A program made the position numbers and the translations under genes. Below, piece by piece: positions 1 through 46,425 of a stretch of 46,425 nucleotides of DNA; the first letter of the stretch is position 1; the number at the start of each line of letters is the position of its first letter. Under the pieces are notes generated by a model. That model saw only the letters and a list, made by a program, of their open reading frames with translations, did no database searches and was not told the DNA's origin. Source of the stretch: an uncultured Methanosarcinales archaeon. Lineage in GTDB: Archaea > Nanobdellota > Nanobdellia > Woesearchaeales > CAZPJY01. Location: positions 1 through 46,425 of the forward strand of contig CAZPJY010000013.1 of assembly GCA_964587045.1 (NCBI GenBank), given 5' to 3'.

Positions 1-3000
1 ATCATCACCCAACGTCACCTGACCGTTAGCAGTTAATGCGCCGGTAAGTGTTGTCGTTAACGCGACTGACAAGTCGTCATTTACCGTCACCGCGTCGTCG
101 GTGTCCGAGAGATAGCCATCGTTGCTGATTCTGAGCTCGTTTCCTGTAGCGCCGAGGTCGGTGGTCCCATTTACATCAAGGTTGCCATAGCCAGCGGTGG
201 GTGTACACCCTCCAGGTCCGCCGATGCACAGCGAGCCCTCGACACCCATCGAGGCGTTGAAGCTTTCTGTGTCTGCGCTAAGCACATCTCCCTGGAAGAC
301 TATATCTCCGTCCACCCATATGTCACCCGAGTTGGTTATCGACACACCGTTTCCAGACCCGTATCCTCCTCCGAAATCAGCTGTACCATCAGAATACAGG
401 GTTGTGAGAGTACCTATGTTAACGTCAGACAGGGCGTTTACCACTCCGGTGACGTTCAGCACGTCGTCAACCGTGACATAGTTCCCGCCTGCGATGATTT
501 CGATGTTGTTCGCTCCGTTGGACGAGTAGGCCGCCGATCCGCTCGTGGCATAGATCAAGGCGTAGTTGGAGCCGTCGCCGATGCTTGCGGCTGTCCCTAC
601 CGCATTCGCTCCCTGCAAGGTCATGGTTCCGTCTACTTCCAGATCGTCGGAAACCAGCAAGTCCCCACCACTGCTGTCAACAACTGTCGGCGTGTTCGCT
701 CCGACGTAGAGGTAGCCTCCGTTGAGCTCAGCAGCACCAGCGCTGGTCACGAAGGCGTTGCCGTCAGCCATCCAAACCGCTCCGTTCTGGTAATTGACGC
801 TGAACTCTCCACCGCTTCCAACAGTCAGGTTGCCTCCTGTGACAGTCATCCCTCCATTTATGTTCTGGGTTCCTGTCACAACAAAGTCGCCGTCAACACG
901 CAGGTTGCCGCTTACTCCCACGCTTCCGTTCGAGTACAGGGTGGTGCCTGATGTGTCGTATCCTCCGCCGACCTCGAGACCGCCGGTTATGTTCATTGAG
1001 TCGTCCAGTGTGAGCATGTTGTTTCCGGCGGTGTTCCTGTGCAGGTAGACATCCTGGGAATCGCCGAAGTATATCCCTCCGTCAGCGTCCAGGTAGACCT
1101 GGTTCCACTCGTTGTTAGTGCCGCCGATGTTTGCGTTGGCAGAGGCGCTCGCTATGGTCCCGCCGGATGACACGTTGAAGCCTGAAGAGGTCAGAGTGAA
1201 CTGCCCGCTTCCAGCGTTCAGGTCTATGGCGTCGTTGCCGTCGCCGAGCAGTGTCGCGCCTGTGACAGTTAAGCCATCATTCACGGTGACAGAGGAGTCA
1301 TCGACGTCAGACAGAACGCCGTCGTTGGAGATCGCAAGCTGCAGGCCTTCACGTCCGATCAACGCCGTGCCGTCCACATCCAGCGTTGCGTCAGCAGTCG
1401 TGTCGTTTATTCCGACATAGCCGTTGCTCTCTACTGTCACCCGGACGTTGGAACCCAGCGTGGTGCCTGTTCCTATCTCGAAGTCGTCAGTTGCGTCAGG
1501 CACGCCGACGTAGAAGTCCTGGTCCTGCGCGTCGAACTGCATCATGACATTTTCCTGTCCGTTGTCGCCTATGGTGATCTCGGGAGTAGTGCCTATCACA
1601 TTGAGGTCGTCGTCGAGAGTCAGCGCGTCCTGGCTTATGTCGTAGAGGTTGCCGTCAACACCGAGAGTGCCATCCACCTCCGCGTTTCCATTGACCTCGA
1701 GCTGGTCAGAGACGAATACGTCTCCTGCTGACCCATCAACAAGGGATTGGGTCCCTGCACCCACATAGATTGCTCCATCAGTGTGCAGGTTGCCTTCGAA
1801 GCCCCCGCTACCGTTGCCAGAATAGATAGTCGCTCCGCCGCTTCCGTAGCCTCCTCCGACATCCAAGTCGCCGCTGAGGTCCTGGCCTCCTGTGGTTAGG
1901 GTTCCGCCGACGACCAGGTCGCCGTCGATGCTCAGGTTGCCGTTCTCGAAGAGCGTCGCTCCAGTATTGCCGGAACCGCCTCCAGCTCTAGCATTCCCGC
2001 TGCTGTCGACAGTAAACGTGCCAGAAGCTGCTGAGAAGTTGTTCGCAACTATCAGGTTGCCTGAGTCAGGCCCTACGGGATTGGTGCCGACTCCCATGCT
2101 TCCCTGGACAAGGGCGTTGCTGTCGACCTCGAAATCGTCCGCGAGATGCAGGTCTCCGTTGTCAGTGCCCGCGTAGTCGTTGCTTCCGGCTCCGATGTTT
2201 GCGCTGCCATCAGCCTGGAAGTCGCCGTTCAGGTTAAGGTTACCGTTGGTGTCGGCCGTCAGACCCGTGTTGCCGTACCCTTCTCCGACATGCAGACCCG
2301 TCGCCGCATGCATGTTGCCTGTCGTGTTGACCCAGCCGTCGGAGATTATATTGCCGACGCCAGTAATGTGGCCGCCGGTGTTGGACACGACGAAATTAGT
2401 GCCGGAGGCGGATATCCCTCCTGTCAGGGTCAATGAAGTGCCGCTATTGGTGGAGGTGATGGTGCCTGAGGTCTGGACGTCGCCAGTGCCGCTAATTGAC
2501 CACTGGCCGTCGGTTATCACGACATTGTCGTTTGTGCCGTTGCCCAGGTATATGTTATCCCCTGAGTTGTCTCCCAGGAATGAGCTTCCGTCGATCTCCA
2601 GATCGTTCTCAGCGTAGATGTCACCTGCTGCTGTGGCCTCGTTGGGAGTCCCTGAGTTGTCCACATAGGCGTGGATGGCCCCGTCAGCAGGCGGCAAGCA
2701 ATCGTCAGTGCTGCCCACGCAGATGCCGCCATTGAGTTCAACATCAGCTCCGATGTCTACCAGGTCAGTTCCTGGCTGGTTGCCCAGCACTGCCCCACCT
2801 ACCACGTTCAAGGCAGTCGCAGTATTGTCGTTGATCGTCACGGTGCCGGCAGTGACGACGTTGCCGCTCGTCGCGACGTCGAAGTTCTGCGAGTCGATAT
2901 AGTTGCCACTAGTCGCACTCTGCCCGATGCCGATGTTGCCACCGAGAACATGCAAGTCGCCTGACATGTTGAGATCGCCTGCACCGGGTATTACTGCTGT

Positions 3001-6000
3001 CCCGAGCGCTGTGCCTTGCGTGACGTTTAAGTGGCCCTGTACCGCAAGGTTCCCGGAGTTCATCTGCACACCGCCTACGTCGAGGTTGTTGATGTAAGCG
3101 GTGCCATCCACCTCGAGGTCGCCAGTCACAAACAGGTCGTTTTGGCCGTCGCCCTGCGACGCGGTCGGAGTGCCGTCACCAATGCGTACCTCGTTTGCAA
3201 CGCCCGAGTTCAGAATGAGTGGCGCTCCGGCAGTCTCGACGAATCCTCCAGCAACGACAATGTTTGAGTTGGTGCTCAGGTTGCCGTACTGGTCGACAGT
3301 CGCTCCGCCGTTCGCGTCACCGTAGCCTCCTGCGATGGCTATCGCGCCTGTGCCTGTGGTCACGGTGAAGCGGTCTGTGTCGACAGTGAAATCAGCGTTT
3401 GAGACCGCCAAGCCATTCTGCGCGCTGACGCTTCCGTCAGACGCTACCGAGAACGAGTTCATGGTGATGCTATTGGCGGTGAGATCTCCGCTCAGGTCGA
3501 TGTTGCCGGTGCCTCCCGGCATCGTGCCCACGCCCAGGCCGCCCTCGAGGTATCCGCTTCCAACTGTTCCAAAGTCGCCATTCGAGTAGATGGTCATACC
3601 AGTGCTAGCGTTGCCGGTTCCCACGTCAAGCGATCCTGTAATGTTCATGGAATCGTCCAGGGTGAGCATGTTGTTTCCGGCGGTGTTCCTATGCAGGTAG
3701 ACATCCTGGGAATCGCCGAAGTAAATGCCTCCATCAGCGTCTAGGTAGACTTGGTCCCACTCGTTGTTGGTGTCGCCTAAGTCTGCGTTGGCAGCCGCGC
3801 TGGTGATAGTGCCTCCAGCGACCACATTGAGCCCTGATGATGCCAGGGTGAACTGGCCGCTTCCCGCGTTGATTACGACGTTGTCGTCACCATCTCCCAG
3901 GTTTGACGCCCCGTACACGTTTAGCGTTCCCTCAATATATGCTGTATCGTCCACCTCGAGATCATCTGAGACGAACAGGTCTGCGGCAGCCCCATCCTCC
4001 ATGCCGACACGGTTGTCGAATCCGGTCCCAACCTTCACCGAGTCGTCGAAGGTGCCGTTGCCGTTGCTCAGCACGTCGCCGTCAGTGTCGGTGATGGTGG
4101 CGCCGGTATTGCCGTACCCGTTGCTCACCGTGAAGTCGCCTCCTGTCACCTGCAGCCCGCCGTTTATCGTCTGGCCGCCTGACACGACGAAGCTCCCGTC
4201 AACTTTGAGGTTGCCGCCGATGCCGACAGTGCCGTTGGCAAAGATGGTCGTGCCTGAGCTGTCGTAGCCGTTACCGACCTCTAACCCGCCGGTCACGTTG
4301 AAGCCGTCATCCAGCTGGAGCATGTTGGGCCCGATCCTGGACAGCTGCACGTCCTGGGACGCGCCGAAGATGATGGCGCCGCTGTCGTCGAGGTAGATCT
4401 CGTTCCACTCGTAGGTCGTGTTTCCTATGTCAGCGCCGGCAGCTCCTGTTATGGTGCCTGTGGTGAGGACGTCAAGGCCTGAGGACTCCAGCTGGAAGCT
4501 CCCGCTGCCCGAATTTATGAACACCGCATCGTTCCCGTCGCCGATCCTGGTGGCTCCGGTCACATTGAGCGAGTCGTCGATGGTCAGGGCCTCGTTTGCG
4601 TCGCTGAGGTGTCCGCTCGCGTCGACCGAAAACTGCTGCCCTTCGGTTCCTCCGACCAGGAGGTTGCCCTGGACATCAAGGCTCGCGTCGGGAGACATGT
4701 CGTTGATGCCCACAGTGCCGTTGAACCTGGCGTTGCCTCCCACCTCCAGCTCGTCCTGAACCGTGAGGTCGCCGGATCCTGGGATGTTGGTAATGCCCAG
4801 GCTCGTTCCGCCCGTGACGTTCAGGTAGCCGTCGACGTTCAGATTTCCCGATGAGAACTGGACTCCCTCGATGTTGAGGTTGTTCAGGAAGGTGTTGCCC
4901 TCCACTTCCAGGTCGCCAGTGACCAAGAGGTCGCCGTTGCCCGAAACGTACTCTCCCACCTCGCCTGCGTTGTCGCCGATCACGACCGGCAGGTTCGATA
5001 AGGCATTGAGAGTCAGGTTCTGGCCTGATGAGTCCACGTTGTCGCCGAAGACTGTCACGTCGCCGTCGATGTTGACGTTTCCTCCGACGTCGAGCGCACC
5101 GCCCGTGTTGGCAGGTGATGCGACGTCAGCGTAGCCGTTCGAAGATGTCACTACGAAGTTGCCGCTTCCAACATCGAGAGCCGCGCCTGATACGTTCAGA
5201 TTCGTTAGAACCATGACGTCGCCTGCAGCGTCGAGCTCCAGGTCTCCTGAAGAGGTGTCTATGAGTTGGTCGCCGTTGGTCCCGACTTGGACGTTGTCAA
5301 CGGTCCAGGAATTGAAGCCTGTGCCTACACCTGCAGCTGTTATGCCCCAGTTGCTGCTGTCGATTGTGACAGAGTCGCCGCCGTCGCCAAGGTTGACAGG
5401 GCCGTTGGCGTTGAACGCGCCCGAGACGTTGAGCGTGTTTGCGAAGCTGCTCGTGCCCAGTCCTGTCACTACCAGGTCGTCTGCAACCGTCACGTAGGTG
5501 TCGTCATCATTTGCGATGCTTCCCACGTACAGGTTGCTCACGTTGGTTATGGTGTTCTCATTCATGTCGATCGTGCCGTACACGTTCGCTCCTGATGCTG
5601 ACAGGATCTTTCCGCCCACGTAGGCACCGCCTGAAGTGTTGATCCAGGTGTTGGAGGTGAGTCCGCCTGAAGAGTCCACCAGGAGGTTGCCGCCTCCCGC
5701 TGAGATGCCTCCCGTGACTGTCAGAGCAGTGTTGCTGGAGTCTGCGATCTGGACGGTGCTGTCCGCGTACAGGACGCCGTTGACCTCGAGCTGGTCAGAC
5801 ACGACGAGGTCGCCGCCTCCGAGGTTGACCCTGTTGTAGCCTCCCGTCCCAACGTACATGTTCGCGTCGGTCCTGACGTTGCCGTCGAAGGCCGCGCTGC
5901 CGTTGGTGTCGTAGATGGTGGCTCCGGTGCTGCCGTAGCCGCCGCTGACCGAGAAGTCCCCACCAGTCACCTGCAGACCACCGTTTATGGACTGGCCGCC

Positions 6001-9000
6001 AAGCACAGTGAATGAACCGCCGACTACGAGGTCGCCGCCGACCCCGGCATCGCCTCCTGAGAAGAGAGAGATGCCACCGCTCGCGTTGCCGCCTCCCACA
6101 TCAAGGCTCAACGCGTCAGTGTTGCCTGAAGCATCGACGCTGAACCCGTTCATCGTTATGGAGCCCGCTGTGAGGTCGCCCGCCATGTCCAGGTCGCCGG
6201 TGGCCGCAGTGACGTTGAAGGCGTCGCTCACGTTGAGGTCACCTGCCATGTCGATCGCACCTGTCGAAGACACAACCAGATTGTTATTGACATTCAGGTT
6301 GCCGTCAAGGTTGACGTCTCCGCCCACGTCGAGAGCTCCTCCGGTCAGTGACGGAGAGCTGACGTCGACATTGCCTATCAGGTTCGACGTGCCGTCCACT
6401 TCGAGGCTGCTGTCGATTCCAACAGAACCTGTTGTGTTGAGGTTGCCGTCGGAGTCTATGCGTGTCACTATGCCGTCGCCCGAGTCGCGTATCCTGAACT
6501 CGTTCGCTCCCGAAGCGTCACTCAGGTCGACATAGACGTTGTTCTCGCCTGTGTCGCCGCCGAGTATCATGGCCTCGTAGCCGCTTGAAGTGTAGAAGCG
6601 CAGCGTGTCGTCTGCGGGGTTGAGGCTGACCCTTCCCTGGCCTTCGCCCAGGAAGACGTCGTTGCCCGTTACGTTGAGGTCGTCAGACCCGCCTATGTCG
6701 ACTGTGTTGTCGGAGGAGTCGTAGATGTAGCCGGTGCCGACAACAGCGAAGTTGTCGCCTGAGCCCAGCTGCACCAGGCCGCTGGCCGCGTCGAGGTAGA
6801 GGTCAGACGCCGCGGTGCTGATAGTGTTGTCGTTTGCCATTGCTATCTGGATGTTGTCCACCGATAGCGATTCAGCAACTATCATGTTGCCTGAGGAGTC
6901 CAAGGTCATCTGGGGAGAGCTGATGTTCAGCACTCCGGTGCCTGAGTCGAGGTAGATGTCGTCGACCCCCGCATGGTCTCCCATGGTGAAAGCTCCGCCT
7001 GTAGCGACAGCGCCGCTTATGTCGACAGATCCGTCGACGTCGAGGGTGTCCGAGGGCGTGCCTGCAGAGCCGACCCTGATGCTGCCCGCTGTCAGTGCGC
7101 CTGAGACGTCCGCTGCGCCTCCGACATGCAGGTCACCGCTCATGTTGAGGTCTCCGACTCCCGGCATCGTGGCAGTGCCAAGGGCCGTGCCCTCACCCAC
7201 CGAGAGGTTGCCCTGTATCTGCATGTTGCCGTTCTGGACCGTGTCGCCCGATGCGACCAGGGTGCCCTGGACGGTCAGGTTGCCTTCTATCAGCACCTCG
7301 CCGTCTGAGAGGCTTGAGGCGTCGCATCCGTTGTCGCCGACGCACAGCGCGCCGTCTTCCAGTTCCATGTTGACCGAGCCGGTGCCGTCGTTCTTGCCGA
7401 CATGCACTACGTCTCCAGTGTCGTTGCCCAGGTAGACGTCGCCGTGCAGGTAGGTGTGGCCCTGGACCTCTAGCTCGTCCCTGACCAGGAGGTCTCCCTG
7501 TCCTGGAGTAGCTTGCGAGAGGGTTCCGGTTCCGACCGCCACCGGCTGGGCCTCCTGGCTGTTCAGCCTCAGGTACGCGCCTGAGCTGTCGATGGTGTCG
7601 CCGTTGGCGTAGATGCCCTGCGTGACGTTCAGGGTCTGCTGGACCAGCATGCTGTCCGCTATGGTGACCGGGTCGTCCGCGTCGCTGATGTGCCCGTCGA
7701 TGTCGACCTGCAGGTAGTCGTTGTCCTGCCCGGTCGCCCCGACGCCCACGCGCAGCACGTCTGAGATGTTGACGCTTCCGTTGTACCTGATGGCGTCTGA
7801 GTAGAACACCTTGCCAGAGGTCTGGTAGATGTCGCCGTCGATGTACAGGTCGCCGTCAGACTCGAGCGTGGTTCCGCCGCTCCCGTAGCCTCCGCCGACC
7901 TCGAGATCGTCTCCTGCCGCTATCTTGACAGCTCCGTCCGCCGAGTCGAGGGTGAGGTTCTGGCCGTTGAGGCTCCTGATGACGCTGTCTATGAGCTGCA
8001 GGTTGCTTACGTTGAGCTCAGTGAGCCCGTACATCTGCCCGCCGCCAGAAATGCGCACCAGGTCGTTGACCCAGAGCCCTGAGACGTTCATCTCCTGGAA
8101 CTGTGCGTTGCCCGACGCCCATATGTCGAAGTTGTTGGAGTCAATCCTTATCGGGTCCCCGTCCCCGTCGCCGATGGTCACCGGGCCGTGGAAGGTCGCG
8201 TTGTTCTCCACGAGGAATCCGGTCGTGGAGCCCAAGGTGATGCCGTTGAACTGCAGGTGGTCTCCCAGGATGGTCAGGTTGCCGCTGATGTTCAGGTTCC
8301 CGTTCTGGTCGAAGGTGGCCCCAGTCGAGCCCGCCCCGCCGTTGATGAGAACGACGTCGTCAGGTCCGAGGTTGAGCACTCCGCTGCTTGCGTCAAGGGT
8401 CAGGTCGCCTGATGTGCTCGAGACGGTGTTCGCGTCGAGCCTCAGGCCGTCTATGTTGAGCTGAGTGCCCTGGATGACTCCGGCGCTGGAGATGTTCCAC
8501 TGCGGGTCCCCGGTTATGTCTATCGACGCGGCATCGATCGTAAGGCTTGATGCGTCAACCGATACTGTGTCGTCACCGTTGCCCAGGGATACCGAACCGT
8601 TCACCTCCAGGTTGTTCTGCACGCCGACGTTGTGGCCGACGTTCAGGTCGTATATGCCGGCTGTCGTGATGTTGGTCACGTCAAAGCCCATCATGTCCCA
8701 GTCCCCGCGCATCGCGCCGTCAGTGAGCGTGTTGGTGCCGAGGTCGACAACGCCCAAGTAGGCTGTGCCTGTGGTGGTGATGCTGCCTGCGCCGGTGTCG
8801 AGGCTCGCCGCTGTGACCGCGCCTGAGCTGTCAACCCCGAACTGGTCTGCTGAGCCGACGTACAACGCCTGGAATCCGGCAGAGCCTGTCGTGTTGATCC
8901 AGTCGCTGCCCGTTATCGCCCCAGTCACCTGGAGCGCTCCTCCGACATCTGCGTCGCCCAATACCTCCAGGGTGGCCATGTGCGCTCCTCCGCTCACGTT

Positions 9001-12000
9001 GAGGCTGCCTGTTATGTTGGTCCAGTCGCTTGCGTCATTGCCCAGGAATGAGGTGCCGTTCACGTACAGGTCGCCACCTACCTCCATGTCACCTCCTGAT
9101 TGGATGTTCCCGAAGGTCACGGAGCCGTCCACGGTCAGGTCGCCTCCGAAGAGGGCGTCGCCGTTGTTGAGGATGGACGCGCCGCCTGAAGCGTATCCGC
9201 CGCCGACGTAGAAGTCGGTTGCTACGGCACCGCTCCCGCTGGTGTTCAGCCAACCGTCAGATACCACGTCGCCCGCGTCGATCACGTTGCCGGCGTTGTC
9301 GACCTGGAAGAAGGTACCGGTCCCGACAGTGAGGGAGTCCGCTAGGGCTGTCGCCCCGCCAACCGAGAGGGTGGTTCCGATATCCGCGCCTCCTGTTGTG
9401 ACAATCATGCCGTCCGACGTGATTGAGCCCACATCCGATATGTTGGCGTTAGAGTCGATCCTGAAGTTGCCGCCTGCTGCGTACACCTCTCCTGTCGAGG
9501 GTGATACGTTGAAGCTGTTCCCCCCAACTGTGAGGTGGCCCGTCGAGACTGCAAGTCCGTTGTTGGCTGATACCAGGTCAGTGAAGGTCCCTGTGCCTCC
9601 CACGTTGAGGTCGTTCTGCACTGAGAGCGATCCGGACGCTGGCACTGCAACCGAACCTACCTTGGCGCCGCCCGTTACGTTGAGGTCGCCAGCCATTTCC
9701 ACATCGCCTGTTGCGCCTGACACGACGAAGTTGGAAGTGCCGACAGTCAGATCGCCGCCGTCAACATCCAGACCTGCGTTTGCGTCAATGTTGCCTGTGA
9801 CATCCAATGCGCCACCGATGTGTGCGTCGTCGCTGATGTCAACGTTGCCTGTGATGTTGGTCCAGTCCGCAGCGTCGTCCCCGAGGAAGGTATTTCCGAA
9901 AACCCTGAGGTCTCCGGTGATGTTGTGGTCGCCCTGGGTTACTGTGGAACTCGAGAATGTGGTGGTGCCTGCCACTGTGAGGTCTCCTCCAATGATTGCG
10001 TCCTGGTCTACGGTCAGGCTGTCGGACAGACCCAACGTGCCGTTCGGATACAAAGTCGCACCGCTACCCGAGTAGCCGCCGCCAACCTCGAAAGATTGGC
10101 TTGCGTTCACGCTGACCGCGCCGTCAGAATCGCTAAGGACGCCGCCGGACAAAGCCACACCGCCGTCAGCGTATATCACGCCAGCAGAAGCGAGCTGACC
10201 GGCAGACACAAGACCGCTGAAAGAACCGGAATCCGCGGTGAGAGCTCCGCCAGTCAGGAAAGCGGAACCGTCAGTCAGGTTCGCAGCCTGCACGTCGCCA
10301 GAAGCGGTCAGGTCAGCGATGCCCGACAGGCTGCCAGAATTGAAAGCCCAATCGCCAGAAAGCTGCCCGTCACCAATCGTGTTCTGACCCAAATCAACCG
10401 TGCCAACATAAGCAGTGCCAGCAACAGACGCGCTGCCGCTAGTGTTGATCCAGTCAGATGAGGTGATGAACCCGACAGAGTCCACGTTGCCTGACGTGTC
10501 CACGTGGAAGCTGCCTCCGGCAGTGAGCTCGTTTGCGGTCGCGGCACCGGTCACGTAAAGCGCGCCTCCGATGCCCGCGTCGGCCGAAGTGTTGAGCCAT
10601 CCGCCTGCTGTGATGTCGTTAACGTTCACGATGTTGCCGCTCGTGTCCACAGCGAAGTTGGCCGCGTCGATGTAGTTGCCTCCTGTCGCGTCCTGGCCGA
10701 TGCCTATGTTTCCGCCCCAGACATGCAGGCCGCCGCTCATGTTGAGGTCGCCCACACCTGGCATCGTGGCAGTGCCCAGTGCCGAGCCCTCAAGCACAGA
10801 GAGGTTGCCAAGCACTTCCAGGTTGCCGTTATTCATCTGGATGCCTGAGACGTTGAGGTCGCTCAAGTATGACGAGCCGAGCACCTCTATGCTTCCGGTG
10901 ACGAGCAGGTCGCCGGCTCCGGTGGCGTACGCGCCTGCCGATGAGCCGACCCTGACGGGCGCCGCGGCACCTGCGTTCAGCACGAGCGGTGCTCCCGCTG
11001 TGTTGATGAAGCCGCCGTCCAGTACCAGGTTGCCTTCAGTGCTGATGTTGCCGTCAGCTGCGATGGTCGCGCCGCTTCCGTAGCCGCCTCCGATGTCGAG
11101 GCTCAACACGTCGGTGTTGCCTGACGAGCCGACAGCGAATCCTGTCATTGTTATGGAAGCAGCAGTCAGGTCGCCGGCCATGTCCACATCGCCGGTCCCT
11201 GATGACACGTTTAACACGTTGCTGACGTTGAGGTCGCCGGCCATGTCGATTGCGCCTGCCGAAGAGGCCAAGAGATTGTTGTTGATGTTGAGGTTGCCGT
11301 CAAGGTTGACGTCGCCGCCCACGTCCAGAGCGCCGCCTGTGAGGGATGGCGCGCTGACGTCGACGTTGCCCATGAGCGCGGAATCCTGGTCGACAACTAG
11401 GCTTCCGTCCATCCACACGGATCCCGAGCCGTTGAGCAGCAGTCCGCCGTCGCCCACGCCGTAGCCTCCTGCAGCGACGACCGCGCCTGACTGGTAGTTC
11501 ACGCTGAATATGCCGTGGCCTCCGACCGACAGGTTCCCACCTGTCACGTCCAGTCCGCCTGATACGTCGAGATTCGTGGCAGACAGGTCACCGTCCACGA
11601 TGAGGTCGCCGCCCATGAACAGGCTGCCGTTGGGGTAGAGGGAGTGCCCTCCTGATGTGTAGCCTGATGCCACGTCGAGGGATGATGCGTTGGTCCCTCC
11701 TGTAGTGCTGACCGCGAATCCGGTCATGGTGATAGAGCCTGCAGTCAGGTCGCCTGAGACGTCGGTGTCACCAGTGCCTGAGGCTACGCTGAAGACGTTG
11801 CTCACGTTGAGGTCGCCGGCCATGTCCACAGCGCCGGAAGTCGAGGCAACGAAAGCGCTGCCTCCGACAGTCAGGTCAGCGCCAGTCACGTTAAGCCCTC
11901 CCTGAGCGTCGACATTCTGCTGGAACGCGGCCTGCTGGCCCACGTCGAGCGTGCCGTCGAACCTCGCATCACCTGATCCTGTAACATAAGCGGAATCGCC

Positions 12001-15000
12001 TGCCATCCTGACAGCGCCTGTCTGGTAGTTCACGCTGAAGATGTCATGCCCGCCGACTGAGAAGTTGCCTCCGTCTACGGCAAGTCCTCCGTCAGCTGAG
12101 AAAGTGCCTCCGACAGAGAAGTCGTTGTCCACGTACAGGCTGCCGTTTATCGCCATGCTGCCGTTTTGGAACAGCGACTGGCCGCCGCCTGTCCCGAAGC
12201 CTCCTGCGACGTCTAGCGACGAGGCCTGAGTGTAGCCTGACGGGCCGACAGAGAACCCGGTCATAGTTATGGTGGAAGGCGAGAAGTCTCCTGACAGGTT
12301 CGCGTCTCCCGCGGTGCTCACGTTGAAGACGTTTGCGACCAGCAGGCTTCCAGCCATGGTCGCGGCTCCTGCGGTGGTTACCTGGAAGTTCGAGCCGCCG
12401 ACCGTCAGTGCTGCTCCCGTGACGTCCAGGCCGTTCCTGGCGTCCAGGTTGCCCGCAACGCTCACAGCGTCAGCCATGAAGGTGGTTCCTCCCTGCGACC
12501 CTAATGCCAGGTTCGCACCAGTCGTGTTGATGCGCGCGAGGTTGTCTGAGTTGTTCGCGTACAGCGCGAGGGCGTCGATTCCGTCTCCCACCTCGACAGC
12601 TGAGCTCAAGGCTGAGGCTCCTGTGATCTGCCTCCCGTCGACGTAGGCGTCCTGCAGCGAGTGGGTTATGTCCTGCGAGCCGTTGACTATCTCCTCCAGC
12701 TTGGTGTCGATCGCGTCTACTGAGGATGTCACGTCCTGCCCGTCCGTGACTACGAAATCTTCTGTGTAAGTCTGGGTGCCTATGGCAGCATCGAGATCTC
12801 CCACTGCGGTCTCGAGATCGTCGTTCTGCGTTATGACATCGGCGCTCGAGTAGGTGGGCATGTCCTCAGAGTTGCTCGCCACTCCCGTGAAGTTCTGCAG
12901 GTTGTCTATCTGCTGCTCCAGGCTCGCTGAGTCTTCTTCTGCTCCGACTCCTGTGCGGGTGTTGAGCTGCGCAATGTCCACACCGTCGACGGTGCCGTCT
13001 AAAACGATGTTACCATTGGAGTCGAGAGTGACGCTTCCGCCAGAGCCTGCCGCGACGAGCACGTCGCCTGCTCCGGTGTTGTTCAGTACGAGCAGCGTCC
13101 CAGCAGCTGAAGCCTCGAGGCGTTCCGCCTGGTCGTCGTTTATGTAGCGGGAGTCGCCGTACTGCTGGCTGACAGCGTCGGTTGCGCCTGTCGCGTCGGC
13201 AAGCCCAGTCATGCGGTTGCCGTTCACGTCCAGCAGGTTGCCCACGTCGGTCGTGCCTGCCGTGACGTTCAGCACGTTCTGGACGTTGAGGTCGCCCTGC
13301 AGGTACGCGTCCGAGGTCACGAGCAGGCTGCCTGTGACGTTGGTCCAGTCAGCTGCGTTGTCGCCCAGCATGGTGTCCCCCTGCACGGTCAGGTCTCCTG
13401 TGACTGTCATATCGCCGTCCTGGGTGAACGGCCCCTTGAACTGAGTCGCGCCTTCCACCACCAGGTCGCCGTCCATCGAGAGGCTTCCGTTCTGGTAGAC
13501 CGTCGCGCCGCCGTATGGCACTCCGGTGTAGCCTCCGCCTACCTGGAATAGCTGGCTTGAGTTGACGCTCACCGCGCCGTCGGTGTCGCTGATCGTGTCG
13601 CCAGACATGACTATGTTCTGCAGCCTTGAGGTGCCGGTCACCGTGAAGTCGTCGTCGACGCGCACCGGACCCGTGTTGTGCACCAAGTCGCCGTCTGACT
13701 GGATCCACAGGTAGTCGGAGTCGATGGTCCCAACCTTGAGGTCCAGCTCGTACTCGCCGCTGGCGTTGAACACCTCGGTGTTGGCGGTCCAGCTGCTCCC
13801 GTTGAAGAAGAGCGCTCCTGAGGTGAAGAGTCCGTTCGAGTCGATCGTGGTGCCGCCGAACGCGAAGCCTCCCTGTATGTTGAGGTCGCCGTCAATAGTC
13901 AGGTCACCGCCGGCCCGCACCTCACCGGTCGCTGCCGTCACGTTGAATGTGTTGCTGACCAGCAGGTCGCCGTTCATGCTGACCTGACCCAGCCCTGACG
14001 CGTCGCCTGACGCGGTTATGTCCCAGTCGTTGCTGTCGATCGCAACAGTGGTCGCCCCATTGCCTACCGTGAAGGCGCCTGTGCCGAAGACGGCGCTGCC
14101 TGTCAGGGTTCCGCCTGTAATAGTGGCGGTATTCACCGTGCCCAGGGTCGCGTTTCCGTCCTGGTCGATTCCCCACGAGCTTCCGCTGATGACAATCGTG
14201 TCAGCCCCGTCACCGAGGTATATGGGGCCAGTGAGGTTGGTCTTGCCGCCGACGTCGAGATTTCCGGAAAGGGCTGCTGATGAGGCTGATAGGCTCGTTG
14301 CGGTTATCGCTCCTGCACTGTCGACGTGGAACTGGTCTGCGCTCCCGGCGTAGAGGTCTGAGGATATTCCTGCCGAGGTCGCATTGACCCACGTGCCTGC
14401 CGCGATGGCCTGCGACACGTCAAGGTCGCCTGTTACGTCAAGGCCGCTTCCTACGGTCGCCGCTCCCGTTATGTCGAGGCCGCCGGTGACAGTGGTCGTG
14501 TCGCCCGACTCGTTGCCTAAGAAAGTGTCGCCGTCGACCCTGAAATCTCCTGTGACGTTGAGGTCTCCGTCGTTTACTACTCCTCCTGTGAAGGTGGTCA
14601 GGCCTCCGACGGTCAAGTCGCCGCCTACGCTCGTGTCCTGGTCTACGGTCAGGCTGTCGGACAGACCCAACGTGCCGTTCGGATACAAAGTCGCACCGCT
14701 ACCCGAGTAGCCGCCGCCAACCTCGAAAGATTGGCTTGCGTTCACGCTGACCGCGCCGTCAGAATCGCTAAGGACGCCGCCGGACAAAGCCACACCGCCG
14801 TCAGCGTATATCACGCCAGCAGAAGCGAGCTGACCGGCAGACACAAGACCGCTGAAAGAACCGGAATCCGCGGTGAGAGCTCCGCCAGTCAGGAAAGCGG
14901 AACCGTCAGTCAGGTTCGCAGCCTGCACGTCGCCAGAAGCGGTCAGGTCAGCGATGCCCGACAGGCTGCCAGAATTGAAAGCCCAATCGCCAGAAAGCTG

Positions 15001-16623
15001 CCCGTCACCAATCGTGTTCTGACCCAAATCAACCGTGCCAACATAAGCAGTGCCAGCAACAGACGCGCTGCCGCTAGTGTTGATCCAGTCAGATGTGCTC
15101 AGGTAGCCGTTCGTTATGAGATTGCCGCTCGGGTCTACAAAGAGATTCTCTCCTGCAACCAGGAGCGACCCTGAGATGTTGCCGTCGCCGTCCACGAGCA
15201 GGCGTCCGTCGATCTCAGCGTCGTCAGTCACGAACAGGTCTGCCGCAGCGTCTGAACCGAAGTCCAGGCCGTGCGAGGTCGAGCCTGTCCCGATGACCAG
15301 GCTTCCTGTCATGGTGTCGCCGGTCTCGTCGACCCAGTCGTCGGTAGCGGCCGTCATGAAGTATGATGAGTCGAGCCCGTCGAGCAGGTCTGCAGATAGG
15401 TTGGTCGTGGTGGTGTTGGACGCGACTACGAACGGCGAGGTGCCGAAGGACTGTACAGACTTCAGGCGGTTGCCCTGCACCAAATTTGTCGCTGTTAAGT
15501 CCTGGACCGCGAATGATGCGGAGTCGTTTAGGTCGTCAGGGTTTACGCTGTCTGATGCGTAGCTGAGGGTGGTAAGCGAGTCGTCAGCGATGTCCGCGTC
15601 GGTGACCGTATCATCCTTTATGTCGGCCGAGGTGATGTTATCATCTTGGATTACGCGGCTGGTGACAACTCCAGTTGCGAAGTCGCCTTCATCAGATAGC
15701 CCTGCGGGAGCGATGTCTGATGAGGTTAGGGTCGCGTCCTTGATATCGTCGGTGGTAAGGTTGTTGTCCTGAACGCTCGAGCTCCAGACCTCGCCCAGGC
15801 CGATGTCCTGCACCTCTATGCAGCCTGAGCAGTTCAGGTCCGCAAGGAGGTTTAAGTCACCAAACATATTGTCGCCGCTCTCGTTTATCCAGTTGTCAGG
15901 TAACGAGTCTAGGGGGACGTCGCTCAGGCCTGAAGCGTTGCCGTATATCACTCCTCCGAACTCGATGTCGCCTGCGACCGTGAGCTCACCGGCAGAGTTG
16001 GCGTAGACTGTGGGCCCGGTGCCGAGCGAGGTGAGGCCGCTGACGTTTAGCGTTCCTGACGTCACCACGTTGCCCGTGTTGTCCGCGACGCTGAATGCCT
16101 CAACTATGATTCCTCCGTTGAAGTCGACGCTGCCGTTGAACACGCCAGTGCTGCTCACGTACAGGTCGTTTCCGGCTGTCATGGAGCCGTCGATGAGGAG
16201 GTTGCCCACTGAGTCGATGGTCGCTCCTGTGCTGCCGTAACCTCCGAGCAGGAAGAGTGCGTCGCCTGCGCCTGGTGTCAGGTTGATGTCAGAGCCTGCC
16301 TCCAACAACATGGGCCCTGAGGCGTCGATGGTGAAGGTGTCCGTGGCTGTGGTCCAGTACATGTCTGCGAAGCTGGTCGATTCTCCCAGCCTGAAGTGCA
16401 GGTCGACCGTGTTGTTGGTGAGGTTGAGGTCCCCCCAGAAGGTGTCGCCCCAAAGGTTGGCGTAGAGCATGTCGTGCCCGGGGTTGGTCCCGTAGTCTAT
16501 AGCTACCGCTAGGTTGGGGGTGCAGGCGAGCAGCGCCACCACGATAACAATGAGCCGTATGATCGACTCATCTGGGCCGCGTATGGCCCATGCGGCGTTG
16601 TCCATTTGCTTGCCTGCTCTCAT
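1..16623 (-). CDS. Giant secreted repeat protein (>=5541 aa, 3' end outside the window); fibre/adhesin-like surface protein
   Basis: ATG at 16623 follows a GGAGGT Shine-Dalgarno (16631-16636). The N-terminus MRAGKQMDNAAWAIRGPDESIIRLIVIVVALLACTPNLAVAIDY has a hydrophobic signal-peptide-like stretch. The same frame still reads sensibly at position 1 (...LTGALTANGQVTLGDD). The ORF track reports no terminated ORF in this frame, which implies no internal stop. More than 20 GGGYGxxGxT-type repeats are present. Confidence 0.93.
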   Translation of the reverse strand, partial: MRAGKQMDNAAWAIRGPDESIIRLIVIVVALLACTPNLAVAIDYGTNPGHDMLYANLWGDTFWGDLNLTNNTVDLHFRLGESTSFADMYWTTATDTFTIDASGPMLLEAGSDINLTPGAGDALFLLGGYGSTGATIDSVGNLLIDGSMTAGNDLYVSSTGVFNGSVDFNGGIIVEAFSVADNTGNVVTSGTLNVSGLTSLGTGPTVYANSAGELTVAGDIEFGGVIYGNASGLSDVPLDSLPDNWINESGDNMFGDLNLLADLNCSGCIEVQDIGLGEVWSSSVQDNNLTTDDIKDATLTSSDIAPAGLSDEGDFATGVVTSRVIQDDNITSADIKDDTVTDADIADDSLTTLSYASDSVNPDDLNDSASFAVQDLTATNLVQGNRLKSVQSFGTSPFVVASNTTTTNLSADLLDGLDSSYFMTAATDDWVDETGDTMTGSLVIGTGSTSHGLDFGSDAAADLFVTDDAEIDGRLLVDGDGNISGSLLVAGENLFVDPSGNLITNGYLSTSDWINTSGSASVAGTAYVGTVDLGQNTIGDGQLSGDWAFNSGSLSGIADLTASGDVQAANLTDGSAFLTGGALTADSGSFSGLVSAGQLASAGVIYADGGVALSGGVLSDSDGAVSVNASQSFEVGGGYSGSGATLYPNGTLGLSDSLTVDQDTSVGGDLTVGGLTTFTGGVVNDGDLNVTGDFRVDGDTFLGNESGDTTTVTGGLDITGAATVGSGLDVTGDLDVSQAIAAGTWVNATSAGISSDLYAGSADQFHVDSAGAITATSLSASSAALSGNLDVGGKTNLTGPIYLGDGADTIVISGSSWGIDQDGNATLGTVNTATITGGTLTGSAVFGTGAFTVGNGATTVAIDSNDWDITASGDASGLGQVSMNGDLLVSNTFNVTAATGEVRAGGDLTIDGDLNIQGGFAFGGTTIDSNGLFTSGALFFNGSSWTANTEVFNASGEYELDLKVGTIDSDYLWIQSDGDLVHNTGPVRVDDDFTVTGTSRLQNIVMSGDTISDTDGAVSVNSSQLFQVGGGYTGVPYGGATVYQNGSLSMDGDLVVEGATQFKGPFTQDGDMTVTGDLTVQGDTMLGDNAADWTNVTGSLLVTSDAYLQGDLNVQNVLNVTAGTTDVGNLLDVNGNRMTGLADATGATDAVSQQYGDSRYINDDQAERLEASAAGTLLVLNNTGAGDVLVAAGSGGSVTLDSNGNIVLDGTVDGVDIAQLNTRTGVGAEEDSASLEQQIDNLQNFTGVASNSEDMPTYSSADVITQNDDLETAVGDLDAAIGTQTYTEDFVVTDGQDVTSSVDAIDTKLEEIVNGSQDITHSLQDAYVDGRQITGASALSSAVEVGDGIDALALYANNSDNLARINTTGANLALGSQGGTTFMADAVSVAGNLDARNGLDVTGAALTVGGSNFQVTTAGAATMAGSLLVANVFNVSTAGDANLSGDFSPSTITMTGFSVGPSGYTQASSLDVAGGFGTGGGQSLFQNGSMAINGSLYVDNDFSVGGTFSADGGLAVDGGNFSVGGHDIFSVNYQTGAVRMAGDSAYVTGSGDARFDGTLDVGQQAAFQQNVDAQGGLNVTGADLTVGGSAFVASTSGAVDMAGDLNVSNVFSVASGTGDTDVSGDLTAGSITMTGFAVSTTGGTNASSLDVASGYTSGGHSLYPNGSLFMGGDLIVDGDLSATNLDVSGGLDVTGGNLSVGGHGIFSVNYQSGAVVAAGGYGVGDGGLLLNGSGSVWMDGSLVVDQDSALMGNVDVSAPSLTGGALDVGGDVNLDGNLNINNNLLASSAGAIDMAGDLNVSNVLNVSSGTGDVDMAGDLTAASITMTGFAVGSSGNTDVLSLDIGGGYGSGATIAADGNISTEGNLVLDGGFINTAGAPLVLNAGAAAPVRVGSSAGAYATGAGDLLVTGSIEVLGSSYLSDLNVSGIQMNNGNLEVLGNLSVLEGSALGTATMPGVGDLNMSGGLHVWGGNIGIGQDATGGNYIDAANFAVDTSGNIVNVNDITAGGWLNTSADAGIGGALYVTGAATANELTAGGSFHVDTSGNVDSVGFITSSDWINTSGSASVAGTAYVGTVDLGQNTIGDGQLSGDWAFNSGSLSGIADLTASGDVQAANLTDGSAFLTGGALTADSGSFSGLVSAGQLASAGVIYADGGVALSGGVLSDSDGAVSVNASQSFEVGGGYSGSGATLYPNGTLGLSDSLTVDQDAIIGGDLTVAGTTTFSSSTVTQGDHNITGDLRVFGNTFLGDDAADWTNITGNVDISDDAHIGGALDVTGNIDANAGLDVDGGDLTVGTSNFVVSGATGDVEMAGDLNVTGGAKVGSVAVPASGSLSVQNDLNVGGTGTFTDLVSANNGLAVSTGHLTVGGNSFNVSPSTGEVYAAGGNFRIDSNANISDVGSITSDGMIVTTGGADIGTTLSVGGATALADSLTVGTGTFFQVDNAGNVIDAGDVVSDGWLNTSGSGAVATDFYVGGGYASGGASILNNGDALFGGDLTVDGSVTFGNIQSGGDMEVGGDLYVNGTSFLGNDASDWTNITGSLNVSGGAHMATLEVLGDADVGGALQVTGAITGSDWINTTGSAGFQALYVGSADQFGVDSSGAVTAASLDTGAGSITTTGTAYLGVVDLGTNTLTDGAMRGDWDMMGFDVTNITTAGIYDLNVGHNVGVQNNLEVNGSVSLGNGDDTVSVDASSLTIDAASIDITGDPQWNISSAGVIQGTQLNIDGLRLDANTVSSTSGDLTLDASSGVLNLGPDDVVLINGGAGSTGATFDQNGNLNISGNLTILGDHLQFNGITLGSTTGFLVENNATFHGPVTIGDGDGDPIRIDSNNFDIWASGNAQFQEMNVSGLWVNDLVRISGGGQMYGLTELNVSNLQLIDSVIRSLNGQNLTLDSADGAVKIAAGDDLEVGGGYGSGGTTLESDGDLYIDGDIYQTSGKVFYSDAIRYNGSVNISDVLRVGVGATGQDNDYLQVDIDGHISDADDPVTIADSMLVQQTLNVTQGIYANGDTIDSSGAYLRLNSQEAQPVAVGTGTLSQATPGQGDLLVRDELEVQGHTYLHGDVYLGNDTGDVVHVGKNDGTGSVNMELEDGALCVGDNGCDASSLSDGEVLIEGNLTVQGTLVASGDTVQNGNMQIQGNLSVGEGTALGTATMPGVGDLNMSGDLHVGGAADVSGALTAGSIRVGSAGTPSDTLDVDGSVDISGAVATGGAFTMGDHAGVDDIYLDSGTGVLNISSPQMTLDSSGNMIVAESLSVDNIQIAMANDNTISTAASDLYLDAASGLVQLGSGDNFAVVGTGYIYDSSDNTVDIGGSDDLNVTGNDVFLGEGQGRVSLNPADDTLRFYTSSGYEAMILGGDTGENNVYVDLSDASGANEFRIRDSGDGIVTRIDSDGNLNTTGSVGIDSSLEVDGTSNLIGNVDVSSPSLTGGALDVGGDVNLDGNLNVNNNLVVSSTGAIDMAGDLNVSDAFNVTAATGDLDMAGDLTAGSITMNGFSVDASGNTDALSLDVGGGNASGGISLFSGGDAGVGGDLVVGGSFTVLGGQSINGGLQVTGGDFSVSGGYGSTGATIYDTNGSAAFDGNVRTDANMYVGTGGYNRVNLGGGDLVVSDQLEVNGVLYADSTVQIADSSNTALTVTGGISAGGGNLLVDSSGGLTSNTWINTSGGAYVGGKILSASGANVYGTIDMNENTITNVSNLYVGSIANDDDTYVTVADDLVVTGLGTSSFANTLNVSGAFNANGPVNLGDGGDSVTIDSSNWGITAAGVGTGFNSWTVDNVQVGTNGDQLIDTSSGDLELDAAGDVMVLTNLNVSGAALDVGSGNFVVTSSNGYADVASPANTGGALDVGGNVNIDGDVTVFGDNVDSSGQNLTLNALSNLPVVIGDNAGEVGEYVSGNGDLLVTGDLEVEGNTFLNNLNIEGVQFSSGNLNVDGYLNVTGGTSLGITNIPGSGDLTVQDELEVGGNARFNGTVGINDMSPDASLDVQGNLLVGGTEGQQFSVDASGHLSDANEALTIDDSLNVTGATRIGDGNDAVFINSGSGSFQLESSGLDVLTTGTITGAAGADIGNTTYEWNEIYLDDSGAIIFGASQDVQLSRIGPNMLQLDDGFNVTGGLEVGNGYDSSGTTIFANGTVGIGGNLKVDGSFVVSGGQTINGGLQVTGGDFTVSNGYGNTGATITDTDGDVLSNGNGTFDDSVKVGTGFDNRVGMEDGAAADLFVSDDLEVDDTAYIEGTLNVYGASNLGDGDDNVVINAGSGQFTLASSGLNVVAGGTITSAAANADLGDTNNEWDQVYLDADGGIYFGDSQDVYLHRNTAGNNMLTLDDSMNITGSLDVGTGNASTGMTIYSNGDFGTVGSGYLEGGLGVGTMPGGTGNIDLSGDLTANSITMNSFSVASDGSVSAQNGLAVSNADFTVDTDRFTVTTGTGAIAIAGGYGDANGGATVDQYGNLSTNSNIVVAGGFVETAGAPLILNSGVANEVRIGDGTPTASQGDGQNDLFVTGDLEVDGTAYINNLDVGGVQMNSGNLAVQGHLNVTQGTALGTAVIPGAGDLNMSGDLHVLGGNIGIGQSATSGNYIDSQNFDVATSGNVVTAGTVTINDNTATALNVVGGAVLGNQPGTDLVDIGADVELNGGICVGSTDDCLPPADGAIHAYVDNSGTPNEATAAGDIYAENDLEIDGSSFLGDNSGDNIYLGNGTNDNVVITDGQWSISGTGDVQTSGTITSTNSGTSLTLTGGISASGTNFVVSNTGGHITGVGNIISDGWVNTTGNMHAATGLHVGEGYGNTGLTADTNGNLNLNGDFQADGSANIGAGSNDYAGTDNGDLHLADDFEVDSNALVQGSMGVGTNPVGPDSGNLIVANNFSAASGTFTVDSSGNARAGGGSGNTGATLFENGNLSIDGDLVVGGTLTTGGQDLSGDLDVGGGYGSGGATIYSGNGSGGFEGNLHTDGAIYVGAGTQSLVDGSAGDVFVSDQLEVNGNAEVDGTLGVDGNLYDISQDALTLDDDLNVIGTTPEITIGDNGQENVMMQFDAQDQDFYVGVPDATDDFEIGTGTTLGSNVRVTVESNGYVGINDTTADATLDVDGTALIGREGLQLAISNDGVLSDVDDSSVTVNDGLTVTGATLLGDGNDAIDLNAGSGQFTLTSSGFNVSSGGTIASASANANIGGTNNEWNQVYLDADGGIYFGDSQDVYLHRNTAGNNMLTLDDSMNITGGLEVGGGYDTSGTTLYSNGSVGVSGNLRVDGDFVVTGTQNINGGMTVTGGNLTVGSGGEFSVNYQNGAVWMADGNAFVTSAGAAELNGGYLYVGANTPTVVDSSGGDLLVSDDLEVDGTMTLQGANAVGTAASIGDGSNYALIYATSGSAAYSSNGANNIEIIAGGNYVTVDDVLNVTGVVNALSDVNIGTLTTLYSDGTADFGGGYGSGNGVSITNSGDIWVDGDIVFQGDVLSADTESFNASMGVEGSLCIGGPGGCTPTAGYGNLDVNGTTDLGATGNELRISNDGYLSDTDDAVTVNDDLSVALTTTLTGALTANGQVTLGDD
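1001..1120. repeat. Near-identical internal repeat (second copy ~3653-3772, diverged third copy ~4308-4420)
   Basis: The string gtgagcatgttgtttccggcggtgttcct(g/a)tgcaggtagacatcctgggaatcgccgaagta occurs twice. It encodes NEW(N/D)QVYLDADGGIYFGDSQDVYLHRNTAGNNMLTLDD. Confidence 0.8.
10000..10460. repeat. 461-bp exact direct repeat, copy A (in frame inside the giant gene)
   Basis: Identical by eye to 14635-15095. The offset of 4635 bp is a multiple of 3, and the antisense shadow ORFs in the track give identical peptide. Confidence 0.92.
14635..15095. repeat. 461-bp exact direct repeat, copy B
   Basis: Identical to 10000-10460; encodes SDWINTSGSASVAGTAYVGTVDLGQNTIGDG...GGGYSGSGATLYPNGTLGLSDSLTVDQD. 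Confidence 0.92.
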
Positions 16624-16645
16624 GGGTCGCACCTCCTGTAGAAGA

Positions 16646-16841
16646 CCTCTGCCATGCCCCCAGCGGGTAGACCGGAGGCATGACAGAGGCATGTCGCCAA
16701 TGTGAAAAATCCCCCTGCCACCCTCCCGGTAGGTAGGCCGGAAGAGTGGCAGAGGTAAGTCGCCAAAAGTGAGAAATCTGCCATGCCCCCAGCGGGTAGG
16801 CCGGAGGCATGACAGAAGTATGTCGCCAAAAGTGAGAATCC
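16646..16841 (-). repeat. Three tandem ~63-66 nt units, each a long hairpin plus a TCACwTTGGCGAC-type linker, in the predicted 5' leader of the giant gene
   Basis: Hairpins lie at 16646-16689, 16712-16755 and 16777-16816. Stems are 16-18 bp on the minus strand with G-U pairs. Loops are UCUACCCG, CCUACCUA and CCUACCCG. Confidence 0.88.
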
Positions 16842-16902
16842 TAAGTATGCCGCTTTGTGTGCAGGTGTCAGAATAGGCGTAGAGGGGTCTCCCCCACCCC
16901 CC

Positions 16903-16928
16903 TGTATATACATACCTCTTTTTTTCCC
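16903..16928 (-). promoter_or_regulatory. Putative archaeal promoter (A-rich tract plus TATATACA) for the giant gene
   Basis: The minus strand reads GGGAAAAAAAGAGGTATGTATATACA. It is the only TATA-like element I see between the RHH gene and the hairpin array, implying a start site near 16880. Confidence 0.5.
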
Positions 16929-16945
16929 TACACTACCCAACATAA

Positions 16946-16962
16946 TGGCGACATACCTCTGT
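16946..16962 (+). promoter_or_regulatory. Inverted copy of the leader-unit motif TGGCGACATACCTCTGT
   Basis: Matches the minus-strand unit motifs TGGCGACATGCCTCTGT, TGGCGACTTACCTCTGC and TGGCGACATACTTCTGT with 1-2 mismatches, in the opposite orientation. Confidence 0.7.
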
Positions 16963-17045
16963 GAAGGACGAATGTTACTGTGTGACTCGGTAAGTATGAG
17001 TTGGGTCGAGCGTCGGCCTAATGAGTTCCCCCCTCGTGGGGCCGA

Positions 17046-17207
17046 TCACTCCTCTTTGATGAATTTCCTTAGGCTGGTGTTTTTCACTGCCTCTCGCATC
17101 ATGAGCTCGACCTTGGAGCTTATCTTCATGCCGTTGCGTTCGCAGTAGCCTTTGAACTCCTCAAAGACGTGCTCGTCGATGGTCATCGAGATCTTTTTCT
17201 TAGCCAT
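17046..17207 (-). CDS. Small ribbon-helix-helix (CopG/Arc-like) DNA-binding protein, 53 aa
   Basis: Below the ORF-track cutoff; translated by hand as MAKKKISMTIDEHVFEEFKGYCERNGMKISSKVELMMREAVKNTSLRKFIKEE. The pattern of beta strand KKISMTID, helix, G, helix is typical of RHH proteins. TATTTAAA lies about 30 bp upstream. Confidence 0.8.
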   Translation of the reverse strand: MAKKKISMTIDEHVFEEFKGYCERNGMKISSKVELMMREAVKNTSLRKFIKEE

Positions 17208-17387
17208 ATTTATCTATATTTCTGGGGTTGGTCCTTTAAATAGGTTTCTATTTTTTACCGGTCTCACCCGAGCATAATTTTACACTCAGGGCAGCATAAT
17301 GAACTACCAGTATAGTCATATCACAATTAACCATTGTGAACGACCGCTGAAAAGGTTTTTTATATACGCTGTTTTACATGCAGCACG

Positions 17388-18941
17388 ATGAAAAAGCTCT
17401 CCAAGCTGGAAGCGGCATTCCTCCTGCTGGTGCTGGCAGCAGGATTCGTCACGATACTTCGGGTCCACACAGACTACACTGGCCTAGTGCAGGACATAGC
17501 CGGCACGGCGCAGTACGTCGAGGTTGACGACTCGTTCTTCCCCTACCCTTACCACGGCGACGAATGGGGACACATGGCGATGGCAAGACTGGTGGCAGAG
17601 CAGAATAGGTGGCCGGACACCAACCCGTATACGTACGGCGATTATTATTTCTCGAATTCGGAGGCTGGATCTGATATAACCCTGGCCGTGATTTGGCTGA
17701 TGTCCGGCGGCAACCTGGTAAAGGGATTCTTCCTTTTGCCTGCCGCGTTCTGGGTCCTGAATGCCTTCTTCATGTTCCTGATGCTCCACCGCATAACCGG
17801 CAAGTTCTGGCTTTCTGTCTCCCCGTTGGTCCCTTTCATGTTCGCTGCGAGCAACGTAAACATCCTAGGCAACTGGTTCCTGGTGCCCAGCGTGCAGAAC
17901 CTGTGGCTGGTCTTCCTGGCTGTGTACCTGTGGGTGGACTTCATCGAGACAGGCAGCATTTGGGCGCTTTCGTCGGCCATCTTCGTTGTCCTGGTATCAT
18001 TTGTGTCATACCCGCTTCATGCCGCTGTGATATTCCTCATCGGACTGAGCCTGATGGCCGACAGGAGGTACCGCCCAGGAAGGCAGACGTTGAGGGCGGC
18101 TTCGATTGCTGCTTCCCTCTTGGTACTTGCTGGGGTGGCATACCTTCTTTTTGTCTACAGGCAGGAATTTATTCCCATCTTGCTAAGACACCTGCTGACG
18201 ACCAGCCAATGGACGGCTTTCAACGTCATTTACAGTTTCCTTGACCTGTTCTCCTGGTTTTATGTCGCCCTCTTGCTGGTGGGCATTGGGGCCATAGCCC
18301 TATCGGATAGGAGGCTTGTCCCTATGGTAATAGCTTTCGCGCTGCTGCTTGCCAACTTCGTATGGTTCAACCTGACTCTCACGTCCGTTGTTTTCCCCTA
18401 CCAGCGCAACATCTACCTGATGACCATGCTCGCGTGCATCCCTATCGGTGCAGGGATCTATTGGATCAGCAGGCTCACCAGGTGGAAGGGCGCAGCCACC
18501 GCAGCTTTGCTCTTGTTGTTCTTCATCGCCAGCTTCCCAGGGTACATGCGCATCGACAACCGCGACCTCGTGCCTTACAGGCTAATAAGCGACGAATACT
18601 ACGATGCGGTCATCTGGATGGAGCAGACCTACGGGAAGTCTGCCTTCGTGATAGCGGATGATATCAGCTCGTTCATCATTTATCCAGTAGCTGGTATGAT
18701 TTCCTTGAGCCCGCAGAACTCTTTCGTCGGCGGCGATGAGTACGGGCTCATCGTGGCACGGACCTTTTTTTCGACAAGCTGTGAGGGCAAGTACGAACTA
18801 ATCCAGAACTACGATACGATACTGGACTATCACAGTCTGGAGCCACCCAGGCTGGTATTCTCGAGGTTCCCGTTAAGCTGCGATTTCCTCAAGCCAGTCA
18901 GGTCATCCAGCTCGTACGTCATCTATGAGATATCTTACTGA
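17388..18941 (+). CDS. Polytopic membrane glycosyltransferase, GT-C superfamily
   Basis: N-terminal TM followed by a loop with the HGDEWGH acidic motif, many TM segments and a soluble C-terminal domain (YDAVIWMEQT). TATA TTTTTATATA lies upstream. Confidence 0.65.
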   Translation: MKKLSKLEAAFLLLVLAAGFVTILRVHTDYTGLVQDIAGTAQYVEVDDSFFPYPYHGDEWGHMAMARLVAEQNRWPDTNPYTYGDYYFSNSEAGSDITLAVIWLMSGGNLVKGFFLLPAAFWVLNAFFMFLMLHRITGKFWLSVSPLVPFMFAASNVNILGNWFLVPSVQNLWLVFLAVYLWVDFIETGSIWALSSAIFVVLVSFVSYPLHAAVIFLIGLSLMADRRYRPGRQTLRAASIAASLLVLAGVAYLLFVYRQEFIPILLRHLLTTSQWTAFNVIYSFLDLFSWFYVALLLVGIGAIALSDRRLVPMVIAFALLLANFVWFNLTLTSVVFPYQRNIYLMTMLACIPIGAGIYWISRLTRWKGAATAALLLLFFIASFPGYMRIDNRDLVPYRLISDEYYDAVIWMEQTYGKSAFVIADDISSFIIYPVAGMISLSPQNSFVGGDEYGLIVARTFFSTSCEGKYELIQNYDTILDYHSLEPPRLVFSRFPLSCDFLKPVRSSSSYVIYEISY

Positions 18942-18946
18942 AAAGA

Positions 18947-20065
18947 TCATTTCTTCCTTATACCGATGATGCTCAAGAAGAAGGCTGAGAAGAAGAGCAT
19001 CATACCAACCATGAGTATGGTAAGCGAAGCTATGCCCTGGCGGAGCTCGTCCAGCGGTCCGAAACCGCTCATGATCCATAGTACCACAATCCTCAGTCCC
19101 AGGAATAAGCCGATGAGGATTATTATCGAAGATAGCAACATGCCCCTCTCGAGCGGCATGAGCCTAAATAGCTCCTCTGCAAGCCTGCTCCGCTCCCCCA
19201 GGTGCACGTGGGCAAAGACCTTGGCAACGGTGCCCATGATGATCAGCATGGTGCCCGAAAGAGTCAGCACTGATCCCACGATTATTGGGTGGATGTCGAA
19301 GGTGAAGCCTCCGATGGTCTGAGGCCCGATGCTGAACGCAACCAGCAGCACCAGCCCGATTACAGAAAGCGCCGCGCCCGGCGCGAGGAACAGGACGGTC
19401 GGGCTGTAGAGGAGCATGAAGCGGAGATGACGCCAGCCGTCCCTCCAGCTGTCCAGCGACGATGAACCGCGTCTAGGATAGTATGTGATGGGGACCTCCT
19501 TGATGCGAAGGCCTCTCTTCACCGCCTTGATGACCATCTCTGAGGCGAATTCCATGCCTGTCGTCGTGAGGGACAGTCTCGCGAGCGCGTCCCTCCTTAT
19601 CATGCGGAAACCGGAGTGCGCATCGCTTATCCTGGAGCCGAACATCATATTCAGGGCAAACGTCAGTAACGGGTTTCCCAGGTAGCGGTGGAGGGCAGGC
19701 ATCGCCCCTGGAAGTATCCTGCCCTTGAAGCGCGAGCCTATGACCATGTCGTAGTGGGACGAGTACCGGACCAGCCTCCCCAGCTCCAGGAAGTTGTAGG
19801 TGTCGTCGGCGTCGCCCATTATGATGTAGTCGCCCTTGGCTGCGCGGAAGCCGGCCATGAGCGCTTCGCCGTACCCCTCCTTGTGGTAGACCACCTTGGC
19901 GCCCTTCCTACTTGCTATGATGTCAGAACCGTCCTTCGACGAGTCCGAGACGATTATCTCATAGGAGGCGGTCATGCTGCTGAAGGCTTCCCTTATCTTG
20001 TCTATGCAGATGCCTATGGTGGCAGCTTCGTTCCTGCACGGCAGGACGACTGAGTACTTCATCAT
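18947..20065 (-). CDS. GT2 glycosyltransferase (polyprenol-phosphate glycosyltransferase/DPM1-like) with C-terminal TM helices
   Basis: SVVLPCRNE, DADDTY (DxD), GSRF, DAHSGFR and EFASEM motifs; hydrophobic C-terminus. Confidence 0.9.
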   Translation of the reverse strand: MMKYSVVLPCRNEAATIGICIDKIREAFSSMTASYEIIVSDSSKDGSDIIASRKGAKVVYHKEGYGEALMAGFRAAKGDYIIMGDADDTYNFLELGRLVRYSSHYDMVIGSRFKGRILPGAMPALHRYLGNPLLTFALNMMFGSRISDAHSGFRMIRRDALARLSLTTTGMEFASEMVIKAVKRGLRIKEVPITYYPRRGSSSLDSWRDGWRHLRFMLLYSPTVLFLAPGAALSVIGLVLLVAFSIGPQTIGGFTFDIHPIIVGSVLTLSGTMLIIMGTVAKVFAHVHLGERSRLAEELFRLMPLERGMLLSSIIILIGLFLGLRIVVLWIMSGFGPLDELRQGIASLTILMVGMMLFFSAFFLSIIGIRKK

Positions 20066-20093
20066 GCGAACAGACGAATGTCAATATAAAAAA

Positions 20094-20351
20094 CTAGTGC
20101 TTGAAGCGGTCTATCGCATATGAGGCGAGAGCGACCGCGCAGACGACCAGGTTGACCGCCCAGAGGTTGAAGGCGCTTATGGCAGAGAAGGCTGCGAGTG
20201 CCAGGCCGGCGGTCATGTTGAGCAGTACTGATACCGCCACAGAGTAAGCGAACAGCGCGATGTTGTTCCTCGGCCTTATGAAGGCTATCGTGACCAGGAA
20301 ACCTGGGATGAAGACGATGAAGAGCGTCCGTATTATCAGCATCAGCACCAT
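20094..20351 (-). CDS. Small membrane protein (about 3 TM)
   Basis: 85-aa hydrophobic ORF (FIPGF motif) just upstream of the GT2 on the same strand, with TTTATATTA upstream. Confidence 0.65.
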   Translation of the reverse strand: MVLMLIIRTLFIVFIPGFLVTIAFIRPRNNIALFAYSVAVSVLLNMTAGLALAAFSAISAFNLWAVNLVVCAVALASYAIDRFKH

Positions 20352-20424
20352 GGGTAAGGAGCAAATTCGTTAATATAAATACTTAACCTCAAAATTTATA
20401 TAGATACCTGCCACATCAGAACAC

Positions 20425-21216
20425 ATGCCAGAGCAGCTCACTGAGGAAGACCTGAAGAACATGTCTCCCGAGCAGATAGCCGAACTGCAAAAGCAGAACT
20501 GCATCTTCTGCCGAATAATCGAAGGAAAGGTGGCTTCGAAGAAGATCTTCGAGGACGACCGCGTCATCGCGATTCTCGACATCAATCCCGCCAATCCGGG
20601 ACACACGCTCATCATACCAAAGGTGCACTACCAGATAATACCCATGATGCCCGACGAGGAGCTGGCGCACATGATGATGGTGGCCAAGGCCATGTCGCAC
20701 GCGCTTATCAAGGCGCTCAAGGTGCAAGGCACTCACATCTTCGCAGCCAACGGGGCGGTCGCAGGCCAGCAGGCGCCCCACGTAATGCTCCACATCATAC
20801 CCAGGAAGGAGGGTGACGGTCTGAAGCTGTTCGACCTTCCCAAGAACGATTTCAAGCCTGAGGAGATGGTCAACCTCGAAAACGCGCTCAGGCAGAGGAT
20901 TGGTGCGCACATGGGCGTGGCACCAGAGGAGGTCGTCTACCTGGACGAGCCGGAGGAGGAGAAGCAACCGCTTCCCGAACCCAAGCTCGCCAGCAGGTAC
21001 ATCGCCGAGCTCGCGCAGTCGGTCCGGGCCAACCCGCAGCTCAAGACCCTGCTCAAGACAGACCCAACGAGGCTGATGAACATCATCAAGACCAACCCGC
21101 AGCTCTCCAAGATGTTTGCGGGCATGGACCTCAAAGAGGTCCTGGAAAAGGTCGAAAAGGAGCTGGAAAACGACGTGGACCTCGACAACCTAGACCCCAG
21201 CAAGCTGAAGCTGTGA
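20425..21216 (+). CDS. HIT-family protein with degenerate motif and C-terminal extension
   Basis: NCIFCRII and LDINPANPGHTLIIPKVH motifs; the HIT motif reads HVMLHII. Confidence 0.88.
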   Translation: MPEQLTEEDLKNMSPEQIAELQKQNCIFCRIIEGKVASKKIFEDDRVIAILDINPANPGHTLIIPKVHYQIIPMMPDEELAHMMMVAKAMSHALIKALKVQGTHIFAANGAVAGQQAPHVMLHIIPRKEGDGLKLFDLPKNDFKPEEMVNLENALRQRIGAHMGVAPEEVVYLDEPEEEKQPLPEPKLASRYIAELAQSVRANPQLKTLLKTDPTRLMNIIKTNPQLSKMFAGMDLKEVLEKVEKELENDVDLDNLDPSKLKL

Positions 21217-21223
21217 CAAGAAA

Positions 21224-21745
21224 ATGGCATGCCCCTACTGTGAGATAATCCAGCAGAAGAAGCACATCCTCTACGAGGACGACAAGGTAGTCGCGTTCCT
21301 CCCAGAGAGCGGCGCAGTGATGGGCGAGGTCGTGGTCGTGCCCAAGGAGCACAGGCCCATCATCGAGGAGGTGCCGGACTTCGTGGTCGGCCACGCGATG
21401 GTCGTCGCAAACAAGGTGTCTGTATCCATCTTCGAGGCCCTCAGCGCGCACGGCACCAACATCCTGGTAAGCAACGGGATCCCCGCGGGTCAGACTGTCG
21501 CCCACTTCTCCATTCGCGTGATACCCAGGTCGCAAAACGACGGGCTCAACCTGCAATGGCAGCCCAAGCAGCTCTCCGAAGAGGAGATGTCGACCGTCGA
21601 GCTGCTTGTAAAGGAGGTGACAGGCAGCATTGGGGGTTTCGAAAAGGAAAAGCAGGCGCCAGTTCAGGCGGACTCGGAAACGCAGGAAATCAAACAGGGT
21701 CCCGAGGACAACTACATGATCAAACAACTAAGGCGGATGCCGTGA
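21224..21745 (+). CDS. HIT-like protein, strongly degenerate
   Basis: CPYC, LYEDD, VVPKEH, NG..AGQTVAHFSIRVIPR. Confidence 0.85.
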   Translation: MACPYCEIIQQKKHILYEDDKVVAFLPESGAVMGEVVVVPKEHRPIIEEVPDFVVGHAMVVANKVSVSIFEALSAHGTNILVSNGIPAGQTVAHFSIRVIPRSQNDGLNLQWQPKQLSEEEMSTVELLVKEVTGSIGGFEKEKQAPVQADSETQEIKQGPEDNYMIKQLRRMP

Positions 21746-22164
21746 AGGAGATCGTCATCTGCTACACCCTCGCAGGCCACACCGGCAAAGTGGCCGACAT
21801 GATAGCAGCGCAGAGGAACTGCGAGCAAAAGAAGTTCAAGATATCAGTGCTCGGTGTCTTCAGGCAGCTGCTGACGTGCGGGAGGGGCGCGCCGGTGCCC
21901 GACGTCTCAGGGTACTCCGCTGTCTGGGTCGGGTCTCCCATCTGGATGGGCAAGTTCTGCCCCAACGCGAGGAGCATGTGCAGGGCCATGCGGCTCCATG
22001 GCAAGACAGTCCACCTCTTCGCCACTTACGGCTCAACGGTCGCAGGTTCCTTCAAGGACATGGCAGCCATCGTCAAGTCTAAGGGTGGAAGAATCGGCAG
22101 GAAGGTAAAGTTCAAGAGCGACGCGTCCGACGCGGAGCTGGTCAAGGTCATCAGCTCCCTATGA
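21742..22164 (+). CDS. Flavodoxin-like protein
   Basis: GTG start overlaps the upstream stop; YTLAGHTGKVA, VGSPIWMG and LFATYGS motifs. Confidence 0.75.
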   Translation: MKEIVICYTLAGHTGKVADMIAAQRNCEQKKFKISVLGVFRQLLTCGRGAPVPDVSGYSAVWVGSPIWMGKFCPNARSMCRAMRLHGKTVHLFATYGSTVAGSFKDMAAIVKSKGGRIGRKVKFKSDASDAELVKVISSL

Positions 22165-22654
22165 TGTTGCCAGCCCTGTAGACCACGCCGCCGGCAGTTC
22201 TCGAGTCGAAGGTCTTGATGTAAATTGTGTCGACGTTATGCGAATCGTACAGGAAACGCTCACCCAACGGGGAGTACCCCGCGAGGAGAAGCATGGTCCT
22301 GGCGCGCACGTTATCACTGCGCGAATCGCATATGATGGCGTCGAAGGAGCCCTCTGCCTCAGCCTGGCGCAGCATGAACAAGGCGAAGTACCGGTGCCGC
22401 AGCTTGGGGTGCACCCTGATGTTCTTGACCTCCCTCATGCCAGGCAGCTGCTTGTGCTCCTGGTAAATGAGGTCTCCCACCAGCCTTCCGTCGCTGAAGG
22501 CGAGTATGGCATGCTTGTACCCCAACTCAATCTCAGTCCTGGCGCGCGCAACCCAGTCCTCATAGTCAGGGTAGCCCAGAGGCGCCTTTATCAGGAAGTC
22601 GACGAGACCGCTTAATTCCTTTAGACTGTCAGGTGACCTGAACCGAAAGTCCAT
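22151..22654 (-). CDS. GNAT-family acetyltransferase
   Basis: Start MDFRFRS; NIRVHPKLRHRYFA (acetyl-CoA motif A-like) and DNVRARTMLLLAGY. Confidence 0.75.
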   Translation of the reverse strand: MDFRFRSPDSLKELSGLVDFLIKAPLGYPDYEDWVARARTEIELGYKHAILAFSDGRLVGDLIYQEHKQLPGMREVKNIRVHPKLRHRYFALFMLRQAEAEGSFDAIICDSRSDNVRARTMLLLAGYSPLGERFLYDSHNVDTIYIKTFDSRTAGGVVYRAGNIIGS

Positions 22655-22736
22655 GAACCAGCAAAAAATCCCAGTATTATTATATGTGCGGTTTATTCGA
22701 AAACATTTATTAAGCGGCATTGCCATGTTTTTTTGC

Positions 22737-23891
22737 ATGCACCACACCGACTACCTCAAGATAACGGGCGTGAGCGTGGCCTTCTACTTCTGCATCTCGC
22801 TTCTCCTTCCGGTGCTCGCTCCCTACATCAAAGGGCTCGGGGTAAACGACGCCCAGCTGTCCTGGCTGTTCGCCGTATTCCCGCTGGTGATGATCTTCGC
22901 ATCTGGCCTGATAGGAAAGCTCTCAGACCAGGTGGGCAGGAACACGATAATAATCGCCGGCATACTCTGCCAGATTCTCGCGGTCGCCCTGTACCTCTTC
23001 GGGAACAGCCCTGCACTGATAGTGGTCGCGCGAATGCTCGACGCCACCAGCGCAGCGGCTGTGGCGCTGATAGCCATTGCAAAGATAGAAGACACGCTGA
23101 ACGACCGGAACAGGGGCAGGATGGCCGGCTTCGCGCTGAGCCTGAACCACCTCGCAGCGCTCCTCGCGCCGCTGATAGGCGGCTACCTGGCTGACAGGTT
23201 CTTCATCCAGACTCCTTTCGTCGTGTCGCTGGCCCTGCTGGGAGTGCTGTCAGTCTTTCTGGTGGCGCAGGACCACTTCCACATGCCGGTGATGAGGGGC
23301 CGCTCGCTCAACATCTTCAAGGAGATGAGGGATTTCGTCCGCGTGCCTCAGCTGAGGGGAATGGCGATCCTGGGCATGACAATGCATGCCGAGATGCCGG
23401 CCACGCGGGTGTTCCTGCCCCTATTCATTATCGAGAGCCTGGGCATGGACTACACCTACGTCGGCCTCGCCCTGTTCATCAACGGTTCCATGCACCTGCT
23501 GCAGTTCATCTGGGGAGGCATAAGCGACAGGGTCGGCAGGGGGAGGATGATTGTCGCAGGCACCCTGCTTTGGGGTGTCATATGGGTTGCCGTTTCGCTC
23601 GTGCACGGCTACACCCTCCTGGTCACCCTCCTGTTCATAGGGGGCATCGGCACCAGCATGTGGAACGTCACCGCATGGAGCCTCATGTCGGACATCGGGG
23701 AGAAGTTGAAGAAGGAAGGCGAGGTCGTCGGGACTTACATGTCGATTGCAAAAATCGGGGCCTTCGCAAGCTTCATGGTGAGCGGCCTCATAGTCATGAG
23801 GTTCGGCATCCCAACCCTCTTTGCGATAATCGGCCTAGTAATCATCGCCGGGAGCCTGGTCTCCTACCCCCTGCTCGTGAGGAAGTATTAG
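22737..23891 (+). CDS. MFS transporter
   Basis: About 12 TM; motif A as GKLSDQVGR and GGISDRVGR. The start MHHTDYLK sits about 25 bp after TTTATTAA. Confidence 0.92.
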   Translation: MHHTDYLKITGVSVAFYFCISLLLPVLAPYIKGLGVNDAQLSWLFAVFPLVMIFASGLIGKLSDQVGRNTIIIAGILCQILAVALYLFGNSPALIVVARMLDATSAAAVALIAIAKIEDTLNDRNRGRMAGFALSLNHLAALLAPLIGGYLADRFFIQTPFVVSLALLGVLSVFLVAQDHFHMPVMRGRSLNIFKEMRDFVRVPQLRGMAILGMTMHAEMPATRVFLPLFIIESLGMDYTYVGLALFINGSMHLLQFIWGGISDRVGRGRMIVAGTLLWGVIWVAVSLVHGYTLLVTLLFIGGIGTSMWNVTAWSLMSDIGEKLKKEGEVVGTYMSIAKIGAFASFMVSGLIVMRFGIPTLFAIIGLVIIAGSLVSYPLLVRKY

Positions 23892-24057
23892 AGTTCCGGA
23901 GCAGGAACATCTCGACTGACAGGTATATGGCGAAGAACAACGCCGATGCGACTCCTGACACCAGCCAGTTCAGGTTTCCGATGAACGCGGTCGAAGCTGT
24001 GTAGAACAGGAAGAAGAGCACGCCCACGAAAACTGATTTTACGAAAGGGTCCATCAT
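23842..24057 (-). CDS. Small membrane protein (2 TM), hypothetical
   Basis: Start overlaps the prepilin peptidase stop and the product is hydrophobic, but the 3' end overlaps the MFS gene by about 50 nt. Confidence 0.5.
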   Translation of the reverse strand: MMDPFVKSVFVGVLFFLFYTASTAFIGNLNWLVSGVASALFFAIYLSVEMFLLRNSNTSSRAGGRRPGSRR

Positions 24058-24908
24058 ATCACCCCTAGCAGGATGTTCAGCAGGTTGCCGACAGTCAGGC
24101 TCAGCAGGAAGGCTATCAAGAAACTGGGCACGAAGGGTATGCCCTCCTTGATCCTGACAGACTTGACCTTCTTCTTGACCAGCGTCGCGATCTGCTGCTT
24201 GCTTATCCCCAGGTCCTTGGGCCCGGTCACCCTCTCGCCGCCGACAACCACGTCGTCCACGATCCAGTCGCCCTCAGTCAGCATGGAGGGGTGGACATCC
24301 CGTATCATGCACGCCGACTCGACCGCCTTGACGAAGGCCCACGTGTAGAAGAACAGGGGCACAAGCACCGCGAAGCCGAAGCCGAGCAACCTCAGCATGA
24401 GGTCTTGTACTGCAACCCCGAGGACAACCAGGCCGAAGGCCAGTACCCATGCGACGTAGTGGATGTACTTAGCTGACTTCACCTGCTTTACGAACGCCCT
24501 GTGGAACTTGCCGAACCTGAGGACCGCCAGGACCACGCTCCAGATGAGCCCGTAGAAGGCGCCCACGAAGAGAGCATTGATCCAGAACCCGACCATGAAA
24601 GGCACTGATGACAGGGATGTGAAGTCCAGGCCCAGCAGCGCGCCGAGCCCTATGATCATCTTGGAGTCACCGCCGCCCCACTGGCCCGTATAGAACATCA
24701 GCGCGCCAAGGCCGTAGCTCACTGCGAGGCCTGCCACCGAGAAGGTGATGGGCTGCCATGCGCCCTCGATGAGGGAGACTATGGCTGATAATCCCAGACC
24801 CGAGGCCACGAGTGAGTAATTGAGCCAGTCCGGCACCTCCCTGGTCTTGAGGTCTGAGACAGTACCGTATATCAGCGCGACGAGCACGACCCCGTATATG
24901 AGCATCAT
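24054..24908 (-). CDS. Prepilin/pre-archaellin peptidase (A24, FlaK/PibD-like)
   Basis: SDLKTREVPD (first catalytic Asp), GGGDSK (second Asp) and C-terminal IPFVPSF. Confidence 0.9.
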   Translation of the reverse strand: MMLIYGVVLVALIYGTVSDLKTREVPDWLNYSLVASGLGLSAIVSLIEGAWQPITFSVAGLAVSYGLGALMFYTGQWGGGDSKMIIGLGALLGLDFTSLSSVPFMVGFWINALFVGAFYGLIWSVVLAVLRFGKFHRAFVKQVKSAKYIHYVAWVLAFGLVVLGVAVQDLMLRLLGFGFAVLVPLFFYTWAFVKAVESACMIRDVHPSMLTEGDWIVDDVVVGGERVTGPKDLGISKQQIATLVKKKVKSVRIKEGIPFVPSFLIAFLLSLTVGNLLNILLGVI

Positions 24909-24961
24909 TGGCTTAAAAACAGATACAAAGCTTTATAAATTTTCTCTCGGCGAGGACTTCG

Positions 24962-25663
24962 ATGGTATTTGACGCTCTCCTGGGAACACCGAAAAAGCTT
25001 CCCAAGCACCTGGCGATAACAACAGAAGGGAGCATTGCCTGGGCCAATTCTGAAGGCAGGCCAGTGCATGAGGCCTTCCAAAAGAAGTTCGCCAACATAG
25101 AGGCAGTGATACCCTTAGCGGTCAGGTTCAACATCCCCGTGCTCACCTTCCACCTCTTCAGGGGAGAGGTCAAGGAGCACTTCGAGGACATGCTCGACGC
25201 GATGACCCACTTCTTCGACCGGCTGAAGGAGAGCGGCCTGGTCCACGACAACCAGATCAAGGTTTCAGTGCTGGGCAAGTGGTACGACCTGCCGGGCGCT
25301 GCTGTCGGCAACATCAAGGACCTGCTACAGGCCACAGGCGGATACGACCGCTTCTTCCTCAACTTCTGCGTTAACTACTCAGGCCAGCAGGAGATCGTGG
25401 ACGCGTGCAGGCTCATAGCCCGGAGGATCGAAGCCGGGAAGATGAGAGTAGAGGAGATATCCAAGGAAACCATCAAGGAGAACCTGTACACCTCGTATTT
25501 CCTGCCGCCCCAGGTGATAATCAGGAGCGGGACCAGGATGAGGCTCTCAGACTTTCTGATATGGGACTCGCCAGGTGCCTTCGTCCACTTCTCAGGCAAG
25601 CACTGGCCTGCGATGGGAAAGAAAGACATCCTGGACGCGCTCGACGTCTACAGCAAGTCATGA
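24962..25663 (+). CDS. cis-prenyltransferase (UppS) family protein with degenerate active site
   Basis: PKHLAITTEG, NFCVNYSGQQEIVDA and IIRSG..RLSDFLIWD...WP motifs. Confidence 0.85.
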   Translation: MVFDALLGTPKKLPKHLAITTEGSIAWANSEGRPVHEAFQKKFANIEAVIPLAVRFNIPVLTFHLFRGEVKEHFEDMLDAMTHFFDRLKESGLVHDNQIKVSVLGKWYDLPGAAVGNIKDLLQATGGYDRFFLNFCVNYSGQQEIVDACRLIARRIEAGKMRVEEISKETIKENLYTSYFLPPQVIIRSGTRMRLSDFLIWDSPGAFVHFSGKHWPAMGKKDILDALDVYSKS

Positions 25664-25699
25664 CAACTTTTTTATACCGGCTCCCTGTTTCGAGTTTCC

Positions 25700-25906
25700 A
25701 TGCCGATAAAGATCGACTATGACAAGTGCTGCTGGAAGGATGGCAAGTGCGTCAGCTGCTGCTGCGGCTCATGCGTAGGGTGCGTCGAGGCCTGCCCTGC
25801 TGGAGCTTTGAAAAGGGAAGATGTTGTCAAATTCGACGATGACAAATGTACCGGTTGCGGCGCCTGCGTCGACGCGTGCAAGCACGACGCGATTTCTTTG
25901 GTATGA
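25700..25906 (+). CDS. 2x[4Fe-4S] ferredoxin
   Basis: CGSCVGCVEACP and CTGCGACVDAC motifs. Confidence 0.9.
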   Translation: MPIKIDYDKCCWKDGKCVSCCCGSCVGCVEACPAGALKREDVVKFDDDKCTGCGACVDACKHDAISLV

Positions 25907-25910
25907 ACGC

Positions 25911-26108
25911 TCACGCGCCGATGAACTTCAGCAGGCCGTACACCAGGAAGACGGGCCAGACAATCGACTTGAGGAATCCCAGCACGCCCATCCAGAACCC
26001 TGTCGCGGTCGAGATGTAGTAGATGACCGCGCCTATGAACCCGAGGCAGTACACTCCGCCCGCCGGGGCGTTCTTGTGTATCTCGCATGATTTCTTCTTT
26101 TTTGGCAT
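25911..26108 (-). CDS. Small membrane protein, hypothetical
   Basis: 65 aa with two hydrophobic segments; GGAGGTGG SD and a TATA element upstream. Confidence 0.7.
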   Translation of the reverse strand: MPKKKKSCEIHKNAPAGGVYCLGFIGAVIYYISTATGFWMGVLGFLKSIVWPVFLVYGLLKFIGA

Positions 26109-26175
26109 GAATATCCACCTCCCAAACAGTGGTCGACCAGTTATCTTTATAAATATTTAGAATTCTCGGGCCCGC

Positions 26176-26610
26176 ATGGAAGAATCACGAACCATCCTGA
26201 CAGAGAGCATAACTGACGGAAGCGACAGCCCGCTCAACGGCGGCACATACTCAGTCATCGCGGCCAGGCTCGTGGCATACGGCGGCTTCGGGTGCAACTT
26301 AATCAGGGCACAAGTGGTGGATGACCATTATGTAATCCTCAACCAGCCGACGGTGAAAAACAACCAGGGGCTCGAAGAGGTCTTGGGTGTCGTCGATCTG
26401 GACCAGCCTGAAGAAGCGAAGACGAGGATGCATGAGCTTGCCCTGCAGGTCGCAAACGATAGGGCTCAGAGCGACGAGAACAAGGTGATCGATCTGACCT
26501 CGATGACCAAGGACCTGCCAAAAGAAGCGCAGTACTACTGCAGCACGAACTGGGGCGGCACTCCGAACTACTTCACCCTGAAGAGAAAGCTAAACCAAAC
26601 ATTTATGTAA
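26176..26610 (+). CDS. Hypothetical protein
   Basis: 144-aa ORF with typical codon usage after TTTATAAA. Confidence 0.7.
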   Translation: MEESRTILTESITDGSDSPLNGGTYSVIAARLVAYGGFGCNLIRAQVVDDHYVILNQPTVKNNQGLEEVLGVVDLDQPEEAKTRMHELALQVANDRAQSDENKVIDLTSMTKDLPKEAQYYCSTNWGGTPNYFTLKRKLNQTFM

Positions 26611-26631
26611 CCTTTCCGTTTAGCTCTTCCC

Positions 26632-26874
26632 ATGTGCCTAGCCGTGCCAGGTGAGATTCTCGAAATCAAGGGGGATAAGGGAAAGGCCGACTTCGGCGGC
26701 GTCAAGCGGGAGGTCGACCTGTCCTTCCTGAAAGGGGTCAAGGTGGGCGACTTCGTCCTGGTGCATGTAGGCTTCGCCATTCAGAAGGTGGACCAAAAAG
26801 TCGCTCGGGAATCCTACAGGCTGCTCGCCGAACTCGACAAGGAGATGGGCAAGGATGAAAGAGCTGCTAAATGA
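26632..26874 (+). CDS. hypC: [NiFe]-hydrogenase maturation chaperone HypC
   Basis: MCLAVPG N-terminus and VGDFVLVHVGFAI. Confidence 0.96.
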   Translation: MCLAVPGEILEIKGDKGKADFGGVKREVDLSFLKGVKVGDFVLVHVGFAIQKVDQKVARESYRLLAELDKEMGKDERAAK

Positions 26875-27850
26875 CATCGCCAAGTGGTCCGAAGGGCTTG
26901 ACATCAAGATAATGGAGGTGTGCGGAGGGCACACCAATACCATCATGCGCTACGGCATCAGTGAACTTCTGCCCAGGAACATCGAGCTCATCTCGGGGCC
27001 CGGCTGCCCTGTCTGCGTGACCAGCCAGCACGACATCGACTCCGCTGTCGCGCTCGCTCTCTCAGGAGTGCCACTGGCAACGTACGGCGACATGGTAAAC
27101 GTTCCAGGCACGGAGATGAGCCTCGCTTCGGCAAGGGAGCGGGGAGCGGACGTCCAGATAATATACTCAGTTGACGAGATAGGGAAGGGGAGGACCCTCC
27201 TGGGAGTCGGTTTTGAGACCACCACTCCGATGAGCGCTCACGCGCTGAAGGCAGGGGTGCCATTGTTCTCAGTCCACAAGGTCATGCCCCCTCCGATGAG
27301 GCTCATCGCGAAGGACATGAAAATCGACGGCTTCATAGACCCAGGCCACGTCGCAACCATCACCGGAAGCGACATGTGGGAGGAGCTGGACCTCAGAGTG
27401 CCGCAGGTGATCTCCGGATTCCGTCCTGAGCAGATGATCAAAGCGCTGCACACGCTGATACGGATGATTCACGACGGCGAGACTGGCGTCAGGAACGAAT
27501 ACCCCGAAGCCGTGACTCCAAAAGGGAACGAGGCGGCCCAGGCTCTGACCAGGGAAACTATGGAGCCTTGCGACTCGGTCTGGCGGGGCTTTGGGAACAT
27601 CCCGCACTCAGGCCTCAGGCCCAAGGACGAAGAGCTGGATGCGAGGATAATACACAGGGACGTAATCAGCAAAGTTAGGAGCAGGGAGAACCCCGCATGC
27701 AGGTGCGGCGAGGTCGTGCGGGGGCTAATCAGGCCTGAGGAGTGCTCCCTGTTCGGCAGGAGCTGCACGCCCGGCAGCCCGAAGGGGGCGTGCATGGTAA
27801 GCAGCGAGGGCGCATGCGCTATATGGTTTGAGGTGAGCTCGCGTGGGTGA
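26855..27850 (+). CDS. hypD: Hydrogenase maturation protein HypD
   Basis: EVCGGHT, GPGCPVC, GFETT, PGHV and C-terminal CRCGEV...GACMVSSEGAC. Confidence 0.96.
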   Translation: MKELLNDIAKWSEGLDIKIMEVCGGHTNTIMRYGISELLPRNIELISGPGCPVCVTSQHDIDSAVALALSGVPLATYGDMVNVPGTEMSLASARERGADVQIIYSVDEIGKGRTLLGVGFETTTPMSAHALKAGVPLFSVHKVMPPPMRLIAKDMKIDGFIDPGHVATITGSDMWEELDLRVPQVISGFRPEQMIKALHTLIRMIHDGETGVRNEYPEAVTPKGNEAAQALTRETMEPCDSVWRGFGNIPHSGLRPKDEELDARIIHRDVISKVRSRENPACRCGEVVRGLIRPEECSLFGRSCTPGSPKGACMVSSEGACAIWFEVSSRG

Positions 27851-28805
27851 GCGCGTATCACTCGCAGAGGGCGGGGGCGGCGTCGAGATGAACCGCCTCA
27901 TCAAGAAGTGCAGGGAGCTGCTGGGCCCGACAGGGGAGTGGAAGCACTCTGACAACGACTCCGCAATACTTGAAGACCTGGTCTTTACGACCGACTCCTA
28001 CACCGTCGACCCACTTTTCTTCCCCGGGGGCAACATAGGCGATCTCGTCTTCTCAGGCACTGTCAACGACCTGCTCATGATGGGAGCAGAACCGCTCGGA
28101 CTCGCGGTAGGGATGGTCATAGAGGAAGGCTTCGAAAAGGACCAACTATTTTCCATACTTGAGACGGTCGGCAGGCTTTCAAAAGAGCACGGCATCCCAA
28201 TCGTCACAGGAGACACGAAGGTCATGCCGAAGGGCAAGGTGGACGGGCTGGTCGCGACGAGCAGCGGGGTGGGCAGGACCAAGAGGCCTTTCGACCTGCC
28301 CCTGGCTGAAGGGGATAAGCTTATCGTGTCTGGTGGTATAGGGGAGCACGGCGCAGCGCTGCTCGCGACCAGGTTCGGGATGGAGACCTGCCTTGAGAGC
28401 GACTCAGCACCCCTAACAAGGGAGGTTGCAGCGGTCGCCAAGAGCATCAAGCAGGCCAAGGACCTGACCAGGGGAGGGCTCGCGGCAGCTGTGAACGAGC
28501 TTGCACAGAGGGGGAAGGTGAGCCTGGAGCTTTGCGAGTGCCCTATGAAAAAGGAGGTCAAGGCAGTGACCGGCATGCTCGGTCTCGACCCGTACTCGCT
28601 GGCATGCGAGGGGAGGATGCTCTGCGTCGTGGCAGAAAAGGACGCAAAGAAGGTTGAGGCTGCGCTCAAGAAGCTCAACGCCTTGGCATCCGTCGTCGGG
28701 ACTGTGACCGGCGAGAGCCCGAAAGGCGAGGTGAGGCTGCACACCAGGTTCGGGAGCAGGATCCTTCCCATGCCTTCAGGCACCATAGTCCCAAGGATCT
28801 GCTAG
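27843..28805 (+). CDS. hypE: Carbamoyl dehydratase HypE
   Basis: TTDSYTVDPLFFPGGNIG, GDTKV, DLTRGG and C-terminal PRIC. Confidence 0.96.
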   Translation: MGERVSLAEGGGGVEMNRLIKKCRELLGPTGEWKHSDNDSAILEDLVFTTDSYTVDPLFFPGGNIGDLVFSGTVNDLLMMGAEPLGLAVGMVIEEGFEKDQLFSILETVGRLSKEHGIPIVTGDTKVMPKGKVDGLVATSSGVGRTKRPFDLPLAEGDKLIVSGGIGEHGAALLATRFGMETCLESDSAPLTREVAAVAKSIKQAKDLTRGGLAAAVNELAQRGKVSLELCECPMKKEVKAVTGMLGLDPYSLACEGRMLCVVAEKDAKKVEAALKKLNALASVVGTVTGESPKGEVRLHTRFGSRILPMPSGTIVPRIC

Positions 28806-28807
28806 AC

Positions 28808-29239
28808 TCAGTCGGCCGAACCTTTTGGGGGAGAGCCACTCTGCTGGACCAAGCTGCGCACCTTGTCCATGTCCACATTCCTCCCTGGGCAGGATTTCTT
28901 GACGCCCTTCAGCTCCCTGTGTCCCAGGACCTTTGCGCCCTCGTAGCGTTTGCACAGGTCTTTGATCACCCATATCAGTGAGCCCATCTGCAGTTCGGGC
29001 ACTCCCTCTGAGTCCTTGTCCCCGAGCAGGCACACTCCCACAGAATGAGCGTTGTGACCCTTGGCGTGGGCGCCCTGCACCCCTTCGTCGCGGCAGGGGA
29101 TGATGTTTCCGTCCCTGTCGATGAGGTAGTGGTAGCCTATGTCGTCCCAGCCGCGCTCCTCGACGTGAAGCTGCTTGATGCTCTCAGGCGTATCGTGCCT
29201 GCCGGAATGGTGCAAGATGACTGTGTCTATCCTTCGCAT
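28808..29239 (-). CDS. N-acetylmuramoyl-L-alanine amidase (Amidase_2, T7-lysozyme/PGRP-like)
   Basis: VILHHS, RGWDDIGYHYLI, GAHAKGHNAHSVGVCLLG and GHREL...KSCPG; the Zn ligands His/His/Cys and the catalytic Tyr are present. Confidence 0.92.
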   Translation of the reverse strand: MRRIDTVILHHSGRHDTPESIKQLHVEERGWDDIGYHYLIDRDGNIIPCRDEGVQGAHAKGHNAHSVGVCLLGDKDSEGVPELQMGSLIWVIKDLCKRYEGAKVLGHRELKGVKKSCPGRNVDMDKVRSLVQQSGSPPKGSAD

Positions 29240-29266
29240 GCAGAACCTTTGATTTGGGTAAATAAA

Positions 29267-30307
29267 TTATTTTCGGAGATGGTATGCGACCTGGCCGAAA
29301 GCGATGCCGCCGTCGCCAGCAGGAATGCGGGTGCTCACACCAACGCCCTTGCCCAGCATGAATGATGTCATTATGGTGTTGTACGCGCAGCCTCCGGAGA
29401 AAATTATCTGTTTCTTCATCTTGGCCGCTATGCTTTGCAGCCCCTCTGCCAGGTATAGCTGGACCGTCGCCCCAAGCCTTGCCCTGTCGCGGCCGATGTT
29501 TTCCACCAGCCACTCGAAAAGCGGCGTTGTGAGCAGCGTGTCCCCCTTGAATTTGGGCTGCAGGTCGTAAGGCTTGGTCGAGTTCTTCTCGAGCAGTATC
29601 GCGGGGCTGCCTTCGAACGTCCTCTCCTTTGAAAAGCCTAGCAGGGCCGAGGCTGCGTCGAGGACCCTGCCGCAGCTCGTGGTCATCGGCGAGTTGAAGC
29701 GATCCTCCCAAACCTTTCTCAAGGCGCCGAGGTTGGGCAAGCTTATGAGATTTCCAGCCTCCTTTTCGTCGAGGAATTTGAAGAGGATGCTAGCCGCCAT
29801 CTGACGCGGCTCCTTGGTTGCAGCGTCGCCTCCGAGCTGGACCTGCGGTTCGAGGTGGCCGACACGCCTGTCGTTGTCGAAGACCTCCCCTCCCCAGATG
29901 GTGCCGTCGCTGCCGTAACCGAGCCCGTCGCAGACCACAGCTGCGAAGTCGTCCAGGCCCTGTTCAGCTGCTGCTCCGTACGCGTGCGCCACATGATGCT
30001 GTACCTTTACCTGCTTGCAGCCGAATTCCTCAGCCAGCACCGAGCTGGCGTAGCCCGGGTGCAGGTCTGAGAGCACCGCATCAGGCCTGACCTTCCCGAC
30101 AGCCTTGCGGAAGGCCTCCAGATTGCCTAGCTCTGAAAGCGGGCCATAGGTCTCGGAGACGAGCGCCCTGCCGCCTTCCCACACGCAGTATGACCCGGCC
30201 ATCTCAGCACCCAATGCCAGGACTCTGCCTCCTGTGCCCGGCAAAGCCACCCTAACAGGCCTGTCCAGTTTCAGGACCAGGCGCCTGCCGCCTATCTCCT
30301 TATACAT
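29267..30307 (-). CDS. hypF: Carbamoyltransferase HypF, Kae1-like C-terminal part only
   Basis: DLHPGYASS, QHHVAH, DGLGYGSDGTIWGGE, TSCGRVLDA and GDGGIAFGQ motifs. Only 346 aa, with no acylphosphatase, Zn-finger or YrdC region. Confidence 0.9.
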   Translation of the reverse strand: MYKEIGGRRLVLKLDRPVRVALPGTGGRVLALGAEMAGSYCVWEGGRALVSETYGPLSELGNLEAFRKAVGKVRPDAVLSDLHPGYASSVLAEEFGCKQVKVQHHVAHAYGAAAEQGLDDFAAVVCDGLGYGSDGTIWGGEVFDNDRRVGHLEPQVQLGGDAATKEPRQMAASILFKFLDEKEAGNLISLPNLGALRKVWEDRFNSPMTTSCGRVLDAASALLGFSKERTFEGSPAILLEKNSTKPYDLQPKFKGDTLLTTPLFEWLVENIGRDRARLGATVQLYLAEGLQSIAAKMKKQIIFSGGCAYNTIMTSFMLGKGVGVSTRIPAGDGGIAFGQVAYHLRK

Positions 30308-30380
30308 AAGTAAGTGAGAAGTGTCAGGCTTTTTTATAGTTACCCATAATTATTTAAATTGCCTGTAATTCGTGTCGACG

Positions 30381-31379
30381 ATGCCAAAGAAAATCCGACC
30401 GCGGAACGTGCTGGTGACGGGCGGCGCGGGGTTCATCGGCTCCCACCTCTGCGAGGAACTGGTCAGGAGGGGGCACAATGTCGTGGCCTTGGACAACTTC
30501 CTGTCAGGCAACGCAGAGAACCTGGCGGCCCTGAAGGACAACCCCCGCTTCACGCTTCTCAATGGCGATGCGAACGATCCTGAGACCCTGAAGGACGCGT
30601 TCAGGTTCCAGAAGCCTCACTGGGTGTTCCACTACGCGGCAGTCGTGGGAGTGAAGCGCACTGAAGAAGACCCGACATCCGTGCTGAGGGATGTCGAGGG
30701 CCTCAAGAGCATCTGCGACCTGTCCAAGTTCTACGGGGTAAAACGGCTCATGTTCTCATCATCCTCTGAGATCTACGGCGAGCCCAGGGCACTGCCGGAG
30801 TTTGAGGAGTCTGCTGTTGATGCGAGGAAGCCGTACGCGCAGGTGAAGATCCTCGGCGAGTCATTCCTAAACGCGTATTATCAGAAGTTCGGCCTCGGCA
30901 CCACCTCATTTCGCTTCTTCAACGTCTACGGCCCTAGGCAGGATTTCACCGAATGGGGCTTTGTCGTCGGCATCTTCATAGACCGCGTGCTGCGCGGGCT
31001 TCCGCCAGTGATACACGGCGACGGCTCCATGACACGCCAGTTCGTCTACATCACCGACAACGTAAACGCGACCATCGCCGCAGTCACGAGCAAGAAGACC
31101 CTGGGCAAGGTGGTCAATATCGGAGACAACGTGCATTACAGGGCCAACAAGGGAACGACGATGTTGGAGCTTGCCAACAAGATAATCAAGGCAACCGGCA
31201 TGGAGAAGAAGATCAAGCCCGTGTTCGAGAAGGACAAGTATGCGGACAGCAGGCCCATACACCGCTTCCCGAGCACCGAGCGCATGAGAAAATATATTAA
31301 TTACAGGTGCCAGTACGACCTTGACAGGGGGCTCAAGGAGACTATCAAATGGTACAAAAAGCACGTTCTAAAAAGGTAA
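30381..31379 (+). CDS. NAD-dependent nucleotide-sugar epimerase/dehydratase (extended SDR)
   Basis: VTGGAGFIGSH, SSSEIYG, YAQVK (YxxxK) and FNVYGPRQ. Confidence 0.92.
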   Translation: MPKKIRPRNVLVTGGAGFIGSHLCEELVRRGHNVVALDNFLSGNAENLAALKDNPRFTLLNGDANDPETLKDAFRFQKPHWVFHYAAVVGVKRTEEDPTSVLRDVEGLKSICDLSKFYGVKRLMFSSSSEIYGEPRALPEFEESAVDARKPYAQVKILGESFLNAYYQKFGLGTTSFRFFNVYGPRQDFTEWGFVVGIFIDRVLRGLPPVIHGDGSMTRQFVYITDNVNATIAAVTSKKTLGKVVNIGDNVHYRANKGTTMLELANKIIKATGMEKKIKPVFEKDKYADSRPIHRFPSTERMRKYINYRCQYDLDRGLKETIKWYKKHVLKR

Positions 31380-32029
31380 TAGCAGTCATCCCCATGTACA
31401 ACGAAGGCACGCGCGTTGGCGATGTCATCAGGGAAACCCTACAGAGGGTGGACGAGGTCATCGTCGTTGACGACTGTTCAAAAGACGATAGCTACGCGGT
31501 GGCTAAGAAGACCAAGGCCTTCGTCATGAAGAACAAGTCCAACCGCGGGGCCGGATACACGACCAGGGCGGGCTGCGACATGGCCCTGAAGCGCGGGGCT
31601 GACATCATCGTCACGCTGGATGCCGACGGGCAGCACTCGCCCTCCGACATCAAGAAGCTCGTGAACGCAGTCGACAGGCGCGGGTACGACATCGTGTTCG
31701 GGTCGAGGAAGCGGAACAAGAGCATGCCTTTCGTCAAGCGCCTGGGAAACTTCCTGCTGTCGCTCTCAGCAAGCGTGATATTCGGCATCTGGGTCAACGA
31801 CTCGCAGACAGGCTTCCACGCCTTCACAAAGGATGCTTACCCCAAGCTCCGCTGGGAGTCGGACCGCTTCGGCATCGTCTCGGAGTTCGTCTACCGCGTC
31901 GCGAAGAACAAGCTACGCTACTCCGAGGTCACTGTCAAGACTATATATAACGAGAAGGGCATCGGCATGACCAAGCTCGATGCGGCGAAGTCAGTGCTCG
32001 CCATGGTCAAGTGGCGTTTTTCCAAGTGA
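31349..32029 (+). CDS. GT2 glycosyltransferase (DPM1-like, soluble)
   Basis: IPMYNE, VVDDCSKD, LDADGQH, GSR and DSQTGF. Confidence 0.9.
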   Translation: MVQKARSKKVIAVIPMYNEGTRVGDVIRETLQRVDEVIVVDDCSKDDSYAVAKKTKAFVMKNKSNRGAGYTTRAGCDMALKRGADIIVTLDADGQHSPSDIKKLVNAVDRRGYDIVFGSRKRNKSMPFVKRLGNFLLSLSASVIFGIWVNDSQTGFHAFTKDAYPKLRWESDRFGIVSEFVYRVAKNKLRYSEVTVKTIYNEKGIGMTKLDAAKSVLAMVKWRFSK

Positions 32030-32149
32030 AAAGTTTTATAAACACCTTCTGATTCCCTCCATCTTACCTATGACCAATGAAGGCGCGCGATTTCCGCGCC
32101 TGAGAGAGGAGCAAATTCTGTTGCTCACAAACTATAGGAGGGTAATCCA

Positions 32150-32470
32150 ATGGCAGAGGAATCCGACAAGGTATTTGAGGCGATAGAAATCGCCAAGGTG
32201 ACAGGCAAGATCAAGAAGGGCACCAATGAGGTCACGAAGGCCATCGAACGCGGAACGGCCAAGCTCGTGGTATATGCAGAGGACGTGAATCCTCCAGAGA
32301 TCACGATGCACCTGCCGCTGCTCGCCAAGGAGAAGGGCATCCCTTGCGTCGCGGTTAAGAGCAGGGAGGAGCTCGGGGCCGCTGCGGGACTTCAGGTTCC
32401 GACGGTCGCTATCGCAGTCATCCAGGAGGGTGACGCCAAGAAGACCATCAAAGAGCTCGCGGGCGAGTGA
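32150..32470 (+). CDS. rpl7ae: 50S ribosomal protein L7Ae
   Basis: [23 protein letters not shown] and [15 protein letters not shown]. Confidence 0.97.
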
Positions 32471-32472
32471 AA

Positions 32473-32754
32473 ATGGCAGTCAAGACACGAAGGGACGGCA
32501 AGGATGACACCGGGAAGGGCAAGGTATTCTTTTCCTACGCTTTCCCTGCAAGCGTCGAGGAGATCATCGGCAGGACCGGTACCAGGGGCGAGGCCATACA
32601 GGTCAGGTGCAAGGTGCTCGAGGGAAGGGACGCCAATAAGATCCTCAGACGCAACGTCAAGGGTCCTGTGCAGGTGGGGGACATCCTTATGCTCCGCGAA
32701 ACAGAAATCGAGGCCAGGCCGCTCACAGCCAAGGGGCGCGGCACGGGCATATAG
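32473..32754 (+). CDS. rps28e: 30S ribosomal protein S28e (N-terminally extended)
   Basis: [16 protein letters not shown] and [19 protein letters not shown]. Confidence 0.95.
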
Positions 32755-32765
32755 GGGTGTTATGA

Positions 32766-32957
32766 ATGGCCAAATGCTCATTTTGCGGCGCTAAGATACC
32801 GTCAGGGACCGGCAAGATGCTGGTAAAGAACGATGGCAAAGTACTTTTTTTCTGTTCAATGAAATGCGAGAAGCATACCTTCAAGCTCAAGCACAAGCCT
32901 AGGGCCACCAAGTGGACCAAGACTGCGGCAAGCGTGAAGAAGGAGGTAAAAAAATGA
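32766..32957 (+). CDS. rpl24e: 50S ribosomal protein L24e
   Basis: CSFCG..I..GTG...V..DG...FFCS.KC...KWT pattern. Confidence 0.96.
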
Positions 32958-33433
32958 AGGAGAGAACCCTTGTGCTGGTCAAGCCCGACGGCGTGCAGCG
33001 CGGCCTCATAGGCGAGGTAATCAGGCGCTTCGAGAACGCGGGCCTGAAAATCGTCGGCATGAAGATGGTCTGGATCGACAAGGAGTTCTCCAAGAAGCAC
33101 TACAAATCCCATGTGGGCAAGTTCTTCTACGAGCGGCTCGAGAAAGCCATCACCGAAGGGCCTGTAGTCGCGATGGTGCTCGAGGGCATCCACGCTGTCG
33201 AGGTCGTGAGGAAGATTGTCGGCCCGACCGAGCCGAAAGAGGCTCCTCCAGGAACGATCAGGGGCGACTTCGCGCACCACTCGATGAGGTACACCGACGA
33301 GATGAAGAAGGTGGTAGCAAACATCGTACACGCATCGGGCAACGCTGAGGAGGCTGCGCAGGAGGTAAGCCTGTGGTTCGACAAGAGCGAACTGCATTCA
33401 TACATAACAGTACACGAGAAGCATACTTTTTAG
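32954..33433 (+). CDS. ndk: Nucleoside diphosphate kinase
   Basis: [24 protein letters not shown] and NIVHAS; ATGA overlap with rpl24e. Confidence 0.96.
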
Positions 33434-33446
33434 GAGGGAATGAAAT

Positions 33447-35636
33447 ATGGGAGAGAAGATGGTGGACAAGGTCACGAGGATCATGACCAAACCACAGCAG
33501 ATTAGGAATATCGGCATCGCAGCGCACATCGATCATGGCAAGACAACATTTTCGGACAACCTGCTAGCCGGAGCCGGCATGATGAGCGAGGAGCTGGCCG
33601 GAAAGCAGCTCGCCCTAGATTTCCACGAGGACGAGCAGACAAGAGGCATCACCATCGACTCAGCGTCAGTATCCATGGTACACCAATTCGAGGGGAAGGA
33701 GTACCTAATCAACCTAATCGACACCCCAGGACACGTGGACTTCGGAGGCGACGTGACGCGCGCCATGAGGGCTGTTGACGGATGCATCGTGCTCAGCTGT
33801 GCGGTCGAAGGCATCATGCCGCAGACCGAGACCGTGCTGCGCCAGGCGCTGAAGGAGAGGGTCAAGCCAATACTGTTCATCAACAAGGTGGACAGGCTCA
33901 TCAAGGAGCTCCAGCTCACGCCTGATGCCATGCAGGAGAGGTTCATCAAGATAATCAACGGCGTCAACACTTTGATCAGGAAGATCGCTCACAGCGAATA
34001 CGGCGACAAATGGCAGGTGAACGTAAACGACGGCTCTGTGTGCTTCGGATCAGCATTCCACAACTGGGGCCTTTCGATCCCTTACATGAAGGAGCACGGC
34101 ATAACCTTCAAGGAAATCATCGACGCCTACAAGAGCGAGGATCCTGATGCCTACAAGCAGCTCAAGAAGAAGGCGCCGATACACCAGGTCGTGCTGGACG
34201 CGGTCGTGGACCACCTGCCCAATCCCTTGGATGCCCAGAAGTACCGCATCCCGAAGATATGGCACGGCGACCTCGATAGCGAGGAGGGCAAGGCGCTCAT
34301 CAACTGCGACCCGAAGGGCCCTTCGGCCTTCGTCATCACCAAGATTGTCATAGACCCGCAGGCCGGCGAGATATCGGCCGGAAGGCTGTTTTCCGGGACG
34401 CTTACCAAAGGCAATATGGTTTACCTCAACAGGGCCAAGCAGGAGCTTCGCCTGCAGCAGCTGTTCATCTACAACGGCGCCAAGAGGGAGATCGTTGAGG
34501 TAGTGCAGCCTGGCAACATAGTAGGAGTCGCAGGGCTCAAGGCCATACCGGGAGAGACCGTATCCAGCAAGCCGATGGAGCCTTTCGAGCAGATAACCCA
34601 CATATTCGAGCCGGTCATCACCAAAGCAATCGAGGCCACCAAACCCTCTGACCTGCCCAAGCTGATCGAGGTGCTAAGGAAGGTCTCTAAGGAAGACCCG
34701 ACCATCGTAATCGAGATCAACGAGGAGACGGGCGAGCACCTGATGAGCGGCATGGGAGAGCTGCACCTCGAGGTCATCGAGAACCGGATCAAGACTGAGA
34801 AGGGCGTCGAGGTCAAGACCTCGCCCCCGATCGTGGTCTTCCGTGAGACCGTGACCAAGCCGGGCCTGGAGTTCGAGGGCAAGTCCCCGAACAAGCACAA
34901 CAAGCTCTATTTCACTGTACAGCCGCTTCCCGAGGCCATCAGCAACGCCATAAAGGACGGCGATCTGCCTGAGATGAGGATAAAGAAGAGGGACCTCGAG
35001 CTGAGGGACAAGTTCGTCGAGCTGGGCATGGACACCAAGGAAGCCGATAAGGTAAAGGACATCTTCAAGGGCAACGTGCTCCTGGACAGCACGAGAGGCA
35101 TCGTGCACATTGGCGATATCATCGAGATGGTCATGGACATGTTCGAGGACGTGATGAACCACGGCCCGCTCGCGCGTGAGCCGTGCACCAAATGCCTTGT
35201 CAAGCTCAATGACTGCAAGCTGCACGAGGACGCAATCCATCGCGGGCCTGCCCAGGTGTATCCTGCGGTGCGCGACGGCATCCGGGGATCCATGCTCACT
35301 GCCAACCCGCTGCTTTTCGAGCCTGTCCAGACGCTCCGATTCGAGGCGCCGCAGGCTTTCATGGGCGAGATCTCAAAGCTCATCAGCAACAAGCGCGGCC
35401 AGCTGCTTGACATGACCCAGGAAGGCGACCAGGTGATAGTGAACGGCAAGCTTCCTGTGCAGGAGATGTTCGGGCTCTCATCAGAGCTTCGAAGCGCGAC
35501 CGAGGGCCGCGGGACTTCATCGCTCGTTGATCAGACTTTCGAGCGCATGCCCGACGAGCTTCAGCAGAAGGTAATCAACATGATTAGGCAGAGGAAAGGG
35601 CTCAAAGAGTCAGACCTGAAGATAGGAGATGAGTAG
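33447..35636 (+). CDS. fusA: Archaeal elongation factor EF-2
   Basis: AHIDHGKTT, RGITI, DTPGHVDF, NKVD and the diphthamide-loop LHEDAIHRG. Confidence 0.98.
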   Translation: MGEKMVDKVTRIMTKPQQIRNIGIAAHIDHGKTTFSDNLLAGAGMMSEELAGKQLALDFHEDEQTRGITIDSASVSMVHQFEGKEYLINLIDTPGHVDFGGDVTRAMRAVDGCIVLSCAVEGIMPQTETVLRQALKERVKPILFINKVDRLIKELQLTPDAMQERFIKIINGVNTLIRKIAHSEYGDKWQVNVNDGSVCFGSAFHNWGLSIPYMKEHGITFKEIIDAYKSEDPDAYKQLKKKAPIHQVVLDAVVDHLPNPLDAQKYRIPKIWHGDLDSEEGKALINCDPKGPSAFVITKIVIDPQAGEISAGRLFSGTLTKGNMVYLNRAKQELRLQQLFIYNGAKREIVEVVQPGNIVGVAGLKAIPGETVSSKPMEPFEQITHIFEPVITKAIEATKPSDLPKLIEVLRKVSKEDPTIVIEINEETGEHLMSGMGELHLEVIENRIKTEKGVEVKTSPPIVVFRETVTKPGLEFEGKSPNKHNKLYFTVQPLPEAISNAIKDGDLPEMRIKKRDLELRDKFVELGMDTKEADKVKDIFKGNVLLDSTRGIVHIGDIIEMVMDMFEDVMNHGPLAREPCTKCLVKLNDCKLHEDAIHRGPAQVYPAVRDGIRGSMLTANPLLFEPVQTLRFEAPQAFMGEISKLISNKRGQLLDMTQEGDQVIVNGKLPVQEMFGLSSELRSATEGRGTSSLVDQTFERMPDELQQKVINMIRQRKGLKESDLKIGDE

Positions 35637-35715
35637 ACGCTGTAGGGAGAAAAGTTTATAAAGTCAAGGAAAATCCCACAGCTTACCCATTTCACAATAA
35701 AACGGAGGGGGTTAC

Positions 35716-36996
35716 ATGGCAAAAGGAAAAGAACACATAAACCTCGTGTTCATTGGACATGTCGATCACGGAAAGTCAACCACCGTCGGAAGGCTACTGT
35801 TCGACACTGGAACAATCGAGGAGCAGCAGCTCCGAAAACTGAAGGAGAAGGCGGAGGAGCTAGGCAAGGGCGGATTCGAGTTCGCGTTCGTAATGGACAA
35901 CCTCAAAGAGGAAAGGGAGCGCGGAGTCACGATAGACCTGGCCCACAAGAAGTTCGAGACCGACAAGTACTACTTCACCATCATAGACGCGCCTGGTCAC
36001 AAAGACTTCATCAAGAACATGATCACCGGAGCCGCTCAGGCTGACGCAGGCGTCCTGGTCGTTGCGGCTAACGACGGAGTCATGGCGCAGACCAAGGAGC
36101 ATGTCTTCCTCGCGAGAACTCTCGGCGTGAACCAGCTGATCATCGCTGTCAACAAGATGGACATGGTCAAGTACGACGAGAAGCGCTTCAACGAGGTCAA
36201 GGACGAGGTCACCAAGCTGCTCAAGACTGTCGGCTACAACTCTGAGAAGGTGCCGTTCGTTCCAATCGCAGCGCTTCCCGGCGACAACGTAGCCAAGAAG
36301 ACCACCAACATGTCATGGTTCAAGGGCAACTCGCTCCTCGAGCAGCTCGACCACCTCGACACGCCAGAGAAGCCTACCGAGCTTCCGCTCAGGCTGCCGA
36401 TTCAGGATGTGTACAACATCACAGGCATCGGCGTCGTACCAGTAGGGAGGGTCGAGACCGGCGTCATGAAGGTCGGCGACAAGGTCGTCGCAGTACCGGG
36501 CAGGGAAGGAAAGCCCGTCCCAGGGGAAGTCAAGAGCATCGAGATGCACCACGAGCAGCTGCAGAAGGCTGAGCCAGGCGACAACGTTGGCTTCAACGTG
36601 CGCGGCTTCGGCAAGAAGGACATCGCCCGCGGAGACGTCATCGGCACAGCTGACAACCCGCCAACGGTGGCGACAGAGTTCACGGCACAGATCGTGATCC
36701 TGAACCACCCGACCGTGCTGACTGTAGGCTACACGCCGGTGTTCCACATCCACACCGCTCAGACCGCATGCCAGTTCACCGCGATTCTGAAGAAGCTCAA
36801 CCCCGCCACAGGCGAGGTGCTCGCGGAGAACCCAGACTTCATCAAGAACGGCGACGCAGCGATCGTCACGATCAAGCCGGTCAGGCCGCTGGTCATCGAA
36901 CGGCAGAAGGACATACCACACATGTCGAGGTTCGCCATCCGGGACTCCGGCGCGACCGTCGCCGCTGGTATGTGCATAGACCTGGTGAAGAAATAA
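35716..36996 (+). CDS. tuf: Elongation factor EF-1alpha
   Basis: [28 protein letters not shown] and RFAIRD. Confidence 0.98.
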
Positions 36997-37053
36997 ATTT
37001 TTTTATTTTCATCATATTCATGGTGAACCGACGCTTATCATGAGGCAGGAAGG

Positions 37054-37365
37054 ATGCAGAAAGCAAGAATAAAGCTCGCGAGCACGGACATCGAAAAGAT
37101 AAACCAGACGTGCCAGTACATCAAGGACATCGTCGAAAAGACCGGTGTCGAGATGCGCGGTCCTATCCCCCTGCCTACCAAGAAACTGCGCATCACCACG
37201 CGGAAGAGCCCTGACGGCGAGGGCACAGCCACATGGGAGAGGTACGAGATGCGCGTGCACAAGCGCCTCATCGACCTCGGCATCGACGAGCGCGCTTTGC
37301 GCCTGGTGATGCGTGTACCTATTCCTGAGGGACTCAACATCGAAATAGAGATGATTGACGTCTAA
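37054..37365 (+). CDS. rps10: 30S ribosomal protein S10
   Basis: [23 protein letters not shown]...[11 protein letters not shown]. Confidence 0.97.
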
Positions 37366-37397
37366 CGATACAATTATAAACCACCTTCTCATCTGAC

Positions 37398-37865
37398 GTG
37401 CGTAAATTGGTAAAAATTTCATATTTTGCTGTGCTGCTTTTGTTCCTCGCAGGCTGCGCCGCAGACATAGGGGAGCTGTCAGACTTCTCAGAGGCTAACT
37501 TCCGCATCAGCGTGCCTGACTGGGAAACTGATACGCTACACCAGACTCCAGGCGCGAGGGCGGTGCTGGCATTACAGGGTGATCATTGCTCTCTTGGCAT
37601 AAGCTATGCCGACTCTCTTCCTACAGAGTACTTCAACGCAGTCTTTTCGGTGCTCGAGGCGACGTCCGACATCAAGAAGCTTGACCGCATTGACAAGCAG
37701 ATTGATTACGTCGTCCAGTACCAGGGAGGTCAGATGCGGTCGGCTGTTAGGATAGTCGCCTGTAACGGAGGATCCTACGCAGTCAACATCGCCTGCTCAA
37801 GTGACGCGTACAACAAGGCGCTCTTCAGGACGGTTCTCGACTCTGCGGTATGCGAGAAAGATTAA
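37398..37865 (+). CDS. Putative lipoprotein/secreted protein
   Basis: GTG start, basic N-terminus, hydrophobic stretch and LAGC lipobox. Confidence 0.7.
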   Translation: MRKLVKISYFAVLLLFLAGCAADIGELSDFSEANFRISVPDWETDTLHQTPGARAVLALQGDHCSLGISYADSLPTEYFNAVFSVLEATSDIKKLDRIDKQIDYVVQYQGGQMRSAVRIVACNGGSYAVNIACSSDAYNKALFRTVLDSAVCEKD

Positions 37866-37895
37866 TAAATCGTCGGCGACTTCTCCATGCCATCT

Positions 37896-37979
37896 GCCAC
37901 GGTGGCACAATCTGGTACTGCGCCAGCTTGGAGAGCTGGTTTCCTTCGGGATATCCCGGTTCAAATCCGGGCCGTGGCG
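37896..37979 (+). tRNA. tRNA-Ser(GGA)
   Basis: Acceptor stem GCCACGG/CCGTGGC, anticodon arm CCAGC-TTGGAGA-GCTGG, long variable arm, GTTCAAATC; no encoded CCA. Confidence 0.95.
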
Positions 37980-37995
37980 TTTTGAGCTGAGAACC

Positions 37996-38568
37996 ATGAT
38001 ATGGAATGCCAGGAAGCTTCGTACTCTCTCATTGGCTATTCTCGTCGGCGCCTTCTTCGCCTTATGGCTGTTCGTCTTCATAATCTTCGAAGCGAGCAAC
38101 GTAATCAAATACATGGGCATCGAAAACTCCTACATCACGCTGTTCATCATATCCCTGGTCGGAGGATTCACCTCTCTGACTTCTGTTTCCGCCTACCCTG
38201 CCCTGGTTGCTGCAGTGACCGGCGGCCTGCAACCTGTCCTCATAACTTTGGTCGCGGGTGGAGGCCTGATAGTCGGCGACCTCCTCTTCTTCCTGTTTGC
38301 CAAAAGGGTGAGGTTCCTTCTGCCAGAGAAGTACCTTTCGATAATCGAGTCGCGGATCGACCTTGACAGCAAGTATGTGCCGGTGCTTATCTTTGCGTAT
38401 TTTGCTTTCACACCCTTCCCAAACAACGTACTGACAGCGTGGCTCGCGCTGAAGAACTACAAGCTGAGGAGGCTGATTGTGCCCCTCGTACTGGGAGACC
38501 TGACCCTCCCTCTCATAACGACGTGCACTGTCTATTTAGGGATGCATCACTTCATGATGTTATGGTGA
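37996..38568 (+). CDS. DedA/VTT-like membrane protein
   Basis: Several TM segments with GDLLFFLF and FTPFPNN motifs. Confidence 0.65.
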   Translation: MIWNARKLRTLSLAILVGAFFALWLFVFIIFEASNVIKYMGIENSYITLFIISLVGGFTSLTSVSAYPALVAAVTGGLQPVLITLVAGGGLIVGDLLFFLFAKRVRFLLPEKYLSIIESRIDLDSKYVPVLIFAYFAFTPFPNNVLTAWLALKNYKLRRLIVPLVLGDLTLPLITTCTVYLGMHHFMMLW

Positions 38569-38570
38569 GC

Positions 38571-38843
38571 TTAGATTGAATCTCGCTCGCCGACTCTCTC
38601 TGCCAAGGCCACTGTCTCGAGGACTTTTCTGATCTTTATCCTGACATGTTCCCCCTTCTCAGTGTTGGGCACGAACACGGTGTATCCCTCGATATGGACC
38701 AGGCCGTCGCCCTTGTGGCCGACATCCTCAATATCGACTTCGAATGTGTTGCCTGGTGACAGTGAGGGAGCATGGATCCTCTTCTGTGTGCCAGAAGAGG
38801 GTCGTCGCTTTTCCCCTGCATAAAAAACACGCTCGCTCCGCAT
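38571..38843 (-). CDS. TRAM-domain RNA-binding protein
   Basis: EVDIEDVGHKGDGLVHIEGYTVFVPNTEKGEHVRIKI; the start codon is uncertain. Confidence 0.85.
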   Translation of the reverse strand: MRSERVFYAGEKRRPSSGTQKRIHAPSLSPGNTFEVDIEDVGHKGDGLVHIEGYTVFVPNTEKGEHVRIKIRKVLETVALAERVGERDSI

Positions 38844-38852
38844 GAACCCGCC

Positions 38853-39059
38853 TCAGGAAGCCTTGGGCAGCTGCTTAATGTTCTTCCTTATCTGGTTGAG
38901 CTCGAACCTGTAGAAACTGATTTCCCTCAACGCTTGGTGTCGGAGGCTTTCTTCCTCAATAGTCGGGAGCTCCCATTCCAGATGCTCAATGTGCCGGCGC
39001 AACTTGTCAATTCTCGTGTTAACTAGCATACGGTTCATTCTTGCATCACCTGCTGCCAT
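38853..39059 (-). CDS. Small helical hypothetical protein
   Basis: MAAGDARMNRMLVNTRIDKLRRHIEHLEWE..., overlapping the end of the upstream HTH gene; the start is uncertain. Confidence 0.55.
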   Translation of the reverse strand: MAAGDARMNRMLVNTRIDKLRRHIEHLEWELPTIEEESLRHQALREISFYRFELNQIRKNIKQLPKAS

Positions 39060-39447
39060 CGATTCCCCTGGCAACTTCTGTTACATCATCCAAAAGCAAG
39101 TCCACCTCCTTCCTTATCTCTTGGATCGTTCCCTGAAAGGTCCTCATTCTCAGCTCGTACCTCGATCCGTTCTTTATGACGAGACCTGCTTTGATGAGCC
39201 TTTTCAGGTGGTATATGACCGAACCTATCGTCGGCGTCACGAGCTGGGTGAGTTGTTCTGCTGTGAGGCCTGATTCCTCCTTTGCTGACTTCACCAGTTG
39301 TGATAGGATTTGGAAGGCTGTCTCGTTCTTGTCCCTCTTGCCTACGAATCCCAAGCTGCTGCATATCCACCTGATATCTTCTTCTGCCGTGTCTTTGGGC
39401 GGTTCACGGAGTTTTCGTAATGTGTATTGTCTTAATGCTAATGGCAT
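39046..39447 (-). CDS. Winged-helix (ArsR-like) transcriptional regulator
   Basis: LTAEQLTQLVTPTIGSVIYHLKRLIKAGLVIKNGSRYELR wHTH pattern. Confidence 0.8.
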   Translation of the reverse strand: MPLALRQYTLRKLREPPKDTAEEDIRWICSSLGFVGKRDKNETAFQILSQLVKSAKEESGLTAEQLTQLVTPTIGSVIYHLKRLIKAGLVIKNGSRYELRMRTFQGTIQEIRKEVDLLLDDVTEVARGIDGSR

Positions 39448-39554
39448 TTCCAATGTCCTAGGGGTTTACTAGTATTTATATTTTTCTAAAATATTCAAAT
39501 TTAAGTTAAAAATTATATTTTAAATATTATGTTTAATTTTAAGTAGAAAGAATT

Positions 39555-40046
39555 TTACTTACTCCTGATACCCTTTTTGAAAACGTTCCTCACAAAATTT
39601 TTGAGATACCTGCAGTCTGTGGAAGCAGGGTCGACGCGTTTCTCTTCCAAGTACCTACTGTTCAGCGCGATTAAATCCTCAAACGTGCCCACCTCTTGAG
39701 AATAGGCCGGCGGGATCAGCCCCGGCTTGACCTTTAAGGCCTTGTCCTTGAGCTCCTGGGGATAGTCCGCCCACTGCTCTTCTGTCAGGGGGCGCAGACC
39801 AACAAGGGTCATATCGCCACGAGCCCAGTTGAGCAGCTGGGGCAGCTCGTCAATCCAGTACCTGCGAAGGATCCTGCCAAGCCTGGTGATCCTGGGATCA
39901 TCTCTTACCTTGCCGTACTGGTCCCTGCCGCACTGAGCCAGCTTGGCCTCCAGGCCTTCGGAGCCCTCACGCATGGTCCTGAACTTGTAGAGGGTAAATG
40001 TCCTTCCTCCTTTTCCGAGCACTGTTGGCTTGTATAAGATACCCAT
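39555..40046 (-). CDS. Phosphoglycosyl transferase catalytic domain (bacterial sugar transferase, PglC/WbaP-like)
   Basis: YKFRTM and DDPRITRLGRILRRYWIDELPQLLN..GDMTLVGLRP, plus KPGL. Confidence 0.9.
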   Translation of the reverse strand: MGILYKPTVLGKGGRTFTLYKFRTMREGSEGLEAKLAQCGRDQYGKVRDDPRITRLGRILRRYWIDELPQLLNWARGDMTLVGLRPLTEEQWADYPQELKDKALKVKPGLIPPAYSQEVGTFEDLIALNSRYLEEKRVDPASTDCRYLKNFVRNVFKKGIRSK

Positions 40047-40123
40047 CCAGGATGGTTTGAACCGCCAAAATAAAAAAGTATCCCTCCAAAAGCCTTAAAT
40101 AAAACATGGGATGCACCGATTCC

Positions 40124-40396
40124 ATGTTTCAGCTCTACAAGGATTGGCGTGAGAAGCACAAACTCGTCAAGGACATCCGCAGGAACGGATGGTCCATCTA
40201 CGACCACAACTACTCGACCCTTGAGGAAGCGACCGCAAAGCTGCAGAACCTTTACAACTCGATCTACGCTGCAGAGGACTTCAACAAGCGAACGCTGACC
40301 AAGAAGATAGATACCGAACGTTTCCGCGATGGCGCCATGCTGCTCGAGCAGACCGTCGAGGAGGATTTCTTTGCAGCCCTACTAGATATCAAGTGA
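40124..40396 (+). CDS. Hypothetical protein
   Basis: ORF MFQLYKDW...LLDIK after TTAAATAAAA, with typical codon usage; an alternative start exists at 40106. Confidence 0.6.
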   Translation: MFQLYKDWREKHKLVKDIRRNGWSIYDHNYSTLEEATAKLQNLYNSIYAAEDFNKRTLTKKIDTERFRDGAMLLEQTVEEDFFAALLDIK

Positions 40397-40442
40397 TATC
40401 GTCGAAAAGTATTTAAATGGAATTCTGTATCCTCGTCACATC

Positions 40443-40517
40443 GGGCTCGTAGCTCAGCCTGGCTAGAGCAATCGGCTCTTAACCGATAGGTCGGGGGTTC
40501 GAATCCCTCCGGGCCCA
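40443..40517 (+). tRNA. tRNA-Lys(CTT)
   Basis: Acceptor stem GGGCTCG/CGGGCCC, anticodon arm ATCGG-CTCTTAA-CCGAT, GTTCGAATC. Confidence 0.96.
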
Positions 40518-40521
40518 TTCT

Positions 40522-41307
40522 TCACTTCTGCCGATAGATATTTGTGACATCCTCAGGGTCGTCGATTATGGCCGCGAGATGCTTATCAATCGAGAATTGC
40601 ATCGGGAGGAGTGGAAATGAAAATTTGTTGAGATTCCCTGTAATCAAATCAACCATCTTGAACAACATCACCCGCGTCGCATCTTTGTTTACATGGTCAT
40701 ATATGCTAGACCTTCTGGTATCGCTGATGATAAGTATGCCGGACGTTCGCATTCCAATCTCCTTGCCCCTGGCAAAGCAGGCGGCAAGCTCCATCTCGAC
40801 GGTTGTTGGGTTCACATCCTCATATGACTTATGAAGAGGTTGATACGTGACTGAAGGAACAGTTATGTTGGTGCCCGTGATGTACTTCATCCCGCCGGCA
40901 TCTAAGACCTGTTTAACCGTTTCTTGCAGTTCAGGATCAGGCTTATCTGACCCTTCGAATAATCCTTCCTGGTGGTAGGATATTACGGGTACCACAACGC
41001 TTGATACCTCAATATCTCCGAATCCATAAGCATAACCGATGAAGAGCAGGTTCCTGCAACCTCCATCGTACATCTCAGCCATCACGTCCAAGAGCGCAGG
41101 TGCACCGTAGACATTGGTCACAAGAGGTAGCGTCCTCTGGCCCTTCCGAACGAGGTGGGCATGATACACTGAATCCTTACTCGAGAGCACCTCATCAAAT
41201 ATTGAGAGTATCTCCTTTTCCCTGTCAGGTTGAAGGGTACCTGCCAATACGATCCCAACATCACCTATATTATCCCGCCCAAAGAGTTTCTTGGCCCATT
41301 TTCCCAT
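40522..41307 (-). CDS. Nucleoside phosphorylase (PNP/UDP family)
   Basis: YGAP, LLFIGYAYG, VEMELAA and ILIISD motifs. Confidence 0.8.
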   Translation of the reverse strand: MGKWAKKLFGRDNIGDVGIVLAGTLQPDREKEILSIFDEVLSSKDSVYHAHLVRKGQRTLPLVTNVYGAPALLDVMAEMYDGGCRNLLFIGYAYGFGDIEVSSVVVPVISYHQEGLFEGSDKPDPELQETVKQVLDAGGMKYITGTNITVPSVTYQPLHKSYEDVNPTTVEMELAACFARGKEIGMRTSGILIISDTRRSSIYDHVNKDATRVMLFKMVDLITGNLNKFSFPLLPMQFSIDKHLAAIIDDPEDVTNIYRQK

Positions 41308-41346
41308 GTAGGAGAGAGGAAAGTCTCAAGAATAAAAACGTTTCCT

Positions 41347-42177
41347 TCAATACGCGCCGTCATAGCGCTCAAAGAATTTGTACATGTGGGGAGCCTCATT
41401 GGCAATATGTCCGTCGTCCACGCTCACCACGTAGTCGAGAAGTGCGCCGAGGTCGTTTACAAGCCGGCGCTGCAGTCCACCGCTGATTGGGGGGTAGGGG
41501 AAGATGCCGTCAGCCTTCAGCAGCAGGGGTATCTTCATGTGCGCAGCGGCCCCTATCATGAACAGGCTGGGGCGGTCAAGCCTGCTTCCCTGGGGGAAAT
41601 GCGCGACGATGAGGTCATACTCTCCGATGTGCTTGTAGTCCTCGATGATATCAGGCGACCTGAGCCTTATGTCCTTGTCAGGCCTGAGCTTGGATGCGAA
41701 TTCCATCATCCTGCCAAGCCCTCTCTTGATCGTCCCGCAGGCATAGACTGTTTTTATCTGATCCAGGTTCTCGGCGTATGTTCTGACAGGTTTCTCCTTG
41801 ATCTTGAACCTGTGAAGGAAGGGTATCAGCTCGTTTTCTATAGAACTGAAATACCGGTCTGATATGAACTGGAGCAAGCGCTGGTGCTCCTTGTTGCCAC
41901 CGTTCTCGTCAGCTGTGATTATGCGCCTGCCGCTCGCGTAGGCTGCGCCCAACTCGACAAAGGTCATGACTCCAGGCTGATTGCCCTTGGGAAAGCAGGC
42001 CACGACAGTCGAGCAGCGCGTGGCCGCTTCGAGGTCGTCAGAATTGGTCGCGTACATGGCGTGCTGCCGGTTGTTGCGCGGGTCTGACATCGGGACTCCG
42101 GGCAACGCCTCAATTATCTTGTCGCGAAAGCCCGTGAAGCTTCCTGCTAAGTAGACGCTTCCTGAGATTGGTGCCAT
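41347..42177 (-). CDS. Protein with two nucleoside 2-deoxyribosyltransferase-like domains
   Basis: Domain 1 has VYLAGSF...SDPR...DLEAA...GVMTFVELGAAYASGR. Domain 2 has VYACG...EDYKHIGEYDLIVAHFP...SLFMIGAAAHMKIP. Confidence 0.7.
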   Translation of the reverse strand: MAPISGSVYLAGSFTGFRDKIIEALPGVPMSDPRNNRQHAMYATNSDDLEAATRCSTVVACFPKGNQPGVMTFVELGAAYASGRRIITADENGGNKEHQRLLQFISDRYFSSIENELIPFLHRFKIKEKPVRTYAENLDQIKTVYACGTIKRGLGRMMEFASKLRPDKDIRLRSPDIIEDYKHIGEYDLIVAHFPQGSRLDRPSLFMIGAAAHMKIPLLLKADGIFPYPPISGGLQRRLVNDLGALLDYVVSVDDGHIANEAPHMYKFFERYDGAY

Positions 42178-42209
42178 CGAGGTCCCGACCAAGAAGGTAT
42201 ATTTAAGTT

Positions 42210-42965
42210 TTACTGCATGAGGACGAGGGTTGTCACCACGATTCCCATTCCGATGAGGAACGCCAGGGTCACGCGGTGCCCTGCTCCGTTGCAGTATTCG
42301 TGAGCGGCCGGTATGAGCTCGTCGATGCTTATGAAGACCATGATTCCGGCAACGAAAGCAAGCAACCACATGATCCCGAACGGGCCAAGCATGGTGCCTA
42401 AGAAGAGTATGCCGAACAGCGCGCCGATAGGCTCAAGCAATCCGGAGAGCGCAGAGTAGAGGAAGGCCTTCTTCCTGCCGAAACCTGCCGCCAAGAGAGG
42501 GACAGACACTGAGATGCCCTCAGGTATGTTGTGCATGGCTATCGCGACGGCCAACAGGATGCCTGTCTCTAAGGATTCGAGCCCTCCTGCGAAAACGGCA
42601 AAACCTTCAGGGAAGTTGTGGATGGCGATGCCCAGCACCATCAGGATGCCAGTCTTCCTGAATTTCTTGCTCATCTTGCACTCATGTTCTGCCGCGTACT
42701 CGTGGGGGATCAGCGCGTCTATTATCCACATGACGAGCATGCCTATGAAGAAAGCAAGGGACGCCTGCAGCAGGCCGATGTCCATTATGCTTTGGGGAAG
42801 CAGCTCAAAGAAAGACACTCCCAGCATGACCCCTGCTGAGAAGCTGAGAGTGAGGACCACAATCCTGTCCGTCATCACCTTGATGAAGAACACCAACAGG
42901 CTGCCTATGATAGTGGACATCCCCGCGCCGAGGGCCAGCAGGAATATCAGAAAGGCATTCTCCAT
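42210..42965 (-). CDS. zupT: ZIP-family metal transporter (ZupT-like)
   Basis: FSAGVML, IAIHNFPEG, IAMHNIPEG and DELIP motifs. Confidence 0.92.
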   Translation of the reverse strand: MENAFLIFLLALGAGMSTIIGSLLVFFIKVMTDRIVVLTLSFSAGVMLGVSFFELLPQSIMDIGLLQASLAFFIGMLVMWIIDALIPHEYAAEHECKMSKKFRKTGILMVLGIAIHNFPEGFAVFAGGLESLETGILLAVAIAMHNIPEGISVSVPLLAAGFGRKKAFLYSALSGLLEPIGALFGILFLGTMLGPFGIMWLLAFVAGIMVFISIDELIPAAHEYCNGAGHRVTLAFLIGMGIVVTTLVLMQ

Positions 42966-42998
42966 AGGCTTACGAAAACCAAAGGGGGTATAAAAAGG

Positions 42999-43325
42999 TT
43001 ACTTTACCTCGAAAGCTATGTACTTATCAGAAGGACCAAGTAAATCCAGAGTCCTCTTGATGATGTCCTCTACCGTCGGAACAGTCGGATTAATCAGCTT
43101 GAAATCCACCTCAAAGAATATCTTATCCAGATCGCCCACTATGACCTTGCCTATGCTCCCCCATATGCTCTTGCCTGAGTAGCCTTTCCGGAGCTCAACT
43201 TCCCTTCCAGGGTAGACGTGCTTGTCAGTCCATCTTCTGCCATAACGCCTGAGCTCGAACCTCTTTTCTCCCGATTCGAACCATTCGAACGGCCCGGTTT
43301 TGAGGGGAACAAATAGCCTATCCAT
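42999..43325 (-). CDS. ASCH/PUA-like domain protein
   Basis: GEKRFELR (GxKxxExR) and the C-terminal YIAFEV. Confidence 0.75.
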   Translation of the reverse strand: MDRLFVPLKTGPFEWFESGEKRFELRRYGRRWTDKHVYPGREVELRKGYSGKSIWGSIGKVIVGDLDKIFFEVDFKLINPTVPTVEDIIKRTLDLLGPSDKYIAFEVK

Positions 43326-43362
43326 CAGAAGGGAGGAGAATTGATAATATAAAAAATTATCA

Positions 43363-44583
43363 TTAAATTCCATCAATGGCTTTGGCAATCCTCTCGAGCG
43401 CCAGTATGTAGGCCGCCGTCCTCATAGGCACCTTGTAGTTGTCGTGGCGGGCGTAGACCTCCTTGAACTGGGACTTCATCTGCTTTTCGAGCCTCTCTTC
43501 GACCTCTTCGGCTGTCCAGGACTCTCCTGCCTTGTTCTGCACCCATTCCAGGTAGCTCACGAAGACCCCGCCTGAGTTGGCCAGGATGTCTGGTATGACC
43601 ATCACGCCGTTCTTTTCGAGGATTTCGTCTGCGCCGATGGCTGTCGGGCCGTTGGCCACCTCGACGACCATCTTCGCCTTGATCTTATTGGCGTTCTTCT
43701 CCGTGATCTGGTCCTCAAGCGCTGCGGGCACTATGATATCTGCGTCCAGCTCGAGGAGCTCCTCGTTGGTGATGGTCTTGGCCCCTTTGAGCTTGGTCAC
43801 CGAGCCCTCCTTTTTCTTGACTGCCATGGCCTCTTCAGGGTGTATTGCCTTGGCGGTGATGCCTCCCTTGGAGTCAGAGACGCCTATTATGGTGAAGCCC
43901 TCTGCGTGCAGCATCTGGGCGAGGTTGTAGCCTGCGTTTCCGTAGCCTTGGATTGCGACCGTCAGTTTCTTGTTGAGCTTCAGCGCCTTGACCGCCTCCT
44001 TGATGACAAAGAACGCGCCCTTTGCTGTAGCCGTGTCTCTGCCCTGGCTGCCCCCTATGGAAAGAGGCTTGCCGGTGATGAAAGCAGGGGTCTTCTTGCC
44101 CGCGATGCGGTCGTACTCGTCGCTCATCCACGCCATGACCTGCGCGTCGGTGTAGACGTCAGGCGCCGGGATGTCCCGGTCAGGTCCCACGAAGCCGTAG
44201 AAGGCTCGGACGAATCCGCGACTGAGCCGCTCTTTTTCGTCAATGGAAAGCTTCCTCGGGTCGACTATCACGCCGCCCTTGCCCCCGCCCAGAGGTATGT
44301 CAATCACCGCGTTCTTGAAGGTCATCCAGAAGGCCAGCGCCTCCACCTCGTCCAGGCTGACGTTTGGGTGGTACCTGATGCCCCCCTTGGTAGGGCCGCG
44401 CGCGTCGTTGTAGTGGACGCGGAAGGCCTGGAAGGTCCTCAGCTTGCCGTCGTCCATCCTGACCGGGATGTTCGCTGCTAAATATTCCTTGGGCGATGCG
44501 AGGATGGTCTTGACATCGTCGCTCACCTTGATGTGCTTCATCGCCTTTGCAAGCTGCGCTTGCGCGTTATCGAAGAGTGTCAT
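43363..44583 (-). CDS. gdhA: Glutamate dehydrogenase (Glu/Leu/Phe/Val family)
   Basis: KGGIRYHP, GGGKGG, DIPAPDV, IQGYGNAG and PDILANSGGV. Confidence 0.95.
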   Translation of the reverse strand: MTLFDNAQAQLAKAMKHIKVSDDVKTILASPKEYLAANIPVRMDDGKLRTFQAFRVHYNDARGPTKGGIRYHPNVSLDEVEALAFWMTFKNAVIDIPLGGGKGGVIVDPRKLSIDEKERLSRGFVRAFYGFVGPDRDIPAPDVYTDAQVMAWMSDEYDRIAGKKTPAFITGKPLSIGGSQGRDTATAKGAFFVIKEAVKALKLNKKLTVAIQGYGNAGYNLAQMLHAEGFTIIGVSDSKGGITAKAIHPEEAMAVKKKEGSVTKLKGAKTITNEELLELDADIIVPAALEDQITEKNANKIKAKMVVEVANGPTAIGADEILEKNGVMVIPDILANSGGVFVSYLEWVQNKAGESWTAEEVEERLEKQMKSQFKEVYARHDNYKVPMRTAAYILALERIAKAIDGI

Positions 44584-44646
44584 GCTATCACCTTGGTTGT
44601 GATAAAAAGTTTCACAGACATTCTATTAATTACTGGTGTTGAAGGG

Positions 44647-45546
44647 TTAAACCCTCCGTTTAGACCGCTTCTTCGCCGCTGCCAAGAGGTCCTTTTTGTA
44701 CACCATGGTCCTGTAGGGGAACGGAATCTCGACTCCCTCCCTGTCAAAGCGCTTCTTCACGGACTCGAGAATATCGCAGCCGATGCCGAATGCCTTGCCC
44801 ATGTTGTCAGCCCAGAAGTAGAGCCTAAGGGTGACAGCGAAGTCGCCGAGGTTGGTGACCCTGACCCTGACCTTCTCCTTCCCTGCCTTCTTGTCCTCCT
44901 CGTCGCGCTTGTCCAGGACGTCGGGGTGCTTGAGGGCCTCCTGTATTATTATCTTCCTCGCCTTGTCGATGTCTGCGTCGTAGGCTATCCCGAACTCGAT
45001 GGTCTTGTAGAAGTCGTCGTCGATTATCGAGTGGTTCACGATGTCCTTGTCGTCCATGGAGGAGTTGGGTATGACAATGCGGATGTTGTCCCATGTCTTG
45101 AGGATGGTGTGCCTGAGCGTGAGGTCCTCGACCTTGCCTGTGTAGTCCCCTACCTTAATGAGGTCTCCGACGCTGTAGGGTCTGAAGATGGTGATGAATA
45201 TGCCGCTTATGATGTTTGAGAAGGCCTTCTGCGAGGCGAAGCCTATGATCATCGCGAACACGCCAGCGCCGGCCAGCAGCGATATCGAGGCCATTTTGAG
45301 CTGGGGGATGGTCGACGCCGCGACGACGAGGCCGAGTATGTAGATGCCGGCAGTCAGTATGTTGGTGACCATCTTGAATTTGGTCGCGTCCACATGCAAC
45401 TTCTTCGAAGTGCGCTTGAAGTAGTGCTGCATCGCCACCCGCATTACCTTCACCAAGATGGAAGTGACGATGAGTATGAGGACCACCTTGATGATGTGCC
45501 AGAAGATGACCTCAGAGTTCTGTAAGATAGGATCCCACACTGCCAT
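44647..45546 (-). CDS. Mechanosensitive channel, MscS family
   Basis: IGFASQKAFSNIISG, RPYSVGD, IPNS and EIPFP. Confidence 0.93.
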   Translation of the reverse strand: MAVWDPILQNSEVIFWHIIKVVLILIVTSILVKVMRVAMQHYFKRTSKKLHVDATKFKMVTNILTAGIYILGLVVAASTIPQLKMASISLLAGAGVFAMIIGFASQKAFSNIISGIFITIFRPYSVGDLIKVGDYTGKVEDLTLRHTILKTWDNIRIVIPNSSMDDKDIVNHSIIDDDFYKTIEFGIAYDADIDKARKIIIQEALKHPDVLDKRDEEDKKAGKEKVRVRVTNLGDFAVTLRLYFWADNMGKAFGIGCDILESVKKRFDREGVEIPFPYRTMVYKKDLLAAAKKRSKRRV

Positions 45547-45630
45547 ACTTTTTGGGGAGGGATGGGCGGTTTATAAATTTTGTCCTGTGAAAAGGTTTAA
45601 AAAGGGCGGGTCTTTCCTCCTCCCTGCACC

Positions 45631-45705
45631 GCCCCGCTGGTGTAGTCCGGCCAATCATATTGCCCTCTCGAGGCAATGACAGGGGTTCGAATCCCCTGCG
45701 GGGCA
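45631..45705 (+). tRNA. tRNA-Glu(CTC)
   Basis: Acceptor stem GCCCCGC/GCGGGGC, anticodon arm TTGCC-CTCTCGA-GGCAA, GTTCGAATC. Confidence 0.96.
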
Positions 45706-45825
45706 TGGTTTTTTATTTCCATGTCCAGGGAGTGAAGTGTCGACAAAGATTATAGCAATTTCTAAAGTTCCCGGACGGGGCATCATTTTTTTGTGTATGT
45801 TTAGGGAGTAAATGGGGGTGAAAGA

Positions 45826-46212
45826 ATGCCTGAACAAGGACGGTTATTCTGCAACGAGTGCGGAGCCACCATAAATAGGGATGAGTTCTTCTATTCTAAG
45901 GAACATTTTGGTAGGCCACTCTGTAGAGATCATCAAGCTGAAGAACGGAAAGCAAAAAAGCAACCAACAAGTGAAGGAGATGCCGGAGATGTCGTTAAAA
46001 AGACCACAGAAGGTGTCGGTAACCTAATTGAGCAACTTTTTACCATAGGAGGTATCGGATTGGTGTTCGTTGGTTTGGGCTTTGTTGGAATCATTCTCAC
46101 CTTAATATTCCTAAGGAAAGATCCCTCTTTCCTCTATGTCCTCGGAGTTTCTACGCTTATCCTTATTATTGGAGGCATTATGAAATACAAGGATGAAACT
46201 AAGAAAAAATGA
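45826..46212 (+). CDS. Hypothetical membrane protein with N-terminal CxxC...CxxH zinc-binding motif
   Basis: FCNECG...PLCRDHQ followed by two TM segments; GGGGGTG SD; AT-richer codons. Confidence 0.7.
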   Translation: MPEQGRLFCNECGATINRDEFFYSKEHFGRPLCRDHQAEERKAKKQPTSEGDAGDVVKKTTEGVGNLIEQLFTIGGIGLVFVGLGFVGIILTLIFLRKDPSFLYVLGVSTLILIIGGIMKYKDETKKK

Positions 46213-46425
46213 TTAAAACCCTATGGAGAATACTTAAGAAATTGTTTGGGCCACCTCCAAGAAGAAGAAAGAATAGGAGAGGATGGCGTTTCTGTTGGGG
46301 TGTTCCACGGTGGGCTCAAAAGAAACTGATTAGGATCCTTCCAACACCCGGTTATGCCATAGTAAAAGGTCGTCATTATGAATATAAAGCAGTAAGTAGG
46401 ATAAGAAGTGATCTCAAGAGTGAAA
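46209..46425 (+). CDS. Partial basic hypothetical protein running off the window
   Basis: ATGA overlap with the upstream stop; open to the window end (MIKTLWRILKKLFGPPPRRRKNRRGW...). Confidence 0.4.
   Translation, partial: MIKTLWRILKKLFGPPPRRRKNRRGWRFCWGVPRWAQKKLIRILPTPGYAIVKGRHYEYKAVSRIRSDLKSE

Follow-up and report, generated by a model that had tools for sequence, protein, structure and literature searches.

Three tandem hairpins encoded on the minus strand between a small ribbon-helix-helix (RHH) gene and a giant surface-protein gene are, as comparison with related genomes indicates, an expanded member of a leader element that is conserved in this archaeal order and absent from Rfam. We give about an even chance (probability ca. 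0.5) to the reading that this leader RNA gates translation of the giant gene through a leader ORF whose start is masked and whose end is coupled to the giant gene's start. The window analysed is an entire contig (C13, 46,425 nt) of a 1.6 Mb genome that is assembled in 50 contigs and has 53% G+C. The partial 16S rRNA of the genome is archaeal (820 bits), and the other genes of the window are ordinary chromosomal ones, coding for EF-2, EF-1alpha, an L7Ae-family protein, parts of HypD/E/F and glycosyltransferases.

The giant gene occupies positions 1..16623 of the minus strand, an open frame of 16,623 nt (5541 codons) that runs off the contig. Its predicted product starts with a segment of membrane or signal type, and no match to a Pfam domain reaches the cut-off. 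Translation would begin at ATG 16623, 7 nt downstream of the Shine-Dalgarno (SD) sequence AGGAGGT (16631..16637, minus strand). The N-terminus is homologous to the product of the gene that follows a three-unit array in a related genome, G065 (E 8e-14); G065 aside, only low-complexity matches were found, in 10 of 400 other genomes. Contig C1, which has an 8507-aa open frame at its edge, was considered as the continuation of the giant gene and rejected, there being no similarity and several other contigs also being candidates.

The hairpin array spans 16644-16838 of the minus strand and consists of three units of 63-66 nt, each composed of a linker and one hairpin of 17-20 bp. Tandem Repeats Finder reported 3.0 copies of period 63 at 16648-16838 (score 227), and a repeat search of the window returned three unit copies at spacings of 66 and 63. 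In the order of transcription, unit 1 lies at 16775..16838 (hairpin 16777-16816, 17 bp, 3 G-U), unit 2 at 16708..16774 (hairpin 16712-16755, 18 bp, 3 G-U) and unit 3 at 16644..16707 (hairpin 16645-16690, 20 bp, 5 G-U), the last hairpin ending a few nucleotides before the SD of the giant gene. The loops read CCTACCCG, CCTACCTA and TCTACCCG, and the linker is TCAC(T/A)TT(T)GGCGAC. When the whole 1.6 Mb genome was scanned for uninterrupted stems of at least 13 bp, the array stems of 20, 18 and 17 bp ranked first, second and joint third, the last tied with a stem at C1:108524. Three DNA sequencing runs cover the region in pieces of 151-263 nt, and beyond one identical piece from run X1 none of these spans the array.

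The first-pass annotation, which had described the array, had also proposed a fold check. RNA of the minus strand (16610-16900) folded at -142.7 kcal/mol with a z-score of -7.8, a value equalled by none of 200 shuffles, against -108.9 kcal/mol and a z-score of -2.2 for the plus strand. Taken singly, the hairpins reached -31.6, -35.2 and -37.6 kcal/mol on the minus strand versus -20.5, -25.6 and -24.5 kcal/mol on the plus strand. All 52 aligned stem cells of the three units pair, nine of them as G-U, and every mismatch of the stems is a G-U on the mRNA strand. The stem of unit 2 departs from those of units 1 and 3 through compensating changes: three pairs are altered on both sides and three further pairs on one side only, from G-U to Watson-Crick. 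When nine random substitutions were placed over 32 stem bases, all 16 pairs stayed intact in 213 of 1,000,000 trials. Thus, the earlier account of three tandem hairpin units, the second with a different stem of the same geometry, with mismatches that are G-U on the minus strand only, was correct in every structural detail, and the loops, the linker, the SD/ATG and the gene of more than 16.6 kb are as it had them. It omitted the RHH gene, an inverted copy of the linker upstream, the leader ORF and the ATGA junction of that ORF.

Direct searches for the array elsewhere returned nothing convincing. Against Rfam 15, the best matches were miRNA models with E-values of 1.4-7.2 and 15-18 bits, where the gathering scores are 74-88, and the loci of eight relatives (described below) gave no match at E<=0.1. 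This search covered put, EAR, riboswitches and archaeal sRNAs, and agrees with the initial statement that no described family fits. BLAST of the array against its own genome and 60 relatives produced short chance matches only. Copies of the unit not linked to RHH genes were sought with a single covariance model, built from the three units (R1). In its own genome this model found its own locus and nothing else; across 150 further genomes of the order, its one weak match (G021, E 0.0125) aligned without a stem. A strict 26-base pattern had no match in genome, metagenome and viral contig collections. A looser pattern picked out four viral contigs; R1 matched only partially, with a short stem, at two of these loci (22.8 bits) and scored weakly at the other two (11.7 bits). 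In G401, an RHH-linked unit was the only copy found. A MITE or dispersed repeat of the REP/BIME type was rejected on these grounds, as BLAST and R1 find a single locus in the genome of the window; genome-wide scattered copies, which had been named as an outcome that would speak against a regulatory RNA, were not seen. Inspection by eye also led us to reject a CRISPR-like array, an H/ACA or C/D sRNA and a K-turn, since the units lack unique spacers, pockets and boxes.

Since the direct array searches failed, relatives were reached through the RHH protein encoded just upstream. Its ORF (17046..17207, minus strand, 53 aa) has weak Pfam matches to DUF6364, RelB, CcdA and RHH_5 (E 0.002-0.2, all below the curated cut-offs), and JGI annotation labels its relatives as antitoxins of RelBE/YafQ-DinJ modules. 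In a relative from sequencing run X3 (90-99% identity), all seven differences within the ORF fall at third codon positions, the pattern of a real gene, which we take this to be. The closest records bearing it are MAGs named Woesearchaeota, Nanoarchaeota and Nanobdellota, which places the genome of the window among the DPANN archaea. Among 401 genomes of the order, 28 carry the gene, at 29 loci altogether; a sample of 401 genomes drawn from the class had it in six, all of them members of this order. The next gene at most RHH loci begins 17-70 nt downstream and codes for a large protein that has a signal or membrane segment at its N-terminus.

A module of constant layout follows the RHH gene at nine of the 29 loci, in six families, and is absent from the other 20. 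It begins with a segment complementary to the linker, which we call the anti-linker, continues with an ATG 0-4 nt further on and a spacer of 65-149 nt, and ends with one to three copies of a linker and hairpin, the hairpins being of 10-20 bp. The nine genomes are that of the window and G065, G059, G326, G167, G248 (the same place as locus L053), G099, G232 and G058; each has one such locus, and three of the loci reach contig edges within the repeats. Detection required a stem of at least 10 bp or a contiguous duplex, so weaker versions could be missed. No module was found at three metagenome loci or at the loci L063, L064 and L066. The closest parallel to the window is the orthologous locus of G065, whose RHH protein is 76% identical. 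It carries 2.8 tandem copies by Tandem Repeats Finder, forming three hairpins at a period of 57 (the period is 52 in L105), and these are followed by an SD, AGGGGTGG, and the ATG of the homologue of the giant protein's N-terminus.

The related loci allowed the hairpins to be examined for covariation. Six of the 14 units, those with stems of 10 bp, were aligned (A4). All 60 cells of this alignment pair, and six of ten pairs are altered on both sides; none of 500 shuffles reached the covariation score, and slid registers paired at 33-50%. When each of the 14 units was taken in its own fold, in tables that register pairs only, 11 of 22 stem columns were altered on both sides. A count that permitted both kinds of transition mismatch gave 161 Watson-Crick, 23 G-U and 4 A-C cells for the 14 units of the nine loci, every A-C lying at a loop end. 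Such an excess of G-U on one strand is expected of an RNA on the strand of the gene and is not predicted by a DNA palindrome. The sense strand folded better in eight of the 14 units, by 2.6-13 kcal/mol, and the antisense strand in the other six, by 0.6-1.2 kcal/mol; single hairpins across the loci ranged from -17 to -38 kcal/mol. With conservation and covariation in eight other genomes, a cis-acting structured RNA on the minus strand, as first proposed for the window, is the most likely identity of the array.

In the window, the anti-linker is the 17-nt sequence ACAGAGGTATGTCGCCA (16946..16962, minus strand), detected as inverted repeats I1-I3. It is complementary to the linker before each hairpin and to the first bases of the stem, and could thereby form the 5' strand of a long-range helix, P1, with any of three 3' strands: 16812-16828 in unit 1, 16750-16765 in unit 2 or 16683-16704 in unit 3, all on the minus strand. 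Allowing one mismatch at most, its 16-mer occurs at these four places only in the whole genome. In a plain MAFFT alignment (A6) of six of the nine loci, 95 of 102 P1 cells pair (93.1%) and nine of 17 pairs are altered on both sides; the three loci of the G059 group were excluded because their linker was misaligned in the alignment A5. The covariation score of P1 is 0.557 compared with 0.295 in shuffled alignments, none of 500 of which reached it, and slid registers pair at 23-56%. At all nine loci, the duplex of the locus's own anti-linker and linker is stable (-24 to -38 kcal/mol, z-scores of -5.4 to -9.7; -27.8 to -32.7 kcal/mol in the window), while partners drawn from other clades gave much weaker duplexes. 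The strand signal is weaker for P1 than for the hairpins, with seven G-U cells against two internal A-C cells that were read off the alignment, and the antisense duplex is the better one in L112 and in unit 2 of the window.

P1 is placed at the start of an ORF. It ends 3 nt before ATG 16943 in the window and, at all nine loci, either ends 0-4 nt before the leader ATG or includes it. Minimum free energy (MFE) folds of the nine leaders form P1 with the ATG region paired (mean unpaired probability 0.00-0.34), and forbidding P1 costs 9-26 kcal/mol. The fold of the window also has a small G-rich hairpin within the spacer (16876..16900, minus strand). As the last 5-7 bases of the linker are common to P1 and the hairpin base (alignment columns 29-35), the hairpin either abuts P1 or competes with it. 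In the window, P1 takes away only five of the 17-20 stem pairs, and the MFE structures of L092, L105 and L107 contain P1 alongside the complete hairpin; a strict two-state switch is therefore not required. No conserved loop or bulge that would point to a ligand pocket was found.

The leader ORF of the window (16620..16943, minus strand, 107 codons) starts 3 nt past the anti-linker, traverses all three units, encloses the SD of the giant gene near its end and stops at a TGA that overlaps the ATG of the giant gene (ATGA). An ORF of 58-122 codons is open from the conserved ATG at all nine loci. The chance of staying open in shuffled sequences is 0.016 for the window and 0.0001-0.10 per locus over the nine, and the other two frames contain 1-14 stops across the leader. 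The ATGA junction recurs in G065, where the leader ORF has 114 codons; in L101 the TGA is separated by one base from a TTG start, in L053 the leader ORF is fused in frame with a 1649-aa gene, L112 has a less simple arrangement, and at three loci a contig end interrupts the sequence. Stop-start overlaps of the ATGA type are reported to bring about termination-reinitiation coupling in archaea and bacteria (PMC6728339). The leader peptide is not conserved and has no Pfam match. Differences between the leaders of L112 and L113 are spread over the codon positions without bias (16/20/15), and those between the units of the window are nearly all non-synonymous with pairing retained. A 5-nt indel in the linker puts the homologous unit of the window and that of L053 in different reading frames. 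An ORF that stays open, a peptide that is not conserved and a frame that shifts together suggest that the act of reading is what is kept and not its product. A canonical -1 frameshift from the leader into the giant frame was rejected, as no slippery heptamer was seen by eye before any hairpin.

Whether P1 can form in the transcript depends on where transcription starts. We scored promoters with a matrix trained on 728 upstream regions of this genome (consensus GAAAAnTTTATATA), on a scale where the 95th and 99th percentiles of the genic background are 4.5 and 9.5 bits and the median real promoter has 11.0 bits. The BRE/TATA-like promoter of the RHH gene (GAAACCTATTTAAAGG, 17233..17248, minus strand, 25 nt before the RHH ATG) scored 13.9 bits and that of the divergent gene 13.5. 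The TATA-like element that the first-pass annotation placed upstream of the array is present (AAGAGGTATGTATATA, 16905..16920, minus strand), but lies within the leader ORF, is a weak promoter candidate at 5.8 bits compared with its two neighbours and is not conserved. At each of the nine module loci, the RHH promoter is the best promoter match, and a conserved promoter is lacking upstream of the leader ATG; the spacer of L053 contains a weak promoter-like site of 10.6 bits. The operon transcript thus most likely starts at the RHH promoter, and the 5' strand of P1 would then be present in the RNA; if a spacer site were the sole start, it would be absent. A plain 5' UTR behind the TATA-like element is probably not what the array represents, given the weakness of that element and the position of the array inside a conserved open leader ORF. 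Among about 364 upstream regions with high scores, 190 have a promoter motif whose end is 18-24 nt from the ATG, so that most genes of this genome are leaderless, and the SD-led start of the giant gene accordingly fits an internal cistron.

Together, these features are consistent with a translation gate. A transcript beginning at the RHH promoter would include the 5' strand of P1, and P1 at equilibrium would hide the start of the leader ORF. With P1 open, ribosomes could read the leader ORF, melt the hairpins, terminate on the ATGA and re-initiate on the giant gene. One route to keeping P1 open might be ribosome loading before the linker is synthesised; a hairpin may then retain the linker once P1 has been opened, and three units would give P1 three chances to close. 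Translational control had been one of several options raised at the outset, and it is the one that best fits the pairing, the leader ORF and the ATGA overlap, all of them features deduced from sequence. Several observations speak against such a gate. The strong SD of the giant gene might allow independent initiation, the leader ATG has no well-placed SD, and the strand signal of P1 is weak. The model leaves the constant hairpin after the linker unexplained. The module is missing from 20 of the 29 RHH loci, with three of the nine module loci ending at contig edges, and the weak promoter-like spacer sites of the window and L053, if either were the only start, would yield RNA lacking the 5' strand of P1.

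A different role at the RNA level is unlikely. The hairpins and P1 might act as exonuclease barriers or as a processing site between the RHH and giant-gene messages, protecting the 5' end of a message that needs many minutes to be made. Hairpins as stable as -17 to -38 kcal/mol each, the last of them a few nucleotides from the SD, would suit such a function, two genes each for beta-CASP nucleases and RNase PH (exosome) subunits are present in the genome, and 5' stabilisers are described for bacteria (PMC3997798). However, protection of the message would leave unexplained the pairing of anti-linker and linker, the adjacent ATG, the maintained leader ORF and the ATGA junction, and some of the genes behind the module are of ordinary large size. 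We hold control at the level of transcription, whether by processive antitermination or by attenuation with a hairpin and U-tract terminator and the anti-linker as antiterminator, to be slightly less probable again. T-rich linkers do come after hairpins 1 and 2 (TTTCTCACTTTT; ATTTTTCAC), hairpin 2 is called terminator-like, the sole one of the array, the overlap between anti-linker and stem base is attenuator-like, and the gene is very long. Yet no T-tract follows hairpin 3 or occurs in L092, L105 and L107, so that a hairpin with a U-tract is not conserved, and in the window P1 removes only five of the 17-20 stem pairs. To our knowledge, hairpin-dependent termination is not established for archaea. 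The link to giant genes and processivity that was initially suggested also did not hold: neither put, EAR nor any other Rfam family matches, the module of L053 stands before a 1649-aa gene, and the element was not seen before any of ten further large genes (1381-7789 aa) that were inspected in this genome.

The same inverted sequences could alternatively act as DNA, as RHH operators flanking a promoter or as the arms of an invertible (phase-variable) promoter segment; we give this little chance of being right. Inverted arms of 14-24 bp around 65-149 bp do lie upstream of a surface-protein gene, next to an RHH gene of DNA-binding type that always adjoins them, and weak promoter-like sites are found between the arms in the window and in L053. 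Invertons are reported to be common before bacterial surface genes, and the genome has three tyrosine recombinases. But G-U pairs accumulate on one strand (23, against 4 A-C at loop ends), and the RHH beta-strand K(I/V)(S/T)MTI(D/E) is invariant whereas the arms differ strongly among lineages. Moreover, the window contains no recombinase, each genome has a single module locus, and the assembled orientation leaves the leader ORF open at all nine loci. Very improbable, finally, is a protein-coding repeat, in which the ORF from ATG 16943 would form the N-terminal part of the surface protein, containing repeats of 21 residues, and the hairpins would be a by-product. Periods of 63, 66 and 63 (57 in G065) are divisible by three, the ORF is maintained and the L053 ORF is fused in frame with its gene; but pairing is kept through inter-unit differences that are almost all non-synonymous, the frame differs between the window and L053, the differences between L112 and L113 lack codon bias, the period of 52 in L105 is not a multiple of three and no Pfam domain is matched.

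The proposed translation gate shares elements with several known systems. Like the ompA 5' UTR stabiliser (cited in PMC3997798), the array places stable hairpins just upstream of a ribosome-binding site; the ompA element differs in that the hairpins here are not at a mapped 5' end and lie inside an ORF, tied to a conserved long-range helix. The ATGA coupling systems (PMC6728339) are resembled by the overlap of leader TGA and main ATG in the window and G065, and by the stop 1 nt before the start in L101. The upstream partner here, in contrast, is a non-conserved leader ORF, of 62-123 codons in L101, the window, G065 and L112, and not a protein gene, and in L053 it is fused to the main gene. In the 'Min Jou' interaction of the coat and replicase cistrons of phage MS2, a distant helix closes a cistron start and ribosome traffic opens it. 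As there, an initiation region is held closed in a helix with a distant sequence; unlike there, the partner strand lies downstream, within the masked ORF itself, in as many as three copies that each have a stable hairpin behind them, the system belongs to an archaeon, and the interaction is predicted from sequence. In leader-peptide attenuators, such as the ermC/cat translational and the trp-type ones, a translated leader ORF overlaps alternative RNA pairings. Here too a leader ORF overlaps alternately pairing segments upstream of the presumably regulated gene, but it is far longer, its peptide is unconserved, its own start is masked, and it has no known stalling signal and no conserved terminator U-tract. 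HK022 put and Bacillus EAR are likewise leader hairpins of very long transcription units; the present element differs from them in lacking any Rfam sequence or structure match and in not being tied to gene length. We know of no archaeal counterpart of processive antitermination RNAs.

Very few archaeal cis-regulatory RNAs are known, and we are aware of none from DPANN. DPANN cells live attached to hosts and have enormous surface proteins, for which we are aware of no described regulation. Covariation supports two helices of the element found here, its leader ORF is maintained, and in six families the element is joined to large surface-protein genes. It offers a testable handle on how such genes are switched and a seed for a new RNA family model. 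Tentatively, it may be an undescribed cis-regulatory RNA family of DPANN (Woesearchaeales-type) archaea that gates translation while transcription proceeds: the long-range helix would hide the start of a leader ORF free of sequence constraint, the stop of this ORF would be coupled to the start of the large gene, and the hairpin after every linker copy would lock the open state. If this is true, the costliest proteins of these cells, which probably serve in host contact, would be made only when ribosomes load fast enough.

Just 5′ of unit 1 of the leader array, at 16843-16853 on the minus strand of the window, there is a partial, degenerate copy of the linker, GCGGCATACTT (repeat D4), which is not followed by a hairpin of its own and may be the leftover of a fourth unit. 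At three of the nine loci that carry the leader module (L092 in genome G059, L105 in G326 and L107 in G167), the contig edge falls within or just past the repeated units; in L105, the final bases of the contig show a third linker. The true arrays at these three loci may be longer than the assembly shows.

The end of the promoter motif GAAAAnTTTATATA, an example of which is located at 17351-17366 of the window (plus strand), lies 18-24 nt 5′ of the ATG in 190 out of ca. 364 high-scoring upstream regions of the source genome, G000. As judged from sequence, the majority of G000 genes look leaderless.

The protein encoded by the giant gene of the window contains an internal duplication (9601-10581 versus 14224-15220, minus strand): residues 468-797 are repeated ca. 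1540 residues downstream with 68% identity. Another contig of G000 may carry the continuation of this gene; a search among the G000 contigs yielded no assignable partner. Outside the window, giant open frames of 8507 (truncated where the contig begins), 7789, 3879, 1924 and 1359 amino acids are arranged in series and in the same orientation on contig C1 (1-70353), taking up ca. 70 kb together, and several further open frames of 1900-2700 amino acids are present elsewhere in the genome (contigs C10, C7, C20, C16 and C36). Directly upstream of the giant gene at C10:1-8033, and overlapping its extended frame, a tyrosine recombinase is encoded (C10:7931-8359, minus strand; Phage_integrase, 58.8 bits), an arrangement that may represent a mobile or phase-variable setting.

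At two RHH loci in other genomes of the order, L102 (G388) and L109 (G286), the small ribbon-helix-helix gene shares a 4-nt overlap with the next gene. Judged by eye, the products of these next genes resemble proteins of the toxin-antitoxin type, a nucleotidyltransferase in L102 and a HEPN protein in L109, and the RHH family is therefore used in other two-gene cassettes too.

Within G000, a small ORF lies 5′ of each of three further large genes (C16, about 34650-34978; C20, about 25150-25500; C27, about 19950-20247). The motif ..LEA(V/I)..YL(K/I)(D/E).. is common to all three ORFs, and a second one, ..R(T/D).(T/R)(I/V)WT.YQ.., is present in two. By eye, their predicted products look like helix-turn-helix regulators. 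Given these small upstream ORFs, separate large surface genes seem each to have a small upstream regulator gene of their own.
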